From contig JAQTLZ010000002.1 in NCBI GenBank assembly GCA_028714635.1, positions 9,362 through 73,361 on the forward strand: a stretch of 64,000 nt of DNA, in the 5' to 3' direction. Of this stretch, positions 1 to 64,000 are shown one piece after another (the first letter of the stretch is position 1; each line of letters starts with the position of its first letter). The DNA comes from Minisyncoccota bacterium. Its GTDB lineage: Bacteria > Patescibacteriota > Minisyncoccia > Phycocordibacterales > JAQTLZ01. The position numbers and the translations under genes are program-made. A model generated the notes under the pieces. The model was not told the DNA's origin. It did no database searches and saw only the letters and a program-made list of their open reading frames with translations.

Positions 1-1332
1 AAAGAGCTCCGCCTCGATATGAAGGAACGGGAAGACAAAATAAAGTCGACAGAAGACAGACTCATCAAAAAAGAAGATACGCTCGACAAGCGCCAGATGG
101 ATATCGACAAGGAAGTCGAATCTATCAAAGCAAAGATCGTCGAGATCAAAGATATAAAGGATAAGACAGAAAAAATCCAAGAGGCAAAACGAGGAGAGCT
201 CGAGAAAATCGCCCGACTTTCTACAGAAGACGCGAAAAAAGAACTTCTTGATATTGTCGAGAAACAATCGGAAGAAGACATCATGGTCCGGATGAAAAAG
301 CTCGAGACGACCGGACAAGAAAAACTTGAATCAAAAGCGAAAGACATTCTTTCAACAACCATTCAGCGTCTGGCTGCAAGCGTTTCTTCCGACATGCTCT
401 CGACAAGCGTTGCCATCCCCTCGGATGAGATCAAAGGAAAGATCATCGGAAAAGAAGGACGAAATATCAAGACATTTGAGCGAGCTTCCGGAGTTGAAGT
501 TATCGTTGATGATACTCCAGGAGCAATTACTATTTCCTCATTTGATCCGATTCGGCGCCAAGTCGCGAAGTTAGCCCTCGAGAACCTCATTCTCGACGGA
601 AGAATCCAGCCTGCAAAGATCGAGGAGATGGTAGAAAAAGCGAAACTGGAAATCAACAAAATCATCAAAGAGAAGGGTGAGCAAGCTGCGTACGAATGCG
701 GAGTGTTTAATCTTGACCCTCGCATCATTTCCATCCTTGGACGACTCTATTTCAGAACAAGTTACGGCCAAAATGTGCTCCAACACTCGATTGAAATGTC
801 TCATATCGGAGGAATGCTCGCAGAAGAGCTTGGCGCAAATGTAAACATTGCGAAAGCAGGATGTCTCCTTCACGACATTGGAAAAGCGGTAGACCATGAA
901 GTGACCGGTACTCACGTCGAGATCGGACGAAGAATTCTCCAGAAATTCGGCGCTGATCCTCTCATTGTGAAAGCGATGGAAGCGCATCATGGAGAATATC
1001 CATACGAAACAATTGAATCTGTCATCGTCCAGACAGCAGATGCTATCTCTGGTGGACGCCCAGGAGCACGACGAGACTCTGTCGAGAACTACTTGAAACG
1101 ATTGGGAGACCTAGAAGCTATCGCGAATAGCTTTAAAGGCGTTGAAAAGTCATATGCTCTTCAGGCAGGACGAGAAATACGAATATTCGTCACTCCGGCT
1201 GATGTCACGGACGTAGAAGCTAAAACTATGGCTCGGGATATAGCCGTTCGAATAGAAAACGAGCTCCGCTACCCAGGAGAAATCAAGGTAAATGTCATCC
1301 GGGAATCACGTTCTATTGAATTTGCGAGGTAA
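1..1332 (+). CDS. rny: Ribonuclease Y, 5'-truncated at the window edge. The frame is open from nt 1; KH domain GKIIGKEGRNIKTFE and HD domain LHDIGKA..H are present.
   Basis: KH and HD motifs. The coiled-coil region runs to the window edge with no upstream stop. Confidence 0.9.
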   Translation, partial: KELRLDMKEREDKIKSTEDRLIKKEDTLDKRQMDIDKEVESIKAKIVEIKDIKDKTEKIQEAKRGELEKIARLSTEDAKKELLDIVEKQSEEDIMVRMKKLETTGQEKLESKAKDILSTTIQRLAASVSSDMLSTSVAIPSDEIKGKIIGKEGRNIKTFERASGVEVIVDDTPGAITISSFDPIRRQVAKLALENLILDGRIQPAKIEEMVEKAKLEINKIIKEKGEQAAYECGVFNLDPRIISILGRLYFRTSYGQNVLQHSIEMSHIGGMLAEELGANVNIAKAGCLLHDIGKAVDHEVTGTHVEIGRRILQKFGADPLIVKAMEAHHGEYPYETIESVIVQTADAISGGRPGARRDSVENYLKRLGDLEAIANSFKGVEKSYALQAGREIRIFVTPADVTDVEAKTMARDIAVRIENELRYPGEIKVNVIRESRSIEFAR

Positions 1333-1353
1333 TTTAGAAGAAAAAAGCTAAAA

Positions 1354-1396
1354 GACCCCCGAATTCCGCTAGCGGAATTCGGGGGTCTTGCCTTTT
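1354..1396 (+). terminator. Perfect 34-bp palindrome GACCCCCGAATTCCGC-TA-GCGGAATTCGGGGGTC followed by a T-rich tract; terminator of rny.
   Basis: Inverted repeat read directly from the sequence. Confidence 0.6.
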
Positions 1397-1715
1397 CTTA
1401 CCATTTGTAGCCAGATTTTAGCTGCCTTGCATTGAAAAAGCCCTGTAATATAATGGGAAAGTACATTACAGGAAGGAGAAACAACACTTTTCTCCGAGAA
1501 AAATAAATAAGGTCGATTTAGCAGATTTAACATAATAGAATTTAGGAATTTGGATGAAATTCGAGACGCGAGTGAGTGAGAAGCGATGGGTATCGCTTCG
1601 CAAGACCTTGAGCGTTTTGTAATCAAAATGCGAAAGGTGTACAGCTCCTGTAAGGAGTTGCGACAAGACAAGACTTTCGACGAAGAAGTTCGCCAAATTC
1701 GTAAATTATAAACAT

Positions 1716-1988
1716 ATGAATAAAGCAGGAATAGTAGATATGGTCCACATGAAGCTCGGCACCACAAAAGTACAAGCAGAACAGCTCGTTGATACGATGC
1801 TCGATGGCATTGTAGGTTCTCTCAAGAAAGGAGAAGAAGTTTCTATAGCAGGTCTTGGTATCTTTTCAGTAAAACAGCGAGCAGCTAGACAAGCTCGAAA
1901 CCCTCGAACTGGCGAATCTATCCAGGTTGCAGCGATGAAGGTTCCGAAATTCCGCGCAGCTAAAGCTTTGAAGGATGCCGTTAAATAA
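1716..1988 (+). CDS. hup: HU family DNA-binding protein
   Basis: 90 aa. GLGIFSVKQRAARQARNPRTGESI arm motif; aligns with HU/IHF proteins. Confidence 0.9.
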   Translation: MNKAGIVDMVHMKLGTTKVQAEQLVDTMLDGIVGSLKKGEEVSIAGLGIFSVKQRAARQARNPRTGESIQVAAMKVPKFRAAKALKDAVK

Positions 1989-2009
1989 GACTTCTGTCTT
2001 TATTTAAAC

Positions 2010-2037
2010 AAAAAAACCGCTTTAGGGCGGTTTTTTT
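2010..2037 (+). terminator. Rho-independent terminator (CCGCTTTAGGGCGG hairpin plus T7)
   Basis: Hairpin and U-run immediately after the hup stop. Confidence 0.7.
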
Positions 2038-2087
2038 GTTTGAGTAAAATAAGAGAGCGCGTTGAGATATCTCAACGCGCTCTTGCT

Positions 2088-2879
2088 CTAATACAATTCT
2101 TTCACCTTGCGAGGAGTGAACCTGTCATTCGCATAATACACTTCCGGAGAAAAATTGGGCTTTTTCCGAAATTTTTCAAACTCACGAAAACCACATCCCG
2201 CTCGCGTCGTCTCCTTAAGTACAAATTTCACCAGCTCATGTGGGCTAAGCCAGCAAGTTTGATCAGCATCGGTATCAGTGAAAACAAATGAGCGAGTGAT
2301 GAGCTCATGCGGACAAAGTACCGAAGAAATATTGAAGACGAGCATGGAAAGCTCTTTTTGCCGCTTCACCTCTCGTCTCATATACCCCTTCACCTTTTCC
2401 ATTGTCTTGCACCAAGATTGATGCACGAGCGGATAATACTTGTCGGACATGCCTCCAAACAAGATGCATGCCGTTTTCCCCCGCCAATATGTATGCAGAT
2501 TAGTTGTCGCATTCACAAAGGCATCGAAAGTGAGCTTTGTAACCTCATCGTTCACGCCGTCACCGTCCCGGTCATTTTCTACCGTAATCACCCCTTTGTG
2601 ATTTACTTCAAACGGGAAAAGTCCGATTGCGTGTACATAGACGATTTCATCTACCCCATAATCCATATGCCGGAATAAAGACGAGTAATCGTTCTCTCTT
2701 CCGATCGAACAGATCAGCGTACGGAGAGGCAACTTTCCGTTTCGGAGAAAATCTTTTACTGGTCGCGCCTTGCGACTGATGCCGTAAACAACGGTATTCT
2801 CATCGTGAGCATACTCCGCAAGAAGTGCGCTCCCAATGGCGCCAGTAACTCCAGAGATAACAACAATTCTTTTTTTCAT
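2088..2879 (-). CDS. NAD(P)-binding Rossmann-fold protein (atypical SDR / epimerase-like). Start taken at MKKRIVVISGVTGAIGSAL.
   Basis: GxxGxxG motif close to the N-terminus. The upstream part of the ORF-track start is ignored. Confidence 0.55.
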   Translation of the reverse strand: MKKRIVVISGVTGAIGSALLAEYAHDENTVVYGISRKARPVKDFLRNGKLPLRTLICSIGRENDYSSLFRHMDYGVDEIVYVHAIGLFPFEVNHKGVITVENDRDGDGVNDEVTKLTFDAFVNATTNLHTYWRGKTACILFGGMSDKYYPLVHQSWCKTMEKVKGYMRREVKRQKELSMLVFNISSVLCPHELITRSFVFTDTDADQTCWLSPHELVKFVLKETTRAGCGFREFEKFRKKPNFSPEVYYANDRFTPRKVKELY

Positions 2880-3154
2880 TTCTTCTTCTCCTTTGCACAA
2901 ATGATCGAGATCTCGAAGGGCGCGAAACAAATGCCAAGTGTCCACCTGAAATCCGATGAATCCCGAAGGGCATCAGGAAATGAAAAGGCGAAAACATACG
3001 GTAGAGCTAGCGCGATGAGCATAGTAAAGAAGACAAGAAACTTCCAATACCAACGCTCGTTCACCTCCGAAAAGTGTTTATAGTTAAGCCAGCAAAGAAC
3101 CAGCTCAACCACGTAGACAGCAACCAAAACAACGAGCAGTTCTTCTTTATTCAT
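2876..3154 (-). CDS. Small hydrophobic membrane protein (2-3 TM). Its stop overlaps the start of the downstream SDR gene by 4 nt.
   Basis: ORF with strong hydrophobic segments and translational coupling (ATGA overlap). Confidence 0.4.
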   Translation of the reverse strand: MNKEELLVVLVAVYVVELVLCWLNYKHFSEVNERWYWKFLVFFTMLIALALPYVFAFSFPDALRDSSDFRWTLGICFAPFEISIICAKEKKK

Positions 3155-3326
3155 GTTTTGCCCCCTTTCTGTTTTGAACCATTTTCTCCATTACCCCATT
3201 GGCAAGGATTTGTTTTCAATGTCCGAACCGTAGCTACTGTAGCAGATATATTTGACACTCTCAATTTTGTATGCTTTTATGTTAATAAAGTAAAAAGATT
3301 TTTTACTTTCCTATATACTTATAAGC

Positions 3327-4166
3327 ATGGATTTCCTAAAACCTCATAAAATTGAAGACCTTATTATGAGCCTCCTTACCCAAGGAGAGAGGTCTACGAG
3401 CGCCCTTCTTGGAGAAATACGAGGCATTCGGAAGACCACCAAACAAGGCTTTTATGCTTCACTTCGAAAATTAAAAGAAGAAGATGTGATCCTTATTTAC
3501 AAAAAACGAGTGTCGCTCAACACTGTTTGGATAAAAAAGATGAAAGATACTTTTAATGCCGTGAGTAAGACCTACACAATCGAACAGGATTCATTTGACG
3601 TGTTGAGTCTTCAAGACAAAGAGAGTCTCACCTATTCTTTTTCTACAATAAAAAATCTCGATACATTTTGGGGACATTCACAAAATATTCTTTTACATAA
3701 TACAAATCCAGATGACGCAATTTATGTTTTCGATCCTCACTACTGGTTTTATATCGCCCGCAAAGAAACGGAAACTTCGCTTCTCAAAGAAATAGTCGAA
3801 AACAAACGGCAGTTTCTGATAAATGTCGGAGGAGATACTCCGTTAGATAAAATAATAAAGTCTGATTTCAACAATGACTACCTCCAATACAGCCACAAGA
3901 AAGTTTTTGAGAAAGAAAATTACTATATTACTGTTGTCGGAGATTACATCAGCGAAGTTTTTCTCGACGAAAAGACAGCACAGAGAATAGATGACTTGTA
4001 TAAGTCTGCGGAAACAATCAATGATCATGTTATCGCCACACTTAAGTCCCGTCTTCTGGCAAAAGTGAAGAGCAAAATAAAAATTTCCAAGAATAAAGCT
4101 CGGGCAGAGAGGTTAAAGAAGATGCTCGGGAAGGATTTTTATATAATCCGGGAGAAAAATACTTGA
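3327..4166 (+). CDS. Winged-helix regulator, divergent member of the TrmB-like paralog family in this window
   Basis: N-terminal wHTH-like segment. The C-terminal region aligns with the other four paralogs (VVGDYI / IYGDNI / VMGDYI block). Confidence 0.5.
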   Translation: MDFLKPHKIEDLIMSLLTQGERSTSALLGEIRGIRKTTKQGFYASLRKLKEEDVILIYKKRVSLNTVWIKKMKDTFNAVSKTYTIEQDSFDVLSLQDKESLTYSFSTIKNLDTFWGHSQNILLHNTNPDDAIYVFDPHYWFYIARKETETSLLKEIVENKRQFLINVGGDTPLDKIIKSDFNNDYLQYSHKKVFEKENYYITVVGDYISEVFLDEKTAQRIDDLYKSAETINDHVIATLKSRLLAKVKSKIKISKNKARAERLKKMLGKDFYIIREKNT

Positions 4167-4348
4167 AATAACCACTCACATTTTCGGGTAATATATGCGG
4201 CCTAACCCCATGAAAAATCCGTGCAAAACCCTTATGGTGTATAACAAAATGCTTTTAAAACAAGTTCAGTCTAAATTATACGCAAAGAAAAAACCTGTCG
4301 CGCCGGATGAATCTGCGCGCTCACGCCAGAATCGAGCAGAAAATGAAC

Positions 4349-5086
4349 TTATTTCGGTATGAAAGCCTTCGCGCTTCGCCACGCCATTTCAAACATTGTC
4401 TTCATAGTGGTCGCGATGGTCACGTCTTCGATGCGGACAACGAACAAATTAAACTCCTGAAGCCGGAAAAAGCAGACGACGTTGTCATAAATAACACTGT
4501 CGTTGAATACCGGACCACTCGCCAAACGCGCGCTGTAATTTTCTCCGGCTGTCACTGCCCATCTTTTCGCACTCGCTCTTGCGTCCGGTGTGTCGGCGAG
4601 AATTTCTCTAGTAAAAATTTTATTATCTATCGTCGCTTGATTTATTTTTCGGTACGCATCGGGAAATATTTTTTCAACTGAAGAAAGATCGGACCAAAAA
4701 ATAAGTTCCCGAGTTTTTTTCATCTCTTCATAAATATGAAAAAGTCCTTTCTCTCCTTCAAAGACTTGCACGCCCGGTCTTCCCTGTTCCGATTGTTGTA
4801 AAATTTCAAGCTCATGAATTTGTTTTTTAAACGAGCTGACATTTTCTTCAAGTTTGTTCTCGACCGCTTTCGGCGAGAGCGCCTGATAATATTCTTTTTT
4901 GCCGATTGTGATTTTATGAATGAATCCGCTTTTTAGCATCTCTTCCAGGTACACGTACACAGTCGGACGTTTCAGTTCGCATTTAGTGGAGATATTTTTC
5001 ACTGATGACGTGCCCAAAGCCAAAGTAGCCATATAGACTTTGGCCTGTTTTTCATTGAGTCCAAGGGTTTGAAGTGCTTGTATCAT
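4349..5086 (-). CDS. TrmB family transcriptional regulator
   Basis: N-terminus LGLNEKQAKVYMATLALGTSSVKNIS...RPTVYVYLEEM, typical of a TrmB wHTH. Confidence 0.7.
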   Translation of the reverse strand: MIQALQTLGLNEKQAKVYMATLALGTSSVKNISTKCELKRPTVYVYLEEMLKSGFIHKITIGKKEYYQALSPKAVENKLEENVSSFKKQIHELEILQQSEQGRPGVQVFEGEKGLFHIYEEMKKTRELIFWSDLSSVEKIFPDAYRKINQATIDNKIFTREILADTPDARASAKRWAVTAGENYSARLASGPVFNDSVIYDNVVCFFRLQEFNLFVVRIEDVTIATTMKTMFEMAWRSAKAFIPK

Positions 5087-5598
5087 CCCCTAATCCTATC
5101 CTGTTTGATTATAAATGTCAATAAATCTGACATATTTTATCCTACATTTCTATATTTATAGGCCTATTTTAGTTATCTTTAACTCATTTCTTCTGCTCTT
5201 TTTGACATATCTAGGATTCGTTGTAAAGTTATTGCAGTAGTACATTGACACACGGACTGTTCCGTGGTCTGAAGAAAAATGACATTTTGGCCTAAGGGCC
5301 GGAAGGATTGGTGACATCGTGTCAAACGAAGAGAAACTGCGGCTGGAAAATCTGGAGAAAAGAATTAAGGGAATGTTCAGCATACTTCCTCTCCATGATC
5401 AGAAAATCATCGAGTCAAAATACGGTCCCATAAAGGATTGGACGCTCGATACCATCCGGAACATAGAGACGACTGGGTTCAATCAAGTCTCTTATCCGTG
5501 TCAGTAGAAGTGGGGGGATTCTAAAAAAATCCCCCATCTTATCAAGTCCGCAAGCGCTTGTGGACTTGTAGGAAAAATTACTCATAAGCATATTAAAA

Positions 5599-6750
5599 AT
5601 GAATAAGAAAATAATTATAGGAATTGTTCTCGTCCTACTTGTCACTCTAGGAATTGGGATCGCAAAGTACAATGCCGGTAGTAGAAACACTGCCGCATTG
5701 GAACTCTCAGGGACTATAAAAGTCGGAGCAGCGCTTGGTCTCACCGGTGAATGTGCAAACTACGGTGAGGGAGAACTCAAAGCCGCGCGACTCGCCATAG
5801 ATGAGGCAAATAAAAGCGGTGGAATCTTGGGAAGAAAACTCGAGCTCATCACAGAGGATACGCAATGTAGTCCGAAAGGTTCAGTGAATGCGATAAGAAA
5901 ACTCATTGACATCAACAAAGCAGAAGCCATCGTCGGACTCACCTTTGGCGATAGCTTCCAAGCAGGATACACAATAAACAATCCTGCGCACATTGTTGCA
6001 GTTTCTCCCTCGACAGCTCTCGAAGCTCTCGCGTACAACAACGCTTCGACTGACTACGTCTTCTCAACTTGGTTTTCCGAAAGAGACGAGATCCAAGCGC
6101 TCCAGAAACGAGCAAAAGAGATGAACATAAAGAAATTTGTGCTCTTCCATGATGAGGATGCATTTGCAAGCATGCTTTCATCACTCTGGAATACGTATGC
6201 GAAAGAGAACGGCCTAACGATTGTGAAGGAATACAAAGTTCCTGTCGGCTACGATGATTACCGAACAATCATCCTGAAAATGAAAGCAGATAACCCCGAG
6301 GGAATAGCTTTCTTCGCACAAACTCAAGCTACGCGAGCGAAGTTCATGAAAGAAGCTAAAGAACTTGGCCTTAATGCGCAGATCTTCCAAAGTGCGGACA
6401 TTGAATACCCATCACTCCTTGAAAACTTCGGGAGTGCGATGGAAGGAATAATCTACACCTTTCCCGAAGTAACGGGAGAGAGTAAATCATTCTTCGACCG
6501 TTTCAAAGCTTTCTACGGAGAGGATTCGGTTGGAGGAAGCGATGCAAACGCCTACGACGCCACTCGAGTAATCATTGCCACACTTACAGAGCATTACAAA
6601 AATGGCACTGATATGAAAACCGCGGTGGAGAAAACAAACATACCGGGTACAGCATTCAAAGAAATAAAATTCGATGAAGCTCACCAAGTCACTGGTTCGA
6701 AATACATAATCAAGACGGTGCGGGATGGAAAGTTCGTGGAGGTGAAGTAA
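5599..6750 (+). CDS. Periplasmic binding protein type 1 (Leu/Ile/Val-binding-like substrate-binding protein) with N-terminal TM or signal. No adjacent permease or ATPase.
   Basis: ALGLTGECANYGEGELKAARLAIDEANKSGGILGRKLELITEDTQ resembles LivJ/LivK-family proteins. Confidence 0.75.
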   Translation: MNKKIIIGIVLVLLVTLGIGIAKYNAGSRNTAALELSGTIKVGAALGLTGECANYGEGELKAARLAIDEANKSGGILGRKLELITEDTQCSPKGSVNAIRKLIDINKAEAIVGLTFGDSFQAGYTINNPAHIVAVSPSTALEALAYNNASTDYVFSTWFSERDEIQALQKRAKEMNIKKFVLFHDEDAFASMLSSLWNTYAKENGLTIVKEYKVPVGYDDYRTIILKMKADNPEGIAFFAQTQATRAKFMKEAKELGLNAQIFQSADIEYPSLLENFGSAMEGIIYTFPEVTGESKSFFDRFKAFYGEDSVGGSDANAYDATRVIIATLTEHYKNGTDMKTAVEKTNIPGTAFKEIKFDEAHQVTGSKYIIKTVRDGKFVEVK

Positions 6751-6782
6751 GACAAAACAAAAACACTAGCTTAACGCTAGTG

Positions 6783-6960
6783 TTTTTGTTTTTGTGCGGG
6801 ACGGAGATCGGTCGTTACACGACCAGTACCCCGATTGGATTTTTTATGCGCGCTCACGCGCTTTTAAAAATGCTCAATCGGGCTTCGATTCTCCCGTCAT
6901 GAAGCGCCCCGCGCTTCACTTCCCCACAAAATGAAAAAAGACCTTTCGGCCTTTTTTCAT
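6783..6960. repeat. tRNA-Gly-associated composite. It contains a direct duplicate of the tRNA-Gly 3' end (6795-6810), a conserved hairpin motif CGGTCGTTACACGACCAGTACCCCGATTGGATTTTT (6809-6845), an inverted T-arm-like fragment (6871-6895), a CCCC-loop hairpin (6901-6917) and the tRNA terminator (6934-6957).
   Basis: Sequence identity to the tRNA-Gly 3' end, and to motif copies at 13975-14013 and 14155-14176. Confidence 0.5.
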
Positions 6961-6964
6961 TTTG

Positions 6965-7035
6965 TGCGGGACGGGAGAATCGAACTCCCGCCAAGAGTTT
7001 GGAAAACTCCTATTCTACCATTAAACTAGTCCCGC
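6965..7035 (-). tRNA. tRNA-Gly (anticodon UCC), no encoded CCA
   Basis: Cloverleaf folds by hand: acceptor GCGGGAC/GTCCCGC, anticodon loop TTTCCAA, T-arm GGGAG-TTCGATT-CTCCC. Confidence 0.85.
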
Positions 7036-7125
7036 AATATTTTCTTTTCAAACGAAACAAGATGAATATATCACAAAAATCGAGAAAGACAAAAGTAAGA
7101 GAAAAATGCTATTGTACTGAAAAAT

Positions 7126-8250
7126 ATGAAAGAATTTCTAACCACCGCTGTCTTTAAACTTGTCGTCACAGCCACGGCAGTCATTCAATTTTTCCTCGCC
7201 ACACCAAAGCAGACCGTGACTCCGCCCTCCCCTGTTCACCTGTCACAAATTGCGCAAGTACAACAAATTCCTGAAATTGTTTTGCCGGATCCGTTCTCGC
7301 TTCTTTCGCCAGAAAATTTCCAAGTAGAAAATGTGCCAGCAAAAAAATTCCTTCCGCTCATACCAAAGAAAGTAGCTTCCCGGCAAAACCCTGTACCGCA
7401 AGTTGCGACTTCGAAACCGCAAATTCTAGACCCCCGACTTCACGGCTGGGATCTCACCAATGCAAAAATTGCACCGGCTGTCGTAAATATTTTCTGCACA
7501 CTCCAAACTAGAAATATCATTCGCACTTCAACAGGTAGCGGGGTCGTCATCGACCCACGGGGAGTGATTCTCACCAATGCTCACATCGCTCAATATCTTC
7601 TTCTCGCAGACACAGCAACAAATCCAAAAACAGATTGCGCGATACGAAATGGCAATCCAGCAAAAGGAAATGCTTTCGCAAAACTTCTTTACATAAGCCC
7701 TGCTTGGATCAACGCCCACGGTGGCGATCTCTTAAATCCAAGTCCAGTTGGAACGGGAGAACATGACTACGCACTTCTCATGTCCAACACTCGTTCTTTC
7801 GCACCACTCGCACATGAAAATACTGAACCAGGAGAAGACACTATCCTCGCCGGATACCCATCGCCTTTCACTTCCCTTTCTTCTCGCGACAATCTGAATT
7901 TTCTTTCCGTCCTAACTCAAACTGAAAAGACTCAAGGATTTCGTGGTAATGGCGATGATCTTCTCTATTTCGGCGGTTCACTTCTTGCTGAACGAGGCTC
8001 TTCCGGCGGGCCAGTAATAAATGAAGATGGAAAAGTCTTAGGAATCCTTGTTACAGCCACCCCAGGAATTACTGTCGCATCGAGAGAGTCGCGAGCAATT
8101 TCTGCCTCCTACATTCAAAAAGATTTTCGAGAAGAAAACGGAACAAGCATTCAAGAATTTTTATCCGGAGATTTAAATTCCGCACGAATAAATTTCATGA
8201 ATCAATATGGAAATAGTTTAGGCGCGAAACTTCTCCAAAATTTTAACTAA
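7126..8250 (+). CDS. Secreted trypsin-like (S1 / HtrA-like) serine protease, no PDZ domain
   Basis: TNAHI His motif and GSSGGPV Ser motif. N-terminal hydrophobic segment. Confidence 0.8.
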   Translation: MKEFLTTAVFKLVVTATAVIQFFLATPKQTVTPPSPVHLSQIAQVQQIPEIVLPDPFSLLSPENFQVENVPAKKFLPLIPKKVASRQNPVPQVATSKPQILDPRLHGWDLTNAKIAPAVVNIFCTLQTRNIIRTSTGSGVVIDPRGVILTNAHIAQYLLLADTATNPKTDCAIRNGNPAKGNAFAKLLYISPAWINAHGGDLLNPSPVGTGEHDYALLMSNTRSFAPLAHENTEPGEDTILAGYPSPFTSLSSRDNLNFLSVLTQTEKTQGFRGNGDDLLYFGGSLLAERGSSGGPVINEDGKVLGILVTATPGITVASRESRAISASYIQKDFREENGTSIQEFLSGDLNSARINFMNQYGNSLGAKLLQNFN

Positions 8251-8548
8251 TGTTTTTCGCAAGTGAAACGAGAACATCAAAATTATCTTCTGAAACTATT
8301 TTATTTTTTTTCTCGAAGTTACATTTTTCGCACCGCTGAATAACAGAAATTTCGCCACCTTTATAGATCGAACCGACAGGGCGCATCATCCCTCCACAGG
8401 TATTTGCTCTGTCTCCGGGATGAATGTCCACATGCTTGCTCCAAAGACACTTCGGACAATGATTTGTATACCCGGTACCCGAGACTGTGAAACCGCAATG
8501 CTCACAGGTAAAATCTTCAATTTTTCGCTGGAATTTTCTCTCTTTCAT
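8243..8548 (-). CDS. RNHCP domain zinc-ribbon protein
   Basis: YTNHCPKCL motif plus additional Cys pairs. Confidence 0.65.
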   Translation of the reverse strand: MKERKFQRKIEDFTCEHCGFTVSGTGYTNHCPKCLWSKHVDIHPGDRANTCGGMMRPVGSIYKGGEISVIQRCEKCNFEKKNKIVSEDNFDVLVSLAKNIS

Positions 8549-9428
8549 TGGAAATTGAATATTGGGAATTGGAAATTTTAATTATAGCCCCTTTTCGTTT
8601 TAAAAACCCCTCTTTGATGAGCGCCGAAATATTTGCTTCACATCGCTTATCTGCAATTTCTTCCAAAAGTTTTTTCTCTGACATTTTTTCTTTGGCTGAA
8701 ATGAGTTCCAAAATCTTCCCACGCACTTCCCTATTTGAACCTGCAAATTTCGATTGCTTTGCGTAGTGAGCACTTCGGCGATTTGGATTCGGTACAGTTG
8801 CTTTGAGCATTGCTCCGTAATCCATGAGTGCGTAATACCATTCGCGCGGAGTCACTTTTTCCTTATGGAACCATTCGCTCGAATGGTTCCATCGAGAATT
8901 TGGCAAAGCCTTTTCAACAAAAGGAAAAATAACTTTATCATCTACCATCTTGCAATCCGCATCGTCGAAAAAGAAATGGAGAAACGTCCGCCGAATATTT
9001 GTTTCGATAAAAAGTGTTGGCTTGTTCCACGCATAGGCCGCGACCGCCCCGGCGGTCGCGGCTCCTACTCCAGGCAAGCTATCAAGTTTCTCCAAATCAT
9101 TCGGCACTTCCCCGCCAAAATCCCGCACAACCATCTCCGCCGCGCGCTTCAGATTAAGCGCGCGGCGATTGTACCCCAGCCCCTGCCACAATTTCAAAAC
9201 ATCACCCATGTTCGCCTGCGCCAATTTTTGCACCGTCGGAAACCTTTTGGTAAAACTTTCATATTTCGGAATCACCCGCGAAACCTGCGTCTGCTGAAGC
9301 ATAATTTCCGAAACCAAAATTTTATAAGGATCAGTAGTCTCCCGCCAAGGCATTTGGCGTTTGTTTTTTGCATAATAATTCCAGATTGTTTGCTGGAATT
9401 TTTTAATATTTTGGTTTGAAACTTTCAC
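8517..9428 (-). CDS. HhH-GPD DNA glycosylase, MutY-like N-terminal domain, with a non-MutY C-terminal extension and no 4Fe-4S cysteine cluster
   Basis: LVSEIMLQQTQVSRV and LPGVGAATAGAV helix-hairpin-helix motifs. Confidence 0.8.
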   Translation of the reverse strand: MKVSNQNIKKFQQTIWNYYAKNKRQMPWRETTDPYKILVSEIMLQQTQVSRVIPKYESFTKRFPTVQKLAQANMGDVLKLWQGLGYNRRALNLKRAAEMVVRDFGGEVPNDLEKLDSLPGVGAATAGAVAAYAWNKPTLFIETNIRRTFLHFFFDDADCKMVDDKVIFPFVEKALPNSRWNHSSEWFHKEKVTPREWYYALMDYGAMLKATVPNPNRRSAHYAKQSKFAGSNREVRGKILELISAKEKMSEKKLLEEIADKRCEANISALIKEGFLKRKGAIIKISNSQYSISNEREKIPAKN

Positions 9429-9454
9429 AAACCTAGCATAGCGTAATTTTAGAA

Positions 9455-9495
9455 AAAGAAAAAATAAAAAACCTCCGACAGACTTCGTCGGAGGT
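9455..9495 (-). terminator. Rho-independent terminator (CCTCCGAC...GTCGGAGG hairpin with a T-run on the minus strand) ending the 11023-9513 operon
   Basis: Hairpin plus TTTTTTATTTTTT on the minus strand. Confidence 0.6.
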
Positions 9496-9512
9496 TTATA
9501 GAAATCTCACCG

Positions 9513-10424
9513 TTAAGCGCCTTCAGCAAGAAACGCTCGTACTGACGGTTTCGCGCCTTTTACCTTAAACATTTCCCTTTCTGATGTTCCATGAAGAGAG
9601 CTTAAGCCGAGGTAACGGAACGTAGGGGACACAGAGACGGACAAGTGACAAGCATATCCCTTGTCGCAAAACCAAACCGAATTAGGATTATCAGGTTCAG
9701 CAGCTATGATGTATGCAGCACCAAATCGTTCAGGCAGAATAATCCCAAGCTCACTCCCATGAAGAGACCTCATGAGTCCCAAAAGGTAGTTCGCCCCATT
9801 CACGCACGGTTTGAGATTTTGTGCTCGCATGATTTGCACGTATTCGGTTTCGTGCAGATCTACATCGCGGGTAAACACGACGTGGACTGTTTTCTTCTTT
9901 TTATGAACACGCACAAGGTCTATGTCCTGAACTCCGCCCGTGTTGTCCCAATCAGTCAAATATACTAAGCCCTGGCGTACAGAATTTACCGGTTCAACGT
10001 CGTGAAATGTTAGGGTTTCTTCACCTTGGAATGAGACCTTAGAGCTGTGCGCTGCCCACATCTTTTTTCTATGCAGCGCATCATGAAGCTCACGGCCATT
10101 TGAACCATTTGTTCTAGAGACATGATCGTGTGTCGCCACAAAGAGCGCGTGGCGGATGTAGCTCACGTCTACAATGCTTTTAGACATACGGGTCACATCG
10201 TCTTTGAGACGAATCCCAAAAAATGTCCTGTCTCCGATTCCGAAAAACATCTGGCGGACGGAATCCGAAACATGATGTTCATAGTAATCCCAGTCAACGA
10301 CCTTCTTGCGAAGAAGGGCGAGAACGTAGCGCGCTTCCGCCTTCGTGAGACTTCTCGACGGCACAGGACCGTTGGTTGAATCGATACAGACCATGAGTCC
10401 CATCAAACCACGAATTGAAAGCAT
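9513..10424 (-). CDS. Hypothetical protein (303 aa), second gene of a two-gene minus-strand cassette. Good SD sequence AAGGGGG upstream.
   Basis: ORF with an RBS. Locally higher GC than the surrounding sequence. No recognisable motif. Confidence 0.5.
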   Translation of the reverse strand: MLSIRGLMGLMVCIDSTNGPVPSRSLTKAEARYVLALLRKKVVDWDYYEHHVSDSVRQMFFGIGDRTFFGIRLKDDVTRMSKSIVDVSYIRHALFVATHDHVSRTNGSNGRELHDALHRKKMWAAHSSKVSFQGEETLTFHDVEPVNSVRQGLVYLTDWDNTGGVQDIDLVRVHKKKKTVHVVFTRDVDLHETEYVQIMRAQNLKPCVNGANYLLGLMRSLHGSELGIILPERFGAAYIIAAEPDNPNSVWFCDKGYACHLSVSVSPTFRYLGLSSLHGTSEREMFKVKGAKPSVRAFLAEGA

Positions 10425-10522
10425 GTTTTCCCCCTTTGAATGTTTTGTTTCTGAAAAGAACTTCTGCTTTCATCCTTTCGGAATCATCAGTCGAGATACA
10501 CATCTCGATAGCAGGAGGGTTT

Positions 10523-11023
10523 TCAGAAAACCCTCCGAAAATTTTTAACCCCGGCGACAAACTGGTCCCCGCAAACCACCTCGCTCTTCTCAAGATACAA
10601 TCCCGAGAGCAGAAGAGGCTTGTCGCAGAGGGGTTGGGTTTCTTCAGATACCGTACCGATATCCAAAGTCTCCTCTGCTCCGCTCGCGAAAACCAAGATC
10701 AATTTGTATTCTCGGTTTTCGACAATGTTGATAAGAAGATCAACCCCGACAGGAACGAAGCTCAATCCGGCAGTTTCCGAATTAGGCTCCAGTTCGAGCC
10801 CCCTATCGAGCATGTGCTCGATAATGTGTTCGTCGTTTACAAACCATCTACCGGAGGTTTCCGAACTGATACCAGAAATCTTCTTCACTTGTAATCTCAT
10901 GGCAAGCTCCTTGGTTTGAATGAACTTTTGAGTTTCGGCGAGGTTCCTTTGAACCTCTATAGACCTTAACTTTCTGGTATCAGAATAGCAGATTTTAATC
11001 ATATTGTCAATATTTGTCGCCAA
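10523..11023 (-). CDS. Hypothetical protein (about 160 aa), first gene of the cassette. Possible TTG start at 11023 or ATG start at 11002.
   Basis: ORF lying between the promoter region and the downstream gene. A plus-strand ORF 10415-10894 is the alternative reading. Confidence 0.4.
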   Translation of the reverse strand: MATNIDNMIKICYSDTRKLRSIEVQRNLAETQKFIQTKELAMRLQVKKISGISSETSGRWFVNDEHIIEHMLDRGLELEPNSETAGLSFVPVGVDLLINIVENREYKLILVFASGAEETLDIGTVSEETQPLCDKPLLLSGLYLEKSEVVCGDQFVAGVKNFRRVF

Positions 11024-11091
11024 TTAAATTACAAAATAAGCTATATTTATCAATATATTTATGGTTATAAGCATATTTTTGTGGAAAGTTA

Positions 11092-11120
11092 TTGACACAA
11101 ATAATTTTAGGGTGTAAACT
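11092..11120 (+). promoter_or_regulatory. Sigma70-like promoter: TTGACA, 17-nt spacer, TAAACT. Upstream element CATATTGTCAATATTTGT (11000-11017) is shared with the 13186 locus.
   Basis: Hexamers and spacing read from the sequence. Confidence 0.5.
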
Positions 11121-11127
11121 TCCCAAC

Positions 11128-11916
11128 ATGCAAGACAAACACACGGAACTCAAAATCAAAATGCAATCCTTCGGCTTCAGTGAGAAAGAAACTGATGTGT
11201 ATGTTGCGCTTCTTGAACTCGGCAAAGCGACTGTCTCTAAAATTTCTCTCGGAGCAGGAATAAACCGCACAACTGGGTACGACATCCTTGCCTCCCTTGT
11301 GAGTAAGAAGCTCGTGAGTGTTTCCGGCAAGGAACCGAAACAGGAATATGCAGCCGAACCGCCAACAGCTATCACTGAATATTTGAAGCGGCGAATTTCA
11401 GAGACAGAAGGATATATAAAACAAGCAGAAAAAATTCTGCCGGAACTCACTCTCCTTCATACAATAGAAAATCGTCCGAAGATAAGATTTTACGAAGGCA
11501 CCGAAGGACTTCAGTATGTATACGAAGATACTCTCACGAGCTCCGAGACAATTCGCGGATATGCGGCAGTAGATGAGATGCATAAAGCTCTTCCGAATTA
11601 TTTTCCCGAGTATTACAAACGCCGGGCGGCCAAAGGAATTTCTATCAGAGCCATTCTTCCGAAAAGTGCGATCAGTCTTGAAAGAGGGACTCACGACGTA
11701 GAAGAAAAAAGAGACACCGCTTTCATTCCTGCTGATAAATACCAATTTGCTCCCGAGATAGATATATATGACAACAAAGTAATGATCGCTTCATGGAGAG
11801 AAAAGCTCGGCATCATCATTGAAAGCGAAGAGATCGCAGACGCAATGAAGAAGATATATGAACTCGCTTGGGCAGAGGCGAAAAGGTTGGATAAGGAAAC
11901 AACAAAAATAAATTAA
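11128..11916 (+). CDS. TrmB family transcriptional regulator (alternative start at 11161)
   Basis: FGFSEKETDVYVALLELGKATVSKIS...RTTGYDILASLVSKKLV wHTH region. Confidence 0.75.
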   Translation: MQDKHTELKIKMQSFGFSEKETDVYVALLELGKATVSKISLGAGINRTTGYDILASLVSKKLVSVSGKEPKQEYAAEPPTAITEYLKRRISETEGYIKQAEKILPELTLLHTIENRPKIRFYEGTEGLQYVYEDTLTSSETIRGYAAVDEMHKALPNYFPEYYKRRAAKGISIRAILPKSAISLERGTHDVEEKRDTAFIPADKYQFAPEIDIYDNKVMIASWREKLGIIIESEEIADAMKKIYELAWAEAKRLDKETTKIN

Positions 11917-11976
11917 TTCTGGAAAAAGAAAAACCGCCCGAGAAAACTTTTTTAAAGTTTTCTCGGGCGGTAATTT

Positions 11977-12495
11977 TTAATACCAATTTTTCTGATGATC
12001 TATCGGCTCGTCTGAAATCTCGGTTGCGAAAACCAGCATCCTCTTCCCGTCTTCACAATTGAAGAGATGCTTGATGCCTCGCGGTATGGTCACGAGATCT
12101 CCGGGCTTGGCTTCCAGTTTCCCGTCTTCGGTATAAAGAAAGCCCTCACCTTCAAGCACGAACGAAATGACATGCGAGCTGTGATAGTGAAGTTCTTCTT
12201 TCAAGTTGCCGTAGATAACCACGATAGTCGCGGCAACGAGAATCCTGCCGTTTGCAGGAAACAATTCCCACATCGCAATATCCGGCCCGCAGTACACAAG
12301 CGAGTTCCCCGCCGTGTATGCCGCCCGCTTTGGCGTAATGACCGAACACTTCTTCGATTTCAGAGTTGCCATCATCTTTCTCGCTACTACTTTCAAATCA
12401 TCCGGCGCTCGGTCACGTGCAGTCGTAGTGCCGTGAAGTAATCCTTTTGCCTGAACATCCAAAGCAATCAGCCGATCAAGATTCTTCTTTCTCAT
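11977..12495 (-). CDS. Cupin domain protein
   Basis: HYHSSHVISFVLEGEG...PGDLVTIPRGIKH, consistent with the two cupin motifs. Confidence 0.7.
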   Translation of the reverse strand: MRKKNLDRLIALDVQAKGLLHGTTTARDRAPDDLKVVARKMMATLKSKKCSVITPKRAAYTAGNSLVYCGPDIAMWELFPANGRILVAATIVVIYGNLKEELHYHSSHVISFVLEGEGFLYTEDGKLEAKPGDLVTIPRGIKHLFNCEDGKRMLVFATEISDEPIDHQKNWY

Positions 12496-12575
12496 TGCTT
12501 ACTCCTTTCTTATCTTGGGTTTGAGACAGAAAACCGCCAGATAAAGCGCAGTTTTTCTGTCTTACACCTGGCGGT

Positions 12576-13037
12576 TCACAAACCTTGTTCGTGACGATAT
12601 TCACCGACTGGAGCAAATTTGGCGCGATGGTATTGAATCCTCGGATGCCTTGGAACAGCATGCTCTCTTAAGACTGATACGATTTCTTCTAAAGAACCAT
12701 CCTCCTTTAATTGCGCGCCCAAACGCCAACGCATTGTCTCCATCCAGCCAATTTTTTCTATAAGGGCTTGATCGTATTTGTCGGTGCGATCAATTCGCGA
12801 CAGAACCGTTTTAAATACTTCGATCAGCACCCTAATGGGAGCGGTACCAATTTCATATCCTTTTTCCTCAACAAGGAACAAGGAGAATACAAATTCAGGA
12901 GGAAGTTCATGGTGACTTCTTATCTTCCTTCGTTCACCCCGGCTTGTTGGTTTTCCCGCCTCTTTCATTATCCTGATGACCTCTTCATACAGGACTTCGG
13001 GAAACTCAGGATACGGCACTCCTTCGACTTCTCTCAT
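12576..13037 (-). CDS. Hypothetical protein (153 aa)
   Basis: ORF upstream of and on the same strand as the cupin gene. Confidence 0.45.
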   Translation of the reverse strand: MREVEGVPYPEFPEVLYEEVIRIMKEAGKPTSRGERRKIRSHHELPPEFVFSLFLVEEKGYEIGTAPIRVLIEVFKTVLSRIDRTDKYDQALIEKIGWMETMRWRLGAQLKEDGSLEEIVSVLREHAVPRHPRIQYHRAKFAPVGEYRHEQGL

Positions 13038-13122
13038 GGTCTCCCCTCCATTTCAATGAGCATTTCGCTCGGTTAATTTGCTTTTCATCCTTCACTGCCG
13101 AACATACTACCCGATTTTTAGC

Positions 13123-13178
13123 ATATTGTCAAGTATTGTTGGACAATTGTTGACAAATATCTGACAACAGAATATACT
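13123..13178 (+). promoter_or_regulatory. Operator-like inverted repeats TTGTCAA(n17)TTGACAA and ACAATTGT overlapping the promoter: TTGACA (13150-13155), 17-nt spacer, TATACT (13173-13178)
   Basis: Read from the sequence. CATATTGTCAAGTATTGT matches 11000-11017 at 16 of 18 positions. Confidence 0.5.
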
Positions 13179-13185
13179 TCTATCC

Positions 13186-13959
13186 ATGGCAGTAAACGAA
13201 ACATTAAAAAAATTAGGACTCAATGACAAAGAGATAAAGATTTATCTCACCCTTCTTAAGCATGGGAAAACAAAACCATCCTCACTTTCGAGTTTGACGA
13301 AAATAAATCGTGCAACGGTCTACAACTTGGTAAACGGCTTGCTTTCAAAGGGGCTCATCGCCGAAGATCTCACGGGCAAAACCCTCTACCTCACTCCCCT
13401 CCCCCCGAAAAATCTGGAAAAAATTCTCGATCAGCAAAAAAGAGAACTGAAAGAAAGAGAAGCTCTCATCAAAAAAGCTATCGGCGAGTTGAGCATGATA
13501 ACACCAGCCAGCAATTATCCTGTTCCGAAAATTCAATTCGTGGAAGAAGGCAATCTTGAGAAATTTCTCTACGACAACATTCTCAAATGGCAGAAAAGCA
13601 TGTTCGAACATGATGCCACGTGGTGGGGCTTCCAAGATCATTCCCTTCTCTCAAACTATGAAGAGTATATTCATTTCACTTGGCAGACTTCCTATGGAAA
13701 ACATAAAGATTTCAAAGTAAAACTCTTGGGTAATTCCGCAAAAATTGAAGATAAAGTAGCGAGTAAATACTTAAAATCAAGACGTGATATTCGTTTTGTT
13801 GAAGGAATGAATTTCACATCCACTGTCTGGGTAATGGGAGATTATATAGCAATGGTAGCAACTGGCGCTCATCCATTCTATCTATTCGAGATTCACGACC
13901 AGACACTTGCTCATAATATGAGGGAGGTATTCAAAAAGCTTTGGGAAAAAACTCAATAA
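13186..13959 (+). CDS. TrmB family transcriptional regulator
   Basis: LGLNDKEIKIYLTLLKHGKTKPSSLS...RATVYNLVNGLLSKGLI. Confidence 0.75.
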   Translation: MAVNETLKKLGLNDKEIKIYLTLLKHGKTKPSSLSSLTKINRATVYNLVNGLLSKGLIAEDLTGKTLYLTPLPPKNLEKILDQQKRELKEREALIKKAIGELSMITPASNYPVPKIQFVEEGNLEKFLYDNILKWQKSMFEHDATWWGFQDHSLLSNYEEYIHFTWQTSYGKHKDFKVKLLGNSAKIEDKVASKYLKSRRDIRFVEGMNFTSTVWVMGDYIAMVATGAHPFYLFEIHDQTLAHNMREVFKKLWEKTQ

Positions 13960-13974
13960 TTATAGAGAATTTCG

Positions 13975-14278
13975 GTCGTTACACGACCAGTATCCTCGTT
14001 GGAGATTTTGTCTCGCTTTGCTCACAAAATCTACTCAACGAGGCTTCGAATCTCTGACGAAAGTGCTCCCCAGCACTTTCTCACCCAGCCACGTAAAAAA
14101 CCGCTCTCGCGGTTTTTTCTTGTCGGGGTGCAGAAAGTTTCGAAGCTTACAGCTTCAGTACCCCGATTGGATTTTTCTTCGAAAAATGCTCAGTCGGGTT
14201 TCGAATCTCTGACGAAAGTGCTCCCCAGCACTTTCTCACCCAGAGCAAGTAAAAAGCCGCATAAGCGGCTTTTTCTTG
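13975..14278. repeat. About 153-bp imperfect tandem units upstream of tRNA-Pro. Each unit carries the conserved hairpin motif or its GTACCCCGATTGGATTTTT half, a GTGCTCCCCAGCAC hairpin, a terminator hairpin and a duplicate of the tRNA-Pro 3' end (14115-14135).
   Basis: Direct repeats 14046-14090 versus 14199-14243 and 14115-14135 versus 14268-14290. Motif shared with 6809-6845. Confidence 0.5.
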
Positions 14279-14349
14279 TCGGGGTGCAGAGATTCGAACT
14301 CTGACTACATGATCCCAAATCATGGATGCTACCGTTACACCACACCCCG
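14279..14349 (-). tRNA. tRNA-Pro (anticodon UGG), no encoded CCA
   Basis: Acceptor CGGGGTG/CACCCCG, anticodon stem CATGA/TCATG with loop TTTGGGA, T-arm CAGAG-TTCGAAT-CTCTG. Confidence 0.85.
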
Positions 14350-14461
14350 GTATAAATATTTCTCCAAAAATCAACTCGAAAATCTTATCACAGGAATTTT
14401 AAAAATCCTAATTCTCTTGTCTATTTTTATTATAAAGGACATTATACTTTATAAAAGACAT

Positions 14462-14878
14462 CTAAAGGACAATATCATCTAGGAGCTTTACATTAGCGAT
14501 TTTCTTTTTCATATCCAAAAGAACAATCGCTACTAAAAATTCCCATTCTGGTTCATCGTCCTCATATTTCTCCAGAAGGTAGCTTTGTACTACCCTACCA
14601 AGTCTTTTAAGCTTCCATTCGTGTATATTTTCCTCGGGCCTATATTCATCCTCTGTTACACGTGGAACATTCTTAGGGTACGACAGATTGATTTCACGTG
14701 AAACGGTCTTTACTTCAACAAAATAGAGTTTTTTGTCCTTTTGAGCGACAATATCTATCTCTCCCCACCTCTTCAGATAGTTTCGACAGACAATTCTGTA
14801 TCCTTTTTTCTCGAGATACTTACAAGCAATATCCTCGCCTTTAATGCCTATTGGGTCTGCGAGATTAAGTCGTTTCAC
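14462..14878 (-). CDS. yraN: YraN family (UPF0102) endonuclease
   Basis: GEDIACKYLEKKGYRIVCRNY...GEIDIVAQKDKKLYFVEVKT. Confidence 0.8.
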   Translation of the reverse strand: MKRLNLADPIGIKGEDIACKYLEKKGYRIVCRNYLKRWGEIDIVAQKDKKLYFVEVKTVSREINLSYPKNVPRVTEDEYRPEENIHEWKLKRLGRVVQSYLLEKYEDDEPEWEFLVAIVLLDMKKKIANVKLLDDIVL

Positions 14879-14884
14879 GTGGAA

Positions 14885-15304
14885 CTAGTTTAACAGACCT
14901 TGATCTAGAATCTCTCGGACAAACATATCAAGCTCCTTCTCTGCTTTCATTTCTGCAATAGTCATCCACTTAAAATCAGTGCTTTCAGCATCAATTTTCG
15001 GGTTTCCTTCAATGTTTGCCAGATAAGTAATTCTCACAATATGTTTCCCGTGAACCCTTAATATGTCTTGGGCAGTAAGGATTTCAGGCGTTTCATGTAA
15101 AACAAGTCCTGTTTCTTCGAGTATTTCCCTCTTCAGATTGTCCGAGAGAGAGCTTCCTGGATTGATTCTTCCTCCGACAATATCCCAATTTCCCTTGATA
15201 TCCTTATACTTTTCAGATCTTCGCAGGAGGAGAAACTTTCCTTTTTTATTTTTTAGAAATGCTTTTACTCCAACTTGTAGAGTTATGTCTTTTTGATCGG
15301 TCAT
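14885..15304 (-). CDS. NUDIX hydrolase
   Basis: Nudix box GGRINPGSSLSDNLKREILEETGL. Confidence 0.8.
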   Translation of the reverse strand: MTDQKDITLQVGVKAFLKNKKGKFLLLRRSEKYKDIKGNWDIVGGRINPGSSLSDNLKREILEETGLVLHETPEILTAQDILRVHGKHIVRITYLANIEGNPKIDAESTDFKWMTIAEMKAEKELDMFVREILDQGLLN

Positions 15305-15584
15305 ATATGTTACTTAAGAAACATTTTATGCTTATCGGACTGAAATTTTGTGTCTTTTTGCAATTTAACCATATTTATAGGCTTATTTTAGATAAAAGAC
15401 CGAAATTTTTCTGTTTTTTAAGGCTGTCTTTTATGCACACAATCCACAGACTTATCCACAGTTACACGTGAAATACCTATATTTTGAGCCATTTTGGTAT
15501 TTTAGGAATTCTGGGAAAAGGACAACTGGGTTCAGGGACAAAAAGTCGTTAGAGCCGTACTGATACAAAAATTATTACAAGCTG

Positions 15585-15655
15585 TGCGGGTAGCGAGAAT
15601 CGAACTCGCGCCTTAACATTGGCAATGTTACGTCCTACCACTAAACTATACCCGC
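15585..15655 (-). tRNA. tRNA-Gly (anticodon GCC), no encoded CCA
   Basis: Near-identical in layout to bacterial tRNA-Gly(GCC). Anticodon loop TTGCCAA, T-arm GCGAG-TTCGATT-CTCGC. Confidence 0.85.
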
Positions 15656-16330
15656 ATTATATTTTTCTTCTATCAAATCAGCGGCTATCAAATTCATCCA
15701 GAGCAGAATTTTTCGCTTTAAGTATGTACTAGAAACTCCAATACTGCAAACTCCGTGAGACAATTTTCTCGTCTTATGCTTGCCTTTTATTACAATACTT
15801 TTTGTAAAATCCTCCTGTTTTAGGCCCGTATTACTAATCCAGAATGTCTTGCATTCTTTTTCCTTCAGTTCGGGGTAGAGCAGAATCCAAGCCCTGATTT
15901 TAGGAGAAGAGAAACCGCAAATTTTCTTTAGAAAATCGAGAAATACTTTGATCATAAGAGGGTCGGAATTAGCTATAGAACACCTATTATTAGAGCGCTT
16001 ATTGCCTTCGCCCCAGTAAATCATCATTCCCGCCAGGAAAAGAGGGTGGTATTTGAGTTTTTCAAACTCTTCAGTTGCTTCATTTTCGGCTTCTTTGTAC
16101 AGTTTCTCGAGATTTTCACCTCGAATTTTATTCAATTCTTTGATCCTTATGGTCGATTTCCCTTGAGCATTCGAGGCTAAACGAAAAGCAATCTTATTAG
16201 ACCATTTTTGATCCCTGAACCACTCTGAGAGGGTACTCTTTGGAACTCTAATAAGACTTCTGATCTCATTATAGCTTTTGCCTTTAGCTCTAAGTGCGAA
16301 CACTTTTTCTTTGTCTTTTCTCATATACAT
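15641..16330 (-). CDS. HTH-containing protein with a degenerate LAGLIDADG-like motif (FLAGMMIYWGEGNK). Possible free-standing homing-endonuclease-like protein between two tRNA genes. Its 3' end overlaps tRNA-Gly(GCC) by about 15 nt.
   Basis: N-terminal resolvase-type HTH (KGKSYNEIRSLIRVPKSTLSEW). LAG..G motif and basic C-terminal region. Confidence 0.45.
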   Translation of the reverse strand: MYMRKDKEKVFALRAKGKSYNEIRSLIRVPKSTLSEWFRDQKWSNKIAFRLASNAQGKSTIRIKELNKIRGENLEKLYKEAENEATEEFEKLKYHPLFLAGMMIYWGEGNKRSNNRCSIANSDPLMIKVFLDFLKKICGFSSPKIRAWILLYPELKEKECKTFWISNTGLKQEDFTKSIVIKGKHKTRKLSHGVCSIGVSSTYLKRKILLWMNLIAADLIEEKYNAGIV

Positions 16331-16401
16331 TTAAAGTATATCACGGGAGTTCGATTTCTTGGTGTGGATAATTTATCAAATTTACCGTATGATGAGACGA
16401 C

Positions 16402-16473
16402 GCGCCCATAGTGAAATGGATATCACACCGGTCTTCGGAACCGTTATTGGGGGTTCGAATCCCTCTGGGCGCA
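16402..16473 (+). tRNA. tRNA-Arg (anticodon UCG), no encoded CCA
   Basis: Acceptor GCGCCCA/TGGGCGC, D-stem GTGA/TCAC, anticodon loop CTTCGGA, T-arm GGGGG-TTCGAAT-CCCTC. Isotype call is moderately certain. Confidence 0.75.
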
Positions 16474-16484
16474 CAAAAAGGCGT

Positions 16485-18011
16485 ATGAAACTCCTTCACA
16501 ACCAACATTTTGAGATCCCAAAAGAGATCATGAATGTACTAGAGACGCTCGAAAAGAGCGGTTTTGAGGCATATATCGTTGGTGGATGTGTACGTGGGCT
16601 TCTTACTGGCTTTAAACCTCGCGATTGGGACGTCACCACAAACGCTACTCCGGAAGAAATCATAAAGCTATTTCCAAAAACATTTTACGAAAATACGTAC
16701 GGCACCGTCGGCGTAGTGAATGAAGATGTCTCTACTCGAACAGAAGAGGGGATTCCTGATGAGACGTTGCGTGTGGTAGAAGTCACACCGTACCGCCTCG
16801 AGTCAACTTATTCTGACAACAGACGACCTGATGCTGTTACGTTCAGCAAAAATATTGAAGATGATTTAAAGCGAAGAGATTTCACCATAAACGCGATCGC
16901 GCTTTCTGTAAAAAAAGTTGGAACGAAACTTGAAGAAAAAATTATTGACCCGCACGGAGGAATTGCGGATATCGAAAAGAAAATATTGCGAACGGTAGGG
17001 AAGAGCGAAGATAGATTTGGAGAAGATGCGCTCCGCATTCTTCGGGCTATTCGCATTTCCACAGAGACAGATTTTGCGATCGAAAAAGAAACTGAAATGG
17101 GAATTCGAAAATACGCTCCGCTTCTCGCGAAAATTTCTAAAGAAAGGATCCGTGATGAGTTCGTAAAAATACTGATGTCCAAAGAGCCGATGAAGGGCAT
17201 AATTATGGCTCAAAATATGGGTATTTTGAAATATATCGTTCCAGAGCTTGAGGTGGGAATCGGAGTTGCACAAAACCAAGCCCACGCATTTGATGTCTGG
17301 ACGCATCTTCTCAAATCACTCCAACACGCAGCAGATAAAAATTGGTCTCTTGAAATTCGTCTTTCTGCACTCCTTCATGACATTGGAAAACCGGAAAGCA
17401 AACGCCAGCCGGCAGATAAAAAAGATCCGACATTCTACGGCCACGAAGTGATCGGTGCTCGCATGACAAAAAAGATCCTTGAAAATCTTAAGTTCTCAAA
17501 TAAAATAATTGAGAAGGTGACACTTCTTGTACGATGGCATATGTTTTTCTCCGACACGGAACAGATAACACTTTCTGCTGTGCGAAGAATGGTTGCCAAT
17601 GTTGGCAAAGAAAATATTTGGGATCTTATGAATGTTCGCGCTTGCGACAGGATTGGAACAGGAAGACCGAAAGAAAGTCCATACCGGCTTCGAAAATATA
17701 AATCAATGATCGAGGAAGCGATGCGAGATCCGATCTCTGTCACGATGCTCAAGATTGATGGAAATAAAATTATTGAAGTGACGAAAACACCTGCAGGGCC
17801 AAAAGTAGGCTTTATTCTCCATGCTTTGCTTGAAGAAGTACTTGATGATCCTAAGCTCAATACAGAGGAATATCTGGAGGAAAAGGCTCAAAAACTCATT
17901 ACTTTGTCAGAGGAGGAATTGAAAAAACTCGGGAAACTCGGCGTTGCAAAAAAAGAAGCTCTCGAAGAGAAGGAGAAGGAAGAAATACGCAAAAAGCATT
18001 GGGTGAAATAG
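16485..18011 (+). CDS. cca: CCA-adding tRNA nucleotidyltransferase with HD domain. The ORF-track start at 16359 runs through tRNA-Arg; the true start is taken as ATG 16485.
   Basis: Pol-beta NTase motifs GGCVRGLL..RDWD and the head/neck domain; HD motif LHDIGKP. Confidence 0.85.
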   Translation: MKLLHNQHFEIPKEIMNVLETLEKSGFEAYIVGGCVRGLLTGFKPRDWDVTTNATPEEIIKLFPKTFYENTYGTVGVVNEDVSTRTEEGIPDETLRVVEVTPYRLESTYSDNRRPDAVTFSKNIEDDLKRRDFTINAIALSVKKVGTKLEEKIIDPHGGIADIEKKILRTVGKSEDRFGEDALRILRAIRISTETDFAIEKETEMGIRKYAPLLAKISKERIRDEFVKILMSKEPMKGIIMAQNMGILKYIVPELEVGIGVAQNQAHAFDVWTHLLKSLQHAADKNWSLEIRLSALLHDIGKPESKRQPADKKDPTFYGHEVIGARMTKKILENLKFSNKIIEKVTLLVRWHMFFSDTEQITLSAVRRMVANVGKENIWDLMNVRACDRIGTGRPKESPYRLRKYKSMIEEAMRDPISVTMLKIDGNKIIEVTKTPAGPKVGFILHALLEEVLDDPKLNTEEYLEEKAQKLITLSEEELKKLGKLGVAKKEALEEKEKEEIRKKHWVK

Positions 18012-18341
18012 GGAAAAGGAAGAAAAATTGGCAATCGAAAACCGCCTTCACGATAATAAATGTTGTAAAGACGGTTTCGTGAAAAGTGTATTTCTATTCG
18101 TTAAATGAGAATACCCGCATTGAAGTTAAGCCAAAATATATTGGCTAATTTGGGGTCTTTCTTTGATTTTGAATTTGAAAACGCTTTTCAAAAGGCATTA
18201 GAGAGAGTAAATGCCTGTTTCAAGGAACTGGATCAAAATGTAAGGCCTCGGCAATACAAACTGATTCCGTGTAGAATTATAGCCAATCCTAAAAGACACG
18301 TAAAGGACATTTTAGAGATAAGTGTGGATAAGTGTCCTTTA

Positions 18342-18369
18342 CCCAGGCACCTAAATTTAGGTGCCTGGG
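18342..18369. terminator. Perfect 28-bp palindrome CCCAGGCACCTAAATTTAGGTGCCTGGG between convergent cca and xth; bidirectional terminator candidate
   Basis: Inverted repeat read from the sequence. A TGTGGATAA DnaA-box-like tandem 10-mer lies immediately upstream (18316-18335). Confidence 0.5.
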
Positions 18370-18398
18370 TTTATAGAAAGACATAGCGATTTATAGCC

Positions 18399-19193
18399 CT
18401 ATTTCAATGTTATAGAGACTGGGCAATGATCTGAACCCATGACTTCCGGGTGAATTTCAGCCTTTGTAACTTTATCTTTCAATCCCGAAGACACAAGTAC
18501 ATAGTCTATTCTCCAGCCCACATTTCGAGCTCGAGCGTTGGCGAAGTGCGACCACCAAGTATAGAAACCATTTCCTTTGTGAGACATTCTGAATGTGTCG
18601 ACAAATCCAGCATCAATGAAAGCTTGGAATCCCGCTCGTTCTTCTTTGGTGAAACCTTTGAGCCCATCATTTTCTTTCGGCCGGGCCAAATCATCGGGAG
18701 TATGGGCAACATTCAGATCTCCGCAAAAGATGACAGGTTTTTTCTTTTCTAAACTTTTACAATACGCAAGAAATGCCGGATCCCATTGCTTATGTCGAAG
18801 GGGAATTCGACTCAAATCATCTTTCGCGTTGGGAGTATAGACCGTGACGATATAAAAATCCTTATATTCAGCCATAATGACGCGCCCTTCGGTCCGAGGA
18901 TCTCCATAGGTATCTGCACAAAGCCCAAATTTCTCACTTATTGCCTCCGGAAGGCCATTTACTATAGAAAGAGGTTTTGTTTTGGTAAAGATGGCAGTAC
19001 CGGAATATCCCTTCTTTACAGCAGAATTCCAATATTCTTCGTATTGGGGCAGATCTACGGGAGATTCGTGCTCTTGCGCCTTTGTCTCTTGCAAACACAA
19101 GATATCCGGATCATATTTTTCGATAAACGGAAGAAAAAGCCCTTTTTTGACGACAGCTCGTATACCATTCACATTCCAAGAAATGATTTTCAT
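18399..19193 (-). CDS. xth: Exodeoxyribonuclease III
   Basis: MKIISWNVNGIRA ... SDHCPVSITL. Confidence 0.9.
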   Translation of the reverse strand: MKIISWNVNGIRAVVKKGLFLPFIEKYDPDILCLQETKAQEHESPVDLPQYEEYWNSAVKKGYSGTAIFTKTKPLSIVNGLPEAISEKFGLCADTYGDPRTEGRVIMAEYKDFYIVTVYTPNAKDDLSRIPLRHKQWDPAFLAYCKSLEKKKPVIFCGDLNVAHTPDDLARPKENDGLKGFTKEERAGFQAFIDAGFVDTFRMSHKGNGFYTWWSHFANARARNVGWRIDYVLVSSGLKDKVTKAEIHPEVMGSDHCPVSITLK

Positions 19194-19231
19194 GGAACTA
19201 CTATAGCATTTTTAAAAAGTTTTTCAGTTTC

Positions 19232-20185
19232 CTAGTTTCGTTTCTTATCATGAAACTGCTTGTGAATGTCGTGGAGATGTTTGTCTGTCATATGCGTATA
19301 GATCTGTGTCGTACTTATGTTTGAATGCCCAAGAAGCATCTGCACAGAGCGCAGATCAGCCCCATTTTGCAATAAGTCAGTGGCGAAGCTGTGGCGCAAG
19401 CTGTGCGGGGTGACTTTTTTCGAGACTCCGGCCTTGATCGCATAGTGTTTCACCAAACGCTCTACTGAACGCGAAGAAAGCTGCATTCCTTTATTTTTTC
19501 TATCGATTTTCCCGAATCCTCGCTCTTCTATTTGGGTGAAAAGGGAATCGTCCATATCTTTTCGCTTTTTCAAATACTTTTGAAGCATTTCTTTTGCAGT
19601 TTTTGAGAGAAATACTACTCGAACCTTCTCACCTTTCCCCCGGACAGAGAATTCGTCTCGGCTAATGTCCAAATCCCGAGGAAGTTTACAAAGTTCTGAT
19701 ACTCGAAGGCCGGTGGAGAAAAGCATCTCAAGAATGGCTCGGTCACGGAGCTGTTTGAGACTATCGCCCTCTGCCGCTTTAAGGACGCGAGAGAGTTCTT
19801 CAGAAGAAATGGTATCGATCGAGCGCTCTGGCACCTTTGCAAGCTCAATCCTGTCCGGCGAGAGGGAAGGAATGCCTCGGTAGACTAAATATTTGAGAAA
19901 TGAGCGAAGAGCGATGAGATAATAATTCTGGGTTTTCTTTTTGAGCGTATCGGAATCACCGCGAGTCGGTTTTGCACTCTGGCGATTGAGCCAAAGCCGG
20001 AATTCCCGGACAGCGGAATCCGTGATATCGGTTGGTTTTTTGAGTTTCGAATACTGAAGAAAGCGAGTTAAGTAGCGCTCATAGTTTTCAACGGTTTTTT
20101 TGCTTCGTCCCTTGTCAATTTCAACGTATTGGAGAAATTCCTTTTTGAGTTCATCTAAATTCGCCATTATTTTATTATACACCAC
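19232..20185 (-). CDS. Tyrosine site-specific recombinase (XerC/XerD family)
   Basis: HSLRHSFATDLLQNGADLRSVQMLLGHSNISTTQIYTH catalytic box. N-terminal SAM-like domain. Confidence 0.85.
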   Translation of the reverse strand: MVYNKIMANLDELKKEFLQYVEIDKGRSKKTVENYERYLTRFLQYSKLKKPTDITDSAVREFRLWLNRQSAKPTRGDSDTLKKKTQNYYLIALRSFLKYLVYRGIPSLSPDRIELAKVPERSIDTISSEELSRVLKAAEGDSLKQLRDRAILEMLFSTGLRVSELCKLPRDLDISRDEFSVRGKGEKVRVVFLSKTAKEMLQKYLKKRKDMDDSLFTQIEERGFGKIDRKNKGMQLSSRSVERLVKHYAIKAGVSKKVTPHSLRHSFATDLLQNGADLRSVQMLLGHSNISTTQIYTHMTDKHLHDIHKQFHDKKRN

Positions 20186-20204
20186 TGTCGCACAATATTC
20201 TGAG

Positions 20205-20240
20205 AAATAAAAAACCAGTGCCGCGAAAGCACACTGGTTT
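20205..20240 (-). terminator. Rho-independent terminator for the 20246-20554 gene (AACCAGTG...CACTGGTT hairpin plus U-run on the minus strand)
   Basis: Hairpin followed by TTTTTTATTT on the minus strand. Confidence 0.6.
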
Positions 20241-20245
20241 CAAAA

Positions 20246-20554
20246 TTAAAGACCTATACTCTTAAAGAAAGAGGTCGACAAAACATCTCCAGACGGGATG
20301 CGAATTTGCATGCTACCGTCAAATCTCTCAAATCCCACAAACAAGACTAGAGAGCATTGTTCACAAGCCACAGTAAGACCAATCGATTTTGCTGAATCAA
20401 TGCCGCGATGCACAGAAAACTGCCTGTGGCCACATTTGCATCTAAGCTGTTGCAATAGGGGTTTATCCCTATCCGCACCTTGTAGAATTGGAACTGTATC
20501 TATCATCTCCACGACGATCTCCTTAGATTGGGTTCTAAAAGCTGATCGAGACAA
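20246..20554 (-). CDS. Small Cys-rich protein (possible zinc ribbon, CKCGH...CEQC)
   Basis: ORF with its own terminator. Confidence 0.4.
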   Translation of the reverse strand: MSRSAFRTQSKEIVVEMIDTVPILQGADRDKPLLQQLRCKCGHRQFSVHRGIDSAKSIGLTVACEQCSLVLFVGFERFDGSMQIRIPSGDVLSTSFFKSIGL

Positions 20555-20723
20555 GCACGATGCCTGTCAAAGAACTTCGCATAGGCTAGAACAAAAATAT
20601 CTTTTGGTAAATTTAGAATTACTAAACTTTTGATAATTCTACGAACTGTTAATAATATCCATTATTTATTGGCTTTTTTAGAATGATATTTACATATATA
20701 GTTGTAAATGTTAAACTACAACT

Positions 20724-21503
20724 ATGGGCATAAAAACAGAAATAAGTGAGTTTTTAAGAGAGCTCGGTCTGCGAAAGGCTGAAATAGCAGTATATTTGGC
20801 TGCTCTGGAACTTGGTTCGGCTTCGGCAAGTACTATCGCCAAGGAAGCTGACCTCAATAGGATTACTGCCTATGAGGCATTGAAGCGACTTTCTCGCAAG
20901 GGTTTTATAAGAATCAGAGCTAAGAAGAGTGACGCTACAAAATATTTTGTGCCAGTCGAGTATTCAGAGCTCGTGGGCAAGCTTAAACTCAAACATGAAG
21001 AACTAGCCGAAACGATCAAACGAGCAGGACTTTTGAAAAAAGAATTCGAAGCAAACTTCACCAAAGTCGATGAAAAACCAGTCGTTCTCTACTATGAAGG
21101 AGTTGAGGGAGTAAAGGAAGTACTCAATGACACCCTCAAAGACAGGCCGAAGGAAATTATTTCTTTTGCTTCTGCTGAATCTTTAGACGAAAGTCTTGAT
21201 CAGAATTTTTTAGACAGCTACTGGCAAAAAAGAACAACTCTTGGTATTCCCACGCGTGGAATTATGCCAAACACCTCCAAAGCTACCGCTCTCTTCACAA
21301 AAGAGAAAAATCAGAGGGAAATGAGGAGAATAAAATTTATTTCTGACAAATCGTATGATTTCAAAAATGAACTCGATATTTATGGGGACAATATTTCCAT
21401 GATTTCGCTCGAAAAGGGCAAGGAACATGCTGTTATTATACGAAGCAGGAGTATGGCGGAAGGATTAAGAGCCGTATACGAGACCCTCTGGAATCTAACC
21501 TAA
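20724..21503 (+). CDS. TrmB family transcriptional regulator
   Basis: LGLRKAEIAVYLAALELGSASASTIAKEADLNRITAYEALKRLSRKGFI. Confidence 0.75.
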   Translation: MGIKTEISEFLRELGLRKAEIAVYLAALELGSASASTIAKEADLNRITAYEALKRLSRKGFIRIRAKKSDATKYFVPVEYSELVGKLKLKHEELAETIKRAGLLKKEFEANFTKVDEKPVVLYYEGVEGVKEVLNDTLKDRPKEIISFASAESLDESLDQNFLDSYWQKRTTLGIPTRGIMPNTSKATALFTKEKNQREMRRIKFISDKSYDFKNELDIYGDNISMISLEKGKEHAVIIRSRSMAEGLRAVYETLWNLT

Positions 21504-21518
21504 CTAGAGGAAGGGGGC

Positions 21519-21547
21519 TTGCATTAAATCAGGTTTCGTGATACCAT
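21519..21547 (+). promoter_or_regulatory. Promoter of rpsO: TTGCAT, 17-nt spacer, TACCAT
   Basis: Hexamers and spacing. Confidence 0.5.
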
Positions 21548-21556
21548 ACTGGGACC

Positions 21557-21829
21557 ATGTTAACAAAGACAAAGAAACAGCGGGTAATGAAAGAAACACG
21601 GATCCACGATAAGGATACCGGTTCTCCTGAAGTACAGATCGCTCTTCTCACGAAGAGAATTGCTGAATTGGCAGGACATTTGAAGAAACACCAAAAGGAC
21701 AACCACTCACGACGAGGACTTCTCCAGATGGTAGCAGACAGACAGACTCACATGGCATATCTTTTGAAGAAAAATCCAAAGAGACACTCTGCAATCCTCA
21801 AACATCTCGATATCAAGAAGGCAAAATAA
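21557..21829 (+). CDS. rpsO: 30S ribosomal protein S15
   Basis: DTGSPEVQIALLTKRIAELAGHLKKHQKDNHSRRGLLQMV. Confidence 0.9.
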   Translation: MLTKTKKQRVMKETRIHDKDTGSPEVQIALLTKRIAELAGHLKKHQKDNHSRRGLLQMVADRQTHMAYLLKKNPKRHSAILKHLDIKKAK

Positions 21830-21859
21830 AAAAATGACCCTTCCGAGGGTCATTTTTTT
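21826..21859 (+). terminator. Rho-independent terminator (TGACCCTTCCGAGGGTCA plus T7)
   Basis: Hairpin and U-run. Confidence 0.7.
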
Positions 21860-21938
21860 CGCAGTTTCATTTTAATCGGTCGATTTCGTCTTTCAGCATG
21901 GAAGCAGTATACTTTTTATACGTAATAATTAATTTTAT

Positions 21939-22466
21939 ATGACAGTAATTAAACACAAAGAACAGAGAGTCGGTATTTTTATAGATACACAGAACCTCTA
22001 CCATAGCGCGAAAAATCTGTATCACGCTCGGGTCAATTTCGGACAGATCATTAAAGACGGACTTGCGGGCCGAGCGCTCATCAGAGCGGTCGCCTACGTC
22101 ATCACCACGGAAAGCGGTGAGGAAAAGCCCTTTTTCGAAGCGCTTGAAAAAGTCGGCATCGAAACAAAGACAAAAAATCTCCAGATTTTCGCTGGAGGAA
22201 GCAAGAAAGCAGACTGGGACGTCGGACTTGCGGTGGATGCTATCAAGGCGGCGCCGAAGCTCGACACAGTTATCATCGTTTCCGGAGACGGGGACTTTGT
22301 TCCGCTCATCGAATACTTAAAAGTAAACGAGGGATGCCAAGTGGAAGTGATGGCCTTCGGGAAATCTACTTCACAGAAGCTTGTCGAAGCGTCGGATGAC
22401 TTTATCGACCTTTGCGAAAATCCTAAGAAATATCTCTTGAGCCAAGGTGGCCCACGCCGGGGATAA
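21939..22466 (+). CDS. NYN domain (LabA-like) protein
   Basis: VGIFIDTQNLYHSAKNLY ... VIIVSGDGDFVPLIEYL. Confidence 0.75.
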   Translation: MTVIKHKEQRVGIFIDTQNLYHSAKNLYHARVNFGQIIKDGLAGRALIRAVAYVITTESGEEKPFFEALEKVGIETKTKNLQIFAGGSKKADWDVGLAVDAIKAAPKLDTVIIVSGDGDFVPLIEYLKVNEGCQVEVMAFGKSTSQKLVEASDDFIDLCENPKKYLLSQGGPRRG

Positions 22467-22643
22467 AATTCTCAATGCAACAAAAATCCGCACCACTAGG
22501 TGCGGATTTTTGTTGCACGTGCATTTTATAAGCATTTTGCTACACTAACTCTATTATTCAATAAGTATGGTCTTCAGACAGGTAGATTTCAGGGCCGAGC
22601 CCATGGAAATCTAAAATCTGGGGATCATCTACACGTTTTCTAT

Positions 22644-24776
22644 ATGAAGAAAAAAGAATACTCGATTGAGATTGGAGGCAAGGTAATTTCTGCCCAATTT
22701 ACCGACCTCGCCGACCAGACAAACGGCTCGGCCATCGTGCGATGTGGGAATACTGTCGTCCTCGCGACAGCAGTTATGTCGGAACACGAGAAAGACGGCG
22801 ATTGGTTTCCACTGACAGTGGATTACGAAGAGCGATTTTATGCTTCGGGAAAAATTCTCGGAAGTCGATTTATGCGCCGAGAAGGGAGGCCGACTGATGA
22901 AGCAATCCTTTCGGGAAGAATTGTCGACCGAACCATCCGACCGCTTTTCAACCAGGCAATACGAAATGAAGTGCAGGTGGTGATTACCATTCTTTCTATT
23001 GATACTGAAGACCCAGATGTGCTCGCCGTTCTCGCATCTTCCCTCGCGCTCGGCACTTCAAATATTCCTTGGGCAGGACCGGTGAGTGCGATTCGAGTTG
23101 GAAAAAAGCTCGGGGCGAATGAATTTTTGATAAACCCAAATTACGAAAATCGAAACGCAACGGACTTCGAGCTCGATCTTCTTGCCTGCGGAAAAGACAG
23201 CAACATCAACATGATCGAAGTGGGAGGAAAAGAAATCGAAAACGAAGTGATCGCTTCCGGACTTGAAAAGTGTTCTGAAGAAATCGAGAAACTCCAAGCA
23301 TTCCAAGCAAAAATCATAACGGAAATCGGTAAACCGAAAAAAGAAATTGCGCTTCCAATTCTTTCAGAAGCGATGAAAGCATTGTACGAAGAAACTGTTT
23401 CAAGCAAACTCGAGAAAGCAGTCTTCAGTGGAGCAGGACACGAACATATTCATGCTCTCAAAAAGGAATGGAAGAATAATCTCGAAGCAAAATTTGGAAA
23501 AGACGAAAAATTCGGTCTTGCATTCGAACATTTTGAAAACAAGATCAACGACCTCCTTCACAAAGAAGCGATCGAAAAAGAACGACGGCCTGATGGACGA
23601 AAGATGGATGAGGTTCGACCGCTGTATGTGCAAGCTGGAGGAATTTCTCCGATCATTCACGGAACTGGAATCTTTTACCGAGGAGGAACGCACGTCCTTT
23701 CTGCGCTCACTCTCGGAGGCCCAGGAGACTCACAAATTCTCGATGGGATGGAAATAGAGGGGCAGAAACGATTTATGCATCACTACAATTTCCCTCCCTT
23801 TTCTTCAGGAGAAACAGGAAGAATGGGCGGGACAAATCGACGAATGATCGGCCACGGAGCACTTGCAGAAAAAGCGCTTCTTGCAGTCATCCCTGCAAAA
23901 GAAGTTTTTCCTTATACAATCCGCATCGTATCAGAATCCCTCGCATCAAATGGCTCAACATCAATGGCATCGACATGCGCTTCTACTATCGCTCTTATGG
24001 ATGCGGGAGTGCCGATTAGCGCACCGGTTGCCGGCATCGCATCAGGACTTATGCTCTCTGCTGTAAAGAGTGGCGGGAAAACAGAATACAAATACAAAGT
24101 ACTCACTGATATTCAAGGACCGGAAGACCACCACGGAGATATGGATTTTAAAGTGGCGGGAACAAAAAAGGGAATTACCGCGATTCAAATGGATGTGAAA
24201 GTTGATGGCGTGCCGATCTTTATTTTGAAAGAAGCACTTGAGAAAGCGAAAAATGCTCGGCACTTTATTCTCGATGCAATGACAAAAGAAATCGCTGCTC
24301 CGCGAACAGAAATTTCTTCAAACGCTCCGAAAATTATCATCATCAAGATCAAACAAGACCAGATCGGAAGTGTCATCGGTCCTGGAGGAAAGATGATAAA
24401 AGAGATCAAAGAGAAAACAGGAGTAGAAATTGATATTGAAGATGATGGCTCGGTGTTTATCACGGGTTCATCAGATGGAGCAAAGATGGCAGCCCAGATT
24501 ATTTCTGATATGACTCGGGAATTTAAGAGGGGAGAAAGATTCGAAGGAGTTGTCACGAAGGTGGTGGAATTCGGAGCGTTCGTCCGATTTGCAGGACAAA
24601 CAGAAGGGCTCGTGCACGTTTCTGAAATTGCTCCATTCAGAATCGATATCGTTGGAAACTATCTGAAAGAGGGAGACAAAATTCCCGTTATTTTGAAAGA
24701 CATTGATGAGAAGGGAAGAATTAAGCTTTCGCTCAAAGATGCTGATCCGAGTTTCATAAAGCCGAAGATAAAATAA
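22644..24776 (+). CDS. pnp: Polynucleotide phosphorylase. Start taken at MKKKEYSIEIGG; the ORF-track N-terminal extension is ignored.
   Basis: Two RNase PH domains, then KH (GPGGKMIKEI) and S1 domains. Confidence 0.9.
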   Translation: MKKKEYSIEIGGKVISAQFTDLADQTNGSAIVRCGNTVVLATAVMSEHEKDGDWFPLTVDYEERFYASGKILGSRFMRREGRPTDEAILSGRIVDRTIRPLFNQAIRNEVQVVITILSIDTEDPDVLAVLASSLALGTSNIPWAGPVSAIRVGKKLGANEFLINPNYENRNATDFELDLLACGKDSNINMIEVGGKEIENEVIASGLEKCSEEIEKLQAFQAKIITEIGKPKKEIALPILSEAMKALYEETVSSKLEKAVFSGAGHEHIHALKKEWKNNLEAKFGKDEKFGLAFEHFENKINDLLHKEAIEKERRPDGRKMDEVRPLYVQAGGISPIIHGTGIFYRGGTHVLSALTLGGPGDSQILDGMEIEGQKRFMHHYNFPPFSSGETGRMGGTNRRMIGHGALAEKALLAVIPAKEVFPYTIRIVSESLASNGSTSMASTCASTIALMDAGVPISAPVAGIASGLMLSAVKSGGKTEYKYKVLTDIQGPEDHHGDMDFKVAGTKKGITAIQMDVKVDGVPIFILKEALEKAKNARHFILDAMTKEIAAPRTEISSNAPKIIIIKIKQDQIGSVIGPGGKMIKEIKEKTGVEIDIEDDGSVFITGSSDGAKMAAQIISDMTREFKRGERFEGVVTKVVEFGAFVRFAGQTEGLVHVSEIAPFRIDIVGNYLKEGDKIPVILKDIDEKGRIKLSLKDADPSFIKPKIK

Positions 24777-24788
24777 AGAGGGGAAAAA

Positions 24789-24822
24789 GGGCGCGCGGCC
24801 AGTAGGCCGCGCGCCCTTTTTT
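24789..24822 (+). terminator. Rho-independent terminator (GGGCGCGCGGCC-agta-GGCCGCGCGCCC plus T6)
   Basis: GC-rich hairpin and U-run. Confidence 0.7.
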
Positions 24823-24852
24823 GGTTTTCATTCTCCTTGTATACTATAATCC

Positions 24853-25791
24853 ATGGAAAATCCTGTTCCTCCAATCACACCTGCACAACCAACACCGATA
24901 AATCCTCCGGTGAAAACGGGAGTATCCTCGCTACGCACTTACCAAGATGATATCGCAGGCGCGGTGAATAAAGAAAAAGCTTCAATGATCACGATCGCTC
25001 TCGCCGAAGCAAAAAAACGCGAACAGAATGTCGAGATCGCCAAAGAATCCTCTTTTTCCGGAAGAAATGTTTGGATCACTGTTATAAGCGTCGTCCTTGT
25101 TTTGCTGGCCGTAGGCATCGTCCTTTTCTTTCATTTTGAACAAAAACCAGTTCCGATCGCAGAAACTCGCATTGCTGAAAATCCGATTCTCATTGCGGAC
25201 GCGGAAAAAATTATTCCGATTCCAAATCTACGGCGGCAAAATATTATTTCCGCACTCCAGTCAGAAAAACAAACAGGTACAGGAGAAATAGGCGCCGTAG
25301 AAAATATCCGATTCCAAACCGGAGACCCTCTGACAAAAAGAGATATCCCTGCGGGAGAATTCCTAGGAGCTCTCTCCTCTACAATTCCGGGGAATCTTTC
25401 GCGCTCAATAAGTCCTACATATGTCCTCGGAATGCACTCATTCAAAAAGAATGAACTTTTCATAATTCTCAAAGTTGACTCGTATCAAAATGCATTTGCG
25501 GGAATGCTCACTTGGGAAAAAACGATGTTTACCGAGCTTGGGCCTCTCTTTCTCGATGAAGCGCCAAAGGCAAGCGACTTTGCTCCAGGAGCAAAATACG
25601 GCAACGGCACATGGAGCGATGCCATCATAGGGAATAGCGACTCACGAGCAGTAGAGGATAAGGAAACGGGTGAATTTGTATTTCTTTATTCTTTCCTCGA
25701 TAAAAACACTATCCTTATCACGTCCAACGAAGATACTGTGAAAGAAGTTTCGAATCGCATCCGAGCACGAGAACTTATAAAAAATAATTAA
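24853..25791 (+). CDS. Hypothetical single-pass membrane protein (Pro-rich N-terminus)
   Basis: ORF with TM segment VWITVISVVLVLLAVGIVLFF. Confidence 0.45.
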   Translation: MENPVPPITPAQPTPINPPVKTGVSSLRTYQDDIAGAVNKEKASMITIALAEAKKREQNVEIAKESSFSGRNVWITVISVVLVLLAVGIVLFFHFEQKPVPIAETRIAENPILIADAEKIIPIPNLRRQNIISALQSEKQTGTGEIGAVENIRFQTGDPLTKRDIPAGEFLGALSSTIPGNLSRSISPTYVLGMHSFKKNELFIILKVDSYQNAFAGMLTWEKTMFTELGPLFLDEAPKASDFAPGAKYGNGTWSDAIIGNSDSRAVEDKETGEFVFLYSFLDKNTILITSNEDTVKEVSNRIRARELIKNN

Positions 25792-25828
25792 TTGTCTTTC
25801 TCAAAAGTAATTTGCTATCATTTTATCT

Positions 25829-26188
25829 ATGACAGACACAACAGAGTACAAAAAAGCCCTCGAAAAAGAACTCTCGCTCCTTGAATCGGAGCTGAAAACT
25901 GTCGGGCGAAAAAATCCGGACAATCCCAAAGATTGGCAACCTACTCCTACTGACCTCAACACTCTCCAATCAGATGAGAACGAAGTCGCAGACAGTATTG
26001 AAACATTCGAAGAAAATACGGCGATCTTGAAAGATCTTGAGATCAGATATAACGAAGTGAAATCGGCTCTCCAAAGAATTGCTGACGGCACTTTCGGCAA
26101 ATGCAGTGTTTGTAATCTGCCAATAGAAGCAAAAAAACTTGAAGCAAATCCGGCTGCGACAACCTGTATGAAGCACGTAAACTCATAA
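25829..26188 (+). CDS. DksA/TraR family C4-type zinc-finger protein
   Basis: Coiled-coil N-terminus and C-terminal CSVC...C.KH finger. Confidence 0.6.
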   Translation: MTDTTEYKKALEKELSLLESELKTVGRKNPDNPKDWQPTPTDLNTLQSDENEVADSIETFEENTAILKDLEIRYNEVKSALQRIADGTFGKCSVCNLPIEAKKLEANPAATTCMKHVNS

Positions 26189-26192
26189 CTCT

Positions 26193-27758
26193 ATGAGTTT
26201 TGCCAAGGTCTACAGCGCTCAAACAACTCTCCTCGACGCGCAGATCATAACGATCGAAGTGGATCTCTCAAAAGGACTCCACTCTTTTTCTATAGTGGGC
26301 CTCCCCGACAAAGGAATTGAAGAATCCCGCGATCGAGTGGGAGCGGCGATAAAAAATTCCGGTTTCAAATCTCCGAAAAATAAAAACCAAAAGGTGGTGG
26401 TCTCGCTCGCGCCGGCAGACGTGAAAAAAGAAGGACCGCTTTTTGATCTGCCGATCGCACTCGCATACCTTCTTGCATCTGGAGACATTTCATTCAACCC
26501 GGGAAAGAAAATTTTTCTTGGCGAACTTTCTTTGGATGGGGAGCTCCGGAGCGTAAAAGGAATTCTGCCTCTTACACAAAAAGCAAAACAAAAAGGATTC
26601 GAAGAAATATACGTGCCCATAGAAAATGCCCGGGAAGCGGCGCTTATTGAAGGTATTCGAATATTCGGAGCAAAAAGTTTAAAAGAAATTATCGGCCACG
26701 TTCAGGAAGGAAAGAGTAAAGACCGAGAGGATTCGGTGATCGAAATCCGGAAAATTCCAGAAACTTCCAAAACAGAACTTCTTCATAAAATTCCCAAAGA
26801 TTTCAACGATTTTGCCGACATAAAAGGCCAAGAAGGAGCGAAAAGAGGGCTCGAGATTGCTGCAGCTGGAAGACACAATATCGCAATGTGGGGACCGCCG
26901 GGAACAGGAAAGACAATGCTCGCCGAAGCACTCATTCACATCTTGCCTCCTCTTTCATTTGAAGAAGCTCTTGAAACCACGGCAATCCACTCTGTGGCGG
27001 GAGCACTTCGCGGCGACCTCGTTACCAATCCTCCCTTCAGAAGTCCGCATCACACTTCATCCTATGTCTCGCTCATCGGCGGAGGCGTAACTCCTAAACC
27101 AGGAGAAGCAACGCTTGCGCACCGAGGAGTGCTTTTCTTAGACGAATTTCCAGAGTTTGATAGACGAGTGATTAATTCCTTGCGACAACCGCTCGAAGAA
27201 AGAGAAATTTCCATCTCCCGTGCAAAAGGTTCCGCCACATTTCCGGCGAATTTTATTTTGATTGCCGCAATGAATCCATGTCCCTGCGGAAATTGGGGAG
27301 TGAAAGGAAAAGAATGCGTTTGCTCGCCGATCACTATTTCACGATACCAAAGAAAAATCGGAGGCCCTGTGATGGATCGAATTGATATGTGGGTTGAAGT
27401 TTCAAAAGTAGATTACGGAAAACTCGGGAGTGAGCGGGAAGAAAAAAGCGAGACGGAAAGCGTGAAAAAACGAGTGGAGAGAGCGCGGGAAATTCAGAAA
27501 AGGCGATTTGAAAAAATAGGACGCGCTGGAAGTACTAACAGCGAGATAAAAGCGAGAGACCTCGCAAAAATAATTGTCCTCGAGCAAAAAGTGAAAGAAC
27601 TTCTCAATGCTTCAGCCCAAAAACTCGACCTGTCAGCAAGGGGGTACCACCGAGTACTGAAACTGTCGCGCACAATCGCAGATCTCGATGAAAGCGAGAG
27701 CGTAAAAGAGAAGCATATTCTCGAAGCTCTTCAGTACCGGCCGAAGAAACTGATCTAG
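26193..27758 (+). CDS. comM: Mg-chelatase-like AAA+ ATPase of the YifB/ComM family
   Basis: Lon-like N-terminal domain, Walker A GPPGTGKTM, C-terminal Mg-chelatase domain. Confidence 0.85.
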   Translation: MSFAKVYSAQTTLLDAQIITIEVDLSKGLHSFSIVGLPDKGIEESRDRVGAAIKNSGFKSPKNKNQKVVVSLAPADVKKEGPLFDLPIALAYLLASGDISFNPGKKIFLGELSLDGELRSVKGILPLTQKAKQKGFEEIYVPIENAREAALIEGIRIFGAKSLKEIIGHVQEGKSKDREDSVIEIRKIPETSKTELLHKIPKDFNDFADIKGQEGAKRGLEIAAAGRHNIAMWGPPGTGKTMLAEALIHILPPLSFEEALETTAIHSVAGALRGDLVTNPPFRSPHHTSSYVSLIGGGVTPKPGEATLAHRGVLFLDEFPEFDRRVINSLRQPLEEREISISRAKGSATFPANFILIAAMNPCPCGNWGVKGKECVCSPITISRYQRKIGGPVMDRIDMWVEVSKVDYGKLGSEREEKSETESVKKRVERAREIQKRRFEKIGRAGSTNSEIKARDLAKIIVLEQKVKELLNASAQKLDLSARGYHRVLKLSRTIADLDESESVKEKHILEALQYRPKKLI

Positions 27759-27760
27759 AA

Positions 27761-28867
27761 TCAATAGTCTGCTTCTTGATTGTACCCTCCGCGAACTTCA
27801 TAGTGGAGATGCGGTCCGGTCGTTTTGCCAGTGAGCCCAGTAAGAGCGATCTCTTCTCCCTGCTCAACCCGTTGTCCGACCTTCACCAAATTTTTACTCA
27901 AATGCGCGTACAAAGTTTCAGTTCCATTTGAATGTTTTATGGCAACGTACTGGCCATATCCTCCGTTCCATCCGTACGTTTTACTAATAATAACAGTGCC
28001 TGCAGCTGTTGCGCGGACTGGAGTACCGATTGGAGTGCCAATATCAACAGCGTTATACCCATGAAGTCCCTGCGTCTTGTGTCCACCGATAATCGGATGA
28101 ATATAATACCCTGCATATTTCGGACCGCTGTAACCTTTCACGATCCTCGAAGTTCCGGATTTAGGTTTGGAAACTGGCGCAGGAGTGTCTATTTCTCCGT
28201 CAGGAATGATAATTTCGGCGCCAACAAGAAGAGTTCCGTCTTGAGGCAAATCATTGAATTGAATGATTTCTGTTTCATCTCCATTAAACTTTTTTGCAAC
28301 AGTTTTTAGAGTATCTCCTTCTTTTATGGCATAAGTAACTCCGGAAACGGGCAATATGACCAGCGTCTCTCCTGGGATAATCTTTCCACCTTTAATATCA
28401 TTGGCCCAAACAATAGTATTCACTGAAACATCAAACATCTTGGCGATGGCTGGTAAAGTATCACCCTCTCGCACTATATATGTGCTGATTTGATCTGATT
28501 GCGACCCTTCGATATCAGCAATGCTCCCAGAAGGCCCCGTTTCGGGCAAAAGAGAGTCTTTTTCAACGCTAATATCACCAGTGCTTCTCATGGAATCAAG
28601 CCCCGCAGAGACAGAAGCTTGAAGAAGGGGCATATTTTGGGAGTTTACCGGTGTATCGGGGGTCTCTGCCTGGGTATCTGTGCCGAAAACACTCGATAAA
28701 GCTGACAAGAAGCTGGCTTTTGCTTCATTTGGTGAGGCTATAATGACACAAATACAAACAGCAACTGGGATAAAAATACCCAAAAAGACCGAACGTATGA
28801 CCTGATTCTTTAATTTTCGAGCAAGAAAAGAAAAAAGAGAATCGGGATGTGTGTTTCTTTGCTTCAA
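27761..28867 (-). CDS. LysM-domain M23 family metallopeptidase, membrane-anchored
   Basis: Two LysM-like segments (YIVREGDTL, YAIKEGDTL) and an M23 motif around GPHLHYEVR. Confidence 0.8.
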   Translation of the reverse strand: MKQRNTHPDSLFSFLARKLKNQVIRSVFLGIFIPVAVCICVIIASPNEAKASFLSALSSVFGTDTQAETPDTPVNSQNMPLLQASVSAGLDSMRSTGDISVEKDSLLPETGPSGSIADIEGSQSDQISTYIVREGDTLPAIAKMFDVSVNTIVWANDIKGGKIIPGETLVILPVSGVTYAIKEGDTLKTVAKKFNGDETEIIQFNDLPQDGTLLVGAEIIIPDGEIDTPAPVSKPKSGTSRIVKGYSGPKYAGYYIHPIIGGHKTQGLHGYNAVDIGTPIGTPVRATAAGTVIISKTYGWNGGYGQYVAIKHSNGTETLYAHLSKNLVKVGQRVEQGEEIALTGLTGKTTGPHLHYEVRGGYNQEADY

Positions 28868-29164
28868 ATAGTTTCTTTTACCTACTTTCCCGAAGGAAAG
28901 CTGTGCATATTCTTTACAGAAAATGGCTTCACAGAGCCATATAACAGCGAATCACTCATTTATGCACCTCCCAAGTATACTAAGTAGGAAGTTCGGGTCA
29001 ATACCATCTGTGGATAGACATTACACGAGAAAAATGGTGGAAAAAATTGGCAAAAAGAGCAATTTTTTCGAAGAATTTCTTCTCCGTGATATACCCCGTG
29101 AGATATCAGGCACATGTTTATGTAAAAATTTGGGATTAATTATCTCATGGGGTATAGTGTCGGG

Positions 29165-31105
29165 ATGGATTTATTTCAAGGCCTCAATCAGAAGCAAAAA
29201 GAATCAGTTCTTTCTGTAGACGGACCACTTCTCATCCTCGCCGGAGCCGGCGCAGGCAAGACAAAGACCATCACTCACCGAATTTTATACCTCATAGCTG
29301 AAAAAGGGGTGCGACCGGAAGAAATTTTGGCGATAACTTTCACTAACAAGGCTGCTCGGGAGATGCGGGACAGGGTAGAAGCACTTCTTCGCAGTCACAA
29401 CATCACCAAAAGCCATGGGACGATGCCATTTGTTTCTACTTTTCACTCGCTTGGAGTCTCAATTATAAAAGAAAACGCAACACTTCTCGGTTTGCCAAAG
29501 TTTTTCAGCATTTTTGACAAAGGAGACGGAAAACGAGCGGTCAAAGAGGCGATGGAGAAGAGTAACGTGAATTCCTTGGTCATGGAACCAGGGAAAATTC
29601 AGGGAGTGATCTCAAAAGAGAAAGGAAAGATGAAAACCGCGAGCGCGTACGCGGAATCGGTAGGAAATGAATATTTCCCGAGAATTGTCTCATCTGTATG
29701 GAATGAATACGAAAAAATTCTGGCTCGAGAAAAGGCACTCGACTTCGATGACTTAATTCTCGTGAGTACAAAACTTCTCAAAGAGAACAAAGAAGTGCGG
29801 GAAAAGTATCAAAATCGTTTTTCATACGTTCACATTGATGAATACCAAGACACCAACACCGTTCAGTACCAAATGTCACGCCTCATCACGGGAGAAAAGA
29901 AAAATATCTGCGTTGTTGGAGATATTGATCAAAATATTTACACTTGGCGTGGGGCGAATATCCAAAACATCTTGAATTTTGAAAAAGATTACCCAAACGC
30001 GAAAATAATCCTCCTCGAAGAAAATTATCGATCAACCCAGACGATTCTTTCTGCAGCGAACCAGATCATTGCTAAAAACGAGATCCGCAAAGAGAAAAAT
30101 CTGTTCACCAAAAACGAGGAGGGTGAAAGAATAACGGTCTACCAAAGCTACGACGAAAGCGACGAGGCAAGTTTCATTGCCAGCGAATGCAAAAAACTTA
30201 TTGAAAATGGTGTTGACCCGAAAGAGATCGCAGTTTTGTACCGGGCAAATTTTCAATCACGAGCGTTGGAGGAAATCTTTCTTGCGCTTAATGTCTCATA
30301 TCAGCTTCTGGGTACGAGATTTTTTGAACGAAAAGAAGTGAAAGATACGCTCTCATATTTACGTTACGCTTTCAATCCCGAAAGCCTTTCGGATCTTGCG
30401 AGAGTTTTAAATACTCCGCCCCGGGGAATTGGAAAAGTTACCCTCGCTAAAATTTTTGAAGGGAAAGAAAACGAGCTTTCTGAAGTGATGAAACGAAAAA
30501 TGCAGGATTTCCGGGAACTTATCGCGGAAATAAAATCAGCTGGTGAGACACTCAAACCAAGCAATGCCATTAAACTTGTTATCCAAAAAAGCGGGCTCGA
30601 AGAATATTTGAAAAAAGATACAGCAGAGGGAGAGGAACGACTTGAAAACTTGAGGGAACTCGTGAGCCTCGCGACCAAGTATGATAATTTGGCGCCGGGA
30701 CAGGGCATGGAAAAACTTCTTGAGGAAGCGTCGCTTGCGAGCGATCAAGATTCTTTGACGGAAGAAAAAACTGGCGTAAAGCTTATGACTGTCCATTCTG
30801 CGAAAGGGCTCGAATTCGAATATGTGTTTATTTGCGGACTTGAACAAGATCTGTTCCCTCATAAAAAGCTCGATGAAGAAAGCGTAACAAGGGAAGAAGC
30901 GGAGGAGGAAAGACGGCTTTTTTACGTTGCATTGACCAGAGCAAAGAAAAAAGTGTATCTTACTCACGCTTCGATCCGAACTATTTTCGGAGGGAAAAAT
31001 GTCTGTATTCCTTCGGAATTCATCACTGACATTGACGAAGGGCTTATAAACGAAATTGGAGCCGAACGCGAGAAGGGAAGAGTAAAAACAATTTATCTGG
31101 ATTAA
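29165..31105 (+). CDS. pcrA: ATP-dependent DNA helicase of the UvrD/PcrA family (alternative start at 29147)
   Basis: GPLLILAGAGAGKTKTITHRI Walker A and the helicase motifs. Confidence 0.85.
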   Translation: MDLFQGLNQKQKESVLSVDGPLLILAGAGAGKTKTITHRILYLIAEKGVRPEEILAITFTNKAAREMRDRVEALLRSHNITKSHGTMPFVSTFHSLGVSIIKENATLLGLPKFFSIFDKGDGKRAVKEAMEKSNVNSLVMEPGKIQGVISKEKGKMKTASAYAESVGNEYFPRIVSSVWNEYEKILAREKALDFDDLILVSTKLLKENKEVREKYQNRFSYVHIDEYQDTNTVQYQMSRLITGEKKNICVVGDIDQNIYTWRGANIQNILNFEKDYPNAKIILLEENYRSTQTILSAANQIIAKNEIRKEKNLFTKNEEGERITVYQSYDESDEASFIASECKKLIENGVDPKEIAVLYRANFQSRALEEIFLALNVSYQLLGTRFFERKEVKDTLSYLRYAFNPESLSDLARVLNTPPRGIGKVTLAKIFEGKENELSEVMKRKMQDFRELIAEIKSAGETLKPSNAIKLVIQKSGLEEYLKKDTAEGEERLENLRELVSLATKYDNLAPGQGMEKLLEEASLASDQDSLTEEKTGVKLMTVHSAKGLEFEYVFICGLEQDLFPHKKLDEESVTREEAEEERRLFYVALTRAKKKVYLTHASIRTIFGGKNVCIPSEFITDIDEGLINEIGAEREKGRVKTIYLD

Positions 31106-31106
31106 T

Positions 31107-31934
31107 ATGGAAGCGAAAAAATCACTCGGACAAAACTTTTTAAATTCAAAGCCCGCGCTCGAAAAGATCGTAACGGCTGCAAAACTCTCCCATGAAGACA
31201 TAGTTCTTGAAGTGGGCCCGGGAAAAGGAACTCTGACTGAACTTCTTCTTGAAAAGGCGGGAAAAGTTATCGCTGTCGAGAAAGACGACAGACTGATTCC
31301 GTTTTTGGAGGAAAAATTCCAGCGTGAAATTGCCTCGGGCAATTTCACGCTTGTTCACGGCGACATTCTGAATTTCGAGCCCTCTTCCTACAAGCTACAA
31401 GTTAATTCCTACAAGCTCGTCGCAAACATTCCCTACTACATCACAGGCATTTTTATAAGAAAATTTCTTTCGGAAGTGACCCAGCCAAGTACAATGATCC
31501 TCATGCTACAAAAAGAAGTCGCAGAAAGAATCGTCGCGCGAGATGGCAAAGAAAGCATTCTCTCAATGAGTGTGAAAGCCTACGGCACCCCCAAAATAAT
31601 CGGCATCGTAAAAGCGGGGAGCTTCACTCCTTCCCCAGCTGTTGATTCAGCCATTCTCGCGATTGAAAACATTTCAAAAGATTTTTTCCGCGGAATAAGC
31701 GAAGAAACTTTTTTCGATCTTTTAAAAGCAGGATTTGGAAGCAAACGAAAACAGCTTCAAAATAATTTGCGGACAAACAAAAATATCTCCCAAGAACTCA
31801 TGCAAAATATATTTAAGAAAGTAGAAATTGGAGAAAGGGCGCGAGCAGAAGACCTCACGCTTCTTCAGTGGAAAAAACTTGTAGAAGTTATGGAAGAGTC
31901 TGACCCAAAACTATTTGAGTCATTGAAAGCATAA
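31107..31934 (+). CDS. rsmA: 16S rRNA (adenine1518/1519-N6)-dimethyltransferase
   Basis: KKSLGQNFLNS ... VLEVGPGKGTLT. Confidence 0.9.
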   Translation: MEAKKSLGQNFLNSKPALEKIVTAAKLSHEDIVLEVGPGKGTLTELLLEKAGKVIAVEKDDRLIPFLEEKFQREIASGNFTLVHGDILNFEPSSYKLQVNSYKLVANIPYYITGIFIRKFLSEVTQPSTMILMLQKEVAERIVARDGKESILSMSVKAYGTPKIIGIVKAGSFTPSPAVDSAILAIENISKDFFRGISEETFFDLLKAGFGSKRKQLQNNLRTNKNISQELMQNIFKKVEIGERARAEDLTLLQWKKLVEVMEESDPKLFESLKA

Positions 31935-33261
31935 GAAGCCCTCGTCCTGAAATAGTATTGCCGACAAGACACGGTGTAGAAACAGACGCCGTTCCTTTCA
32001 AATATCCGATAGGACGAGGAGGATTTACCAACCCATTCAAAGGATTTGATTGCCACAAATAAAGCCCAGGAGTCGGCGAACCTATTTTAACCAAAACTCC
32101 GTTATCGCAATGAGCGAGGGAAAGCACCGCTCCGCCAAAAGGCTTGCTTTCTGGGGAAGGCATAAAAATTGTCGAGGGAGGATTTGTTGTCCCTGTCCCT
32201 GAAGAAGAATTATTTTGCGAAGAGGATTGGCCAAGCTTTCCTAAAATATTTCCTAAAACTCCTCCCGCTAAATTCACAAGCATACCCTGAAGTCCCCCGA
32301 AAGCCCCAGATCCAGATGACCCAATCGATGAACCGAATGATCCAATGCCGCTCCCGCTACCAAGTCCGCAGGTTCCGCTTGTACAACTGCCAGTAGAAAG
32401 AGGGCAACTGCCTCCAGAGCAGGCAGAATTGGCAGGAGATTGAGAAGACATGATAAAACCGGAAGAGGTTGCTCCCATGCAAATTGGTCCTGGAGGACTC
32501 GAACCGTGAAAAAGAATGGGAAGTCCCGGTTTCCCAACAGGCTTACCACCTACTGTACAAGGCACGGGCGTGACCAAAGCCATCCCAAGAAGACATTGCC
32601 CGATTGCCACAGGAGGCCCATTCTCGTAACTTTTTGTTTTGAGCGTCCAAAGATAAAACCCCGGAGTTGGCGGACCAATTTTCACTAAAATACTTCCGTT
32701 ATCGCAACGAATCGGAGGGATGAGAATCGCTCCACCAAAAGGCCCGCCTTTGACACCGGCTGGAGAAGTAACTGGGGGCGTTGTCCCTGTCGCATCGGGT
32801 GGGGTGGTAGGAGGAGAAGTTGTCGGTGGAGTGGGGTTAGGATTACCAGTAAGAAGAGCATTCTTTCTTTCCTGAGTAGTTCCAGTTCTTCCGTCATCTG
32901 GGAAAGTCCCCTGGATGGGATCTTGTTCCCCGTAGCCATTCGGCTTTTGATTTCCAAAAGTCAGATTTTTTTCTCCCCCCGCGATAGTTATAACCTTCTG
33001 TAATTGCGCCGGTGATAAGTTATCGTGAAGATATTGCAGTTCTGCCAAATCTAGGTGTGAAAGGGCATTTTTTATACCACCAGCATTTTTATTTAGATAC
33101 GTATCAAGCGTTCCATTATTCTGCCTTTCTACCAACCCATCAATTATATTGTGAGAGGCTTCGGCTTTTTGAACAAAAGAAAAAAAGGCAAGAAAAAGCA
33201 GAAAAAAGACACATATCCGTTTCTTTTTAAATAACACTTTCATAAAAGCCATTGGTCTCAT
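31888..33261 (-). CDS. Secreted Gly/Ser/Thr/Pro-rich protein with two internal Cys-containing repeats (CDNG.LVKIG.PTPG.YLW). Signal peptide MKVLFKKKRICVFFLLFLAFFSF. The upstream part of the ORF-track start is ignored.
   Basis: Signal peptide, low-complexity linkers and internal repeat read from the translation. Confidence 0.5.
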   Translation of the reverse strand: MRPMAFMKVLFKKKRICVFFLLFLAFFSFVQKAEASHNIIDGLVERQNNGTLDTYLNKNAGGIKNALSHLDLAELQYLHDNLSPAQLQKVITIAGGEKNLTFGNQKPNGYGEQDPIQGTFPDDGRTGTTQERKNALLTGNPNPTPPTTSPPTTPPDATGTTPPVTSPAGVKGGPFGGAILIPPIRCDNGSILVKIGPPTPGFYLWTLKTKSYENGPPVAIGQCLLGMALVTPVPCTVGGKPVGKPGLPILFHGSSPPGPICMGATSSGFIMSSQSPANSACSGGSCPLSTGSCTSGTCGLGSGSGIGSFGSSIGSSGSGAFGGLQGMLVNLAGGVLGNILGKLGQSSSQNNSSSGTGTTNPPSTIFMPSPESKPFGGAVLSLAHCDNGVLVKIGSPTPGLYLWQSNPLNGLVNPPRPIGYLKGTASVSTPCLVGNTISGRGLLMLSMTQIVLGQTLP

Positions 33262-33352
33262 TGTACCAGACAAAAAGACGAACCTGTCCACAAGCAAGAG
33301 CAGTTTTTCTTGGTACAATAAAAGCAAGAAAAGAGTCTTTGACTCGTTTCTC

Positions 33353-34366
33353 GTGCTATACAAACAAGCAATGAACCGACCAAGCAACAAAATTATTATT
33401 CTCCTCGTAATTGCAATCCTTGTTGTTGGCGGTGCTTTCTTTTTTAAAAATTTTGACTGGACTAAAATTCGCAATCCATTCGCTTCTAAAACGGAAACTC
33501 AAAATCAAAACCTCCAAGTCCTGGCTGAAAATGAAATAAATAAAGATAGCGACCAGGACGGGCTCAAGGATTGGGAAGAAAAACTTTGGAAAACGGATCC
33601 CAGTAGTTCTGACACCGACAAAGACGGAACTTCTGACGGGGAAGAAGTGAAAGAGGGAAGAGATCCGAAATTAGCAGGACCGAATGATAAAATTTCGAAA
33701 GATGCGGCTATTCAAAAAATTATCCAAAGCTCCGAAACAGAAAATCTCAATCCAACCGAAAAACTCTCAAGAGAATTTCTTGCGCAATATTTAGGAACGA
33801 ATCCGTCAGGAGGAACTCTCACTGATGCGGAAAAAAATGCGCTCATCGGTAACTTAACAGCAGAGAGTATTACTCCATTTACCTACAAGCGTCACAGCGC
33901 ATCTGAACTCAAAGTACTTCCGGATGGAAGCGCAGAGACAATCAGAGCTTACGGAAATATTCTTGGAAAAATTATCGTTCTGAATACCAAAATAAAATTG
34001 GAAAGCGAAACGACAATACTCCAATCAGCTCTCGCGGGAGAGGACAAAGAAAAACTAAAAGAGCTCGACCCAATCATCGCTCGGTATACCACAATAGTAA
34101 GTCAGGGAATGAAAATATCCGTTCCGCCGACAGCCGCAGAACTTCATATTCATTTTATGAACGCCTTGACTGATTTGGCAGAGTCCGCGAGCAGGATGAA
34201 AGTCGTTTTTGAAGATCCTTTGACCACTTTGAAGAGTCTTTCGGCTTATTCCGAAGCAGAAACCGAGCTCACGACGTCAATCGCCGACCTTCAGGACTAT
34301 TTCTCAAAAAATGGCGTAGTTTTCAACAAAAACGAGTACGGTTATACCTTTCGTCCCACACAGTAA
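33353..34366 (+). CDS. Membrane-anchored exported protein with DxDxDG calcium-binding-like repeats (thrombospondin type-3-like). First gene of the T4SS-like cluster.
   Basis: N-terminal TM helix, then DSDQDGLKDWEE..DTDKDGTSDGEE. Confidence 0.45.
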   Translation: MLYKQAMNRPSNKIIILLVIAILVVGGAFFFKNFDWTKIRNPFASKTETQNQNLQVLAENEINKDSDQDGLKDWEEKLWKTDPSSSDTDKDGTSDGEEVKEGRDPKLAGPNDKISKDAAIQKIIQSSETENLNPTEKLSREFLAQYLGTNPSGGTLTDAEKNALIGNLTAESITPFTYKRHSASELKVLPDGSAETIRAYGNILGKIIVLNTKIKLESETTILQSALAGEDKEKLKELDPIIARYTTIVSQGMKISVPPTAAELHIHFMNALTDLAESASRMKVVFEDPLTTLKSLSAYSEAETELTTSIADLQDYFSKNGVVFNKNEYGYTFRPTQ

Positions 34367-34402
34367 GCACGTATAATTAAGTATGATGGTCTTCTTTTAT
34401 TC

Positions 34403-36790
34403 ATGAGAGACTCGATCAAAAAATTTCTTGCATTTACACTCTGTTTTGGGGCAATTTTCTTTGTGACGGGTTGTCTCGTTAAAGAGGTTTATGCTGATCC
34501 AGTCATAGCGATTCCTGCTAATTTTTCTTACGTTAATGTCCCTATGTGGGACAAAGGAAAACACACACTCCCGAACGGAGTAACCTATGAGGTATACAGT
34601 GGTTGTAATCATACAAGTGATGACCTCTACGGGATCTGCGGTGGTCATAACGTTATTCGAGACCTTTCAACAGGTAAATATTATGATGTTCCTAGACTTG
34701 GAACGGCCCCAGGAAGAGAAGTAGACACCCCAGAAGGTGCACCTTCAGCTCCAATTGTTGATACGAGCAACGATGCCCCAGCGCCACCACCTCCAGAGGA
34801 CAATGGTCCAGTAGACTGTTCCAGCGGTGAATGTGTCGTGTCTCCGACAAATACGAATTCGGGTTTTTCTAATACACCTCCTAATGCGGGTTTGGTGGAT
34901 AATGCGCAACAGCAAGCTCTAGAAGCCCAAATAGCTACTGCACAAGCAGAGCAAGATCTTACAGATGCGAGTAGCAAGTTAAATTACTTTCACGACCAAT
35001 ATCCTTACATTTTTGATGCCGACGGGGGCATCCAAGCAGCCGATGTCATTCAAGCAAATGAAGACATCGCCAATTACAATAGATACAATGGGACTAATAT
35101 ACCGCCCCTTTCTGCAGAATCATACGACTCGATCAGACAGCAAGATCAAGATTTTCTGAATGAATTCACTACTGCGCGCCAGAATTATGAAGCTGCATTA
35201 GATTACCAGGCAACAGCAGAACAAAACTTCAATAGCCTTGATGATTACGCGCAACCAGATTCAGCTTCGGGATCTTCCGGCTCTGGAATAACAGCTGCTG
35301 GAGGAGTAGCGGGACTTTTGACGGGATCGACAGGAACAGCAGATCCGATCGTCCAACCAATAGTCCAGCAGGGGAATGTGGAATCAGGTAAGCAAAAGGG
35401 AACAGCGGTGCCAGTCACCAACGACATTCTCGAAAAAGCTGCAGTTGGTACACACGCAAATACAACTGCTCAAGTCAAGAAAGATTTCACCCTCGACGGC
35501 ATCGCAAAAATGATCGCTGAAAGAATGGTGCATCAGATCGCTACGAGCATCGTGCAGTGGATAAATACAGGTTTCAAAGGCGCGCCCGCATTCGTGACCG
35601 ATCTCAAAGGATTTATGGAAAAAGTCGGAGATGATGTTACAGCGACCTTTATCACCAAAAGCGGGCTCCTCCAGACACCTTACGGGCCACTCATAGCCCA
35701 AGCTATCATCGGCGCGCGTACAGGAAATTTCAACCTTCAGCCAGTGTTTACAAGCGCTCTCGCGCAGGGACAAGGAGTAGTAAATCAATTTCTTGGAGGA
35801 GATTTTTATGCCGGAGGCTTGCAAGGATTCTATGACGTTTCTCAAAATTGCAATAATTACCAATGCGCAACACTGGCAGCGATAAACAGAAACAACGTAT
35901 TAGTGCAGGAAGAAGAGCACCGCAAAGAACTCGAGTATTTGGCTGGACAAGGTTTTAAGCCAAAAACAGTGTGCGATGGAAGCAAAGGTTCTCCGTGTGA
36001 CCACCAAAGCGTCGTCACTCCCGGAAGCATTCTCCGTGAAAACCTAAATCAAGCTCTTGGAAGCGATCTTATCACTCTTGAAAATGTCCACGACATCAAT
36101 GAGATTATCGGCGCTCTTATGGGCCAGCTCATAAATATGGTGACAACCAGTTCTGGAGGCTTGAGTGGAACAAGTGCGCCAACGAGAAGCAAGGTAAATA
36201 AAAACGGAACCATTTCTCAAGTTTCGTTCCTTGCTGATTTGAATAGCGGAGTAGATATCGTCACCCTCGCTCAAGCAAAAGGGCCCACTCTTGCCTTGAT
36301 TGATGAAAATCTCACAAAAGCAAAAAATCCAAACCGATTAACCCTCTTTACCGGGGCACTCGCTAAGGTGAATGAAGCGGAAAACCTCATTGGGCAGGTG
36401 AAAATCTGTTACGAAGACAAGCTCGATCCTTCATTCGATCCGCCGCTTTCAGACAGTGATAAAAATCTTGCGGGAGGAAGAATCGACTCAGCGGATACCG
36501 TTCTTTCAACTCTCATAGCACCGGTGAAAACTGCTCTCGCACATGAAATTTCGATAGTGAATACGAAAGCAAACGCTCTGCAAAAAATCCGAAACGCTCT
36601 CACAGCAGCGACTACCGTAGCAGACGCGAACACAATAATAAATACCTACAAATCCCAATATGTAAACACCGGAAATACGCTCGAGGAAGATATCCAGTCT
36701 CTGACAGGCCAAGTTGGCACAATCGAAGGTGATGCGCAGACGCAACTGGATGAGTGTGAGGCATTGGAGGGAGTCCAGAATAATCCTTAA
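34403..36790 (+). CDS. Large secreted protein (795 aa), signal peptide, Gly/Ser-rich linker, no recognisable catalytic motif
   Basis: Signal peptide MRDSIKKFLAFTLCFGAIFFVTG and a long ORF. Confidence 0.5.
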   Translation: MRDSIKKFLAFTLCFGAIFFVTGCLVKEVYADPVIAIPANFSYVNVPMWDKGKHTLPNGVTYEVYSGCNHTSDDLYGICGGHNVIRDLSTGKYYDVPRLGTAPGREVDTPEGAPSAPIVDTSNDAPAPPPPEDNGPVDCSSGECVVSPTNTNSGFSNTPPNAGLVDNAQQQALEAQIATAQAEQDLTDASSKLNYFHDQYPYIFDADGGIQAADVIQANEDIANYNRYNGTNIPPLSAESYDSIRQQDQDFLNEFTTARQNYEAALDYQATAEQNFNSLDDYAQPDSASGSSGSGITAAGGVAGLLTGSTGTADPIVQPIVQQGNVESGKQKGTAVPVTNDILEKAAVGTHANTTAQVKKDFTLDGIAKMIAERMVHQIATSIVQWINTGFKGAPAFVTDLKGFMEKVGDDVTATFITKSGLLQTPYGPLIAQAIIGARTGNFNLQPVFTSALAQGQGVVNQFLGGDFYAGGLQGFYDVSQNCNNYQCATLAAINRNNVLVQEEEHRKELEYLAGQGFKPKTVCDGSKGSPCDHQSVVTPGSILRENLNQALGSDLITLENVHDINEIIGALMGQLINMVTTSSGGLSGTSAPTRSKVNKNGTISQVSFLADLNSGVDIVTLAQAKGPTLALIDENLTKAKNPNRLTLFTGALAKVNEAENLIGQVKICYEDKLDPSFDPPLSDSDKNLAGGRIDSADTVLSTLIAPVKTALAHEISIVNTKANALQKIRNALTAATTVADANTIINTYKSQYVNTGNTLEEDIQSLTGQVGTIEGDAQTQLDECEALEGVQNNP

Positions 36791-36825
36791 CGTATAATAG
36801 AGAAGAATCGATTAAAATTTATCAA

Positions 36826-39800
36826 ATGTTCGATAGAAAAAAACAAATTCAAAAAGGAGAAGTGCTGGGACAGAAACAAAAAAATTTACTCCCGGCTTCT
36901 AAAGAGACGAGAAAAGTTTTCTCATTGATGACTATTCTATTAGTAATAGGAATAGGAATAATTTTCCCCTTAGGAGCAAGCGTCAAGGCAGACACAGTAC
37001 AAATAGGTGGGCATACGATAGAATTCAATTACAATTCAATCGGAGGTAGTTCCGCACCCTTCGATCCAAATGATCTTAATGGGCCTTATGTAGTAAACGG
37101 ACAAACGTATTTTGTCTACCAAGCTACTAAATACCGCATAACGGGCAATACAGCTGTACCAGTTGATACTGGAGACAGTACTTTTTCTCAGTCAGCCGCG
37201 CAACTTTTTGGAGCACAGATACCTTTTATAGGAAGCGGTACAGCCCAAACACTGACCCACACGGGTTGGATAAATGTTATTCAGGATGGTTTAAATGCAG
37301 AACTTGCAGCAACAAGGAAAAAATTAGCTGCCGACCAGGCAGCGGGCGATACGGTAGCCGTTAATGAAGACCAACAAAAAATAGCAGCCATAAATAGTGA
37401 CATAAAGGAAGCTGCGGGAACTGTAAACATGAACAGTGGCCAGGCCGCTCAAGCAACGGCAGATTCGAATCGGCTTATGGGTGATGTAAGCTGCACATGG
37501 AATAGTAAATTTAGTTTGGTTGCGTGTCTTAATATCGCAGCGCTCTGGGTGGGAAATCTGATCCTTAGCCTCGCCGCGCTCTTTCTCTTCATTGTAAGCA
37601 TTCTCTTTGACTACATAATCTCCGGTACAGTAGCCGGAATGGGAGGAATCATCCAGAGGGTAGGCACTATAGCAGTTGCTTGGAGAGCGGCTCGGGATAT
37701 CGCGAACGCATTTTTCATATTTATCCTTCTTTATCTCGCAATCGCTACAATTTTGGACCTTGGAGTAGAGACGAAAAAACAGGTGATACGAGTGATAGTG
37801 ATGGCGCTCCTTATCAATTTCAGTCTCTTCTTTACTAGTGTGATGATAGACGCCTCGAACCTCATCGCCACCGGTTTTTATAATGCCACACTCAAGATAG
37901 CGAAAGACACCGCTCCTCCGCCGAACGCAGGACTGACGTCAGGAATAATCGACCCAGGCTCGCGCACAGGAAGCATTTCATCTGTATTTTTAAATGCGAT
38001 GGCTCTTCAGGGAATTTATAATTACAATTCTCCGACTATTAAAAGCGGGTTAGTGGAAAGCGCCAACACAGCAGATCCGAGAAAAGAAAACGTAGGAATT
38101 CCAGACCGAATAAGCAATACCGCAGTCGCCGAAAGTAGTGGCAACAAGATTTCATTCAGCAGAATCCTCGTCACCACCATTTTCGGCACGATGGTAATGT
38201 TTACCACCGCTCTTGTATTGCTTGCTTCTATTTCACTCTTCGGAGCACGAGTGGCAACGCTTCTTGTTTGTATGGTTTTTTCTCCTATCGCATTTGCCCT
38301 TATGGCAGTTCCAGGAGATAAATACTCAGAAAAACTCTACTGGGGCAAACTGGTACCGCAACTGCTCTTTGCTCCCGTCTATATGCTATTCCTTTTTCTC
38401 ACCATACAAATTGTGAGGAGTCTCCCGCCAGGAAGTTTCTCTGCTTCAAACGATGCAAATCTCAGCAGTGAACTCGGCGCGATATTCGCAATCTTCTACA
38501 ATTATATAATCGTCAACACCCTCATTATGACCACTCTTGTCTCGGCAAATGAGATTGGAATCGAGGGAGCAAGTGCGGCAATGGAGTGGGTGCAAAAAGG
38601 GAAGGGCGCGCTCCAGAGCGTTGTGGGGAGAAATACAATCGGCTGGTGGGCACGAGGTCTTGATGAGAAATGGGCGAATACAAATGCTCCACGAGGATTT
38701 AACTGGCTTGTTGGAGGTCAAGGAATTGTCGGCTCCAAGATTCGAGGTTCGACTACCGGCTTTTTGAAAGATGCTAAATTCGGCGGAGAGAAAAGCGCTG
38801 AAGATGTTTACCACGAGGAACATGTTCTTAGGTCTGCTCAAGAGAGCAACAGAAAGAAAGACGCAGTGATCGCGGGATTAAGAAAGGGGGACAAAGACGC
38901 TGTGGAACAGGCTTGGGGCAAACTTTCCGGTTCAGAGAAGATAGAAATGCTTAAAACTAATAAGGGGCTCTTCAATCATCGCGATATGGAAATGATCGGT
39001 GAAGCAAGTACTGACCAAGATATAGAGTCAATTGATAAAAGCGACGATTTAACCCAGCAGGAAAAGGATGAATTGAAACACGGAAAATTCGACCGTCAAA
39101 TTGCTATTTCGAAATTATACAAAAATGAGCTGGATAAATACGAGGAAGCATTCTCGAACGGAGGCAGATATAACGTTGTGGACAAAAACGGAAAAGAGAC
39201 CGGAGAAGTCGTCGATTTCAGCGCGGTAAGAGGTGCGGCCAGAAATGAACTTTACGCCCAAAACATGTTAAGTATGAGAAAATGGGATAAGAAATTGGCG
39301 ACCGATATACAAAAGAGGAAGGGTCTCTCGATCAAACATATGCATCAAATCGCACCGGATCTCTTCACCGATAACAAAGACGGAAGAATTACTGAAAACA
39401 TCGACCATGGGCCGATTGAAGACGCGAGAAGGCTGGGATTCTTGAGTGTTGCAGCTGAAAGAAAATTGCGACTGGCAAAAGGAACCGCAGCTATGGACGC
39501 GACAGCTATGGCGTACGGAATTGATGTTTCGAAAAAAGACTGGAGAGAAAAAGGCATTGAAGAGAGAGGAAAACTCCTAGACGCTGTGGGCGAACACTAT
39601 GTCTATGGAGGTGAAGACGCGATGGGTGAATATTTGAGACTGCAGAGTGGTAGTTTAACCCAAGCAGAGAGAGACGAATACGCTAGGCTTCATCATGGGG
39701 ATCAAGATTATATGGCAGCCGGCGAGGAAAGATACAGGCGATGGATGAGCGGTAAAGGACCTCACGAATTCTGGCTGAACAGAGGCGCTGTCAGAAATAG

Positions 39801-40290
39801 CTCAATTCAGCGAAAGTATGCAGCGCAAGGTATTATCTCTGAAGGATTCCGAGCTGACGACGTGGATAAGGATGGTCTTATGGCGGAAAAGATGGCACGA
39901 TATACTGCGAATGCGGCCGGAAACATCACGGATGATTTTGAGCATAACGATGGACCAATCTCCGAAGCTGACGCTACCGCTATGGATTACTGGCTCAATA
40001 ACAGAGTTGGCAAAGAATGGAGAGACAATCGACTGGGACTCAAAGTGAAAAGGGATAGGGGCGGGGTATTTACAAGTGTGGACATTATGCATCCTGAAAC
40101 GATCGTGGAAAGGGCACAGATTGCATACAACTTAAATGGACCTGACGGCAATATCAGAGCAAGAAAGTATGTTACCGATGATATAAAATGGAGGGCACGA
40201 AGAACCACCGCTATGGAAGACGCCGCAGCAAGAGGAGTTCCATTTGTTCCCAACCCTGGAGATCCGAGACCTGATCCAAGAACCTATTAA
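36826..40290 (+). CDS. Giant polytopic membrane protein (1154 aa), VirB6/TrbL-like in architecture. N-terminal exported domain, about 8 TM helices in the central region, and a roughly 550-aa cytoplasmic C-terminal extension.
   Basis: Hydrophobicity pattern of the translation and its position next to a VirB4-like ATPase. Confidence 0.45.
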   Translation: MFDRKKQIQKGEVLGQKQKNLLPASKETRKVFSLMTILLVIGIGIIFPLGASVKADTVQIGGHTIEFNYNSIGGSSAPFDPNDLNGPYVVNGQTYFVYQATKYRITGNTAVPVDTGDSTFSQSAAQLFGAQIPFIGSGTAQTLTHTGWINVIQDGLNAELAATRKKLAADQAAGDTVAVNEDQQKIAAINSDIKEAAGTVNMNSGQAAQATADSNRLMGDVSCTWNSKFSLVACLNIAALWVGNLILSLAALFLFIVSILFDYIISGTVAGMGGIIQRVGTIAVAWRAARDIANAFFIFILLYLAIATILDLGVETKKQVIRVIVMALLINFSLFFTSVMIDASNLIATGFYNATLKIAKDTAPPPNAGLTSGIIDPGSRTGSISSVFLNAMALQGIYNYNSPTIKSGLVESANTADPRKENVGIPDRISNTAVAESSGNKISFSRILVTTIFGTMVMFTTALVLLASISLFGARVATLLVCMVFSPIAFALMAVPGDKYSEKLYWGKLVPQLLFAPVYMLFLFLTIQIVRSLPPGSFSASNDANLSSELGAIFAIFYNYIIVNTLIMTTLVSANEIGIEGASAAMEWVQKGKGALQSVVGRNTIGWWARGLDEKWANTNAPRGFNWLVGGQGIVGSKIRGSTTGFLKDAKFGGEKSAEDVYHEEHVLRSAQESNRKKDAVIAGLRKGDKDAVEQAWGKLSGSEKIEMLKTNKGLFNHRDMEMIGEASTDQDIESIDKSDDLTQQEKDELKHGKFDRQIAISKLYKNELDKYEEAFSNGGRYNVVDKNGKETGEVVDFSAVRGAARNELYAQNMLSMRKWDKKLATDIQKRKGLSIKHMHQIAPDLFTDNKDGRITENIDHGPIEDARRLGFLSVAAERKLRLAKGTAAMDATAMAYGIDVSKKDWREKGIEERGKLLDAVGEHYVYGGEDAMGEYLRLQSGSLTQAERDEYARLHHGDQDYMAAGEERYRRWMSGKGPHEFWLNRGAVRNSSIQRKYAAQGIISEGFRADDVDKDGLMAEKMARYTANAAGNITDDFEHNDGPISEADATAMDYWLNNRVGKEWRDNRLGLKVKRDRGGVFTSVDIMHPETIVERAQIAYNLNGPDGNIRARKYVTDDIKWRARRTTAMEDAAARGVPFVPNPGDPRPDPRTY

Positions 40291-40299
40291 GCAAATACT

Positions 40300-41046
40300 A
40301 TGATTATCTATCTAGACCACCAAATCGACGCTTTGGCCGAAATAACCAAAGACAATACAGTAACTAAAGTCGCTTTTAAAGATACTGATTGGGTTTCTGT
40401 CATCCGGGAGATTGGAGTAAAGAATGATCTGAATTTGAGCCAACTTGGAGTGATATACGATCTCATTAACCAGATCATTCTTGGCCAGTTAAATGCCGGC
40501 GACTTCACAGGAAAACTAAAAAAAATAGCGAAGGATGAGGATTGGGATGAGCTCGACGACGGAAAAATCTCTTCAGTTGTGTCTGCACTGAATGAGAAAA
40601 TTTTCCTCCCTATCCGAGACGCGATGAGGAAATTGAGCGGAACAAAACAAGAAGAAGATGTCTCGGCTCTAAAAAAAGAAGACGTGCTTCACGGAATCGA
40701 AAATCCAGTAAAGACAGCTCACTTATTGTCAGTCGAAAAAACACCGGTTCCTCCTGCGGTGATCAAACTCACTCCCGCAACACCAACACCCGCAGTAACG
40801 CCCTCTCAACCGCCCGTGCCAACCCCGCAACCACCTCAACCAACTCCACCGCCAATTGTTAAGCCAACTTCCATCGAAATAAAACCTCATATGGACATTA
40901 TGGAAGCAAAACTTTCAAGTGCTGTGAAAATGCCTGTCACCGAAGTAAAAGTGGCCGAAAAACCCCCGGTAACTCCCGCACCACCTCGACCTGCTGCACC
41001 CACAAAATACACAACTGATCCTTATCGAGAACCGCCAAAAGCTTAA
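40300..41046 (+). CDS. Hypothetical protein with Pro/Thr-rich C-terminal half
   Basis: ORF within the cluster. Confidence 0.4.
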   Translation: MIIYLDHQIDALAEITKDNTVTKVAFKDTDWVSVIREIGVKNDLNLSQLGVIYDLINQIILGQLNAGDFTGKLKKIAKDEDWDELDDGKISSVVSALNEKIFLPIRDAMRKLSGTKQEEDVSALKKEDVLHGIENPVKTAHLLSVEKTPVPPAVIKLTPATPTPAVTPSQPPVPTPQPPQPTPPPIVKPTSIEIKPHMDIMEAKLSSAVKMPVTEVKVAEKPPVTPAPPRPAAPTKYTTDPYREPPKA

Positions 41047-41058
41047 AAACGAACAACT

Positions 41059-41511
41059 ATGCAATTCCAAGTCCCTCAATTCATCGAAATAGAAGACAAA
41101 GTTTTCGGGCCTCTTACCGTCAAACAATTTCTCTATCTTGCCGGAGGAGCCGGGTTTTCGTATCTTCTATATGCTTTTCTGCCTTCTTACATATCTTATG
41201 CTCTCATGTTGCTTGTCGCTGGTTTTTCACTCGCTCTCGCTTTCTACAAAGTGAACGAAAAGCCTTTTATCCTTATTGTCGAAGCCGCTTTTAATTATCT
41301 TTTCAGCAAAAAACTCTACATCTGGAAAAGACAGGACAAAAAAATCGAAAAGAAGGAGGAAGTTGAAACCTCACAGCCGACACTTCGGGTTCCTAAACTC
41401 TCTGATAGCAAGCTAAGCGATCTCTCTTGGAGCCTTGATATAAACGAGAGGGAAAAGGGTACCATCTATTCAAAAGAGACAAAAACACTCGGAAGAAGAG
41501 AAGATCGCTGA
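41059..41511 (+). CDS. Small two-TM membrane protein, VirB3/PrgI/TcpE-like candidate
   Basis: VFGPLTVKQFLYLAGGAGFSYLLYAF...LMLLVAGFSLALAFY. It sits directly upstream of the VirB4-like genes, as VirB3/ConD homologs do. Confidence 0.4.
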   Translation: MQFQVPQFIEIEDKVFGPLTVKQFLYLAGGAGFSYLLYAFLPSYISYALMLLVAGFSLALAFYKVNEKPFILIVEAAFNYLFSKKLYIWKRQDKKIEKKEEVETSQPTLRVPKLSDSKLSDLSWSLDINEREKGTIYSKETKTLGRREDR

Positions 41512-41574
41512 TATTTAGCTGAAAAACAGATTTATCCGTTGTAACGAGTGACTTCGCCGTCTATAATGTAACCT

Positions 41575-42216
41575 ATGGCGTCTCAAACAAGCGAAGCAAC
41601 CCAAGCATTTGTACCAATAGAAGAAATTCGCGATGGAATCGTGGTGCTTAAAGATGGAGGAATGAGAACAATTCTTCTCGCCTCTTCGGTAAACTTTGCC
41701 CTCAAATCCTCTGATGAACAGGCCGGAATCATTATTCAATTTCAAAATTTTTTGAACTCTCTTGATTTTTCGGTGCAGATGTTTCTTCAATCACGAAAGT
41801 ACGATATTCGCCCATATATCGCGCTCTTGGAAGAAAGATACAAGGCCCAGACAGGGGACCTTATGAGAATTCAGACACGCGAATATATCGATTTCGTGAA
41901 AAGCTTCAGTGACAATGCCAACATTATGAAAAAAAGTTTTTTCATAATTGTCCCTTTCAATCCTTCCGTGTTGAATTCAAAAGGGGAGGGAATAATGAAA
42001 GTATTCAGGCGGGAGAAAAAAACAGAAGCAGAACTCTCAAAGAAAAGGGATTTTGAAGAAAACAGAACACAGCTCGAACAAAGAGTTGGTATTGTTTCGC
42101 AAGGGCTTGTTCGTTGCGGAGTCAAAACCATCGGACTTGGCACGGAGGAAATCGTCGAACTCTTCTACAAGATATTTAATCCAGGAGACACCGAAAAGCC
42201 GATTCATGTTGAATAA
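41575..42216 (+). CDS. VirB4 N-terminal-domain-like protein (213 aa). Possibly a split-off or duplicated N-domain of the following ATPase.
   Basis: The motif block (GIVVLKDGGMRTILLASSVNF...) is repeated at the N-terminus of the next gene (GVLELKDIIAPSALKITPRELNLGDKIVRTFFVISYP). Confidence 0.4.
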   Translation: MASQTSEATQAFVPIEEIRDGIVVLKDGGMRTILLASSVNFALKSSDEQAGIIIQFQNFLNSLDFSVQMFLQSRKYDIRPYIALLEERYKAQTGDLMRIQTREYIDFVKSFSDNANIMKKSFFIIVPFNPSVLNSKGEGIMKVFRREKKTEAELSKKRDFEENRTQLEQRVGIVSQGLVRCGVKTIGLGTEEIVELFYKIFNPGDTEKPIHVE

Positions 42217-42228
42217 TTTCAAAATAGT

Positions 42229-44052
42229 ATGGGACTTTTAAGCAACCTATTTGGAAAAAAAGAAAATACCGTGCCGAAAATTGCGCCTATTTTGCCGCAA
42301 GAGATTTATGAATCTGGAGTATTGGAACTTAAAGATATTATCGCTCCGTCCGCCCTTAAAATAACTCCGCGCGAACTGAATCTCGGAGACAAGATCGTTC
42401 GCACATTCTTCGTCATTTCCTATCCAAGATTTCTCTCTGACAGCTGGTTTTCTCCAATCATAAATCTCGATAAAGTTTTCGACATTTCAATATTCGTGCA
42501 CCCGATCGAGACTGCGAAAGTGTTGCGTACTTTCCAGAAAAAAGTTGCGGAGGTGGAAAGCCAAATATCCGGGAGACAGTCAAAAGGATTGGTGCGCGAC
42601 CCAGTGCTCGATACCGCCTATCAGGACCTTGAAGGGTTGCGGGACCGCCTCCAGCAGGCGCAGGAAAAACTTTTTGACGTCGGTCTTTATATTTCCGTTT
42701 ATGGTGAAACAAATGAGGAACTCGATAAGATAGAATCGGAGATCAAATCAATTCTCGAAGCAAAACTAGTGTATTTGAAACCGGCGCTTTTCCAGCAGGA
42801 ACAAGGCTTCAAGACCGTGCTTCCGGTAGGAGAAGATCTCTTGGAAGTGCACTCGAAATTAAATTCTTCTCCTCTTTCAAGCCTTTTTCCGTTTATCTCA
42901 TTCGACCTTTCATCCGACAAAGGAATTTTGTATGGAATAAACCGCCACAATTCAAGCCTTGTGCTTTTCGACCGATTTTCCCTTGAAAACTACAATTCAG
43001 TGACGTTTGCTAAGGCTGGTTCTGGAAAATCATACGCTTCCAAGCTTGAAATCCTTCGAACCCTTATGTTCGACGCGGATGTTTTGGTCATTGACCCGGA
43101 AAAAGAATATGAATATATGGCGGAAGCAACAGGCGGAAGATATTTCAACATTTCTCTTAATTCTGAACATCATATCAATCCGTTCGATCTGCCAGCACCT
43201 CGACCTGATGAATCAAAAGCAGACGTCTTGCGCTCGAATATTGTGAACTTGGTTGGGCTTTTCCGTCTTATGCTTGGAGGACTTTCTCCGGAAGAAGACG
43301 CTGTCATAGACCGAGCTATCACCGAAACCTACGCACTCAAAGACATCACTGCCGATTCTGATTTCTCAAACATCGAACCTCCGCTCCTATCCGACTTCGA
43401 ATTGGTTCTCGCGGGAATGGAAGGAGGGGAGTCATTGGCACAGCGACTTACCAAATTTACTAAAGGAACGTGGGCAGGGTTTATCAACAAGCCAACAAAC
43501 ATCGACATCAACAAAAAATTCGTGGTGTTTTCTCTTAGAGATATGGAAGATGAACTAAAGCCTGTGGCAATGTACATCGTCACTCACTATATCTGGAACG
43601 CTATTCGAAAAGAGCTGAAGAAACGCCTCTTGGTAATCGATGAAGCGTGGTGGATGATGAAATCCGAAGATACAGCATCATTCCTCCTTGGCCTCGCAAA
43701 ACGATGCCGAAAATATTATTTGGGACTTGCAACTATCACCCAGGACGTCGATGACTTCCTCCGCTCTCCTTATGGACTCCCGATTATCACCAACTCGTCG
43801 ATCCAAATCCTTCTCAAACAGTCCGCTTCTTCAATTGATATCCTCCAGAAAACATTCTCGCTTACTGACGAAGAAAAATATCTCCTCCTCGAATCTGATG
43901 TGGGAGAGGGAATTTTCTTTGCGGGAACAAAACATGTGGCCATAAAAATTATCGCCTCATACACTGAAGATCAAATCATCACCTCAAACCCTTCCCAGCT
44001 TCTTGCCATACAAAAAGCAAAAGAAGAGCTCGCAGGACTTGGACAGGGATAA
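42229..44052 (+). CDS. virB4: VirB4/TrbE/ConE-like type IV secretion ATPase
   Basis: Walker A FAKAGSGKSY, Walker B LLVIDEAWWMM, C-terminal ATPase core, about 600 aa. Confidence 0.75.
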   Translation: MGLLSNLFGKKENTVPKIAPILPQEIYESGVLELKDIIAPSALKITPRELNLGDKIVRTFFVISYPRFLSDSWFSPIINLDKVFDISIFVHPIETAKVLRTFQKKVAEVESQISGRQSKGLVRDPVLDTAYQDLEGLRDRLQQAQEKLFDVGLYISVYGETNEELDKIESEIKSILEAKLVYLKPALFQQEQGFKTVLPVGEDLLEVHSKLNSSPLSSLFPFISFDLSSDKGILYGINRHNSSLVLFDRFSLENYNSVTFAKAGSGKSYASKLEILRTLMFDADVLVIDPEKEYEYMAEATGGRYFNISLNSEHHINPFDLPAPRPDESKADVLRSNIVNLVGLFRLMLGGLSPEEDAVIDRAITETYALKDITADSDFSNIEPPLLSDFELVLAGMEGGESLAQRLTKFTKGTWAGFINKPTNIDINKKFVVFSLRDMEDELKPVAMYIVTHYIWNAIRKELKKRLLVIDEAWWMMKSEDTASFLLGLAKRCRKYYLGLATITQDVDDFLRSPYGLPIITNSSIQILLKQSASSIDILQKTFSLTDEEKYLLLESDVGEGIFFAGTKHVAIKIIASYTEDQIITSNPSQLLAIQKAKEELAGLGQG

Positions 44053-44081
44053 TCACTAAGTCCTATCTCACCCCACTCAAG

Positions 44082-44972
44082 ATGCTGCGAAAATTTTTTA
44101 CTCTAGCGAAGGAAGTAAGGGAAATAAAACCAAGAATCACGCCGGGAGCGGCTGCGCTTTTGATTTTTTTCGCGCTTATTATTGATTTGGTGCAATTTTT
44201 GGTCAATTTTCTTGACGAAATCCTTTTTATAGGAGTTATTCTCAACTGGCTCATTGATATAGCTGTGATTTTCGGATTCTGGCTATGGTTTCGATTCAAA
44301 AGAGTAAAATTCGTTAAAATATCAGCCGAAGGGAAATCAAGTGCCACTGGACTTATCGCGTTCATTATAACAGTTATCATTAAACTTATTCCGGTACTCA
44401 ACGCGCTTCCAGCATGGACCGCAAACGTTATGATAAATATCGGCGTTTCTTGGGTTGAAGACCTAGCTGCGCAGGATAGAAGCGGGACGCTTGCAAAAAT
44501 GTTGCCTGGCGGCAAAAAAGCACTATCACAAGGGGCAAAAAAACAAGCATTGGAAGCGAGGAGAGATGATAGGCGAAACGGAAGAGAGGGGTACACAAGA
44601 GAGGGAATGGGAAGTGGAAGTAGAGAAGAAGAAAAAGAACAACAAGCGATGCTCCCAACCAACACCCTCGATCTTTCAAATCAATCGGGAATATCTAGCG
44701 GGGGACAGGAAAGAAGACCGGAAATTCCAAGAGATGAGCCGGCAAAGCGGGTCACAGAAGAGCCTCAACGAAGAGGAGATGCTTCTTCAGAAGCAGATAG
44801 AATATGGCAAGAAAGGGATCGGACCGGCGCTATCGCTCAAGCTGACGATATCTGGAAAAGAAGAGATGAGCGAACAGCACAAGAAGAAAAAATGCTCCAA
44901 GAGAAGATGGGTGGAATGGGGAATAGACTCGATAAAATATGGGAAGAAAGGGATCGGAAAAATGGCGTTTGA
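44082..44972 (+). CDS. Polytopic membrane protein (about 4 TM) with a disordered charged C-terminal tail carrying DRIWQERDR / DDIWKRRDER / DKIWEERDRK repeats
   Basis: Hydrophobic N-terminal half and repeats in the translation. Confidence 0.45.
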   Translation: MLRKFFTLAKEVREIKPRITPGAAALLIFFALIIDLVQFLVNFLDEILFIGVILNWLIDIAVIFGFWLWFRFKRVKFVKISAEGKSSATGLIAFIITVIIKLIPVLNALPAWTANVMINIGVSWVEDLAAQDRSGTLAKMLPGGKKALSQGAKKQALEARRDDRRNGREGYTREGMGSGSREEEKEQQAMLPTNTLDLSNQSGISSGGQERRPEIPRDEPAKRVTEEPQRRGDASSEADRIWQERDRTGAIAQADDIWKRRDERTAQEEKMLQEKMGGMGNRLDKIWEERDRKNGV

Positions 44973-46062
44973 AGCCAGAGCTGTTGATAAGGTATCTTTT
45001 GACTATGGTAAAATAACAGGATACATGAAAAGCGCTCTTATACAGAAAGCCGCTACTCTTTTTCTCTCTGGACTCATCCTTTTGTGTCTTGTGTCCTTAT
45101 CTCACTTGACCGCCTCTGCAGAAATTATCGCTCCCGAAAATTCAGTCTCTCTTTCAATACAGCCCCAAAATCCCGAGCCGAATTCAGAGGTAAGTGCCAC
45201 AATTGAAGGGTATCTTTTCGATCTGCAAAAATCAAAAATTTCTTGGTCTGTGAATGGGAATATCAAGAAAACAGGTATTGGAGGAACTACTTTTTCATTC
45301 ACAACAGGCAATGCAGGAAAAACAACGAACCTAAGCGTCGTTGTTGATGCCCCCGATGGCACGCACGTAGAAAAATTACTTTCCCTTCAGGCTGCAAATG
45401 TCGATCTGGCATGGGAAGCGACTTCCTATAGCCCCCCATTTTACAAAGGAAAATCACTTTTCCCTCCTCAAGGAACGGCCAAGGTCGTGGCACTCCCGGA
45501 CCTTACCGATGCAAGTGGCAACCTTATTCCAGCTGAAAAGCTTCTCTATAAATGGACAAAGGACAGAGAAATACTGGGAGACGACTCCGGGTACGGGAAA
45601 AATATTTACACATTTACAGGAGATCTTTTCTCTCGGCCAGTTACCATAAAAGTAGAAGCGAGCACACTTGTAGGAAATCAAACAGCAGAAAAGAGCATCG
45701 TTATTTCTCCCGCAACTTTGCAGGTTGTTTTATACGAAGATGATCCGCTTTTGGGAATTACATACGAAAAATCACTTCCGGCGAGTTTCCCTCTTATTAA
45801 TCCAGAGATAAAAATGGTTGGTGTGCCATACTTTTTCAATGCAAATGATCCACTTACCTTTTCTTGGAGTATGAATGGGAGTCCTTTCACAGACGGACAA
45901 AGCGCGGACGGAAAAAGTGCGACACTCCGGCAAAACAGCCAAACAGGCACGGCAGTTATTTCTCTTGGGGTGACAAACAGCGCTTCATTTCTTCAATCTG
46001 CGGAAACGAAAAGCTCCATATTTTTGCCGACTATAACAAAGACAAATGCAACCTCAATTTAA
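44962..46062 (+). CDS. Secreted protein with signal peptide or TM anchor. Start chosen at MAFEARAV, overlapping the previous stop.
   Basis: The ORF-track ORF 44491-46062 trimmed to the first in-frame ATG after the overlap. Hydrophobic segment LFLSGLILLCLVSL. Confidence 0.45.
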   Translation: MAFEARAVDKVSFDYGKITGYMKSALIQKAATLFLSGLILLCLVSLSHLTASAEIIAPENSVSLSIQPQNPEPNSEVSATIEGYLFDLQKSKISWSVNGNIKKTGIGGTTFSFTTGNAGKTTNLSVVVDAPDGTHVEKLLSLQAANVDLAWEATSYSPPFYKGKSLFPPQGTAKVVALPDLTDASGNLIPAEKLLYKWTKDREILGDDSGYGKNIYTFTGDLFSRPVTIKVEASTLVGNQTAEKSIVISPATLQVVLYEDDPLLGITYEKSLPASFPLINPEIKMVGVPYFFNANDPLTFSWSMNGSPFTDGQSADGKSATLRQNSQTGTAVISLGVTNSASFLQSAETKSSIFLPTITKTNATSI

Positions 46063-46148
46063 AATGAATCCCGTTAGAAGCAACCCATATTTACAAATCA
46101 TGCCTAATCCAAACATTTACCAAATAATCGAAGCTAGCTTCTAACGGG

Positions 46149-47015
46149 ATGAAAACAGCAACAAAAATCTACGTATGCATCCTTTGTCTTGTTCTGTGTT
46201 TTGGCGCTACCCATAAAGCACTTGCTTTCTTTCAAGAGCAATCCTATAAATCCCTTGCGCCAATCGAGGGAGTAAATTCCCCGGGCGATGCTGTAGTGGG
46301 AGGCGTAAATCTTGCCACGTACCTCGGAGACATTTTCAAACTGGGCATCGGGCTTTGCGGAATATTCGCAGTGCTTATGATAGTCGTCGGAGGGCTTGAA
46401 TATGTGATGACCGATAAAATCGCAAGCAAGGAAGATGCGAAGACAAGGATAACTAATGCCATCATAGGTCTTCTTCTGGCTCTTTCTTCCTATGTCATCC
46501 TCTACACAATAAATCCCGCTCTGGTAAGCCTCGATTTTTTGAATTCTACTGGCGGAGGCAATGTTCCGCAAACACTTTCGGTAAATAATAGTGCCCCTGA
46601 TCAGGTGGCGACAAATCCGGTAGCACCAGCAAGCAAACCTGGGGATACTGTGACCACAAAACCAGAAACACCAGCTGCACCTAAACCACCAGCCAAGCCA
46701 AAAGATCCTGAACGAACGAGTGTATTCTGTTTTTACACAGGCAAACAGGTTCGAGGATTTGTCTCATGGATACCGTTAGACTACTACCTAAGCCCCAATA
46801 ATCCTACGAAAGAATATCGTGTGAATAATGACATTTATTATTTTCAGAATCCGACAAAAACATGCACCCCTCGTTTACCGAAAAGCCAAGCGAAAAGCCA
46901 ATGCGAAACAACAAGGACGGCGGCTATCGATGCACTTCCGTTCAATTGGGCATTCGTCCAAGCGAGCCAAGATGTTACAGCTTGTTACGACGCAACAAGT
47001 GAGTTTTACAACTAA
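46149..47015 (+). CDS. VirB2/TrbC pilin-like protein: signal peptide, two hydrophobic helices separated by a short charged loop, then a Cys-containing C-terminal extension
   Basis: MKTATKIYVCILCLVLCFGATHKALA; LGIGLCGIFAVLMIVVGGLEY; AIIGLLLALSSYVILYTI. Confidence 0.4.
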   Translation: MKTATKIYVCILCLVLCFGATHKALAFFQEQSYKSLAPIEGVNSPGDAVVGGVNLATYLGDIFKLGIGLCGIFAVLMIVVGGLEYVMTDKIASKEDAKTRITNAIIGLLLALSSYVILYTINPALVSLDFLNSTGGGNVPQTLSVNNSAPDQVATNPVAPASKPGDTVTTKPETPAAPKPPAKPKDPERTSVFCFYTGKQVRGFVSWIPLDYYLSPNNPTKEYRVNNDIYYFQNPTKTCTPRLPKSQAKSQCETTRTAAIDALPFNWAFVQASQDVTACYDATSEFYN

Positions 47016-47042
47016 AAACGGTTTTTTGCTGTTAAAAGAAAA

Positions 47043-48311
47043 ATGAACAAAAAAACACTTATTTTAATACTTCTGGCACTCATACTTCTTGTCGGAGGAG
47101 TATCGGGATATTATCTTTTTATTAAAAAAACGCAGACTATCACTCCGCCAAATAATCCCGGGCAATTTGCATTTGGAAACCAGGTGAATAATGCGGTTCC
47201 TGGTCCGGGGAATACTCCTCTCGCAACCGCGATTATAGATACTTCTGTAAATGAAGCGGCAGAGCAAAATGAAATATCTCTGCAAAAACTTGAGCCGGCA
47301 TCAATCAACAACTCGGATATCATCATCGCGATGACGGGAGGAGTTGTCTTCGACTCGGGAACTTCAACAGTCGTCCGCTATATGGAACGAGGAACCGGAC
47401 ACATTTTCGAACGCACGTTCTCGAGTTCAACACCTTTAGGGAATGCGACAGAGATTTCAAATACCACTATTCCGAGAGTGCAGGAAACACTCTGGATACC
47501 GGGAGGGGACTCTCTTCTCGTCCGCTATGCAAAGACAGATTCTGATGAAATTGATACGTTCTACGGAAAACTCATCATCGCAACATCCTCGGAAAGCGAA
47601 CCTGGCAGTATTGATGGCAATTTTCTTGACGCAAATATACTTGAGCTCATAACGGGAGGAAAAAACAAAATATTCGGTCTGGAAAATGTAGCGGGACAGG
47701 GAATTGGTTTCATTTCCAATCCTGACGGCAAAAAACAAACCACGGTATTCAAATCACCTCTCACAGAATGGATTCCTACGTGGCCAAAAGAAAGCACCGT
47801 TACCCTTACTACAAAAGCTTCCTCGCAAGCTTCAGGATTTCTCTTCTTTATAAACACCACGAATGGAAGCCAGAAAAAAATTCTGGGCGGAATCAATGGA
47901 CTTACCACGCTCACCAATCCGGACGCTTCATATATTCTTTATTCTGAGTCTCAAGGACAAGGGTTTACTTTGAACATATTCAACGTGAAAACGGGTGATA
48001 CAAACCTTGCCCCAATTCAAACTCTTCCTGAAAAATGTTTATGGAGCCATAAAGACACAGCGAGCGCCTGGTGCCTGGTTCCAAGAACCCGAACTTCCGC
48101 AACGTACCCCGATGATTGGTACCAGGGAAAGATTTCTTCTTCGGATAATATCTGGAAAATCAATGTAAAGACAGGAGAATCAGAGCTTCTCGTTTCTGTA
48201 GACAACGGCATAACCATTGATGGAATAAATCTATTTACAGACAACACTGAAGATCATCTCTTTTTCACAAACAAAAAAAATGACGTTCTCTGGTCATTTG
48301 ATTTAAGGTAG
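47043..48311 (+). CDS. Membrane-anchored exported protein (422 aa), last gene of the cluster
   Basis: N-terminal TM helix LILILLALILLVGGVSGYYLFI. Confidence 0.45.
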   Translation: MNKKTLILILLALILLVGGVSGYYLFIKKTQTITPPNNPGQFAFGNQVNNAVPGPGNTPLATAIIDTSVNEAAEQNEISLQKLEPASINNSDIIIAMTGGVVFDSGTSTVVRYMERGTGHIFERTFSSSTPLGNATEISNTTIPRVQETLWIPGGDSLLVRYAKTDSDEIDTFYGKLIIATSSESEPGSIDGNFLDANILELITGGKNKIFGLENVAGQGIGFISNPDGKKQTTVFKSPLTEWIPTWPKESTVTLTTKASSQASGFLFFINTTNGSQKKILGGINGLTTLTNPDASYILYSESQGQGFTLNIFNVKTGDTNLAPIQTLPEKCLWSHKDTASAWCLVPRTRTSATYPDDWYQGKISSSDNIWKINVKTGESELLVSVDNGITIDGINLFTDNTEDHLFFTNKKNDVLWSFDLR

Positions 48312-48390
48312 GGGATAGGGTGAAGGGTGTAGGGTTGAAAAAGTGAAGAGATTTTGAATTTTATACCCTTACCCCTTTACCCTACACCCT
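48311..48390. other. Paired G-quadruplex-forming motifs on opposite strands. Plus strand GGGGATAGGGTGAAGGGTGTAGGG at 48311-48334; minus-strand G-tracts complementary to ACCCTTACCCCTTTACCCTACACCC at 48365-48390. AGGGTGTAGGGT and ACCCTACACCCT can also pair as a 12-bp hairpin stem.
   Basis: Four G3+ tracts with 3-4-nt loops on each strand, in a convergent intergenic region. Confidence 0.4.
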
Positions 48391-48392
48391 AA

Positions 48393-48854
48393 TCACTTTG
48401 CTTTCACATATTTAATAACGACCCTCCGTTCTTTCCCCTCTCCTGTAGATTCAGTCGTAATATCTGAAATATTTGCGAGTGCCTCATGCACCATCATTCT
48501 CTCATACGCTGGCATAGGGGAAAGCTCGACTCCTGTCTGGAGTGTGCGCGCCCTATCTACCAATACTTGGATTTTCGCGTACATTTCTCTCACTTTTTGA
48601 TCCTGGTAGCCGTTTACGTCGAGTGAAAAAGGAATTTTCCCCTCCAGAGGAATCTTTTTTTCGACAATTTTTCTTACAATATGAGCAAAGGCAGAAAATG
48701 TCTCTCCATTTTTCCCAATAAGAAGCCGGGCGTCTTTCGTTGAAATCAAGAATTTTGGTTCTTTTTCTAAACCCCCAACTTCAATACGATCGATAGGCAA
48801 AGCCATTAGGGACAAAAGTTCTTCTATTACCTTCTTGATATCCTCCGTATGCAT
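48393..48854 (-). CDS. jag: Jag/KhpB-like KH plus R3H domain RNA-binding protein
   Basis: C-terminal R3H motif ERMMVHEALANISDITTESTGEG; operon position after yidC. Confidence 0.8.
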   Translation of the reverse strand: MHTEDIKKVIEELLSLMALPIDRIEVGGLEKEPKFLISTKDARLLIGKNGETFSAFAHIVRKIVEKKIPLEGKIPFSLDVNGYQDQKVREMYAKIQVLVDRARTLQTGVELSPMPAYERMMVHEALANISDITTESTGEGKERRVVIKYVKAK

Positions 48855-48859
48855 GACAT

Positions 48860-49615
48860 TTATTTTTTCTTAATTAAAAGCTCTTGGACAATGCTGAAAA
48901 GATTGTTGGTAATCCAGTATAAAGTGACCGCTCCGGAAAACCCATAGGCGAAAATCCCGATCATCGCTGGCAACATATACTTCATCTGGAGGCTCATGCC
49001 CTTGGAAAACTCATCCTGAAATGACGCTTTTTTATTTGGATCACTTGGAACTTTAGAAGGAGTAGTGGCAGAAAGTGTGTACTTCGCCTGGAAAAATTGG
49101 CTCGCTGCAGCAAGAAGCGCCAAAACGATATTTTTTGTATGAGTAATATCCAAAAACCCTAGAAAATGGAGATTAATTACACTCGGAGTATGTATGAAAG
49201 AATAAAGAAGGTTCAGATCTATCATCGCCTTGGAAAGATCTCCTCGAAACACCTGGTAGAGAGCGATAACGATCGGCAATTGGATAAACATAAAAAGAAT
49301 CCCCGAGAAAGGATTTATTTTGTTCTCCTTGTAGAGGGCGAGAGTTCTTTTCGCCTGCTCGTCTTTATTGTCTTTAAAATCGATCTTAATCTGCTCCATC
49401 TGAGGACCAAGCTCCTTCATTTTTCTCTGACTTTCAAGAGATTTCTTAGAAAGGGGATAGAGAACAAACCGGATCAATATGGTAAACAGGATAATAGCAG
49501 CGCCGACATCGCCATGCGGAATAAAACCAATTAAAAATACCAATCCATTGTAGAGAGGTCTGTAAAAAACGCCATTGTAGGCGACGGAAAAAAGATGGCC
49601 AATAAATGAAAACAT
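48860..49615 (-). CDS. yidC: YidC/Oxa1 family membrane protein insertase (short form)
   Basis: Five TM helices. Conserved KINPFSGILFMFIQLPIVIALYQVF region. Confidence 0.85.
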   Translation of the reverse strand: MFSFIGHLFSVAYNGVFYRPLYNGLVFLIGFIPHGDVGAAIILFTILIRFVLYPLSKKSLESQRKMKELGPQMEQIKIDFKDNKDEQAKRTLALYKENKINPFSGILFMFIQLPIVIALYQVFRGDLSKAMIDLNLLYSFIHTPSVINLHFLGFLDITHTKNIVLALLAAASQFFQAKYTLSATTPSKVPSDPNKKASFQDEFSKGMSLQMKYMLPAMIGIFAYGFSGAVTLYWITNNLFSIVQELLIKKK

Positions 49616-49683
49616 AGCGCCATTCTACAGAAAAAGCTTTGTGAATACAAATTAAGCGGTTATAACGGACTTTTCGGGAAATG

Positions 49684-50025
49684 TTACGGGAGAATCCGGG
49701 ACTTTTTTAAGAGAGAGAGGGCTTCCTCCTTCAATGCACTGAAGGTTAGCTCCGCACCGCCACTTTTGTAGAAAAAAATGCCGTTCGAATCAGGTCTCGT
49801 CTCCTTAAGTACCTCCTGTATGATGCTTAAAAGTCTTCGTTTCAGGAGATTTCTGGCCACCGCTCTCTTGGCAACTTTCTTAGAAACTGACACTGCAAAA
49901 CGGCTCTTTATTTGTAGAGAAACAGCTAACACTCGTAGGGTGAGGTGAGGGGAGTGGTACCACATACCCCTCTTAAGGACATCGGCAAACATAACTCTCG
50001 AAATTCTTTGTTTTCGAGCTAGCAT
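49684..50025 (-). CDS. rnpA: Ribonuclease P protein component
   Basis: Basic protein with the RNR-like motif KKVAKRAVARNLLKRRL. Confidence 0.85.
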   Translation of the reverse strand: MLARKQRISRVMFADVLKRGMWYHSPHLTLRVLAVSLQIKSRFAVSVSKKVAKRAVARNLLKRRLLSIIQEVLKETRPDSNGIFFYKSGGAELTFSALKEEALSLLKKSRILP

Positions 50026-50119
50026 ACGGGGAATAGCGTAAAGCGGATAGCGGATAGCGTAAGGGAATACTCCATAAATTTGAATTTTATTTCTAGCCGC
50101 TTTACGCTAAACGCTGTCC

Positions 50120-50254
50120 TTAGACCGAGAGTCTTTTACGACCCTTCTGCATCCTTCTCTTAAGAGTATTTTTACCTCCTTTTGTCTTCTTTCGAGCTAA
50201 AAAGCCGTGCGTTCGAGCTCTTTTCTTCTTTTTCGGCTGGTATGTGATTGACAT
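50120..50254 (-). CDS. rpmH: 50S ribosomal protein L34. 44 aa ([44 protein letters not shown]), hand-translated; below the ORF-track length cutoff.
   Basis: Near-universal L34 sequence; canonical position upstream of rnpA. Confidence 0.85.
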
Positions 50255-50446
50255 AGTTCCATCACTCTATCACAAAAAAACGATTTCTGGCAAATAAGAT
50301 GGTATTTTTCACTATCCACATTCTTTCCACAGTCTTTCAACATTTTTAATGACTGTGGACAAGCTTTACTTTTTTCCATTCGGTATATAATGATACTGTT
50401 TTTCTTTTTCTATCTTTTCACATCTTAAAAGCATTTTTTTCACTCT
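50255..50446. promoter_or_regulatory. dnaA upstream region with DnaA boxes TATCCACA (50313-50320), TTTCCACAG (50324-50332) and TGTGGACAA (50355-50363)
   Basis: Matches to the TTATCCACA consensus read from the sequence. Confidence 0.6.
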
Positions 50447-51793
50447 ATGGACAACAAAAAACTATGGGGGTCTGTCTTAGCTGAACTGGAATTATCCCTT
50501 TCCAAGGCAAATTTTCATACTTGGTTCAAAGATACCGCTGTTACTAAGCAAGAAGAGGGAATGGTGTACCTCAATGTCCCGAATGCTTTTGTAAAAGATT
50601 GGCTGTATAACAAATATCATAGAGATATCCTGAAAGCTCTCCGAACATACGGAGAAAATGTCCGATCTTTAGAATATGTTGTTTCAAAAGATGAGGGAAG
50701 GAAGAAAGAGGGAGAGGCAACTCGGCAAGCTACGCCAATTCAAAGCAACGAGCTTCCTTTGAATGACTACTACATCAACAAAGAAGACAATTTAAATCCA
50801 AAATATACTTTTGACGCTTTTGTTGTCGGCCCTTTCAATGATCTTGCATTCGCCGCATCGCAAGCAGTAATAAAAAAACCCGGGACCGCTTACAATCCTC
50901 TCTTTGTGTACGGAAATACCGGCCACGGAAAAACACATCTTATCCAAGCCATCGGAAACTCTTTGAAAGGCGGAAACCCGGGAAGAAAAATTTTCTACGT
51001 CACTTCCGAAACATTCGCGGTGGATTACATCACTTCAGTTCAAAATAATAAGCCAAACCAATTCAAAGAAAAATATCGAAAATACGACGTGTTAATCATG
51101 GATGATATCCAGTTCCTTTCCAAAAAAACCCAGACGCAGGAAGAGTTATTTCACCTTTTCAATGCTTTGTACGAGAACAATAAGCAGATCGTATTTTCAT
51201 CCGACAAACATCCGAACTACATTCCAGATCTCGAGGAGCGCCTTAAATCGCGCTTCAGCGCAGGAATGATCGTAGAAATCCCTCCGCCTGACTACGAATC
51301 CCGAGTAGCAATTTTGAAAGCGAAAGCAAAGCAAAATAATTTTACCCTGTCCGATGAAGCAATCGATTATCTTTCTTCTTCCATTGAAGGGAACATCCGA
51401 GAGCTCGAAGGAGTTTTAAACTCAATTATTTGCCAGACACAGCTTAAGAACAGCGAACTCGGGCTCGCTGATATTAAAAATCTCATCAAAAATACTTCGA
51501 AACCGAAGAAAAACATTTCTCCGAAAGATATCATTAAAATTATTTCTGACTTCTACAATATTGAAGAGGCGAGTATCTACGAAAAGACTAGAAAGAAGGA
51601 GATCGTAAAGCCTCGACAGCTCATCATGTACATCCTCCGGGAAGATTTCAATGTGTCGTATCCATCAATCGGCCAAAAACTTGGCGGGAGAGATCACACA
51701 ACCGTCATGCACTCTTGTGAAAAAATTAAAAACGACTTAAAAGTCGACCAGCTCCTCGTGCAAGAGTTGAGCAGAATCAGAGCTCTTATTTAG
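50447..51793 (+). CDS. dnaA: Chromosomal replication initiator DnaA
   Basis: AAA+ Walker A GNTGHGKTHL, sensor motifs, C-terminal DNA-binding domain. Confidence 0.95.
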   Translation: MDNKKLWGSVLAELELSLSKANFHTWFKDTAVTKQEEGMVYLNVPNAFVKDWLYNKYHRDILKALRTYGENVRSLEYVVSKDEGRKKEGEATRQATPIQSNELPLNDYYINKEDNLNPKYTFDAFVVGPFNDLAFAASQAVIKKPGTAYNPLFVYGNTGHGKTHLIQAIGNSLKGGNPGRKIFYVTSETFAVDYITSVQNNKPNQFKEKYRKYDVLIMDDIQFLSKKTQTQEELFHLFNALYENNKQIVFSSDKHPNYIPDLEERLKSRFSAGMIVEIPPPDYESRVAILKAKAKQNNFTLSDEAIDYLSSSIEGNIRELEGVLNSIICQTQLKNSELGLADIKNLIKNTSKPKKNISPKDIIKIISDFYNIEEASIYEKTRKKEIVKPRQLIMYILREDFNVSYPSIGQKLGGRDHTTVMHSCEKIKNDLKVDQLLVQELSRIRALI

Positions 51794-52079
51794 CGAGAGT
51801 TTGATTGAGGGAGATGATTTGTGGATAATGTGTGGAAAGAGTGTGGAATTTTCGTGGATTTTATGTGAGCTCATTGTAGAAAAACGGCTCTAAAGAAGGC
51901 TAAAAAGTGGATAGCCCCGAAGAACCGTTTTTCGAATCTACAACCTAAAAAACATATACACAGAAAGGGGAAAGAGATAAGCTTAAGAAAGGTTGTTACA
52001 GAGCGGTTAAAAATGATATCCACATATACACAAGGTTAATAGTAGTAATAGGTATTTATATAAAGAATAAAAACAAACA
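51794..52079. promoter_or_regulatory. oriC candidate. Cluster of DnaA boxes: TGTGGATAA (51820-51828), TGTGGAAAG (51831-51839), TGTGGAATT (51842-51850), CGTGGATTT (51853-51861), AGTGGATAG (51905-51913), TATCCACA (52025-52032), plus an AT-rich stretch before dnaN.
   Basis: Box matches, and the canonical dnaA-dnaN intergenic location. Confidence 0.7.
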
Positions 52080-53180
52080 ATGAAGATAGAGTGTACAAAA
52101 GAAAAATTATTCGGAGCTGTATCAAAAGCAGAAAAAATTTCAGGCAAGCATCTTACCCTTCCTGTTTTAAGTTGTATTCTTCTTGAAGCGAAGAAAAATG
52201 CTTTATTTGTACGAGCGACAAATTTAGATGTGGGAGTTGAAATATCTTTTCCAGTGAAAGTAGATGAAGAAGGAATTGTCGCAGTTTCTGGTTCGGTACT
52301 TTCTGGTTTCCTTTCAAATCTTTATACTGATAAAAATATAAAATTAGAAACAACTAAAGGAAATCTTTCCCTTACCGGCGGGAAAACCTCTATCACCATA
52401 AAATCTCTTCCTCATGAAGATTTTCCAACTATCCCCAAGATACAAGATGGAACAGTTTTTCACCTCGAGTCCAATGACCTCTTAAAAGGACTTACCTCTG
52501 TTTGGTACGCTTCCGGAACTTCAAGTATGAAGCCAGAACTTTCAAGCGTCTATATGTATGCGGAGAACGATTCTCTTGTTTTTGTTGCTACTGACTCATT
52601 CCGCCTTGCAGAAAAGAGAATAAAAACCAAAAAACCGAAAGATTTTTCGCATGTTCTCATCCCATTTAAAAATGTTTTGGAAATTGTGAGAATTTTTGAG
52701 GAAGTGAAGGGAGAAATTACTGTGGAAGCAAATAAAAACCAGATTTCGTTCTCTGCAGATGGGATTTATCTTACGTCTCGAGTTGTAGACGGAGTATTTC
52801 CTGACTATAAACAGATCATTCCAAAAAAATTCGGAACCGAGGTTATTCTTTTGAAACAAGACTTGGTGAACACCCTGAAAATTTCAAATATATTTTCAGA
52901 TGCTTTCCGGCAAGTCCACATGAAAGCTGATCCAAAGAAAGAGATTTTTGAAGTGCAGACAAAAAATGCCGACGTTGGAGAAAGCATAAGCTCTCCCGAA
53001 GCTGCTCTTACCGGAGAACCTATCGAAATTAATTTTAATTTCAAATACATTATGGATTGTTTCCAGTCCATTGATGCAGACAGTGTTTCTCTCGAGTTTA
53101 GCGCGCTTAATCGGCCCATGGTGATGCGAGGCGTGGCTGACAGGTCATTTACCTATCTTGTGATGCCAATGAATAAATAA
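52080..53180 (+). CDS. dnaN: DNA polymerase III beta sliding clamp
   Basis: Three-domain clamp, about 366 aa, immediately after dnaA. Confidence 0.9.
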   Translation: MKIECTKEKLFGAVSKAEKISGKHLTLPVLSCILLEAKKNALFVRATNLDVGVEISFPVKVDEEGIVAVSGSVLSGFLSNLYTDKNIKLETTKGNLSLTGGKTSITIKSLPHEDFPTIPKIQDGTVFHLESNDLLKGLTSVWYASGTSSMKPELSSVYMYAENDSLVFVATDSFRLAEKRIKTKKPKDFSHVLIPFKNVLEIVRIFEEVKGEITVEANKNQISFSADGIYLTSRVVDGVFPDYKQIIPKKFGTEVILLKQDLVNTLKISNIFSDAFRQVHMKADPKKEIFEVQTKNADVGESISSPEAALTGEPIEINFNFKYIMDCFQSIDADSVSLEFSALNRPMVMRGVADRSFTYLVMPMNK

Positions 53181-53220
53181 CAGCGTATAGCGTCGAGCGT
53201 TTAGGGTGTCGTGAAAATAT

Positions 53221-53250
53221 CCTAACCGCTAACCGCTAACCGCTAACCGC
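53221..53250. repeat. Heptamer microsatellite (CTAACCG)x4
   Basis: Read directly: cctaaccgctaaccgctaaccgctaaccgct. Confidence 0.7.
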
Positions 53251-53251
53251 T

Positions 53252-53515
53252 ATGCTTTTCAACATCTCTCAATTTCTGGAGAAATTCAAAGTTGCGGGTC
53301 AGAAAAGCGCCCTTACGCGGGAATTGATCGCCAAAGGACTTTCAGAGGGTTTGGGAGTTAGCATTCTTCCCCAAGATTTTAAAATTCAAAACAACGTCGT
53401 GGTATTTCTCCATTCCAGCGGGAGTTTGAAGAGTCAGATTTTTATAAAAAAGCAAGAACTTCTTAGAATTTTGCGAGAAAAGTGCAAAGAGGAAGCTCCG
53501 CATGATATCCGCTAA
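53252..53515 (+). CDS. Small hypothetical protein (87 aa) downstream of dnaN
   Basis: ORF only. This position is where small origin-proximal genes of unknown function often sit. Confidence 0.35.
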   Translation: MLFNISQFLEKFKVAGQKSALTRELIAKGLSEGLGVSILPQDFKIQNNVVVFLHSSGSLKSQIFIKKQELLRILREKCKEEAPHDIR

Positions 53516-53521
53516 GGGATA

Positions 53522-56035
53522 TCATTGAATCATAAAGGAAACCGAAGTTTCCGACTTATTTTGGGCAGCGTCATACGCGACAGCTTTTAAAGTGTTTTCT
53601 CCTTTTGCGAATTGAGAATCTTTCGGTACGAACGAGAATGAGTATGGCTCTCCCGTGCTTGATCCGAGATATGTGCCATTCAGAAAGTAATCAATTTTAG
53701 AGAGATCGAAATGTCCGGAATGCAATACGCTCACAACTATTCTTTCCCTGGATTGGTGAACGCTTTCTTGTGTTGGACTTGTGATAGTGACCTCTGGAGC
53801 GAATCGGGGATTATGGAGCGGGTCAGTATCTGTGGGGATGCTTCCCCCCTCGGCGATACCTTGTCCAGAAACCCATTTCCTTACAGCGTATTCCCAATGT
53901 GAAAATTGCGGATCATCGTTCGGATTCGCCGGTCTTCCTCCTGTCGGGTCATCTTTGTCTATCCAATAGAGGATTGAATGGATGTCAGGCACAGCTCGTT
54001 CCTCTCGGAGCTCTGGTGGAGTGAAATCCGTCGCGACTTTGCCAGAAATTTTGTCGACAAAATAGGTTTGGCCTCCCTGCCACACCCCTCGCATAGGAGG
54101 AGCGAGGTTTGAAAGATCTTCGAACGCTGGTTTTTTGAAATTCTCCACGGGAAGCTGTTTCAAAGCTTCATTCATAAATGCGCTCCACATCGGTGCAACA
54201 ACAAGTCCCGCCACTTTTTTCTCCATCGGACGATTGTCATTGTTTCCTGCCCATGCTCCCACAACCAAGTGAGGAGTATATCCAACGATCCAAGTATCCC
54301 GGTAGTCGTTTGTGGTACCAGTTTTTGCAGCAACATCTCTTCCTTCAAAATAAAGGACAGAATGTCTCCCGTATGTTCCGGATCGGGCGTCATCGTCCGA
54401 GAGGATGCTGGATATTTTAAGAGCTGACTGTTCAGGAAGAACCTCAGATGGATGCAATTCCTCTTTTTCCAATGTTTGTCCTGTATGGTCCTTCACCTCA
54501 AGAATACTTTGATACGGGTTTCTCACTCCGTTATTTGCAAATACGCCGTAAGCGCTTGTGAGTTCGAGCGGAGACACTTCTGCGCCTCCAAGCACGAGCG
54601 TGAGTCCGTAATTGTCAGGATTTGTGAGGCTTGTGATACCGAGGTCTTGAGCGGTTTTAATTGAACTTTTGATTCCTGCCAAATACAACGTCTCAATTGA
54701 AGGAATGTTTCTTGATTCGGCAAGCGCTCGGCGCAAACTCAAAGGCCCTTTGAATTGATCATCGTAGTTGGACGGCTTGTAACAAGTCGCATCGGGATGT
54801 TTTGGCGTGCCGTCGGGGTTACATTCGCTTGAAAATTCAGTGGGAAGATCGAAGAGGACTGTTTCAGGCTGGTACCCCTCATTAAATGCTGTTGCATAGA
54901 CGATTGGTTTGAATGCTGAACCGGGCTGGCGCAGTGCCGTAGTGACATTGAAATTACCGTCAATTTTTTTGTCAAAATAATCTCTGGAACCAACCATTGC
55001 GAGAATGTCTCCAGTAGTGGGGTCGATGGCTACCATCGCAGCATTTTCTGCGTTAAATTTTTTCTGATTTTCAAGCGCGAATTTTTTTACAATTTCTTCT
55101 GCCTTTTGCTGAAGTCCGTAATCAAGCGTAGTAATAACTTTTAATCCGCCTGCCTGAAGAGCTTCAGTGCCATATTTTTTTTCTAGAAGATTGGTAACAT
55201 ATGCGACAAAGTGGGGAGCGCGTATGCCGGTCGGTTCTTGCGGAAGGAATGCTACCACTTCAGCTTTTGCAGCTGAATATTCCTCTTGTGTTATAAATTT
55301 ATTCTGAAACATTCTATCGAGCACCAAGTTTTTTCTCGCCTCAAGCTGGTCTTTGTTTTTTCCGTAAGGGGAGAAGAAAGTGGGAGCTTTAAGAAGAGAA
55401 GCGATATATGCGCTCTCTGCGATAGTAAGTTCTGACGCTTTTTTGCCGTAAAAAGTCTGGCTTGCTTCCTCAATTCCGTAGATGTTGCCCCCGAACGGGC
55501 TTTCGTTGAGATATAAGGTGAGAATTGAATCTTTATCCATCATCCGCTCAAGCTTGAGCGCCAAAACCCATTCTTTGATTTTTCTGGTTATAGTGCGCTC
55601 GTTTGTGAGGAGGGAATTTTTCACCACTTGCTGAGTAATAGTTGAACCGCCTTGGCTCAACTGCAATGACATGATATTTACAATAAAAGCCCGAAGTATC
55701 GCTGTCGGCTTGATGCCGTGGTGCTCGTAAAACTCAGCGTCCTCAATGGCCACCACCGCTTTTTTTATGTTTTGCGACATTTCACTCGAGGGGATACTGT
55801 CTCTTTTCACACCCTGGTGGATGTCATAGAGGAGCACTTTACCGGTTCGGTCGTATATTTTTGTGGATTGGCTTACGGTACGGGTTTCAAAAGTGTTGAG
55901 ATTCGGCATTTCCAAGGTGGAAATCCAAATAATAAAAGCTCCGCTTCCAAGGAAGAAGAGAGCGAGACAGATAAGAAGGGCTTGAGGAAACCACTTCTTT
56001 TTTATGAGTCGCAGGATTTTTTTCTTAATCTGCAT
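53522..56035 (-). CDS. ponA: Bifunctional class A penicillin-binding protein (transglycosylase plus transpeptidase)
   Basis: GT51 motifs (EDAEFYEHHGI, GGSTITQQVVKN), transpeptidase domain, N-terminal TM. Confidence 0.9.
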   Translation of the reverse strand: MQIKKKILRLIKKKWFPQALLICLALFFLGSGAFIIWISTLEMPNLNTFETRTVSQSTKIYDRTGKVLLYDIHQGVKRDSIPSSEMSQNIKKAVVAIEDAEFYEHHGIKPTAILRAFIVNIMSLQLSQGGSTITQQVVKNSLLTNERTITRKIKEWVLALKLERMMDKDSILTLYLNESPFGGNIYGIEEASQTFYGKKASELTIAESAYIASLLKAPTFFSPYGKNKDQLEARKNLVLDRMFQNKFITQEEYSAAKAEVVAFLPQEPTGIRAPHFVAYVTNLLEKKYGTEALQAGGLKVITTLDYGLQQKAEEIVKKFALENQKKFNAENAAMVAIDPTTGDILAMVGSRDYFDKKIDGNFNVTTALRQPGSAFKPIVYATAFNEGYQPETVLFDLPTEFSSECNPDGTPKHPDATCYKPSNYDDQFKGPLSLRRALAESRNIPSIETLYLAGIKSSIKTAQDLGITSLTNPDNYGLTLVLGGAEVSPLELTSAYGVFANNGVRNPYQSILEVKDHTGQTLEKEELHPSEVLPEQSALKISSILSDDDARSGTYGRHSVLYFEGRDVAAKTGTTNDYRDTWIVGYTPHLVVGAWAGNNDNRPMEKKVAGLVVAPMWSAFMNEALKQLPVENFKKPAFEDLSNLAPPMRGVWQGGQTYFVDKISGKVATDFTPPELREERAVPDIHSILYWIDKDDPTGGRPANPNDDPQFSHWEYAVRKWVSGQGIAEGGSIPTDTDPLHNPRFAPEVTITSPTQESVHQSRERIVVSVLHSGHFDLSKIDYFLNGTYLGSSTGEPYSFSFVPKDSQFAKGENTLKAVAYDAAQNKSETSVSFMIQ

Positions 56036-56100
56036 AGAAGCTATAATAGCACAGAGTGGGCCTGTACCAGAGAGTCCAAATATATGCTAAATTGTTGGGT

Positions 56101-57303
56101 ATGACACTAGAGAAAAAAGACGAGATTGATAATCTCCTCAATCACGGAATTGAACAGATCTATCCTACTCGCGACTTTCTTAAGGCAAAACTTGAGAGAG
56201 GTGAAAAGCTCTCCCTCTACCTCGGTATTGACCCTACAGGGCCATCTCTTCATATCGGCCATGCTATTGTCCTTAAAAAACTGCGCGATTTCCAAAGATT
56301 TGGCGTCAAAATAATTCTTCTTATCGGAGATTTTACTGGGATGATTGGTGATCCGACTGATAAGACTGCTGTCCGCAAAACCCAAACAAAGGAAGAAGTG
56401 CTTGCCAATGCCAAGCTCTATAAGAAACAAGCCTCGCTCTTTTTGCAATTTAGCGGAGCGAACAAGGCGGAGCTCAAATATAATTCAAAATGGCTCTCCA
56501 AAATGTCGTTTGAAGATGTGGTGCATCTCGCTTCGCATTTTACAGTACAACAGATGCTTGAACGAGATATGTTCCAAAAAAGATTTTCTGAACAGAAGCC
56601 GATTCACCTTCACGAATTTCTCTATCCTTTGATGCAAGGATACGACTCTGTAGCGCTCGATGTTGATGGAGAGATCGGCGGGAACGATCAGACATTCAAT
56701 ATGCTTGCTGGCCGTACGCTCATGAAACAGCTCAAGGGAAAAGAAAAATTTGTGATCACCATGAAGCTCCTCGCAGATTCAGGCGGACTTAAGATGGGGA
56801 AGACGACCAATAATGCCGTTTCTCTCGCTGATTCCCCAAACGAGATGTTTGGAAAGGTGATGAGTTGGTCTGACGGGATGATTTTGTCCGGATTCGAGCT
56901 CTGTACGGACGTCTCTTCTCTTGAAATTGAAAATATTAAAAATGATTTAAAAAACGGCACTAATCCAAAAGATATTAAAGTCCGATTGGCGAAAGAAGTC
57001 GTTGCCCTTTATCACAGCTCAAGAGATGCAGACGAGGCTGAGAAAAATTTTACTGAAACTTTTTCAAGAAAAGGAATATCTGACGATGCGGAAGTTTTTT
57101 CCGCCGCATCAGGAGAAAAAATTATTGATGTCATCGTCAGAGCAAAATTAGTTGCCTCAAAAACAGAAGCTCGCCGTCTTTTCGACGAAGGGGCGGTATC
57201 TGAAATAGGAGGAGAGAAGATCACTGACCAAGCGTTCGGAGTTACCAAGGATATAAATGTAAAAGTGGGCAAGCATAGATTTCTTAAGATCAAAGTTTCA
57301 TAA
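56101..57303 (+). CDS. tyrS: Tyrosyl-tRNA synthetase (alternative GTG start at 56056)
   Basis: HIGH motif (LHIGHAI), KMGKT (KMSKS-class) motif, C-terminal S4-like domain. Confidence 0.9.
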   Translation: MTLEKKDEIDNLLNHGIEQIYPTRDFLKAKLERGEKLSLYLGIDPTGPSLHIGHAIVLKKLRDFQRFGVKIILLIGDFTGMIGDPTDKTAVRKTQTKEEVLANAKLYKKQASLFLQFSGANKAELKYNSKWLSKMSFEDVVHLASHFTVQQMLERDMFQKRFSEQKPIHLHEFLYPLMQGYDSVALDVDGEIGGNDQTFNMLAGRTLMKQLKGKEKFVITMKLLADSGGLKMGKTTNNAVSLADSPNEMFGKVMSWSDGMILSGFELCTDVSSLEIENIKNDLKNGTNPKDIKVRLAKEVVALYHSSRDADEAEKNFTETFSRKGISDDAEVFSAASGEKIIDVIVRAKLVASKTEARRLFDEGAVSEIGGEKITDQAFGVTKDINVKVGKHRFLKIKVS

Positions 57304-57309
57304 AAAAGA

Positions 57310-57339
57310 AAAATCCCGCAAATGCGGGATTTTTCTTTT
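57310..57339. terminator. Rho-independent terminator (ATCCCGCAAATGCGGGAT hairpin flanked by A- and T-runs). Bidirectional for tyrS and for the convergent minus-strand genes.
   Basis: Hairpin and flanking runs. Confidence 0.7.
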
Positions 57340-57353
57340 GAGAAAAAAGTATT

Positions 57354-57527
57354 CTATTCTGCGTCGTCCATGAGATCGGCATCGAGGACGTCTTCATCAT
57401 CTTCTTCACCCTCTTCCAGATCCTTATCCTCGTCCACATCTTCCTCTTCTTCGTCATCCTCTAACTCGTCATCATCTTTTCTTGGCATAATGATTGTGTG
57501 GAGAATAGTATCCTCCAGCAAGTTCAT
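57354..57527 (-). CDS. Possible small highly acidic protein (57 aa, MNLLEDTILHTIIMPRKDDDELEDDEEEEDVDEDKDLEEGEEDD...). Hand-translated; distal gene of the ruvB-yebC-ruvC transcription unit.
   Basis: ORF in the correct orientation between ruvC and the shared terminator. Low complexity, so weak. Confidence 0.3.
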   Translation of the reverse strand: MNLLEDTILHTIIMPRKDDDELEDDEEEEDVDEDKDLEEGEEDDEDVLDADLMDDAE

Positions 57528-57672
57528 TAAAAATTGTTAAAAACGACTTTTTCTCTAAGTTTTTTGAGTAAAAAACTTCTAGACGCCCTATTTGTACCAG
57601 ATTGTATTTTTTTTGCAACTAGTTATTCTTTTAAATCTCTGTGGAAAAGTATTTTTCTTGAAAATCGCTGAT

Positions 57673-58149
57673 TTAAGGCCTATAAACGGCAAAAAAGGTG
57701 AGTCCAACAGCGATAGCATCATACTCATCATCGTGCTTTATTTCTTCTTTTATTTCGAGAAGTTTGGGGAGCATTTGAATAATTTGACGCTTGTCCGCGC
57801 GTCCTGATCCTGTCGTCGCTACTTTAATTTCGGGAGGTGTGAATTCGCGAATCTCAAGGTTATTTTTCGCTGCGATCTGCAAGATTGCTCCATAGCTTTC
57901 AGACACAAGCATCGCCGTTTTTTGATTTTTATTGAAAAAAAGTTTTTCAATAGCGAAAAATTCAGGCTTGTATTCCTTTATGATTTTTTCTATTTCCTCT
58001 CCGATTTGGCGAAGCCGTTCGGGGAAGGGGAATGCCGCTTTAGTTTGGAAACATTCTGAAAAAAGAAGTTTTTCTTTTCCGCGATTTTCTTTTTCGATAA
58101 TAGCAATGCCAAGGCGTTCGTACCCAGGATCAATAGCGAGAACCTTCAT
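57673..58149 (-). CDS. ruvC: Holliday junction resolvase RuvC
   Basis: MKVLAIDPGYERLGIAI and further catalytic acidic residues. Confidence 0.85.
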   Translation of the reverse strand: MKVLAIDPGYERLGIAIIEKENRGKEKLLFSECFQTKAAFPFPERLRQIGEEIEKIIKEYKPEFFAIEKLFFNKNQKTAMLVSESYGAILQIAAKNNLEIREFTPPEIKVATTGSGRADKRQIIQMLPKLLEIKEEIKHDDEYDAIAVGLTFFAVYRP

Positions 58150-58154
58150 AATTT

Positions 58155-58685
58155 TTATTCAGCGTTTGTGAAGACTTCCTGCACCTCATCATTTTCTTCA
58201 AGTTCGTCCACCAGTTTTTCAAGTGTAGCGATATCAACATCTTCAAGGGGAACAGTTGTCTGTGCTTCCCATCCTGTGCCGACTTTTTTGAATGCCCACG
58301 TTGCTGCGCCGATGCCGGCAAGCGATGCCCCGTATTTAGAAAGAATAAATTTTATTTCTTGCGCCGCCTTGTTTCTATTATCGGTAAGCGCTTCAATGAT
58401 TATCGCGCATCCGCCCGGCCCGTATGATTCATACGTGATCGAATCCATAGCTGCGCTTTTATCAGTCGAAGCTTTCTTCAAAGCCCGATCAATAGTGTCG
58501 TTCGGCATATTTGCCGCTTTCGCTCTATCAATAACAGCCTTTAAAGACGGAGAATTCAAATTTCCCCCTGCCTTTTTGGCTTCAATAACAAGCAAGCGGC
58601 CGAATTTTGAAAACATTTTGCTCTTTTTTGCATCTGAAACACCTTTCTGTCTCTTGATCTGGCTCCATTTGTTATGACCTGACAT
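58155..58685 (-). CDS. yebC: YebC/PmpR family transcriptional regulator (compact, 176 aa)
   Basis: MSGHNKWSQIKRQKG N-terminus typical of YebC. Confidence 0.8.
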   Translation of the reverse strand: MSGHNKWSQIKRQKGVSDAKKSKMFSKFGRLLVIEAKKAGGNLNSPSLKAVIDRAKAANMPNDTIDRALKKASTDKSAAMDSITYESYGPGGCAIIIEALTDNRNKAAQEIKFILSKYGASLAGIGAATWAFKKVGTGWEAQTTVPLEDVDIATLEKLVDELEENDEVQEVFTNAE

Positions 58686-58697
58686 ATATATTCATTA

Positions 58698-59726
58698 TTA
58701 TAATAATTTGTTTTGCAAATGCGAGGGTGCGTCTATATTTAAATGTCCGTAGGCTTTGATTGTTGCGGTTCTTCCACGAGGAGTTCTTTCAAGAAAGCCG
58801 AGTTGAATTAAATATGGTTCGTTGAATTCTTCGATAGTCGCTTCTTCTTCGGAGAGCGCTGCCGATAGCGTGCCAAGTCCCACTGGTCCGCCGGAGAATT
58901 TGTTGATAAGGACATCGATGAGGCTTCTATCCGACGCGAGAAGTCCTCGTTCGTCTACGCCAAGAAGTGAGAGCGCCTCCATGACAGTATTTTTATCGAG
59001 CGCTTTTTTCCCAACCTGGGCAAAATCTCGGCATCGTTTCAGAAGATAGTTCGCAGTTCGCGGAGTGAACCGGCTTCGTTTCGCGATTTCTTTTATGCCG
59101 TCTTCATGAATTTCGACACCGAGAATTTTTGCAGAGCGTTTCAGAATTTCCCCGATTTCTTTTTCCGTATAAAACTCAAGGCGGAAAATTCCTCCTGAAA
59201 AACGGGAGCGCAAGGGCGATGAGAGAAGTGCGACGCGAGTAGTGGCCGCAATGAGCGTAAATGGAGGCAGATCAAGCTGAATTGTGCGTGCTGAAGGGCC
59301 TTTGCCGATAATAATATCGAGCGAGCCCGCCTCCATTGCGGGGTAAAGCATTTCTTCGACGGTCTTATTGAGCCGGTGGATCTCATCTATGAAGAGAATG
59401 TCTCCGGGAGAGAGGTTGGTGAGAATCGAAGCAAGGTCGCCTACTTTTTCGATTGCTGGGCCAGAGGTAATTTTCATCTGGGCAGAGATTTCTTTCGCGA
59501 TGAGGTGCGCAAGCGTCGTTTTCCCAAGTCCCGGGGGTCCGTAAAAGAGGATATGCTCCGGCGGGTGCTTCCTTTCGGCCGCGGCAGAGAGGAGAACCTG
59601 CAAATTATCCTTAATATTTTTCTGTCCTATGTATTCTTGCCAGCGGGAAGGCCGAAGCGTCTGGTCCAGAAAGCCACTTTCTTCTTTTATTTCGCCTTTT
59701 TCATTTTTTTTCTGTTCTTTTTTCAT
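58698..59726 (-). CDS. ruvB: Holliday junction branch-migration helicase RuvB
   Basis: Walker A GPPGLGKTTLA, Walker B ILFIDEIHRL, C-terminal winged helix. Confidence 0.9.
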   Translation of the reverse strand: MKKEQKKNEKGEIKEESGFLDQTLRPSRWQEYIGQKNIKDNLQVLLSAAAERKHPPEHILFYGPPGLGKTTLAHLIAKEISAQMKITSGPAIEKVGDLASILTNLSPGDILFIDEIHRLNKTVEEMLYPAMEAGSLDIIIGKGPSARTIQLDLPPFTLIAATTRVALLSSPLRSRFSGGIFRLEFYTEKEIGEILKRSAKILGVEIHEDGIKEIAKRSRFTPRTANYLLKRCRDFAQVGKKALDKNTVMEALSLLGVDERGLLASDRSLIDVLINKFSGGPVGLGTLSAALSEEEATIEEFNEPYLIQLGFLERTPRGRTATIKAYGHLNIDAPSHLQNKLL

Positions 59727-59760
59727 TCCTTATCAATAGTGTACCACAGAGTATGAGGCA

Positions 59761-59789
59761 TTGACATTAAAACTAATTCATGCTAGTAT
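59761..59789 (+). promoter_or_regulatory. Consensus-like promoter (TTGACA, 17-nt spacer, TAGTAT) facing a roughly 330-bp ORF-free region
   Basis: Hexamers and spacing. Confidence 0.4.
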
Positions 59790-60100
59790 GGTGCCAGTTC
59801 CGAAAAAAAGATTTTGTTTGAAAAGCCAGTCAAAAACTCAACTTTAGGCTCGTATCGAGTGCATAAATCTCTAAGCAATTAAACCTCACCGTTTATTAGT
59901 ATCCTTCGAGGACTTTCTGGTCTGAACTTCGGTTCATCTCTGGGAAAATCCTTAGAGGGTATATTTAACTTTTTATAGCTTGCTATAAAAAGAATTGCTT
60001 GGAGATTTCTGAATTCGATCTCTTTCTTCTGTTTTCAATACTACTCCTCTTTTTTCATTCTTCCATATTTACAACCCGGAATTTCAATGTCTGGTTGTGT

Positions 60101-60138
60101 GACAAAAAATCTTCACATGCATGTGAAGATTTTTTGTC
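60101..60138. terminator. Perfect 38-bp palindrome GACAAAAAATCTTCACATG/CATGTGAAGATTTTTTGTC overlapping the pilB stop; bidirectional terminator
   Basis: Inverted repeat with flanking A and T runs. Confidence 0.55.
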
Positions 60139-61813
60139 AAGAAACCATTTTTATTTCAATCACCCTCTGTAATTCAGGAAGGGAAGTTACTCCTTGGAGT
60201 ACTTTTATCACCCCATCCTGCTCCAAAGTGAGAAGTCCTTGCGGAGCTGCCGCAGCGCGGATCTCCCGTTCGCTTGGATTTTCTTCCACCACTTTCTCGA
60301 TTGCCTGATCAGTAAGGATTGCCTCGTAAATTCCGATTCGTCCTTTATATCCGGTTCCGTTGCATTTTTCACAGCCTACCGCTTCCCAAATTGTTTTCGC
60401 TTCAATTTTATTTTCAGCCGAGACGATGGTCGAAAGAATGTATTTGATAAGTTTTTCGGTTTCGCCTTCAAGCGGGATTTCTTTTTTGCAATTTTGACAG
60501 AGCGTTCGCACAAGTCTTTGGGCTAGAGCAATGTTGATCGCTGAAGTGAGAATTTTTGGATTCACGCCGAGGTCTATGAGGCGGGGGAAAGAGCCCGCAG
60601 CATCGTTGGTGTGAAGTGTCGAGAAGACGAGGTGTCCCGTGAGAGCGGAATTGATAGCAATCTCTGCAGTTTCTGAATCTCGAATTTCACCGACCATGAT
60701 GACGTCGGGGTCTTGTCGCAGTGCGGAGCGAAGTCCTGTGAGGAAGGTGTATCCTTTTTCCGCGTCAGTCTGTGTCTGCACGATTCCGGGCAAGTGATAT
60801 TCAATCGGATCTTCGATGGTGATGATCTTGATTTCCGGACTGTGAATTTTTTTCAGGAATGAATACAAAGTCGTCGTCTTTCCGGAACCAGTAGGCCCAG
60901 TGGTGAGGATCATTCCGTTCGGCTTGGAAATTTCATGTTCGAGTAGTTTCAAAAGTTTCGGCTGAATGCCAAGCTCTTCCATCGGGACATTGATGGTTTT
61001 CGGATTCAAAATACGAAGCACGATTGATTCGCTGTACGCTCCGGGCAAGATCGAGGTTCGGATCTCAATATTCTGGGTATCAATATGAACGCTGAATCGT
61101 CCGTCTTGCGCATTCGCTTTAATATTGAGTTTCAATCCCGAAAGAAGCTTTACTCGAGAGAGAAGCAGGGAATAGGTGTCGCGATCAAAGGTGAGAATGT
61201 CGAGGAGTACGCCGTCGAGTCGGTAGCGAAGGCGCACGTATCCCTCTTCAGGTTCGATATGGATATCGGATGCAGAAGTTGCGAGCGCTCCGGCAACGAT
61301 GATCTCGAGAATTTTTGAAATTCGGTAGCCTTTTTTCTGCACCAACACATCTTCGATGAGTTTTTTGACGTCTCCGATCGTCTTTACATTTTTAAGAATT
61401 GCCGCGATCTCCTCATTTGAGATATCAAGCGCTCCCGCTTTTGTTTCGTAGGCGAAAGAAATGTCTTTGTAGCGCGACCATGCTTTTTCTAGGCTCGCGT
61501 TCGAAACAAGAAATAAGGTGCATTCATATCCGCGGGTTTTGAGCTCCCGTAGCGTTTCAATCGTTTTTTCATTTTGAGGAGCTTGGACGGCAACTTGAAG
61601 TTTTTTCCCCACCATATTGAAGATCGCCACCTTTGCTTCATGAGCTTTTTCTTCCGGCACGATTCCAAGAGCATCGGTATTGATGGAAATTGTGGAAAGA
61701 TCGAGGTAACCCATTTCATATTTTTCAGAAAGTTCCTGAGCGAGTTCTTCCTCCTCGAGTTTATAGAGTTCTTTAACTTTCTTTTTTTGCTTGTCGTCGT
61801 CGAATTCAACCAT
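60137..61813 (-). CDS. pilB: Type IV pilus / type II secretion assembly ATPase (PilB/GspE family)
   Basis: N-terminal GSPII_E domain, Walker A GPTGSGKTTTL, Asp and His boxes, tetracysteine motif CQNC...CEKCNG. Confidence 0.85.
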   Translation of the reverse strand: MVEFDDDKQKKKVKELYKLEEEELAQELSEKYEMGYLDLSTISINTDALGIVPEEKAHEAKVAIFNMVGKKLQVAVQAPQNEKTIETLRELKTRGYECTLFLVSNASLEKAWSRYKDISFAYETKAGALDISNEEIAAILKNVKTIGDVKKLIEDVLVQKKGYRISKILEIIVAGALATSASDIHIEPEEGYVRLRYRLDGVLLDILTFDRDTYSLLLSRVKLLSGLKLNIKANAQDGRFSVHIDTQNIEIRTSILPGAYSESIVLRILNPKTINVPMEELGIQPKLLKLLEHEISKPNGMILTTGPTGSGKTTTLYSFLKKIHSPEIKIITIEDPIEYHLPGIVQTQTDAEKGYTFLTGLRSALRQDPDVIMVGEIRDSETAEIAINSALTGHLVFSTLHTNDAAGSFPRLIDLGVNPKILTSAINIALAQRLVRTLCQNCKKEIPLEGETEKLIKYILSTIVSAENKIEAKTIWEAVGCEKCNGTGYKGRIGIYEAILTDQAIEKVVEENPSEREIRAAAAPQGLLTLEQDGVIKVLQGVTSLPELQRVIEIKMVS

Positions 61814-61974
61814 CGTAGCTATTAGTGTAGCCTTTTTTTATCTTTCTACAAAGATATTTTCTTGCTTGACTTTTTTCACATTAATGATATAAACATAAAA
61901 GGCAAAAGAGTAACAAGGCGAGAATCCGTGCGGATTCCCTTGATTTTTTTCAACAAATCAACTTCGGAGGAGTT

Positions 61975-62388
61975 ATGGCTCACGGTGGTGACAGTCACAA
62001 ATCCTCCGGAGGCGGAGGCGGAGGAGGCGGAGGGAAAGGAACTCCGGGTATGGGACTTTTCCTTCTTCCAATTTTCCTTTCCATTGTCGGTATCGGCAAG
62101 GGAATTGGCTTCGTGAAGGGAGCCTTTCACCGAGCTCCCATTGTCCAGACCGAAATTCAGGAAGAAGAAGGGGAAGTGGAGGTTGTCACCGAGGGTGAGG
62201 ACACTGCTCTACCAACCGAGAATGAGCAAGGTGTCTTAACTGAGGAGAATACCTACGTAGCTCCCCCTGTTCAGAAGAACCCCACCATCTGGATGGTTCC
62301 CAAAATTCCAAAAGTAAGGGCAGATAATGTTGATGAAGTGAACCGGCTCTCTATTCAGAAGATGAGAGCGCTTCGCAACACAAAATAG
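61975..62388 (+). CDS. Small membrane protein with a Gly run (GGGGGGGGGKG) and an acidic C-terminal half
   Basis: ORF with one TM helix, followed by a terminator. Confidence 0.4.
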   Translation: MAHGGDSHKSSGGGGGGGGGKGTPGMGLFLLPIFLSIVGIGKGIGFVKGAFHRAPIVQTEIQEEEGEVEVVTEGEDTALPTENEQGVLTEENTYVAPPVQKNPTIWMVPKIPKVRADNVDEVNRLSIQKMRALRNTK

Positions 62389-62393
62389 GCCCA

Positions 62394-62420
62394 AAAGGAG
62401 CGTTTCGCTCCTTTTTTACT
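62394..62420 (+). terminator. Rho-independent terminator (GGAGCG-tttc-GCTCC plus T6)
   Basis: Hairpin and U-run. Confidence 0.6.
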
Positions 62421-62457
62421 GCTCCGAAGTTCCATTTTTAATAATTAAGCGAGGCTA

Positions 62458-62485
62458 TTGACTTTTTCATACGAAGTGCTATAAT
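62458..62485 (+). promoter_or_regulatory. Promoter: TTGACT, 16-nt spacer, TATAAT, at the start of the high-GC island
   Basis: Near-consensus hexamers. Confidence 0.55.
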
Positions 62486-62569
62486 GGTAACGGGAAAACA
62501 GATCGAGGAATCCTTGGAGGCAATTTCGCCACGAGGGCAACTCTTCGAACATTTACAGGGAGGTGTACG

Positions 62570-63505
62570 ATGACGGTTCAACAGCGGTCAGCAAAGAAGG
62601 CGCGTTTGGAGCATTTGAAGTCGCGTCTCAGCGATTCCCAGCGTAAATACGCTGATGCTCTGCAAATGGGCGACCATGTCGAGATGCGCAAGGCGGAGGC
62701 GGAGATCGAGTCCGCCAGCAATGAAATCACAGGGCTGAAGGTCATTCTCCAGCCCGCGTGGTGGCGCTGGACGAAGGTCGCAGCGCTCGTCGTGCTCGGC
62801 TTGGCCATCGCATACTTCTTCCGCAACAGTCTCTTCTCGGCCTCAACGGCGAAGGTGGCTGTCGTCAAATTGGAACCGGCGCCTGCCGCTCTGACGGCTG
62901 GCGACAAGACGGCTCCGAAGGGCGATGCGCCGAAGGACGAAGTTGTGGCGAAGGACGACAAGGGCAAGGGCGACGGCAAGGATGCGACTGACAAGCCGAA
63001 AACGGACGAACCGAAAGGTGAGACCGCGACGGCCAAGGACGCAGTCAAGCTCACGCCCGCGACCGCGTCGGACGACGGGAAGACGACTACCATCGACCTC
63101 GATGCCCCCGGCAAACCGCCGGAAAACATCGTTGTTGATGGTGCGGATACCAGCAAGGACCGCAAGGTTTCGCTCGTGAACGGCAAAGTGATCGTCGTGG
63201 TCGCGGGCGACCCGGCCAAGAATCAGGCCGCAGTCAATGGTGAGACGCTTCGGCGGATCGCCTTGACCGATGAAGCCTTGGTCAAAGCCAATCGCAACGC
63301 GTCTCGCTGGCGGGCAACAGCCGGCAACGTAAAAGCGATGAACGCTGAATCCGAAAGGATGATGCGCGTACTTCTCGAGGTGCACGATCCGCTGTTCGAA
63401 CGTGAGAACAAGCTGGTCAAGGATCTCGAGTGCCCGATCGTTGTGACCGAAAAGGACACGAGCGGCGAGAATACGCTGACCCTTCCTGAAACTGGCAAGC
63501 CGTAA
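62570..63505 (+). CDS. Hypothetical membrane-anchored protein (311 aa) in the high-GC island. One TM helix, a Lys/Asp/Ala/Thr-rich low-complexity region and a conserved C-terminal domain.
   Basis: ORF with SD-like GGAGG upstream. GC far above the window average. Confidence 0.55.
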   Translation: MTVQQRSAKKARLEHLKSRLSDSQRKYADALQMGDHVEMRKAEAEIESASNEITGLKVILQPAWWRWTKVAALVVLGLAIAYFFRNSLFSASTAKVAVVKLEPAPAALTAGDKTAPKGDAPKDEVVAKDDKGKGDGKDATDKPKTDEPKGETATAKDAVKLTPATASDDGKTTTIDLDAPGKPPENIVVDGADTSKDRKVSLVNGKVIVVVAGDPAKNQAAVNGETLRRIALTDEALVKANRNASRWRATAGNVKAMNAESERMMRVLLEVHDPLFERENKLVKDLECPIVVTEKDTSGENTLTLPETGKP

Positions 63506-63555
63506 AAAGCCGGCCGGTAGTACAGTACAAGTTGAACAAAGAGGAATAAAGAATG

Positions 63556-63582
63556 GGAGCACAATCTGGTGCTCCTTTTTTC
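63556..63582 (+). terminator. Rho-independent terminator (GGAGCAC-aatctg-GTGCTCC plus T6)
   Basis: Hairpin and U-run. Confidence 0.55.
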
Positions 63583-63764
63583 GTATCTTTCGTCACTTTC
63601 GTCTCCTACCCCCGTCTTCTTATGCGGGCACTAGAGGCACTTGACAAAGCAGTGCTTTGTGTGCTATCATTATAGCCAGAAGGACCTTGTGATGTAGAGT
63701 AGAAGTGGAAGTTCAACCGTCAATCATGTCGCTCTGAAGCGGCAAACTTTGGGAGGATTTGAGG

Positions 63765-64000
63765 ATGAAAAGCATCGTTTTCGTACTGTTCGTGTTCGTG
63801 CTCTCGGCCAGTGTGGTCGCGGGCGAAGAAGGTCAGGTTCCCACGACCGTTAATGTTTCGGTCACGGGTGACCCCCTGAAGAACCAGGAGTTGGTGAATG
63901 CGGAGGCAACGAAACGCCTCGCTGAAACTGACGAAGCGCTGGTCAAACAGCGTATCAACGCGCAGAACTGGCGCGCGGCTTACCAAGGGAAGGGGAAGAA
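63765..64000 (+). CDS. Exported protein, 3'-truncated by the window end. Paralog of the C-terminal domain of the 62570-63505 gene; has a signal peptide.
   Basis: GGAGG RBS. MKSIVFVLFVFVLSASVVA signal peptide. GDPLKNQELVN..TDEALVKQRINAQNWRA aligns with GDPAKNQAAVN..TDEALVKANRNASRWRA. Confidence 0.5.
   Translation, partial: MKSIVFVLFVFVLSASVVAGEEGQVPTTVNVSVTGDPLKNQELVNAEATKRLAETDEALVKQRINAQNWRAAYQGKGK

Follow-up and report, generated by a model that had tools for sequence, protein, structure and literature searches.

The 11 genes at positions 33353-48311 of the window (the 64-kb stretch of DNA analysed here, from a Candidatus Pacebacteria (Parcubacteria/CPR) MAG) very probably encode the chromosomal type IV secretion system (T4SS) already known from Patescibacteria, a machine derived from the MPF_FATA (monoderm conjugation) type that has lost its DNA-processing half. 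Among the explanations weighed here, this one accounts best for the evidence overall. The system itself is not new, as a 2025 paper had already described its architecture and oriC-proximal position (Quinonero-Coronel et al., Microb Genom). Several features by which the Patescibacteria T4SS is recognised are found together in the sequence of this cluster, namely a separate TrsD-like protein, predicted PrgI/VirB3, VirB6 and VirB2-like pilin components near virB4, and a position close to oriC with no relaxase nearby. The original prediction, a small-genome organism with a T4SS-like machine on its chromosome and not a conjugative element, is supported by the tests made here and by its match to the published Patescibacteria T4SS.

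All 11 genes (g1 to g11, in order) lie on the + strand and are intact, with intergenic distances of -11 to +86 nt. The ORF coordinates and the short or overlapping junctions had been described correctly; the gene count had been put at twelve, but the NCBI gene calls on the identical contig also give 11. Besides the split VirB4, PrgI, the VirB6-like protein and the pilin, the cluster encodes six further conserved envelope or accessory proteins. The statement that nearly all of its products carry a signal peptide or transmembrane (TM) helix holds for eight of the 11, and fails for g4 (248 aa), g6 (213 aa) and g7 (VirB4), which are predicted to be soluble. An alternative genetic code was dismissed, as TGA, TAG and TAA each terminate long conserved ORFs. 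A scan for promoters and terminators gave signal no higher than the shuffled expectation.

A split VirB4 motor and its membrane partners

The ATPase of the cluster is g7 (42229..44052, + strand), a VirB4-class protein of 607 aa in which the first ~180 residues of a full-length VirB4 are missing. It matches the NCBIfam family conju_CD1110 at 4.4e-113 and 379 bits (cutoff 325) over model positions 185-733 of 752, and Pfam P-loop_TraG at 3e-26. The Walker A motif AKAGSGKS occupies residues 261-268 (window 43009-43032) and the Walker B motif LLVIDE residues 467-472 (window 43627-43644). PDB matches comprise the VirB4 C-terminal domain 4AG5 (3e-41) and TrwK (9e-7), with residues 155-552 aligning to TrwK 330-735. 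The homologues number more than 8000, of which the best 120 are 83-100% identical to g7, measure 591-662 aa and come mostly from Parcubacteria/Paceibacteria MAGs. CD1110, the best curated model, represents an MPF_FATA-type family, and the passing of this curated VirB4 cutoff both confirms the predicted VirB4-class ATPase with its Walker A and B motifs and speaks against a non-T4SS P-loop ATPase, the alternative that had been named beforehand.

The missing N-terminal part is encoded separately, to judge from profile matches. Directly upstream, g6 (41575..42216, + strand) specifies a TrsD/TraC-like protein of 213 aa. Its residues 10-125 align with positions 2-119 of the CD1110 VirB4 model (752 positions) and with positions 99-233 of VirB4_plasma (894 positions). 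The protein has further matches to TrsD/TraD (NF041427) and, as a precomputed hit, to the TraC-like family PF26593, and corresponds to TrsD/TraD of pGO1-type systems. This protein had been taken for a duplicated VirB4 N-domain, a view that is ruled out by the lack of significant BLASTP similarity between g6 and g7 (E 0.4) and by their model coordinates, which are complementary: the two proteins cover consecutive, non-overlapping stretches of full-length VirB4 models. Because of this complementarity, and because the two are separate genes in 79/79 species, g6 is best described from its sequence as the N-terminal portion of a VirB4 that has been split in two. In this genome g6 and g7 share a reading frame, with TAA plus 12 nt between them. 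Since g6 precedes VirB4 as an ORF of its own in 79/79 loci, in all three relative frames (39/27/13), the in-frame TAA is incidental here, and programmed readthrough or a pseudogene at this codon was rejected on the same grounds. The median identity of g6 among related loci is 60%.

Three membrane components accompany the motor. The PrgI-family protein g5 (41059..41511, + strand; 150 aa) forms a hydrophobic hairpin and represents the VirB3 equivalent of Gram-positive T4SSs. It exceeds the cutoff of Pfam PrgI PF12666 (5.6e-10, 40.1 bits against 27), in keeping with the predicted VirB3/PrgI assignment, and is present in 51/51 related loci with a median identity of 53%. The extended VirB6/TrbL-like polytopic membrane protein g3 (36826..40290, + strand; 1154 aa) combines an N-terminal anchor with an ectodomain that was predicted poorly (~aa 50-230), a TM core (~aa 230-590) and a tail of ~500 aa of charged alpha-helical repeat (~aa 650-1140). 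Taking PF04610/PF19590 or a TrwI-like polytopic core as the mark of VirB6, the VirB6/TrbL-like reading proposed for this gene is upheld by TrbL matches in its homologues together with a VirB6 fold. The protein itself gave no direct Pfam hit, its Foldseek E-values of 0.2-0.4 are not significant alone, and the family sequence profile returned only coiled-coil noise from the PDB.

The third component, g10 (46149..47015, + strand), is a VirB2-like T4SS pilin of 288 aa with a signal peptide, TM segments at aa 62-80 and 101-119, and a hypervariable C-terminal extension of ~165 aa that contains 4 Cys. Residues 55-120 exceed the cutoff of Pfam T4SS_pilin PF18895 (7.4e-7, 29.6 bits against 26.6), as anticipated in the prediction of a VirB2/TrbC-like pilin with a long Cys-containing extension. 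Among relatives the protein is conserved in its core alone (35% coverage, 40% identity), and one close relative shares 67% identity with it in the core and 23% in the extension. Similarity to VirB3, VirB6 and VirB2, the lack of which had been singled out as telling against the prediction, was thus detected in every case. The 64-kb window holds no second pilin gene, no second VirB4-like ORF (by VirB4-family HMM) and no extra PrgI or TrsD paralogue.

Conserved accessory proteins

The cluster opens with g1 (33353..34366, + strand; likely true start ATG 33371), an N-terminally membrane-anchored secreted protein of 337 aa with one N-terminal TM helix, a calcium-binding TSP3-type repeat (Pfam TSP3_bac PF18884: 5.6e-6, 26.5 bits, cutoff 25) and a conserved C-terminal domain. 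It occupies the same position in 39/51 related loci with complete flanks, at a median identity of 26%. The next gene, g2 (34403..36790, + strand), lies directly upstream of the VirB6-like gene, is syntenic in 48/51 loci and encodes a secreted lipoprotein-like protein of 795 aa, with a lipobox-like VTGC at the end of its signal peptide. The conserved helical domain of g2 (aa 335-600, window 35405-36202) belongs to a family of 3175 cluster representatives (E<=1e-3). In a sample of 63 family members, DUF4141 matches were found in three (best 2.4e-8), F5/8 type C lectin domains in three, and NCBIfam TrbJ matches in four (best 1.2e-5), the protein of the window itself being without a hit.

As a VirB5 protein, g2 was not borne out by structure: its AF2 model is helical (pLDDT 70.5) and gave no fold match and no VirB5 in a Foldseek search of the PDB, and profile searches of the PDB gave no match; the sporadic TrbJ and DUF4141 hits remain. 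A word-indexed homologue search returned 4 hits only. HMM and hhalign comparisons with a Rhizobium protein in the VirB5 position and a Bacteroides protein in the TraI position were negative, but these locus tests are uninformative because the VirB6 positive control failed as well. We regard g2 as a candidate surface or stalk component, for which a VirB5/TrbJ-like (VirB5-family) identity may serve as a lead only.

Between the VirB6-like gene and PrgI lies g4 (40300..41046, + strand), encoding a soluble accessory protein of 248 aa with no TM helix, in which a small N-terminal domain and a Pro-rich linker precede a near-invariant C-terminal DPYREP motif (D240-P241-Y242-R243-E244 conserved in >=90% of aligned sequences). 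It has no family hit and no PDB match; an ORF of 180-380 aa is found at this position in 32 loci. Downstream of VirB4, g8 (44082..44972, + strand) encodes a small membrane protein of 296 aa with at least 2 TM helices and a charged tail of D[RK]IW[QE]ERDR repeats, likewise unmatched in the PDB and in the family models. At its position 29 loci have an ORF of 116-284 aa, with a mean column identity of just 13%.

The remaining two are N-terminally anchored extracytoplasmic proteins. The product of g9 (44962..46062, + strand) measures 345-366 aa, depending on a start at ATG 44962 or 45025; a longer ORF from 44491 was discarded as an artefact of ORF listing. Found in 51/51 loci at 32% identity, it probably folds into three Ig-like beta-sandwich domains, as suggested by weak Ig-type matches that are all under curated thresholds (BiPBP_C in 6/27 members, Ig_3, PKD, TIG and phage Hoc at 0.005). 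The protein encoded by g11 (47043..48311, + strand; 422 aa, one TM helix) has conserved Cys and Trp residues, occurs at 33% identity in 51/51 loci with a complete downstream flank and is possibly a beta-propeller, given weak matches to TolB (0.02) and DPPIV_N. No VirB8-like (NTF2) component was identified in the cluster, the bitopic g9 and g11 giving these Ig-like and beta-propeller signals, and no VirB1-like component was found there either. The nearest M23/LysM peptidase, at 27761-28867 on the minus strand, was rejected as a VirB1 partner since it is syntenic in 7/51 loci only.

Genomic setting and relation to known systems

The cluster is situated beside the replication origin, between ksgA and yidC-rnpA-rpmH-dnaA. 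KsgA is encoded at 31107-31934, YidC at 48860-49615, DnaA at 50447-51793 and DnaN at 52080-53180, and the NCBI gene calls for the identical contig include RnpA and L34. A test of synteny in relatives, as the original prediction had suggested, found the order kept in 80 Paceibacteria species-level genomes: PcrA, KsgA, g1, g2, VirB6, g4, PrgI, TrsD, VirB4, (g8), g9, pilin, g11, YidC, DnaA, DnaN. PcrA is syntenic with the cluster in 39/51 loci and ComM in 2/51; ComM, PcrA and RuvB/RuvC are all encoded within the 64-kb window. A mobile-element context was rejected, as the flanks hold no tRNA or integrase genes (none closer than ~13 kb upstream) and the GC content of the cluster does not depart from that of the rest of the window. 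Pfam scans covering all sizeable ORFs of the 64 kb were negative for a relaxase, for a T4CP (VirD4/TcpA-type coupling ATPase) and for VirB11, so the absence of these parts, as originally noted, stands for the window. No outer-membrane core component is encoded near the cluster.

Conservation is graded across these loci. Median identity is 81.5% for VirB4, compared with 63% for DnaA, 54% for DnaN and 43% for YidC in the same loci, and VirB4 shares 97% amino-acid identity with that of one relative at ~78% nucleotide identity. Sequence comparison thus places the cytoplasmic components under strong purifying selection, with a motor more conserved than DnaA, whereas the parts predicted to be exposed diverge fast and are nearly unalignable between congeners.

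This picture agrees with the literature on Patescibacteria, in which the VirB4 clade is nested in MPF_FATA, TrsD, PrgI, VirB6 and a VirB2-like pilin are encoded near virB4, and relaxases are mostly absent (PMC12102498). The published neighbours of the Paceibacteria T4SS cluster (dnaA, dnaN, rnpA, ksgA and rpmH) are exactly those found here (PMC12102498). In the Saccharibacterium Southlakia epibionticum, epibiotic growth strictly requires the homologous T4SS (SEML1_0006-0019; Wang et al., Cell 2023; PMC10633639), although essentiality has been shown in this one Saccharibacterium only. The Southlakia system resembles the present cluster in being chromosomal and next to dnaA, in lacking a relaxase and a coupling protein among its clustered genes, in a ~600-aa VirB4 that follows a separate TrsD-position protein, in PrgI and a PF18895 pilin, and in a giant VirB6-like protein with a helical-repeat (ARM-like) tail (PMC10633639). 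The split VirB4 (then read as a duplicated N-domain) and the giant VirB6, which had been called atypical of characterised systems, are so with respect to the classical systems but recur in Patescibacteria, as in SEML1_0008/0009 and SEML1_0011/0013. In contrast to Southlakia, where six short pilins are encoded in an array, the present cluster has one pilin with a long Cys-containing extension. It lacks lysozyme/CHAP VirB1-like genes and any NTF2/VirB8-like protein that could be recognised, and has class-specific accessory genes (g1, g2, g4, g9 and g11), left unassigned in the papers.

More distant systems share subsets of these traits. The MPF_FATA systems (pGO1/pSK41 TrsC-TrsD-TrsE, C. difficile CTn CD1110, pCF10 PrgH-PrgI-PrgJ) provide the best VirB4 model (CD1110), a TrsD-like small protein upstream of VirB4 (pGO1), a PrgI-type VirB3 and the lack of an outer-membrane core; in contrast to them, the cluster has no relaxase, T4CP or PrgB-type adhesin, possesses a VirB2-like pilin, which is absent from Gram-positive systems, and is a vertically inherited part of the chromosome, not of a mobile element. 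Compared with the MPF_T systems of R388 and Agrobacterium (VirB), it lacks the VirB7, VirB9 and VirB10 core, VirB11 and VirD4, its VirB4 is split, its VirB6 is ~3x longer, and VirB5 is a candidate only. The rvh system of Rickettsiales is similarly a chromosomal T4SS of reduced-genome, host-dependent bacteria, with VirB6-like proteins that bear large hydrophilic extensions, but it is a diderm MPF_T system with VirB8-11, VirD4 and several VirB6 paralogues, whereas the cluster shows a monoderm architecture with one VirB6-like gene. Helicobacter pylori ComB has VirB2-, VirB3-, VirB4- and VirB6-like parts and lacks VirD4, VirB11 and a relaxase, as is the case here; it differs in possessing VirB7-10 and in working with ComEC, parts that have no counterpart in the cluster. 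ComB has been cited as a precedent (PMC11665869), and ComEC, its partner, is by contrast dispensable in the one tested Patescibacterium (PMC12857230).

Proposed mechanism and alternative explanations

Contact-dependent exchange with a host cell, rather than plasmid conjugation, is the most likely task of this machine. We infer that the TrsD/VirB4 hexameric ATPase docks on a platform of PrgI and the VirB6-like protein at the cytoplasmic membrane, from where it would pull the VirB2-like pilin out of the membrane into a polymer, forming a short pilus or conduit across the cell wall. Pilus formation is suggested here by gene content, and a VirB2-type pilus has never been observed on a monoderm. 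In the structural model of R388, VirB2, VirB3, VirB4 and VirB6 reportedly constitute the pilus biogenesis set; the parts kept here would be this very set, and those missing would be the ones that recruit DNA. Host-specific contact could be mediated by the fast-evolving exposed parts, i.e. the Cys-containing C-terminal domain of the pilin, the VirB6 ectodomain, g1, g2, g9 and g11. A more elaborate reading, which we hold to be rather unlikely, combines these elements into a fuller pilus apparatus than reported, in which g2, fused in some relatives to lectin or Ig-like adhesin domains, would act as the stalk or tip and represent a divergent VirB5/TrbJ type, and the Cys-rich pilin domain would decorate the filament, giving a host-specific contact organelle on a monoderm that perhaps draws host material rather than exporting DNA.

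Transport may conversely run inwards, in a T4SS-derived machine of ComB- or Ced-like type for uptake of DNA, nucleotides or other host molecules such as lipids. This proposal bears on which way transport runs and does not conflict with the T4SS identity; we judge it improbable, at about one chance among several. The gene content resembles that of ComB, but equivalents of ComB7-10 are missing, and VirB4 matches CedB (2.2e-6) and CedD (2.2e-5), the ATPases of DNA import in archaea, weakly and far under the respective cutoffs of 700 and 600 bits. ComM, PcrA and RuvB/RuvC in the window would suit DNA uptake, although ComM, in contrast to PcrA, is not conserved with the cluster. To our knowledge, no T4SS imports lipids or nucleotides. 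Because competence is dispensable in Southlakia and the T4SS is essential, the T4SS has been proposed as a candidate route of nucleotide acquisition (PMC11665869; PMC12857230); as deletion of comEC leaves the viability of Southlakia unaffected (PMC12857230), any such uptake role would be independent of ComEC.

A genuine conjugative or mobilising T4SS, with relaxase, oriT and coupling protein elsewhere in the genome, is far less probable. It would be consistent with a VirB4 that exceeds the cutoff of a conjugal-transfer ATPase family, with an inspection that covered 64 kb only, and with the observation that most Patescibacteria genomes carry VirD4-like T4CP homologues, as a rule at a great distance from virB4 (PMC12102498). 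Against it stand the oriC-adjacent position fixed in 80 species with a gene order that follows vertical descent, borders without integrase, att-like tRNA junction or GC shift, and a VirB4 conservation above that of DnaA, unlike that of mobile-element genes. Relaxases, moreover, were found in 103/3,035 Patescibacteria genomes and close to virB4 in 15 cases only, and the T4CP homologue of Southlakia is not essential while the T4SS is (PMC12102498). The idea of a decaying remnant of an integrated conjugative element, in which the stop codon between the 213-aa and 607-aa ORFs marks a pseudogene in the making, takes its appeal from the shared frame of the two VirB4 pieces. It is effectively refuted, as the same split occurs in 79/79 species in every relative frame with its own start codon, all of the ORFs are intact, the amino-acid and nucleotide identities of VirB4 speak for strong purifying selection, and in Southlakia the same split involves two genes that are both essential (PMC12102498; PMC10633639).

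As a Patescibacteria T4SS, the cluster adds no new kind of system, but provides a clean, fully syntenic Paceibacteria example in which the selection gradient is quantified, from a motor that ranks above DnaA to predicted exposed parts that can hardly be aligned between congeners. A possible addition to the published picture is g2, upstream of VirB6, which represents a large family with sporadic matches to TrbJ (VirB5-family) and DUF4141. Since it is widespread (VirB4 in 2,417/3,035 genomes in a 2025 survey; PMC12102498) and essential in the one species tested, the Patescibacteria T4SS is a leading candidate for how ultrasmall epibionts exploit their hosts, and the conserved accessory genes g1, g2, g4, g9 and g11 are features that any mechanistic model for the class must explain.

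A VirB4 motor encoded by two genes

The cluster at 33353-48311 comprises 11 ORFs, rather than the twelve genes originally counted, and the same 11 are annotated by NCBI for an identical contig of 20 kb. As anticipated, all lie on the plus strand with tight junctions (-11 to +86 nt). Signal peptides or TM helices are predicted for eight of the 11 proteins by a simple hydropathy scan; the 248-aa (g4, 40300-41046), 213-aa (41575-42216) and 607-aa (42229-44052) proteins appear soluble.

The 607-aa protein is a VirB4-class ATPase with Walker A (aa 261-268) and Walker B (aa 467-472) motifs, as first proposed. It scores 379 bits, above the curated cutoff of 325, with the NCBIfam model 'VirB4-like conjugal transfer ATPase, CD1110 family'. 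Further matches are to Pfam P-loop_TraG (3e-26), to the C-terminal domain of VirB4 in PDB entry 4AG5 (3e-41) and to TrwK, the VirB4 of plasmid R388. The 213-aa protein, also a match to TrsD/TraD of pGO1-type plasmids, had been read as a duplicated VirB4 N-domain. This reading is ruled out: the 213-aa protein covers positions 2-119 and the 607-aa protein positions 185-733 of the 752-position CD1110 model, a second VirB4 model is again matched in complementary stretches, and pairwise comparison reveals no significant similarity between the two proteins. In the window the two ORFs share one frame, with a TAA and 12 nt between them. A pseudogene or recoding site at this stop is likewise ruled out, since 79 of 79 related loci encode TrsD and VirB4 separately, each from an ATG of its own, and all three frames of one ORF relative to the other are represented (39/27/13). 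Judged by sequence, the pair is an ancient split VirB4. The sole sizeable gap within the cluster core, 63 nt between the PrgI and TrsD genes (41512-41574), holds the cluster's best coding-strand sigma-70-like site (TTGTAA-17-TATAAT, 41539-41567, 10/12); promoter-like sites overall are not enriched over shuffled sequence.

Membrane partners and accessory proteins

The 150-aa protein (41059-41511) exceeds the Pfam cutoff for PrgI, the VirB3 equivalent of Gram-positive systems. The 288-aa protein (46149-47015) consists of a signal peptide, a T4SS_pilin domain (PF18895, above cutoff, aa 55-120) and a C-terminal extension of ~165 aa with four cysteines, in agreement with the predicted VirB2-like pilin. 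The 1154-aa protein (36826-40290) has no direct Pfam match, but TrbL/VirB6 is the one family that recurs among its 54 homologues, with matches in 11. In the AlphaFold2 model the TM core is predicted with confidence (pLDDT about 90), and in a Foldseek search chains of the R388 stalk complex take the first three ranks, with non-significant E-values. There is thus good evidence from homologues and model for the suggested identity with VirB6. With these four families assigned, the ATPase is not better classed among non-T4SS P-loop enzymes (for example FtsK/HerA-like), nor are its neighbours devoid of VirB3, VirB6 or VirB2 likeness.

Pfam scans of all sizeable ORFs of the 64 kb found no relaxase, VirD4/TcpA-type coupling ATPase or VirB11, as originally noted, and no VirB7, VirB9 or VirB10. 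Searches with cluster-family HMMs found no paralogues elsewhere in the window, and nothing in the cluster was recognisable as an NTF2/VirB8-like or VirB1-like protein. An M23/LysM peptidase is encoded 4.5 kb upstream, syntenic in only 7 of the 51 related loci with complete flanks.

The conserved domain of g2 (34403-36790; aa 335-600) belongs to a large family (3175 cluster representatives at E<=1e-3), whose gene adjoins the VirB6-like gene on its upstream side across related loci. Among 63 family members, three match DUF4141 (best 2.4e-8), a protein whose gene lies between traG and traJ on conjugative transposons of Bacteroides, and four match NCBIfam TrbJ of the VirB5 family (best 1.2e-5); some carry lectin or Ig-like domains. 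The AF2 model of g2 is helical, of moderate confidence and without a fold match in the PDB. Profile searches of the PDB did not find VirB5. In comparisons with annotated Rhizobium and Bacteroides T4SS loci g2 went unmatched, but so did the VirB6 positive control, which leaves these comparisons uninformative. A VirB5-like role for g2 is therefore an unproven hypothesis. The soluble g4 ends in a near-invariant DPYREP motif (aa 240-244) preceded by a Pro-rich linker, although mean column identity across the alignment of g4-position proteins is only 16%; the tail looks like a docking peptide for some partner. Weak signals are Ig-like in g9 (to 46062) and beta-propeller in g11 (47043-48311).

Conservation and genomic surroundings

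Scanning a single genome for each GTDB species yielded 80 related loci, from MAGs of Paceibacteria/Parcubacteria type, whose VirB4 is 79-85% identical; an identical VirB4 has been deposited from Candidatus Pacebacteria MAGs. Gene order is kept on one strand (PcrA, KsgA, g1, g2, VirB6-like, g4-position ORF, PrgI, TrsD, VirB4, in some cases a g8-position ORF, g9, pilin, g11), followed by YidC on the opposite strand and then DnaA and DnaN. Median identities are 81.5% for VirB4, 60% for TrsD and 53% for PrgI; 40% for the pilin and 28.5% for VirB6 (cores only); and 33%, 32%, 27% and 26% for g11, g9, g2 and g1. The flanking DnaA (63%; at 50447-51793 in the window), PcrA (55%), DnaN (54%), KsgA (51%) and YidC (43%) all fall below VirB4. 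The motor is therefore conserved above the replication initiator, an unusual pattern for a secretion ATPase and one that speaks for a core housekeeping function. In a congener, DnaA is 99.6% identical in protein and 88% in nucleotide sequence, and VirB4 96.9% and about 78%. The VirB6-like protein is 41.5% identical to its congeneric counterpart (ectodomain 21%, core 61%, tail 28.5%) and the pilin 45.5% (core 67%, extension 23%).

Cluster GC (0.43-0.46) is like that of the remaining window, and the closest tRNAs and integrase-type gene (XerC/D-like, 19232-20185) are >13 kb away. The flanks also hold ComM (26193-27758), PcrA/UvrD (29147-31105) and RuvC-YebC-RuvB (57673-59726); PcrA, with KsgA, is syntenic in 39 of 51 loci and ComM in 2. 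Divergent from g1 (33353-34366), a minus-strand gene (31888-33258) encodes a secreted Cys/Gly/Ser/Pro-rich protein of ~456 aa with two copies of a 'PFGGA[IV]L...CDNG..LVKIG.PTPG.YLW' module. It has no Pfam match, is missing in all 80 loci and matches weakly in the congener, which makes it a lineage-specific insertion in the ksgA/T4SS interval. A 17-kb stretch contains four paralogous TrmB-family HTH regulators, each about 245-275 aa long (4349-5086 on the minus strand; 11092-11916, 13186-13959 and 20724-21503 on the plus strand), in a genome that otherwise looks minimal. Some 12 kb downstream of the T4SS, a PilB-type T2SSE ATPase with an MshEN domain (60137-61813, minus strand; PF00437, 1.9e-117) is a type IV pilus motor; type IV pili are the other envelope machine with known essentiality in Saccharibacteria. 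At 62001-64000, GC reaches 0.546 against roughly 0.43 elsewhere; ORFs 61975-62388 and 62570-63505 there have no Pfam matches, and an Rfam search found no family.

Assembly and possible functions

Family assignments, synteny and published Patescibacteria T4SSs support the original reading of a T4SS-like apparatus, corrected for the 213-aa protein. Of 3,035 genomes, 2,407 encode a VirB4 of a clade that is specific to Patescibacteria and nested in MPF_FATA, most often with TrsD (1,664 cases next to virB4) and with PrgI/VirB3, VirB6 and VirB2-like pilins close by; just 103 genomes have relaxases, homologues of the T4CP are mostly distant from virB4, and the Paceibacteria cluster lies near dnaA, dnaN, rnpA, ksgA and rpmH (Quinonero-Coronel et al. 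2025, PMC12102498). The homologous cluster of Southlakia epibionticum is essential to epibiotic growth by Tn-seq (Wang et al. 2023, PMC10633639). Table S2 of that study lists a VirB4 of 612 aa beside a protein of 293 aa that carries no annotation, together with PrgI, one NTF2-like protein, six PF18895 pilins and two membrane proteins of roughly 1,000 aa each that have tails of ARM repeats, one of the two being VirB6-like. The giant VirB6 and split VirB4, though atypical of classical systems, are thus recurrent within the phylum.

From the parts list and its conservation, which are established, we infer a mechanism in which TrsD and VirB4 would reconstitute the VirB4 hexamer and PrgI would anchor it on the VirB6-like platform. 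If the R388 model applies by analogy, VirB2, VirB3, VirB4 and VirB6 would form a pilus-biogenesis module, and the absent T4CP and relaxase a DNA-recruitment module. As the former is kept and the latter absent, the most likely product of the machine is a filament or conduit of VirB2 type that crosses the monoderm wall. Host-specific contact may be made by the fast-diverging exposed parts, namely the pilin extension, VirB6 ectodomain, g1, g2, g9 and g11.

Reviews call the role of Patescibacteria T4SSs 'completely unknown' and suggest delivery of effectors or uptake of host molecules (PMC11665869, PMC12857230). Sequence does not discriminate between outward transport of proteins and import of DNA, nucleotides or lipids; we consider import unlikely and classical conjugation very improbable. 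Both this kind of system and its exact genomic arrangement have been described before, and the interest of the cluster, which is modest, lies in a machine whose function is unsolved rather than in any peculiarity of this window.

What the first reader, a model, noticed from the sequence alone, without database searches (positions are those of the whole stretch)
41575..44052. VirB4-like ATPase preceded by a separate gene encoding a second copy of its N-terminal motif block
The 213-aa protein (I..DGIVVLKDGGMRTILLASSVNFALKSSDEQ...) and the first about 100 aa of the 607-aa ATPase (GVLELKDIIAPSALKITPRELNLGDKIVRTFFVISYPRFLSD...) share the same pattern. That pattern is found once at the N-terminus of canonical VirB4/TraC proteins. 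This suggests either a gene fission followed by duplication, or a dedicated accessory subunit that mimics the membrane-proximal domain.
Basis: seen in the sequence. Interest (0 to 1): 0.55.

Follow-up and report, generated by a model that had tools for sequence, protein, structure and literature searches.

The report
Two-gene (split) VirB4 secretion ATPase
The two genes are not a motor protein plus a spare copy of its front end: together they make up one ordinary type IV secretion ATPase (VirB4) cut into two consecutive pieces, an arrangement already described for this bacterial group.

Summary
Both ORFs are real: 41575-42216 (213 aa) and 42229-44052 (607 aa). The 607-aa protein is a VirB4-type ATPase, and the 213-aa protein is related to VirB4 N-termini. 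It is not a second copy. Full-length VirB4 models and real single-chain VirB4 proteins place the 213-aa family on roughly the first 175-215 residues. They place the 607-aa family on the residues that follow (for example 39-214 and 228-773 of an 818-aa Lacticaseibacillus VirB4; 3-214 and 226-794 of a 797-aa Colwellbacteria VirB4). The two pieces show no similarity to each other beyond chance (BLASTP E=3.2; hhalign P=0.06-0.14; 2 of 30 shuffled controls score higher). The split is kept in 79 of 80 related Patescibacteria loci, in all three relative frames, so the in-frame TAA here is coincidence, not an error or readthrough. The same PrgI, N-piece, ATPase order occurs on Firmicutes plasmids, including staphylococcal TrsD/TrsE. 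A 2025 paper already reports TrsD homologues, remotely similar to the VirB4 N-terminus, next to virB4 in about 1,700 Patescibacteria genomes. Verdict: a split VirB4, already known, low interest.

The parts
41575..42216 (+). TrsD-like protein (213 aa). It corresponds to the first ~175-215 residues of the N-terminal domain of a single-chain VirB4. It is soluble, with no TM segment.
   Evidence: ORF. NCBIfam maps residues 10-125 to positions 2-119 of the CD1110 VirB4 model, and residues 4-126 to positions 99-233 of VirB4_plasma; TrsD/TraD NF041427 scores E 1e-3. hhalign of the family profile hits residues 39-214 of an 818-aa fused VirB4 (P 9e-6) and residues 33-216 of S. aureus TrsD (P 1.4e-4). 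The AF2 model matches only TrwK/VirB4 in the PDB. About 8000 standalone homologues of ~212 aa exist.
42214..42228 (+). Junction: TAA stop of the first gene (42214-42216) plus a 12-nt spacer (42217-42228). The downstream ATG at 42229 is in the same frame.
   Evidence: Sequence and translation. In 79 related loci the two genes lie in relative frames 0/+1/+2 in 18/35/26 cases. The stop codons used are TAA, TAG and TGA. Gaps are mostly -4 to +30 nt, with eight ATGA overlaps.
42229..44052 (+). VirB4 ATPase core (607 aa): the second half of the N-terminal domain (about residues 1-228) plus the RecA-like C-terminal domain (about 229-586).
   Evidence: PF19044 at 3e-26 and PF12846. CD1110 model positions 185-733, 379 bits against a cutoff of 325; TraC-F model positions 253-721; VirB4_CagE positions 304-725. 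PDB 4AG5 at 3e-41 over residues 229-586; TrwK 330-735 aligned to residues 155-552.
43009..43032 (+). Walker A (AKAGSGKS, residues 261-268 of the 607-aa protein).
   Evidence: Read from the translation. G264, G266, K267 and S268 are invariant in 35 orthologues.
43627..43644 (+). Walker B (LLVIDE, residues 467-472).
   Evidence: Read from the translation. D471 and E472 are invariant. The motif aligns to the Walker B region of 4AG5.
41059..41511 (+). PrgI family (VirB3-like) small membrane protein, encoded immediately upstream.
   Evidence: PF12666 at E 5.6e-10. Present upstream in 78 of 80 related loci and in the Firmicutes and Actinomycetota plasmid loci.
36826..40290 (+). A 1154-aa protein with several long hydrophobic stretches in its translation, a candidate VirB6 analogue (not verified).
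   Evidence: No Pfam or NCBIfam hit. Conserved position in 66 of 80 loci. The VirB6 role is inferred from position only.
46149..47015 (+). T4SS pilin-like protein.
   Evidence: PF18895 T4SS_pilin at E 7.4e-7. Conserved downstream in 66 of 80 loci.
41539..41567 (+). Promoter-like site (TTGTAA-17-TATAAT) ending 7 nt before the ATG of the 213-aa gene.
   Evidence: 10 of 12 matches. Promoter-like sites in the region are not more frequent than in shuffles, so this is only a lead.

Best explanation
The two genes encode one VirB4 ATPase in two polypeptides. VirB4 is the energising ATPase of a chromosomal, monoderm-type (MPF-FATA-like) type IV secretion system, here in a Paceibacteria (Patescibacteria/CPR) genome. 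The 213-aa TrsD-like protein is the first ~175-215 residues of the VirB4 N-terminal domain. The 607-aa protein is the rest of that domain plus the Walker A/B ATPase domain. This colinear complementarity, and the conservation of the split, are shown here. The following steps are inferred. The two chains are made from adjacent, probably translationally coupled genes. They reassemble non-covalently into a normal VirB4 N-terminal domain. In the R388 structure that domain is what VirB3 wraps around and what mediates VirB4 dimerisation. Here it would dock on the adjacent PrgI/VirB3-like membrane protein and power assembly or transport by the T4SS.
For: Complementary mapping on full-length models. 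The 213-aa protein maps to CD1110 positions 2-119 and weakly to VirB4 PRK13853 positions 11-180. The 607-aa protein maps to CD1110 185-733, TraC-F 253-721 and VirB4_CagE 304-725, and TrwK 330-735 aligns to residues 155-552. Each gives an offset of about 171-196 residues.

Complementary mapping on real single-chain proteins. In the L. paracasei VirB4 (818 aa) the N-family covers 39-214 (P 9e-6) and the ATPase family covers 228-773 (P 2e-40). In the Candidatus Colwellbacteria VirB4 (797 aa, seen on 3 MAG contigs) the N-family covers 3-214 (1.6e-60) and the ATPase family covers 226-794 (3e-252).

Length and fold. 213+607 = 820 aa, against 785-823 aa for fused VirB4. The N-piece model matches only TrwK/VirB4 in the PDB.

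Conservation. The split is kept in 79 of 80 Patescibacteria loci in all three frames, with short gaps or ATGA overlaps. The synteny g795, VirB6-like, PrgI, N-piece, ATPase, g350, pilin, g422 is conserved. The same PrgI, N-piece, ATPase order occurs on Geobacillus, Clostridium, Brevibacillus and Miltoncostaea plasmids, and as TrsD-TrsE in S. aureus.

Literature. PMC12102498 reports TrsD homologues (remote homology to the VirB4 N-terminus) in 2,221 Patescibacteria assemblies, 1,664 of them next to virB4, and one essential in Ca. Southlakia epibionticum. PMC9259494 describes the roles of the VirB4 N-terminal domain.
Against: Physical association of the two chains was not tested. No complex prediction tool was available, and the AF2 model of the 607-aa protein was poor (pLDDT 40.6). 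Similarity to staphylococcal TrsD itself is weak: NF041427 scores 18.8 bits against a cutoff of 200, and the HMM of the narrower 77-sequence family is not significant against TrsD. It is seen only with a broader profile (hhalign P 1.4e-4). The direction of the event (fission, or retention of an older two-gene state) is inferred from the ubiquity of single-chain VirB4, not from a phylogeny.
Confidence: 0.87

Rival explanations
1. The small gene is a duplicated second copy of the ATPase's own N-terminal motif block, or an accessory subunit that mimics that block.
For: Both proteins begin with a loosely similar strand-rich stretch. A greedy hhalign run (mact 0.05) can thread them colinearly, 2-207 against 8-217. 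The order of secondary-structure elements in the 213-aa model resembles that of residues 56-185 of the 607-aa model, which is low-confidence.
Against: There is no significant similarity: BLASTP E 3.2; hhalign Prob 0.4-0.9%, P 0.064-0.14; 2 of 30 shuffled controls score higher. The N-family profile does not hit TrsE or any ATPase half (P 0.2). The two pieces map to consecutive, non-overlapping parts of single-chain VirB4. The ATPase is short by just the length of the small protein.
Confidence: 0.04
2. An artefact or a decaying gene. On this reading a single VirB4 gene is interrupted by a sequencing error, a nonsense mutation (pseudogene), or a programmed readthrough of the in-frame TAA.
For: The two ORFs are in the same frame, separated by one TAA and four sense codons. 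A fused 797-aa version exists in Colwellbacteria.
Against: The identical 213-aa and 607-aa proteins are each on record from two contigs. 79 of 80 related loci have the same two genes, with relative frames 0/+1/+2 in 18/35/26 cases, all three stop codons, ATGA overlaps, and in four loci a whole extra gene in between. The N-terminus of the ATPase (MGIF..LFGKKE) and the C-terminus of the small protein (FNPGDTEKPI) are themselves conserved. Thousands of standalone ~212-aa homologues exist.
Confidence: 0.02
3. An ancient internal repeat. On this reading the VirB4 N-terminal domain is itself a very old tandem duplication of one alpha/beta unit. The split falls at the repeat boundary, so the reader saw a real but very old resemblance that is present in all VirB4 proteins.
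For: The order of elements is the same in both halves: strand, helix, strand, helix, helix, strand, helix, strand. In the 213-aa model these are E30-36, H46-62, E68-75, H79-91, H95-114, E118-128, H149-180, E185-187. In the 607-aa model they are E56-62, E83-92, H95-117, H125-146, E149-159, H162-178, E183-185. The best hhalign local alignment (63-126 against 80-157) is in that register.
Against: The profile similarity is within chance (P 0.064; 2 of 30 shuffles higher). The second model has pLDDT below 50 over most of the region. Such an element order is common among alpha/beta domains. No passage returned by the text searches of the R388 structure paper for 'NTD' and 'N-terminal domain' mentions a repeat.
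Confidence: 0.07

Closest known systems
TrsD-TrsE of staphylococcal conjugative plasmids pGO1/pSK41 (and TraD-TraE of pIP501): MPF-FATA pGO1 subclass
   Same: A ~210-230-aa protein is encoded directly upstream of a short (607-670 aa) VirB4 ATPase (S. aureus locus L085: TrsD 227 aa, TrsE 670 aa). The Patescibacteria N-piece profile aligns end to end with TrsD (8-202 against 33-216, P 1.4e-4), and the ATPase profile aligns with TrsE (P 6e-23). PMC12102498 calls the Patescibacteria proteins TrsD homologues.
   Different: Sequence similarity to TrsD is remote: 18.8 bits against the NCBIfam cutoff of 200. The system here is chromosomal and close to dnaA. It lies in a gene set that includes a pilin-like gene, and the Pfam scans of the neighbouring genes found no coupling-protein domain; relaxase domains were not looked for specifically. 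It is not a plasmid conjugation operon.
Patescibacteria (CPR) chromosomal T4SS described in PMC12102498 (Microb Genom 2025)
   Same: The organism group, the components (VirB4, TrsD, PrgI/VirB3, VirB6-like, VirB2-like pilin), the gene neighbourhood and the location near the origin all match. The window's proteins are 100% identical to Candidatus Pacebacteria MAG proteins MDD5068152/MDD5068153.
   Different: Nothing substantive differs. That paper describes TrsD as remotely homologous to the VirB4 N-terminus. The passages read here do not state that the neighbouring VirB4 lacks that segment. The complementarity is shown here.
Single-chain VirB4/TraC ATPases: CD1110 family of Firmicutes, TrwK of R388 (PDB 7O41/8RTD), 797-aa Colwellbacteria VirB4
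   Same: The same domain content in the same order, with the same total length (820 aa against 785-823 aa). The Walker A/B ATPase domain is present, and a PrgI/VirB3 gene lies upstream.
   Different: Here the chain is cut after about residue 215 of the N-terminal domain, giving two polypeptides.
PrgI, N-piece, ATPase loci on large Firmicutes/Actinomycetota plasmids (Geobacillus pGspE55-1, C. botulinum pCBG, C. perfringens pJFP838A, Brevibacillus, Miltoncostaea)
   Same: The same split and gene order. The N-pieces score E 1e-15 to 1e-28 and the ATPases E 1e-50 to 1e-87 against the Patescibacteria family HMMs. NCBI names the C. botulinum N-piece 'TraC family protein'.
   Different: The N-pieces of the four Bacillota plasmids whose sequences were printed are longer (257-318 aa) and begin with a hydrophobic segment. 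The three Bacillales/C. perfringens ones also have a ~90-aa C-terminal extension. The 213-aa protein has neither.

Membership tests
VirB4/TraC family T4SS ATPase | P-loop (RecA-like) C-terminal domain with Walker A and Walker B motifs, homologous to solved VirB4 C-terminal domains | tested here: met
   607-aa protein: PF19044 at 3e-26; 4AG5 at 3.3e-41 over residues 229-586; GSGKS and LLVIDE are invariant in orthologues.
VirB4/TraC family T4SS ATPase | Score above a curated whole-protein cutoff of a VirB4 model | tested here: met
   NF045971 (VirB4-like, CD1110 family) scores 379 bits against a cutoff of 325 for the 607-aa protein alone. The other VirB4 models (TIGR00929, TIGR02746, NF045975) are matched but fall below their cutoffs.
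VirB4/TraC family T4SS ATPase | Complete N-terminal domain of ~400 residues on the same polypeptide as the ATPase domain | tested here: not met
   The 607-aa protein starts about 171-196 positions into every full-length model. The missing part is supplied by the separate 213-aa protein. The pair, not either chain alone, meets the domain content.
VirB4/TraC family T4SS ATPase | Genetic association with other T4SS components (VirB3/PrgI, VirB6, pilin) | tested here: met
   PrgI (PF12666) is immediately upstream and T4SS_pilin (PF18895) is downstream. The order is conserved in most of 80 loci. VirB6 identity of the 1154-aa protein was not verified.
TrsD/TraD family (MPF-FATA, pGO1 subclass) | Small (~200-230 aa) protein encoded directly upstream of a short VirB4 (TrsE-type) | tested here: met
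   213 aa, 12 nt upstream of the 607-aa VirB4. Compare TrsD (227 aa) and TrsE (670 aa) in locus L085.
TrsD/TraD family (MPF-FATA, pGO1 subclass) | Sequence match to a TrsD family model | tested here: inconclusive
   NCBIfam NF041427 gives E 1.1e-3 and 18.8 bits, far below its cutoff of 200. The narrow family HMM against S. aureus TrsD is not significant. A broader profile gives hhalign P 1.4e-4 over 173 columns. The CONJScan TrsD profile used in PMC12102498 was not available here.
TrsD/TraD family (MPF-FATA, pGO1 subclass) | Remote homology to the N-terminal portion of VirB4 | tested here: met
   NCBIfam VirB4_plasma at 2.3e-8 and CD1110 at 8.7e-5. hhalign to residues 39-214 of a fused VirB4 at P 9e-6. 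Foldseek hits to TrwK only.
   BLASTP E 3.2. hhalign P 0.14 and 0.064. 2 of 30 shuffled controls score higher. Structure-to-structure comparison was not possible with these tools.

The most novel reading that the evidence does not exclude
The VirB4 N-terminal domain may be an ancient tandem duplication of one alpha/beta unit. The TrsD/VirB4 split would then fall exactly at the repeat boundary. That could let the first repeat act as a separable subunit whose stoichiometry differs from that of the ATPase, for example bound only to the 'central' VirB4 copies that contact VirB3/PrgI.
Probability: 0.07. Interest if true: 0.45.

Novelty: already known. Interest (0 to 1): 0.12.

Why it matters
It matters little as a discovery. 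TrsD-like proteins next to VirB4 are already catalogued in thousands of Patescibacteria genomes, and the homologue in Ca. Southlakia epibionticum is reported as essential for that epibiont's growth (PMC12102498). The useful outcome is a cleaner reading for annotation. The 'hypothetical protein' at 41575-42216 should be named as the N-terminal piece of a split VirB4 (TrsD-like). The 'DUF87 protein' at 42229-44052 should be named as the VirB4 core. Neither should be flagged as a pseudogene despite the in-frame stop. The explicit demonstration that the two chains are complementary, not redundant, gives TrsD a testable role. It would be the part of the VirB4 N-terminal domain that in R388 contacts VirB3 and forms the dimer interface.

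Tried and rejected
1. Direct BLASTP of the two proteins found nothing significant.
2. Profile-profile comparison was run twice, with narrow and with broader alignments, and with local, greedy and global modes. None was significant. Reversed and block-shuffled controls show the best score is within chance.
3. Pfam scans of the 213-aa protein at E up to 10 gave no relevant family. The precomputed PF26593 tag on all homologues is not in the local Pfam copy, so its name could not be checked.
4. phmmer of the 213-aa protein against PDB sequences gave only chance hits. The relation to TrwK appeared only by fold search.
5. AF2 of the 607-aa protein failed (pLDDT 40.6), probably because all available homologues are over 82% identical. 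Its model was therefore not used for fold search, and its secondary structure is treated only as a hint.
6. Fold search does not report the aligned residue ranges. I could not show directly which half of the TrwK N-terminal domain the 213-aa model superposes on.
7. Guglielmini 2014 (PMC4027160), the review PMC12857230 and the pELF paper (PMC13492992) were searched for TrsD or a split VirB4. Their main texts contain nothing on this.
8. Readthrough and pseudogene readings were considered and rejected on comparative grounds.
Full report
**What is in the sequence**

On the + strand there are two ORFs, 41575-42216 (213 aa) and 42229-44052 (607 aa). They are in the same reading frame. One TAA (42214-42216) and four sense codons separate them before the ATG. 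Upstream lie a 1154-aa protein with several hydrophobic stretches (36826-40290), a 248-aa proline-rich protein, and a 150-aa PrgI-family (VirB3-like) protein (PF12666, 5.6e-10). Downstream lies a T4SS pilin-like protein (PF18895, 7.4e-7). yidC, dnaA and dnaN follow at 48.9-53.2 kb. Both proteins are 100% identical to proteins of a Candidatus Pacebacteria (Patescibacteria) MAG.

**Identity of the two proteins**

The 607-aa protein is a VirB4-type ATPase:
- PF19044 scores 3e-26.
- The NCBIfam CD1110-family VirB4 model scores 379 bits against a cutoff of 325.
- The solved VirB4 C-terminal domain 4AG5 aligns at 3e-41 over residues 229-586.
- Walker A (GSGKS, 264-268) and Walker B (LLVIDE, 467-472) are invariant in orthologues.

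The 213-aa protein has no Pfam hit in the local library. It does hit the N-terminal ends of full-length VirB4 models: VirB4_plasma positions 99-233 at 2.3e-8, CD1110 positions 2-119 at 8.7e-5, and weakly the TrsD/TraD family at 1.1e-3. Its AF2 model (pLDDT 74) finds only R388 TrwK/VirB4 chains in the PDB (14 hits, E 1e-4 to 1e-2, prob 0.99-1.0, TM about 0.46). The next-best hit has prob about 0.2.

**Is the small protein a second copy of the ATPase's N-terminus? No**

There are three lines of evidence.

1. The two show no similarity beyond chance.
   - hhalign of family profiles gives Prob 0.4%, E 0.14.
   - With more diverse profiles (102 and about 88 sequences, Neff about 5) it gives Prob 0.9%, P 0.064.
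   - 2 of 30 block-shuffled controls beat the real score.

2. The ATPase is short at its N-terminus by just the size of the small protein. All full-length models begin matching it 171-196 positions in: CD1110 at 185, TraC-F at 253 for residue 82, VirB4_CagE at 304 for residue 130, and TrwK at 330 for residue 155.

3. In real single-chain VirB4 proteins the two families map to consecutive, non-overlapping segments.
   - In an 818-aa Lacticaseibacillus paracasei VirB4 the N-family covers 39-214 and the ATPase family covers 228-773.
   - In a 797-aa Candidatus Colwellbacteria VirB4, seen on three MAG contigs, the N-family covers 3-214 (1.6e-60) and the ATPase family covers 226-794 (3e-252).

The pattern is therefore not 'found once' in canonical VirB4. 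213+607 = 820 aa equals the length of a normal VirB4 (785-823 aa).

**Is the split real?**

A scan of one genome per species returned at least 598 matching places, and 80 loci were kept. In 79 of them a ~600-aa VirB4 gene follows the ~212-aa gene (the 80th is cut off by the contig end). The relative frames are 0/+1/+2 in 18/35/26 loci, and all three stop codons are used. Gaps are mostly -4 to +30 nt, including eight ATGA overlaps. The in-frame TAA in this window is therefore one of three equally ordinary arrangements. It is not a sequencing error, a pseudogene or a readthrough site. The gene order g795, VirB6-like, PrgI, N-piece, ATPase, g350, pilin, g422 is conserved. A search of 1.8 billion cluster representatives found 3,195 clusters of N-piece homologues. 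Of the best 150, 149 are standalone proteins and one is fused.

**The same arrangement outside Patescibacteria**

tblastn against plasmids found the order PrgI, N-piece (257-337 aa), ATPase (620-661 aa) on large plasmids of Geobacillus, Clostridium botulinum, C. perfringens, Brevibacillus and Miltoncostaea. In C. botulinum the N-piece is annotated 'TraC family protein'. A staphylococcal pSK41/pGO1-type plasmid has TrsD (227 aa) followed by TrsE (670 aa). The broader Patescibacteria N-piece profile aligns end to end with TrsD (P 1.4e-4), and the ATPase profile aligns with TrsE (P 6e-23).

**Literature**

[quoted passage not shown] It counts 2,272 homologues in 2,221 assemblies, 1,664 of them next to virB4. 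The homologue in Ca. Southlakia epibionticum is listed as essential. The paper also notes that these T4SS often lie near the replication origin. The feature is therefore already described. What the passages I read do not spell out is that the neighbouring VirB4 lacks that portion. In other words, TrsD plus VirB4 is a split VirB4, not a VirB4 with an extra domain copy. The coordinate mapping above shows this.

**How it most likely works**

Shown: the two chains together hold the full VirB4 domain content, and they are always encoded side by side after PrgI/VirB3.

From the R388 structure (PMC9259494): the VirB4 N-terminal domain (residues 15-400) is what VirB3 wraps around. It alone forms the interface between central and outer VirB4 subunits.

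Inferred: the TrsD-like chain and the first ~228 residues of the ATPase chain reassemble into that domain. It docks on PrgI at the membrane. The C-terminal domain hydrolyses ATP to drive assembly or transport. The tight spacing suggests coupled translation and 1:1 stoichiometry.

Association of the chains was not tested. No complex predictor was available, and AF2 of the 607-aa protein failed (pLDDT 40.6) because all available homologues are over 82% identical.

**Residual novel reading**

The order of secondary-structure elements in the 213-aa model resembles that of residues 56-185 of the (poor) 607-aa model. The best, non-significant hhalign alignment is in that register. An ancient internal duplication of the VirB4 N-terminal domain, with the split at the repeat boundary, is thus not excluded. 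It has no statistical support here. I give it about 7%.

**Verdict**

- The feature is an already-known kind, the TrsD-like protein plus VirB4 of the Patescibacteria T4SS.
- Interest is low.

Noticed in passing
L006:6628-7048, L037:6628-7091, L066:6628-7077, L079:4315-4756: In four related Patescibacteria loci a 114-134-aa gene of family PF05635 sits exactly between the TrsD-like gene and the VirB4 gene. PF05635 is the 23S rRNA-intervening-sequence protein, a bAvd-like four-helix bundle (E 1e-26 to 1e-38). The four proteins differ widely in sequence. A fifth locus (L008) has a 496-nt gap with no ORF of 60 aa or more. Why this junction attracts such genes is unexplained.
   Followed up: partly
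window 48860-53180: yidC (- strand), dnaA and dnaN lie 0.5-4 kb downstream of the T4SS cluster (about 34.4-48.3 kb). The cluster is therefore next to the probable replication origin, as PMC12102498 reports for Patescibacteria T4SS.
   Followed up: partly
window 41539-41567: One of the two best promoter-like sites in the cluster (TTGTAA-17-TATAAT, 10 of 12) ends 7 nt before the ATG of the 213-aa gene. This hints at a leaderless or very short-leader transcript starting inside the operon. Promoter-like sites overall are not enriched over shuffles.
   Followed up: no
P0336 (Candidatus Colwellbacteria, 797 aa; members P0391, P0392): A single-chain VirB4 exists within the same bacterial group, with the TrsD-like part fused to the ATPase part. 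It is seen on three MAG contigs. It is either a re-fusion or a retained ancestral state, and its linker is about 25 residues shorter than a readthrough product of the window's gene pair would have.
   Followed up: partly
L081:4875-5831, L083:4887-5825, L087:3375-4373, L088:3366-4367; L091:1062-4289: The Firmicutes megaplasmid N-pieces whose sequences were printed (L081, L082, L083) begin with a hydrophobic segment, and the 312-333-aa ones have a ~90-100-aa C-terminal extension; the 213-aa protein lacks both. On an archaeal Salinibaculum plasmid the N-piece match lies at the C-terminal end of a 1075-aa protein, followed by an 843-aa DUF87 ATPase. In the Aneurinibacillus locus L088 the gene after the N-piece is only 321 aa.
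   Followed up: no
window 41059-44052 and 80 related loci: Conservation is very uneven within the operon. The ATPase half has a median of 81% identity to the window. The TrsD-like half has 62%, PrgI 56%, and the flanking membrane, pilin and unknown proteins 28-38%.
   Followed up: partly
window 44082-44972 and 44491-46062: A 296-aa ORF with an acidic and arginine-rich tail directly follows virB4 and overlaps a longer ORF in another frame. It is found in only 4 of 80 related loci, whereas the ORF after it (about 45010-46062) is found in 73 of 80. Gene boundaries here were not resolved.
   Followed up: no
window 62001-64000: GC content rises to 0.546, against about 0.43 elsewhere. No Rfam family other than four tRNAs reaches threshold anywhere in the window, so this is not rRNA. 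The cause was not examined.
   Followed up: no
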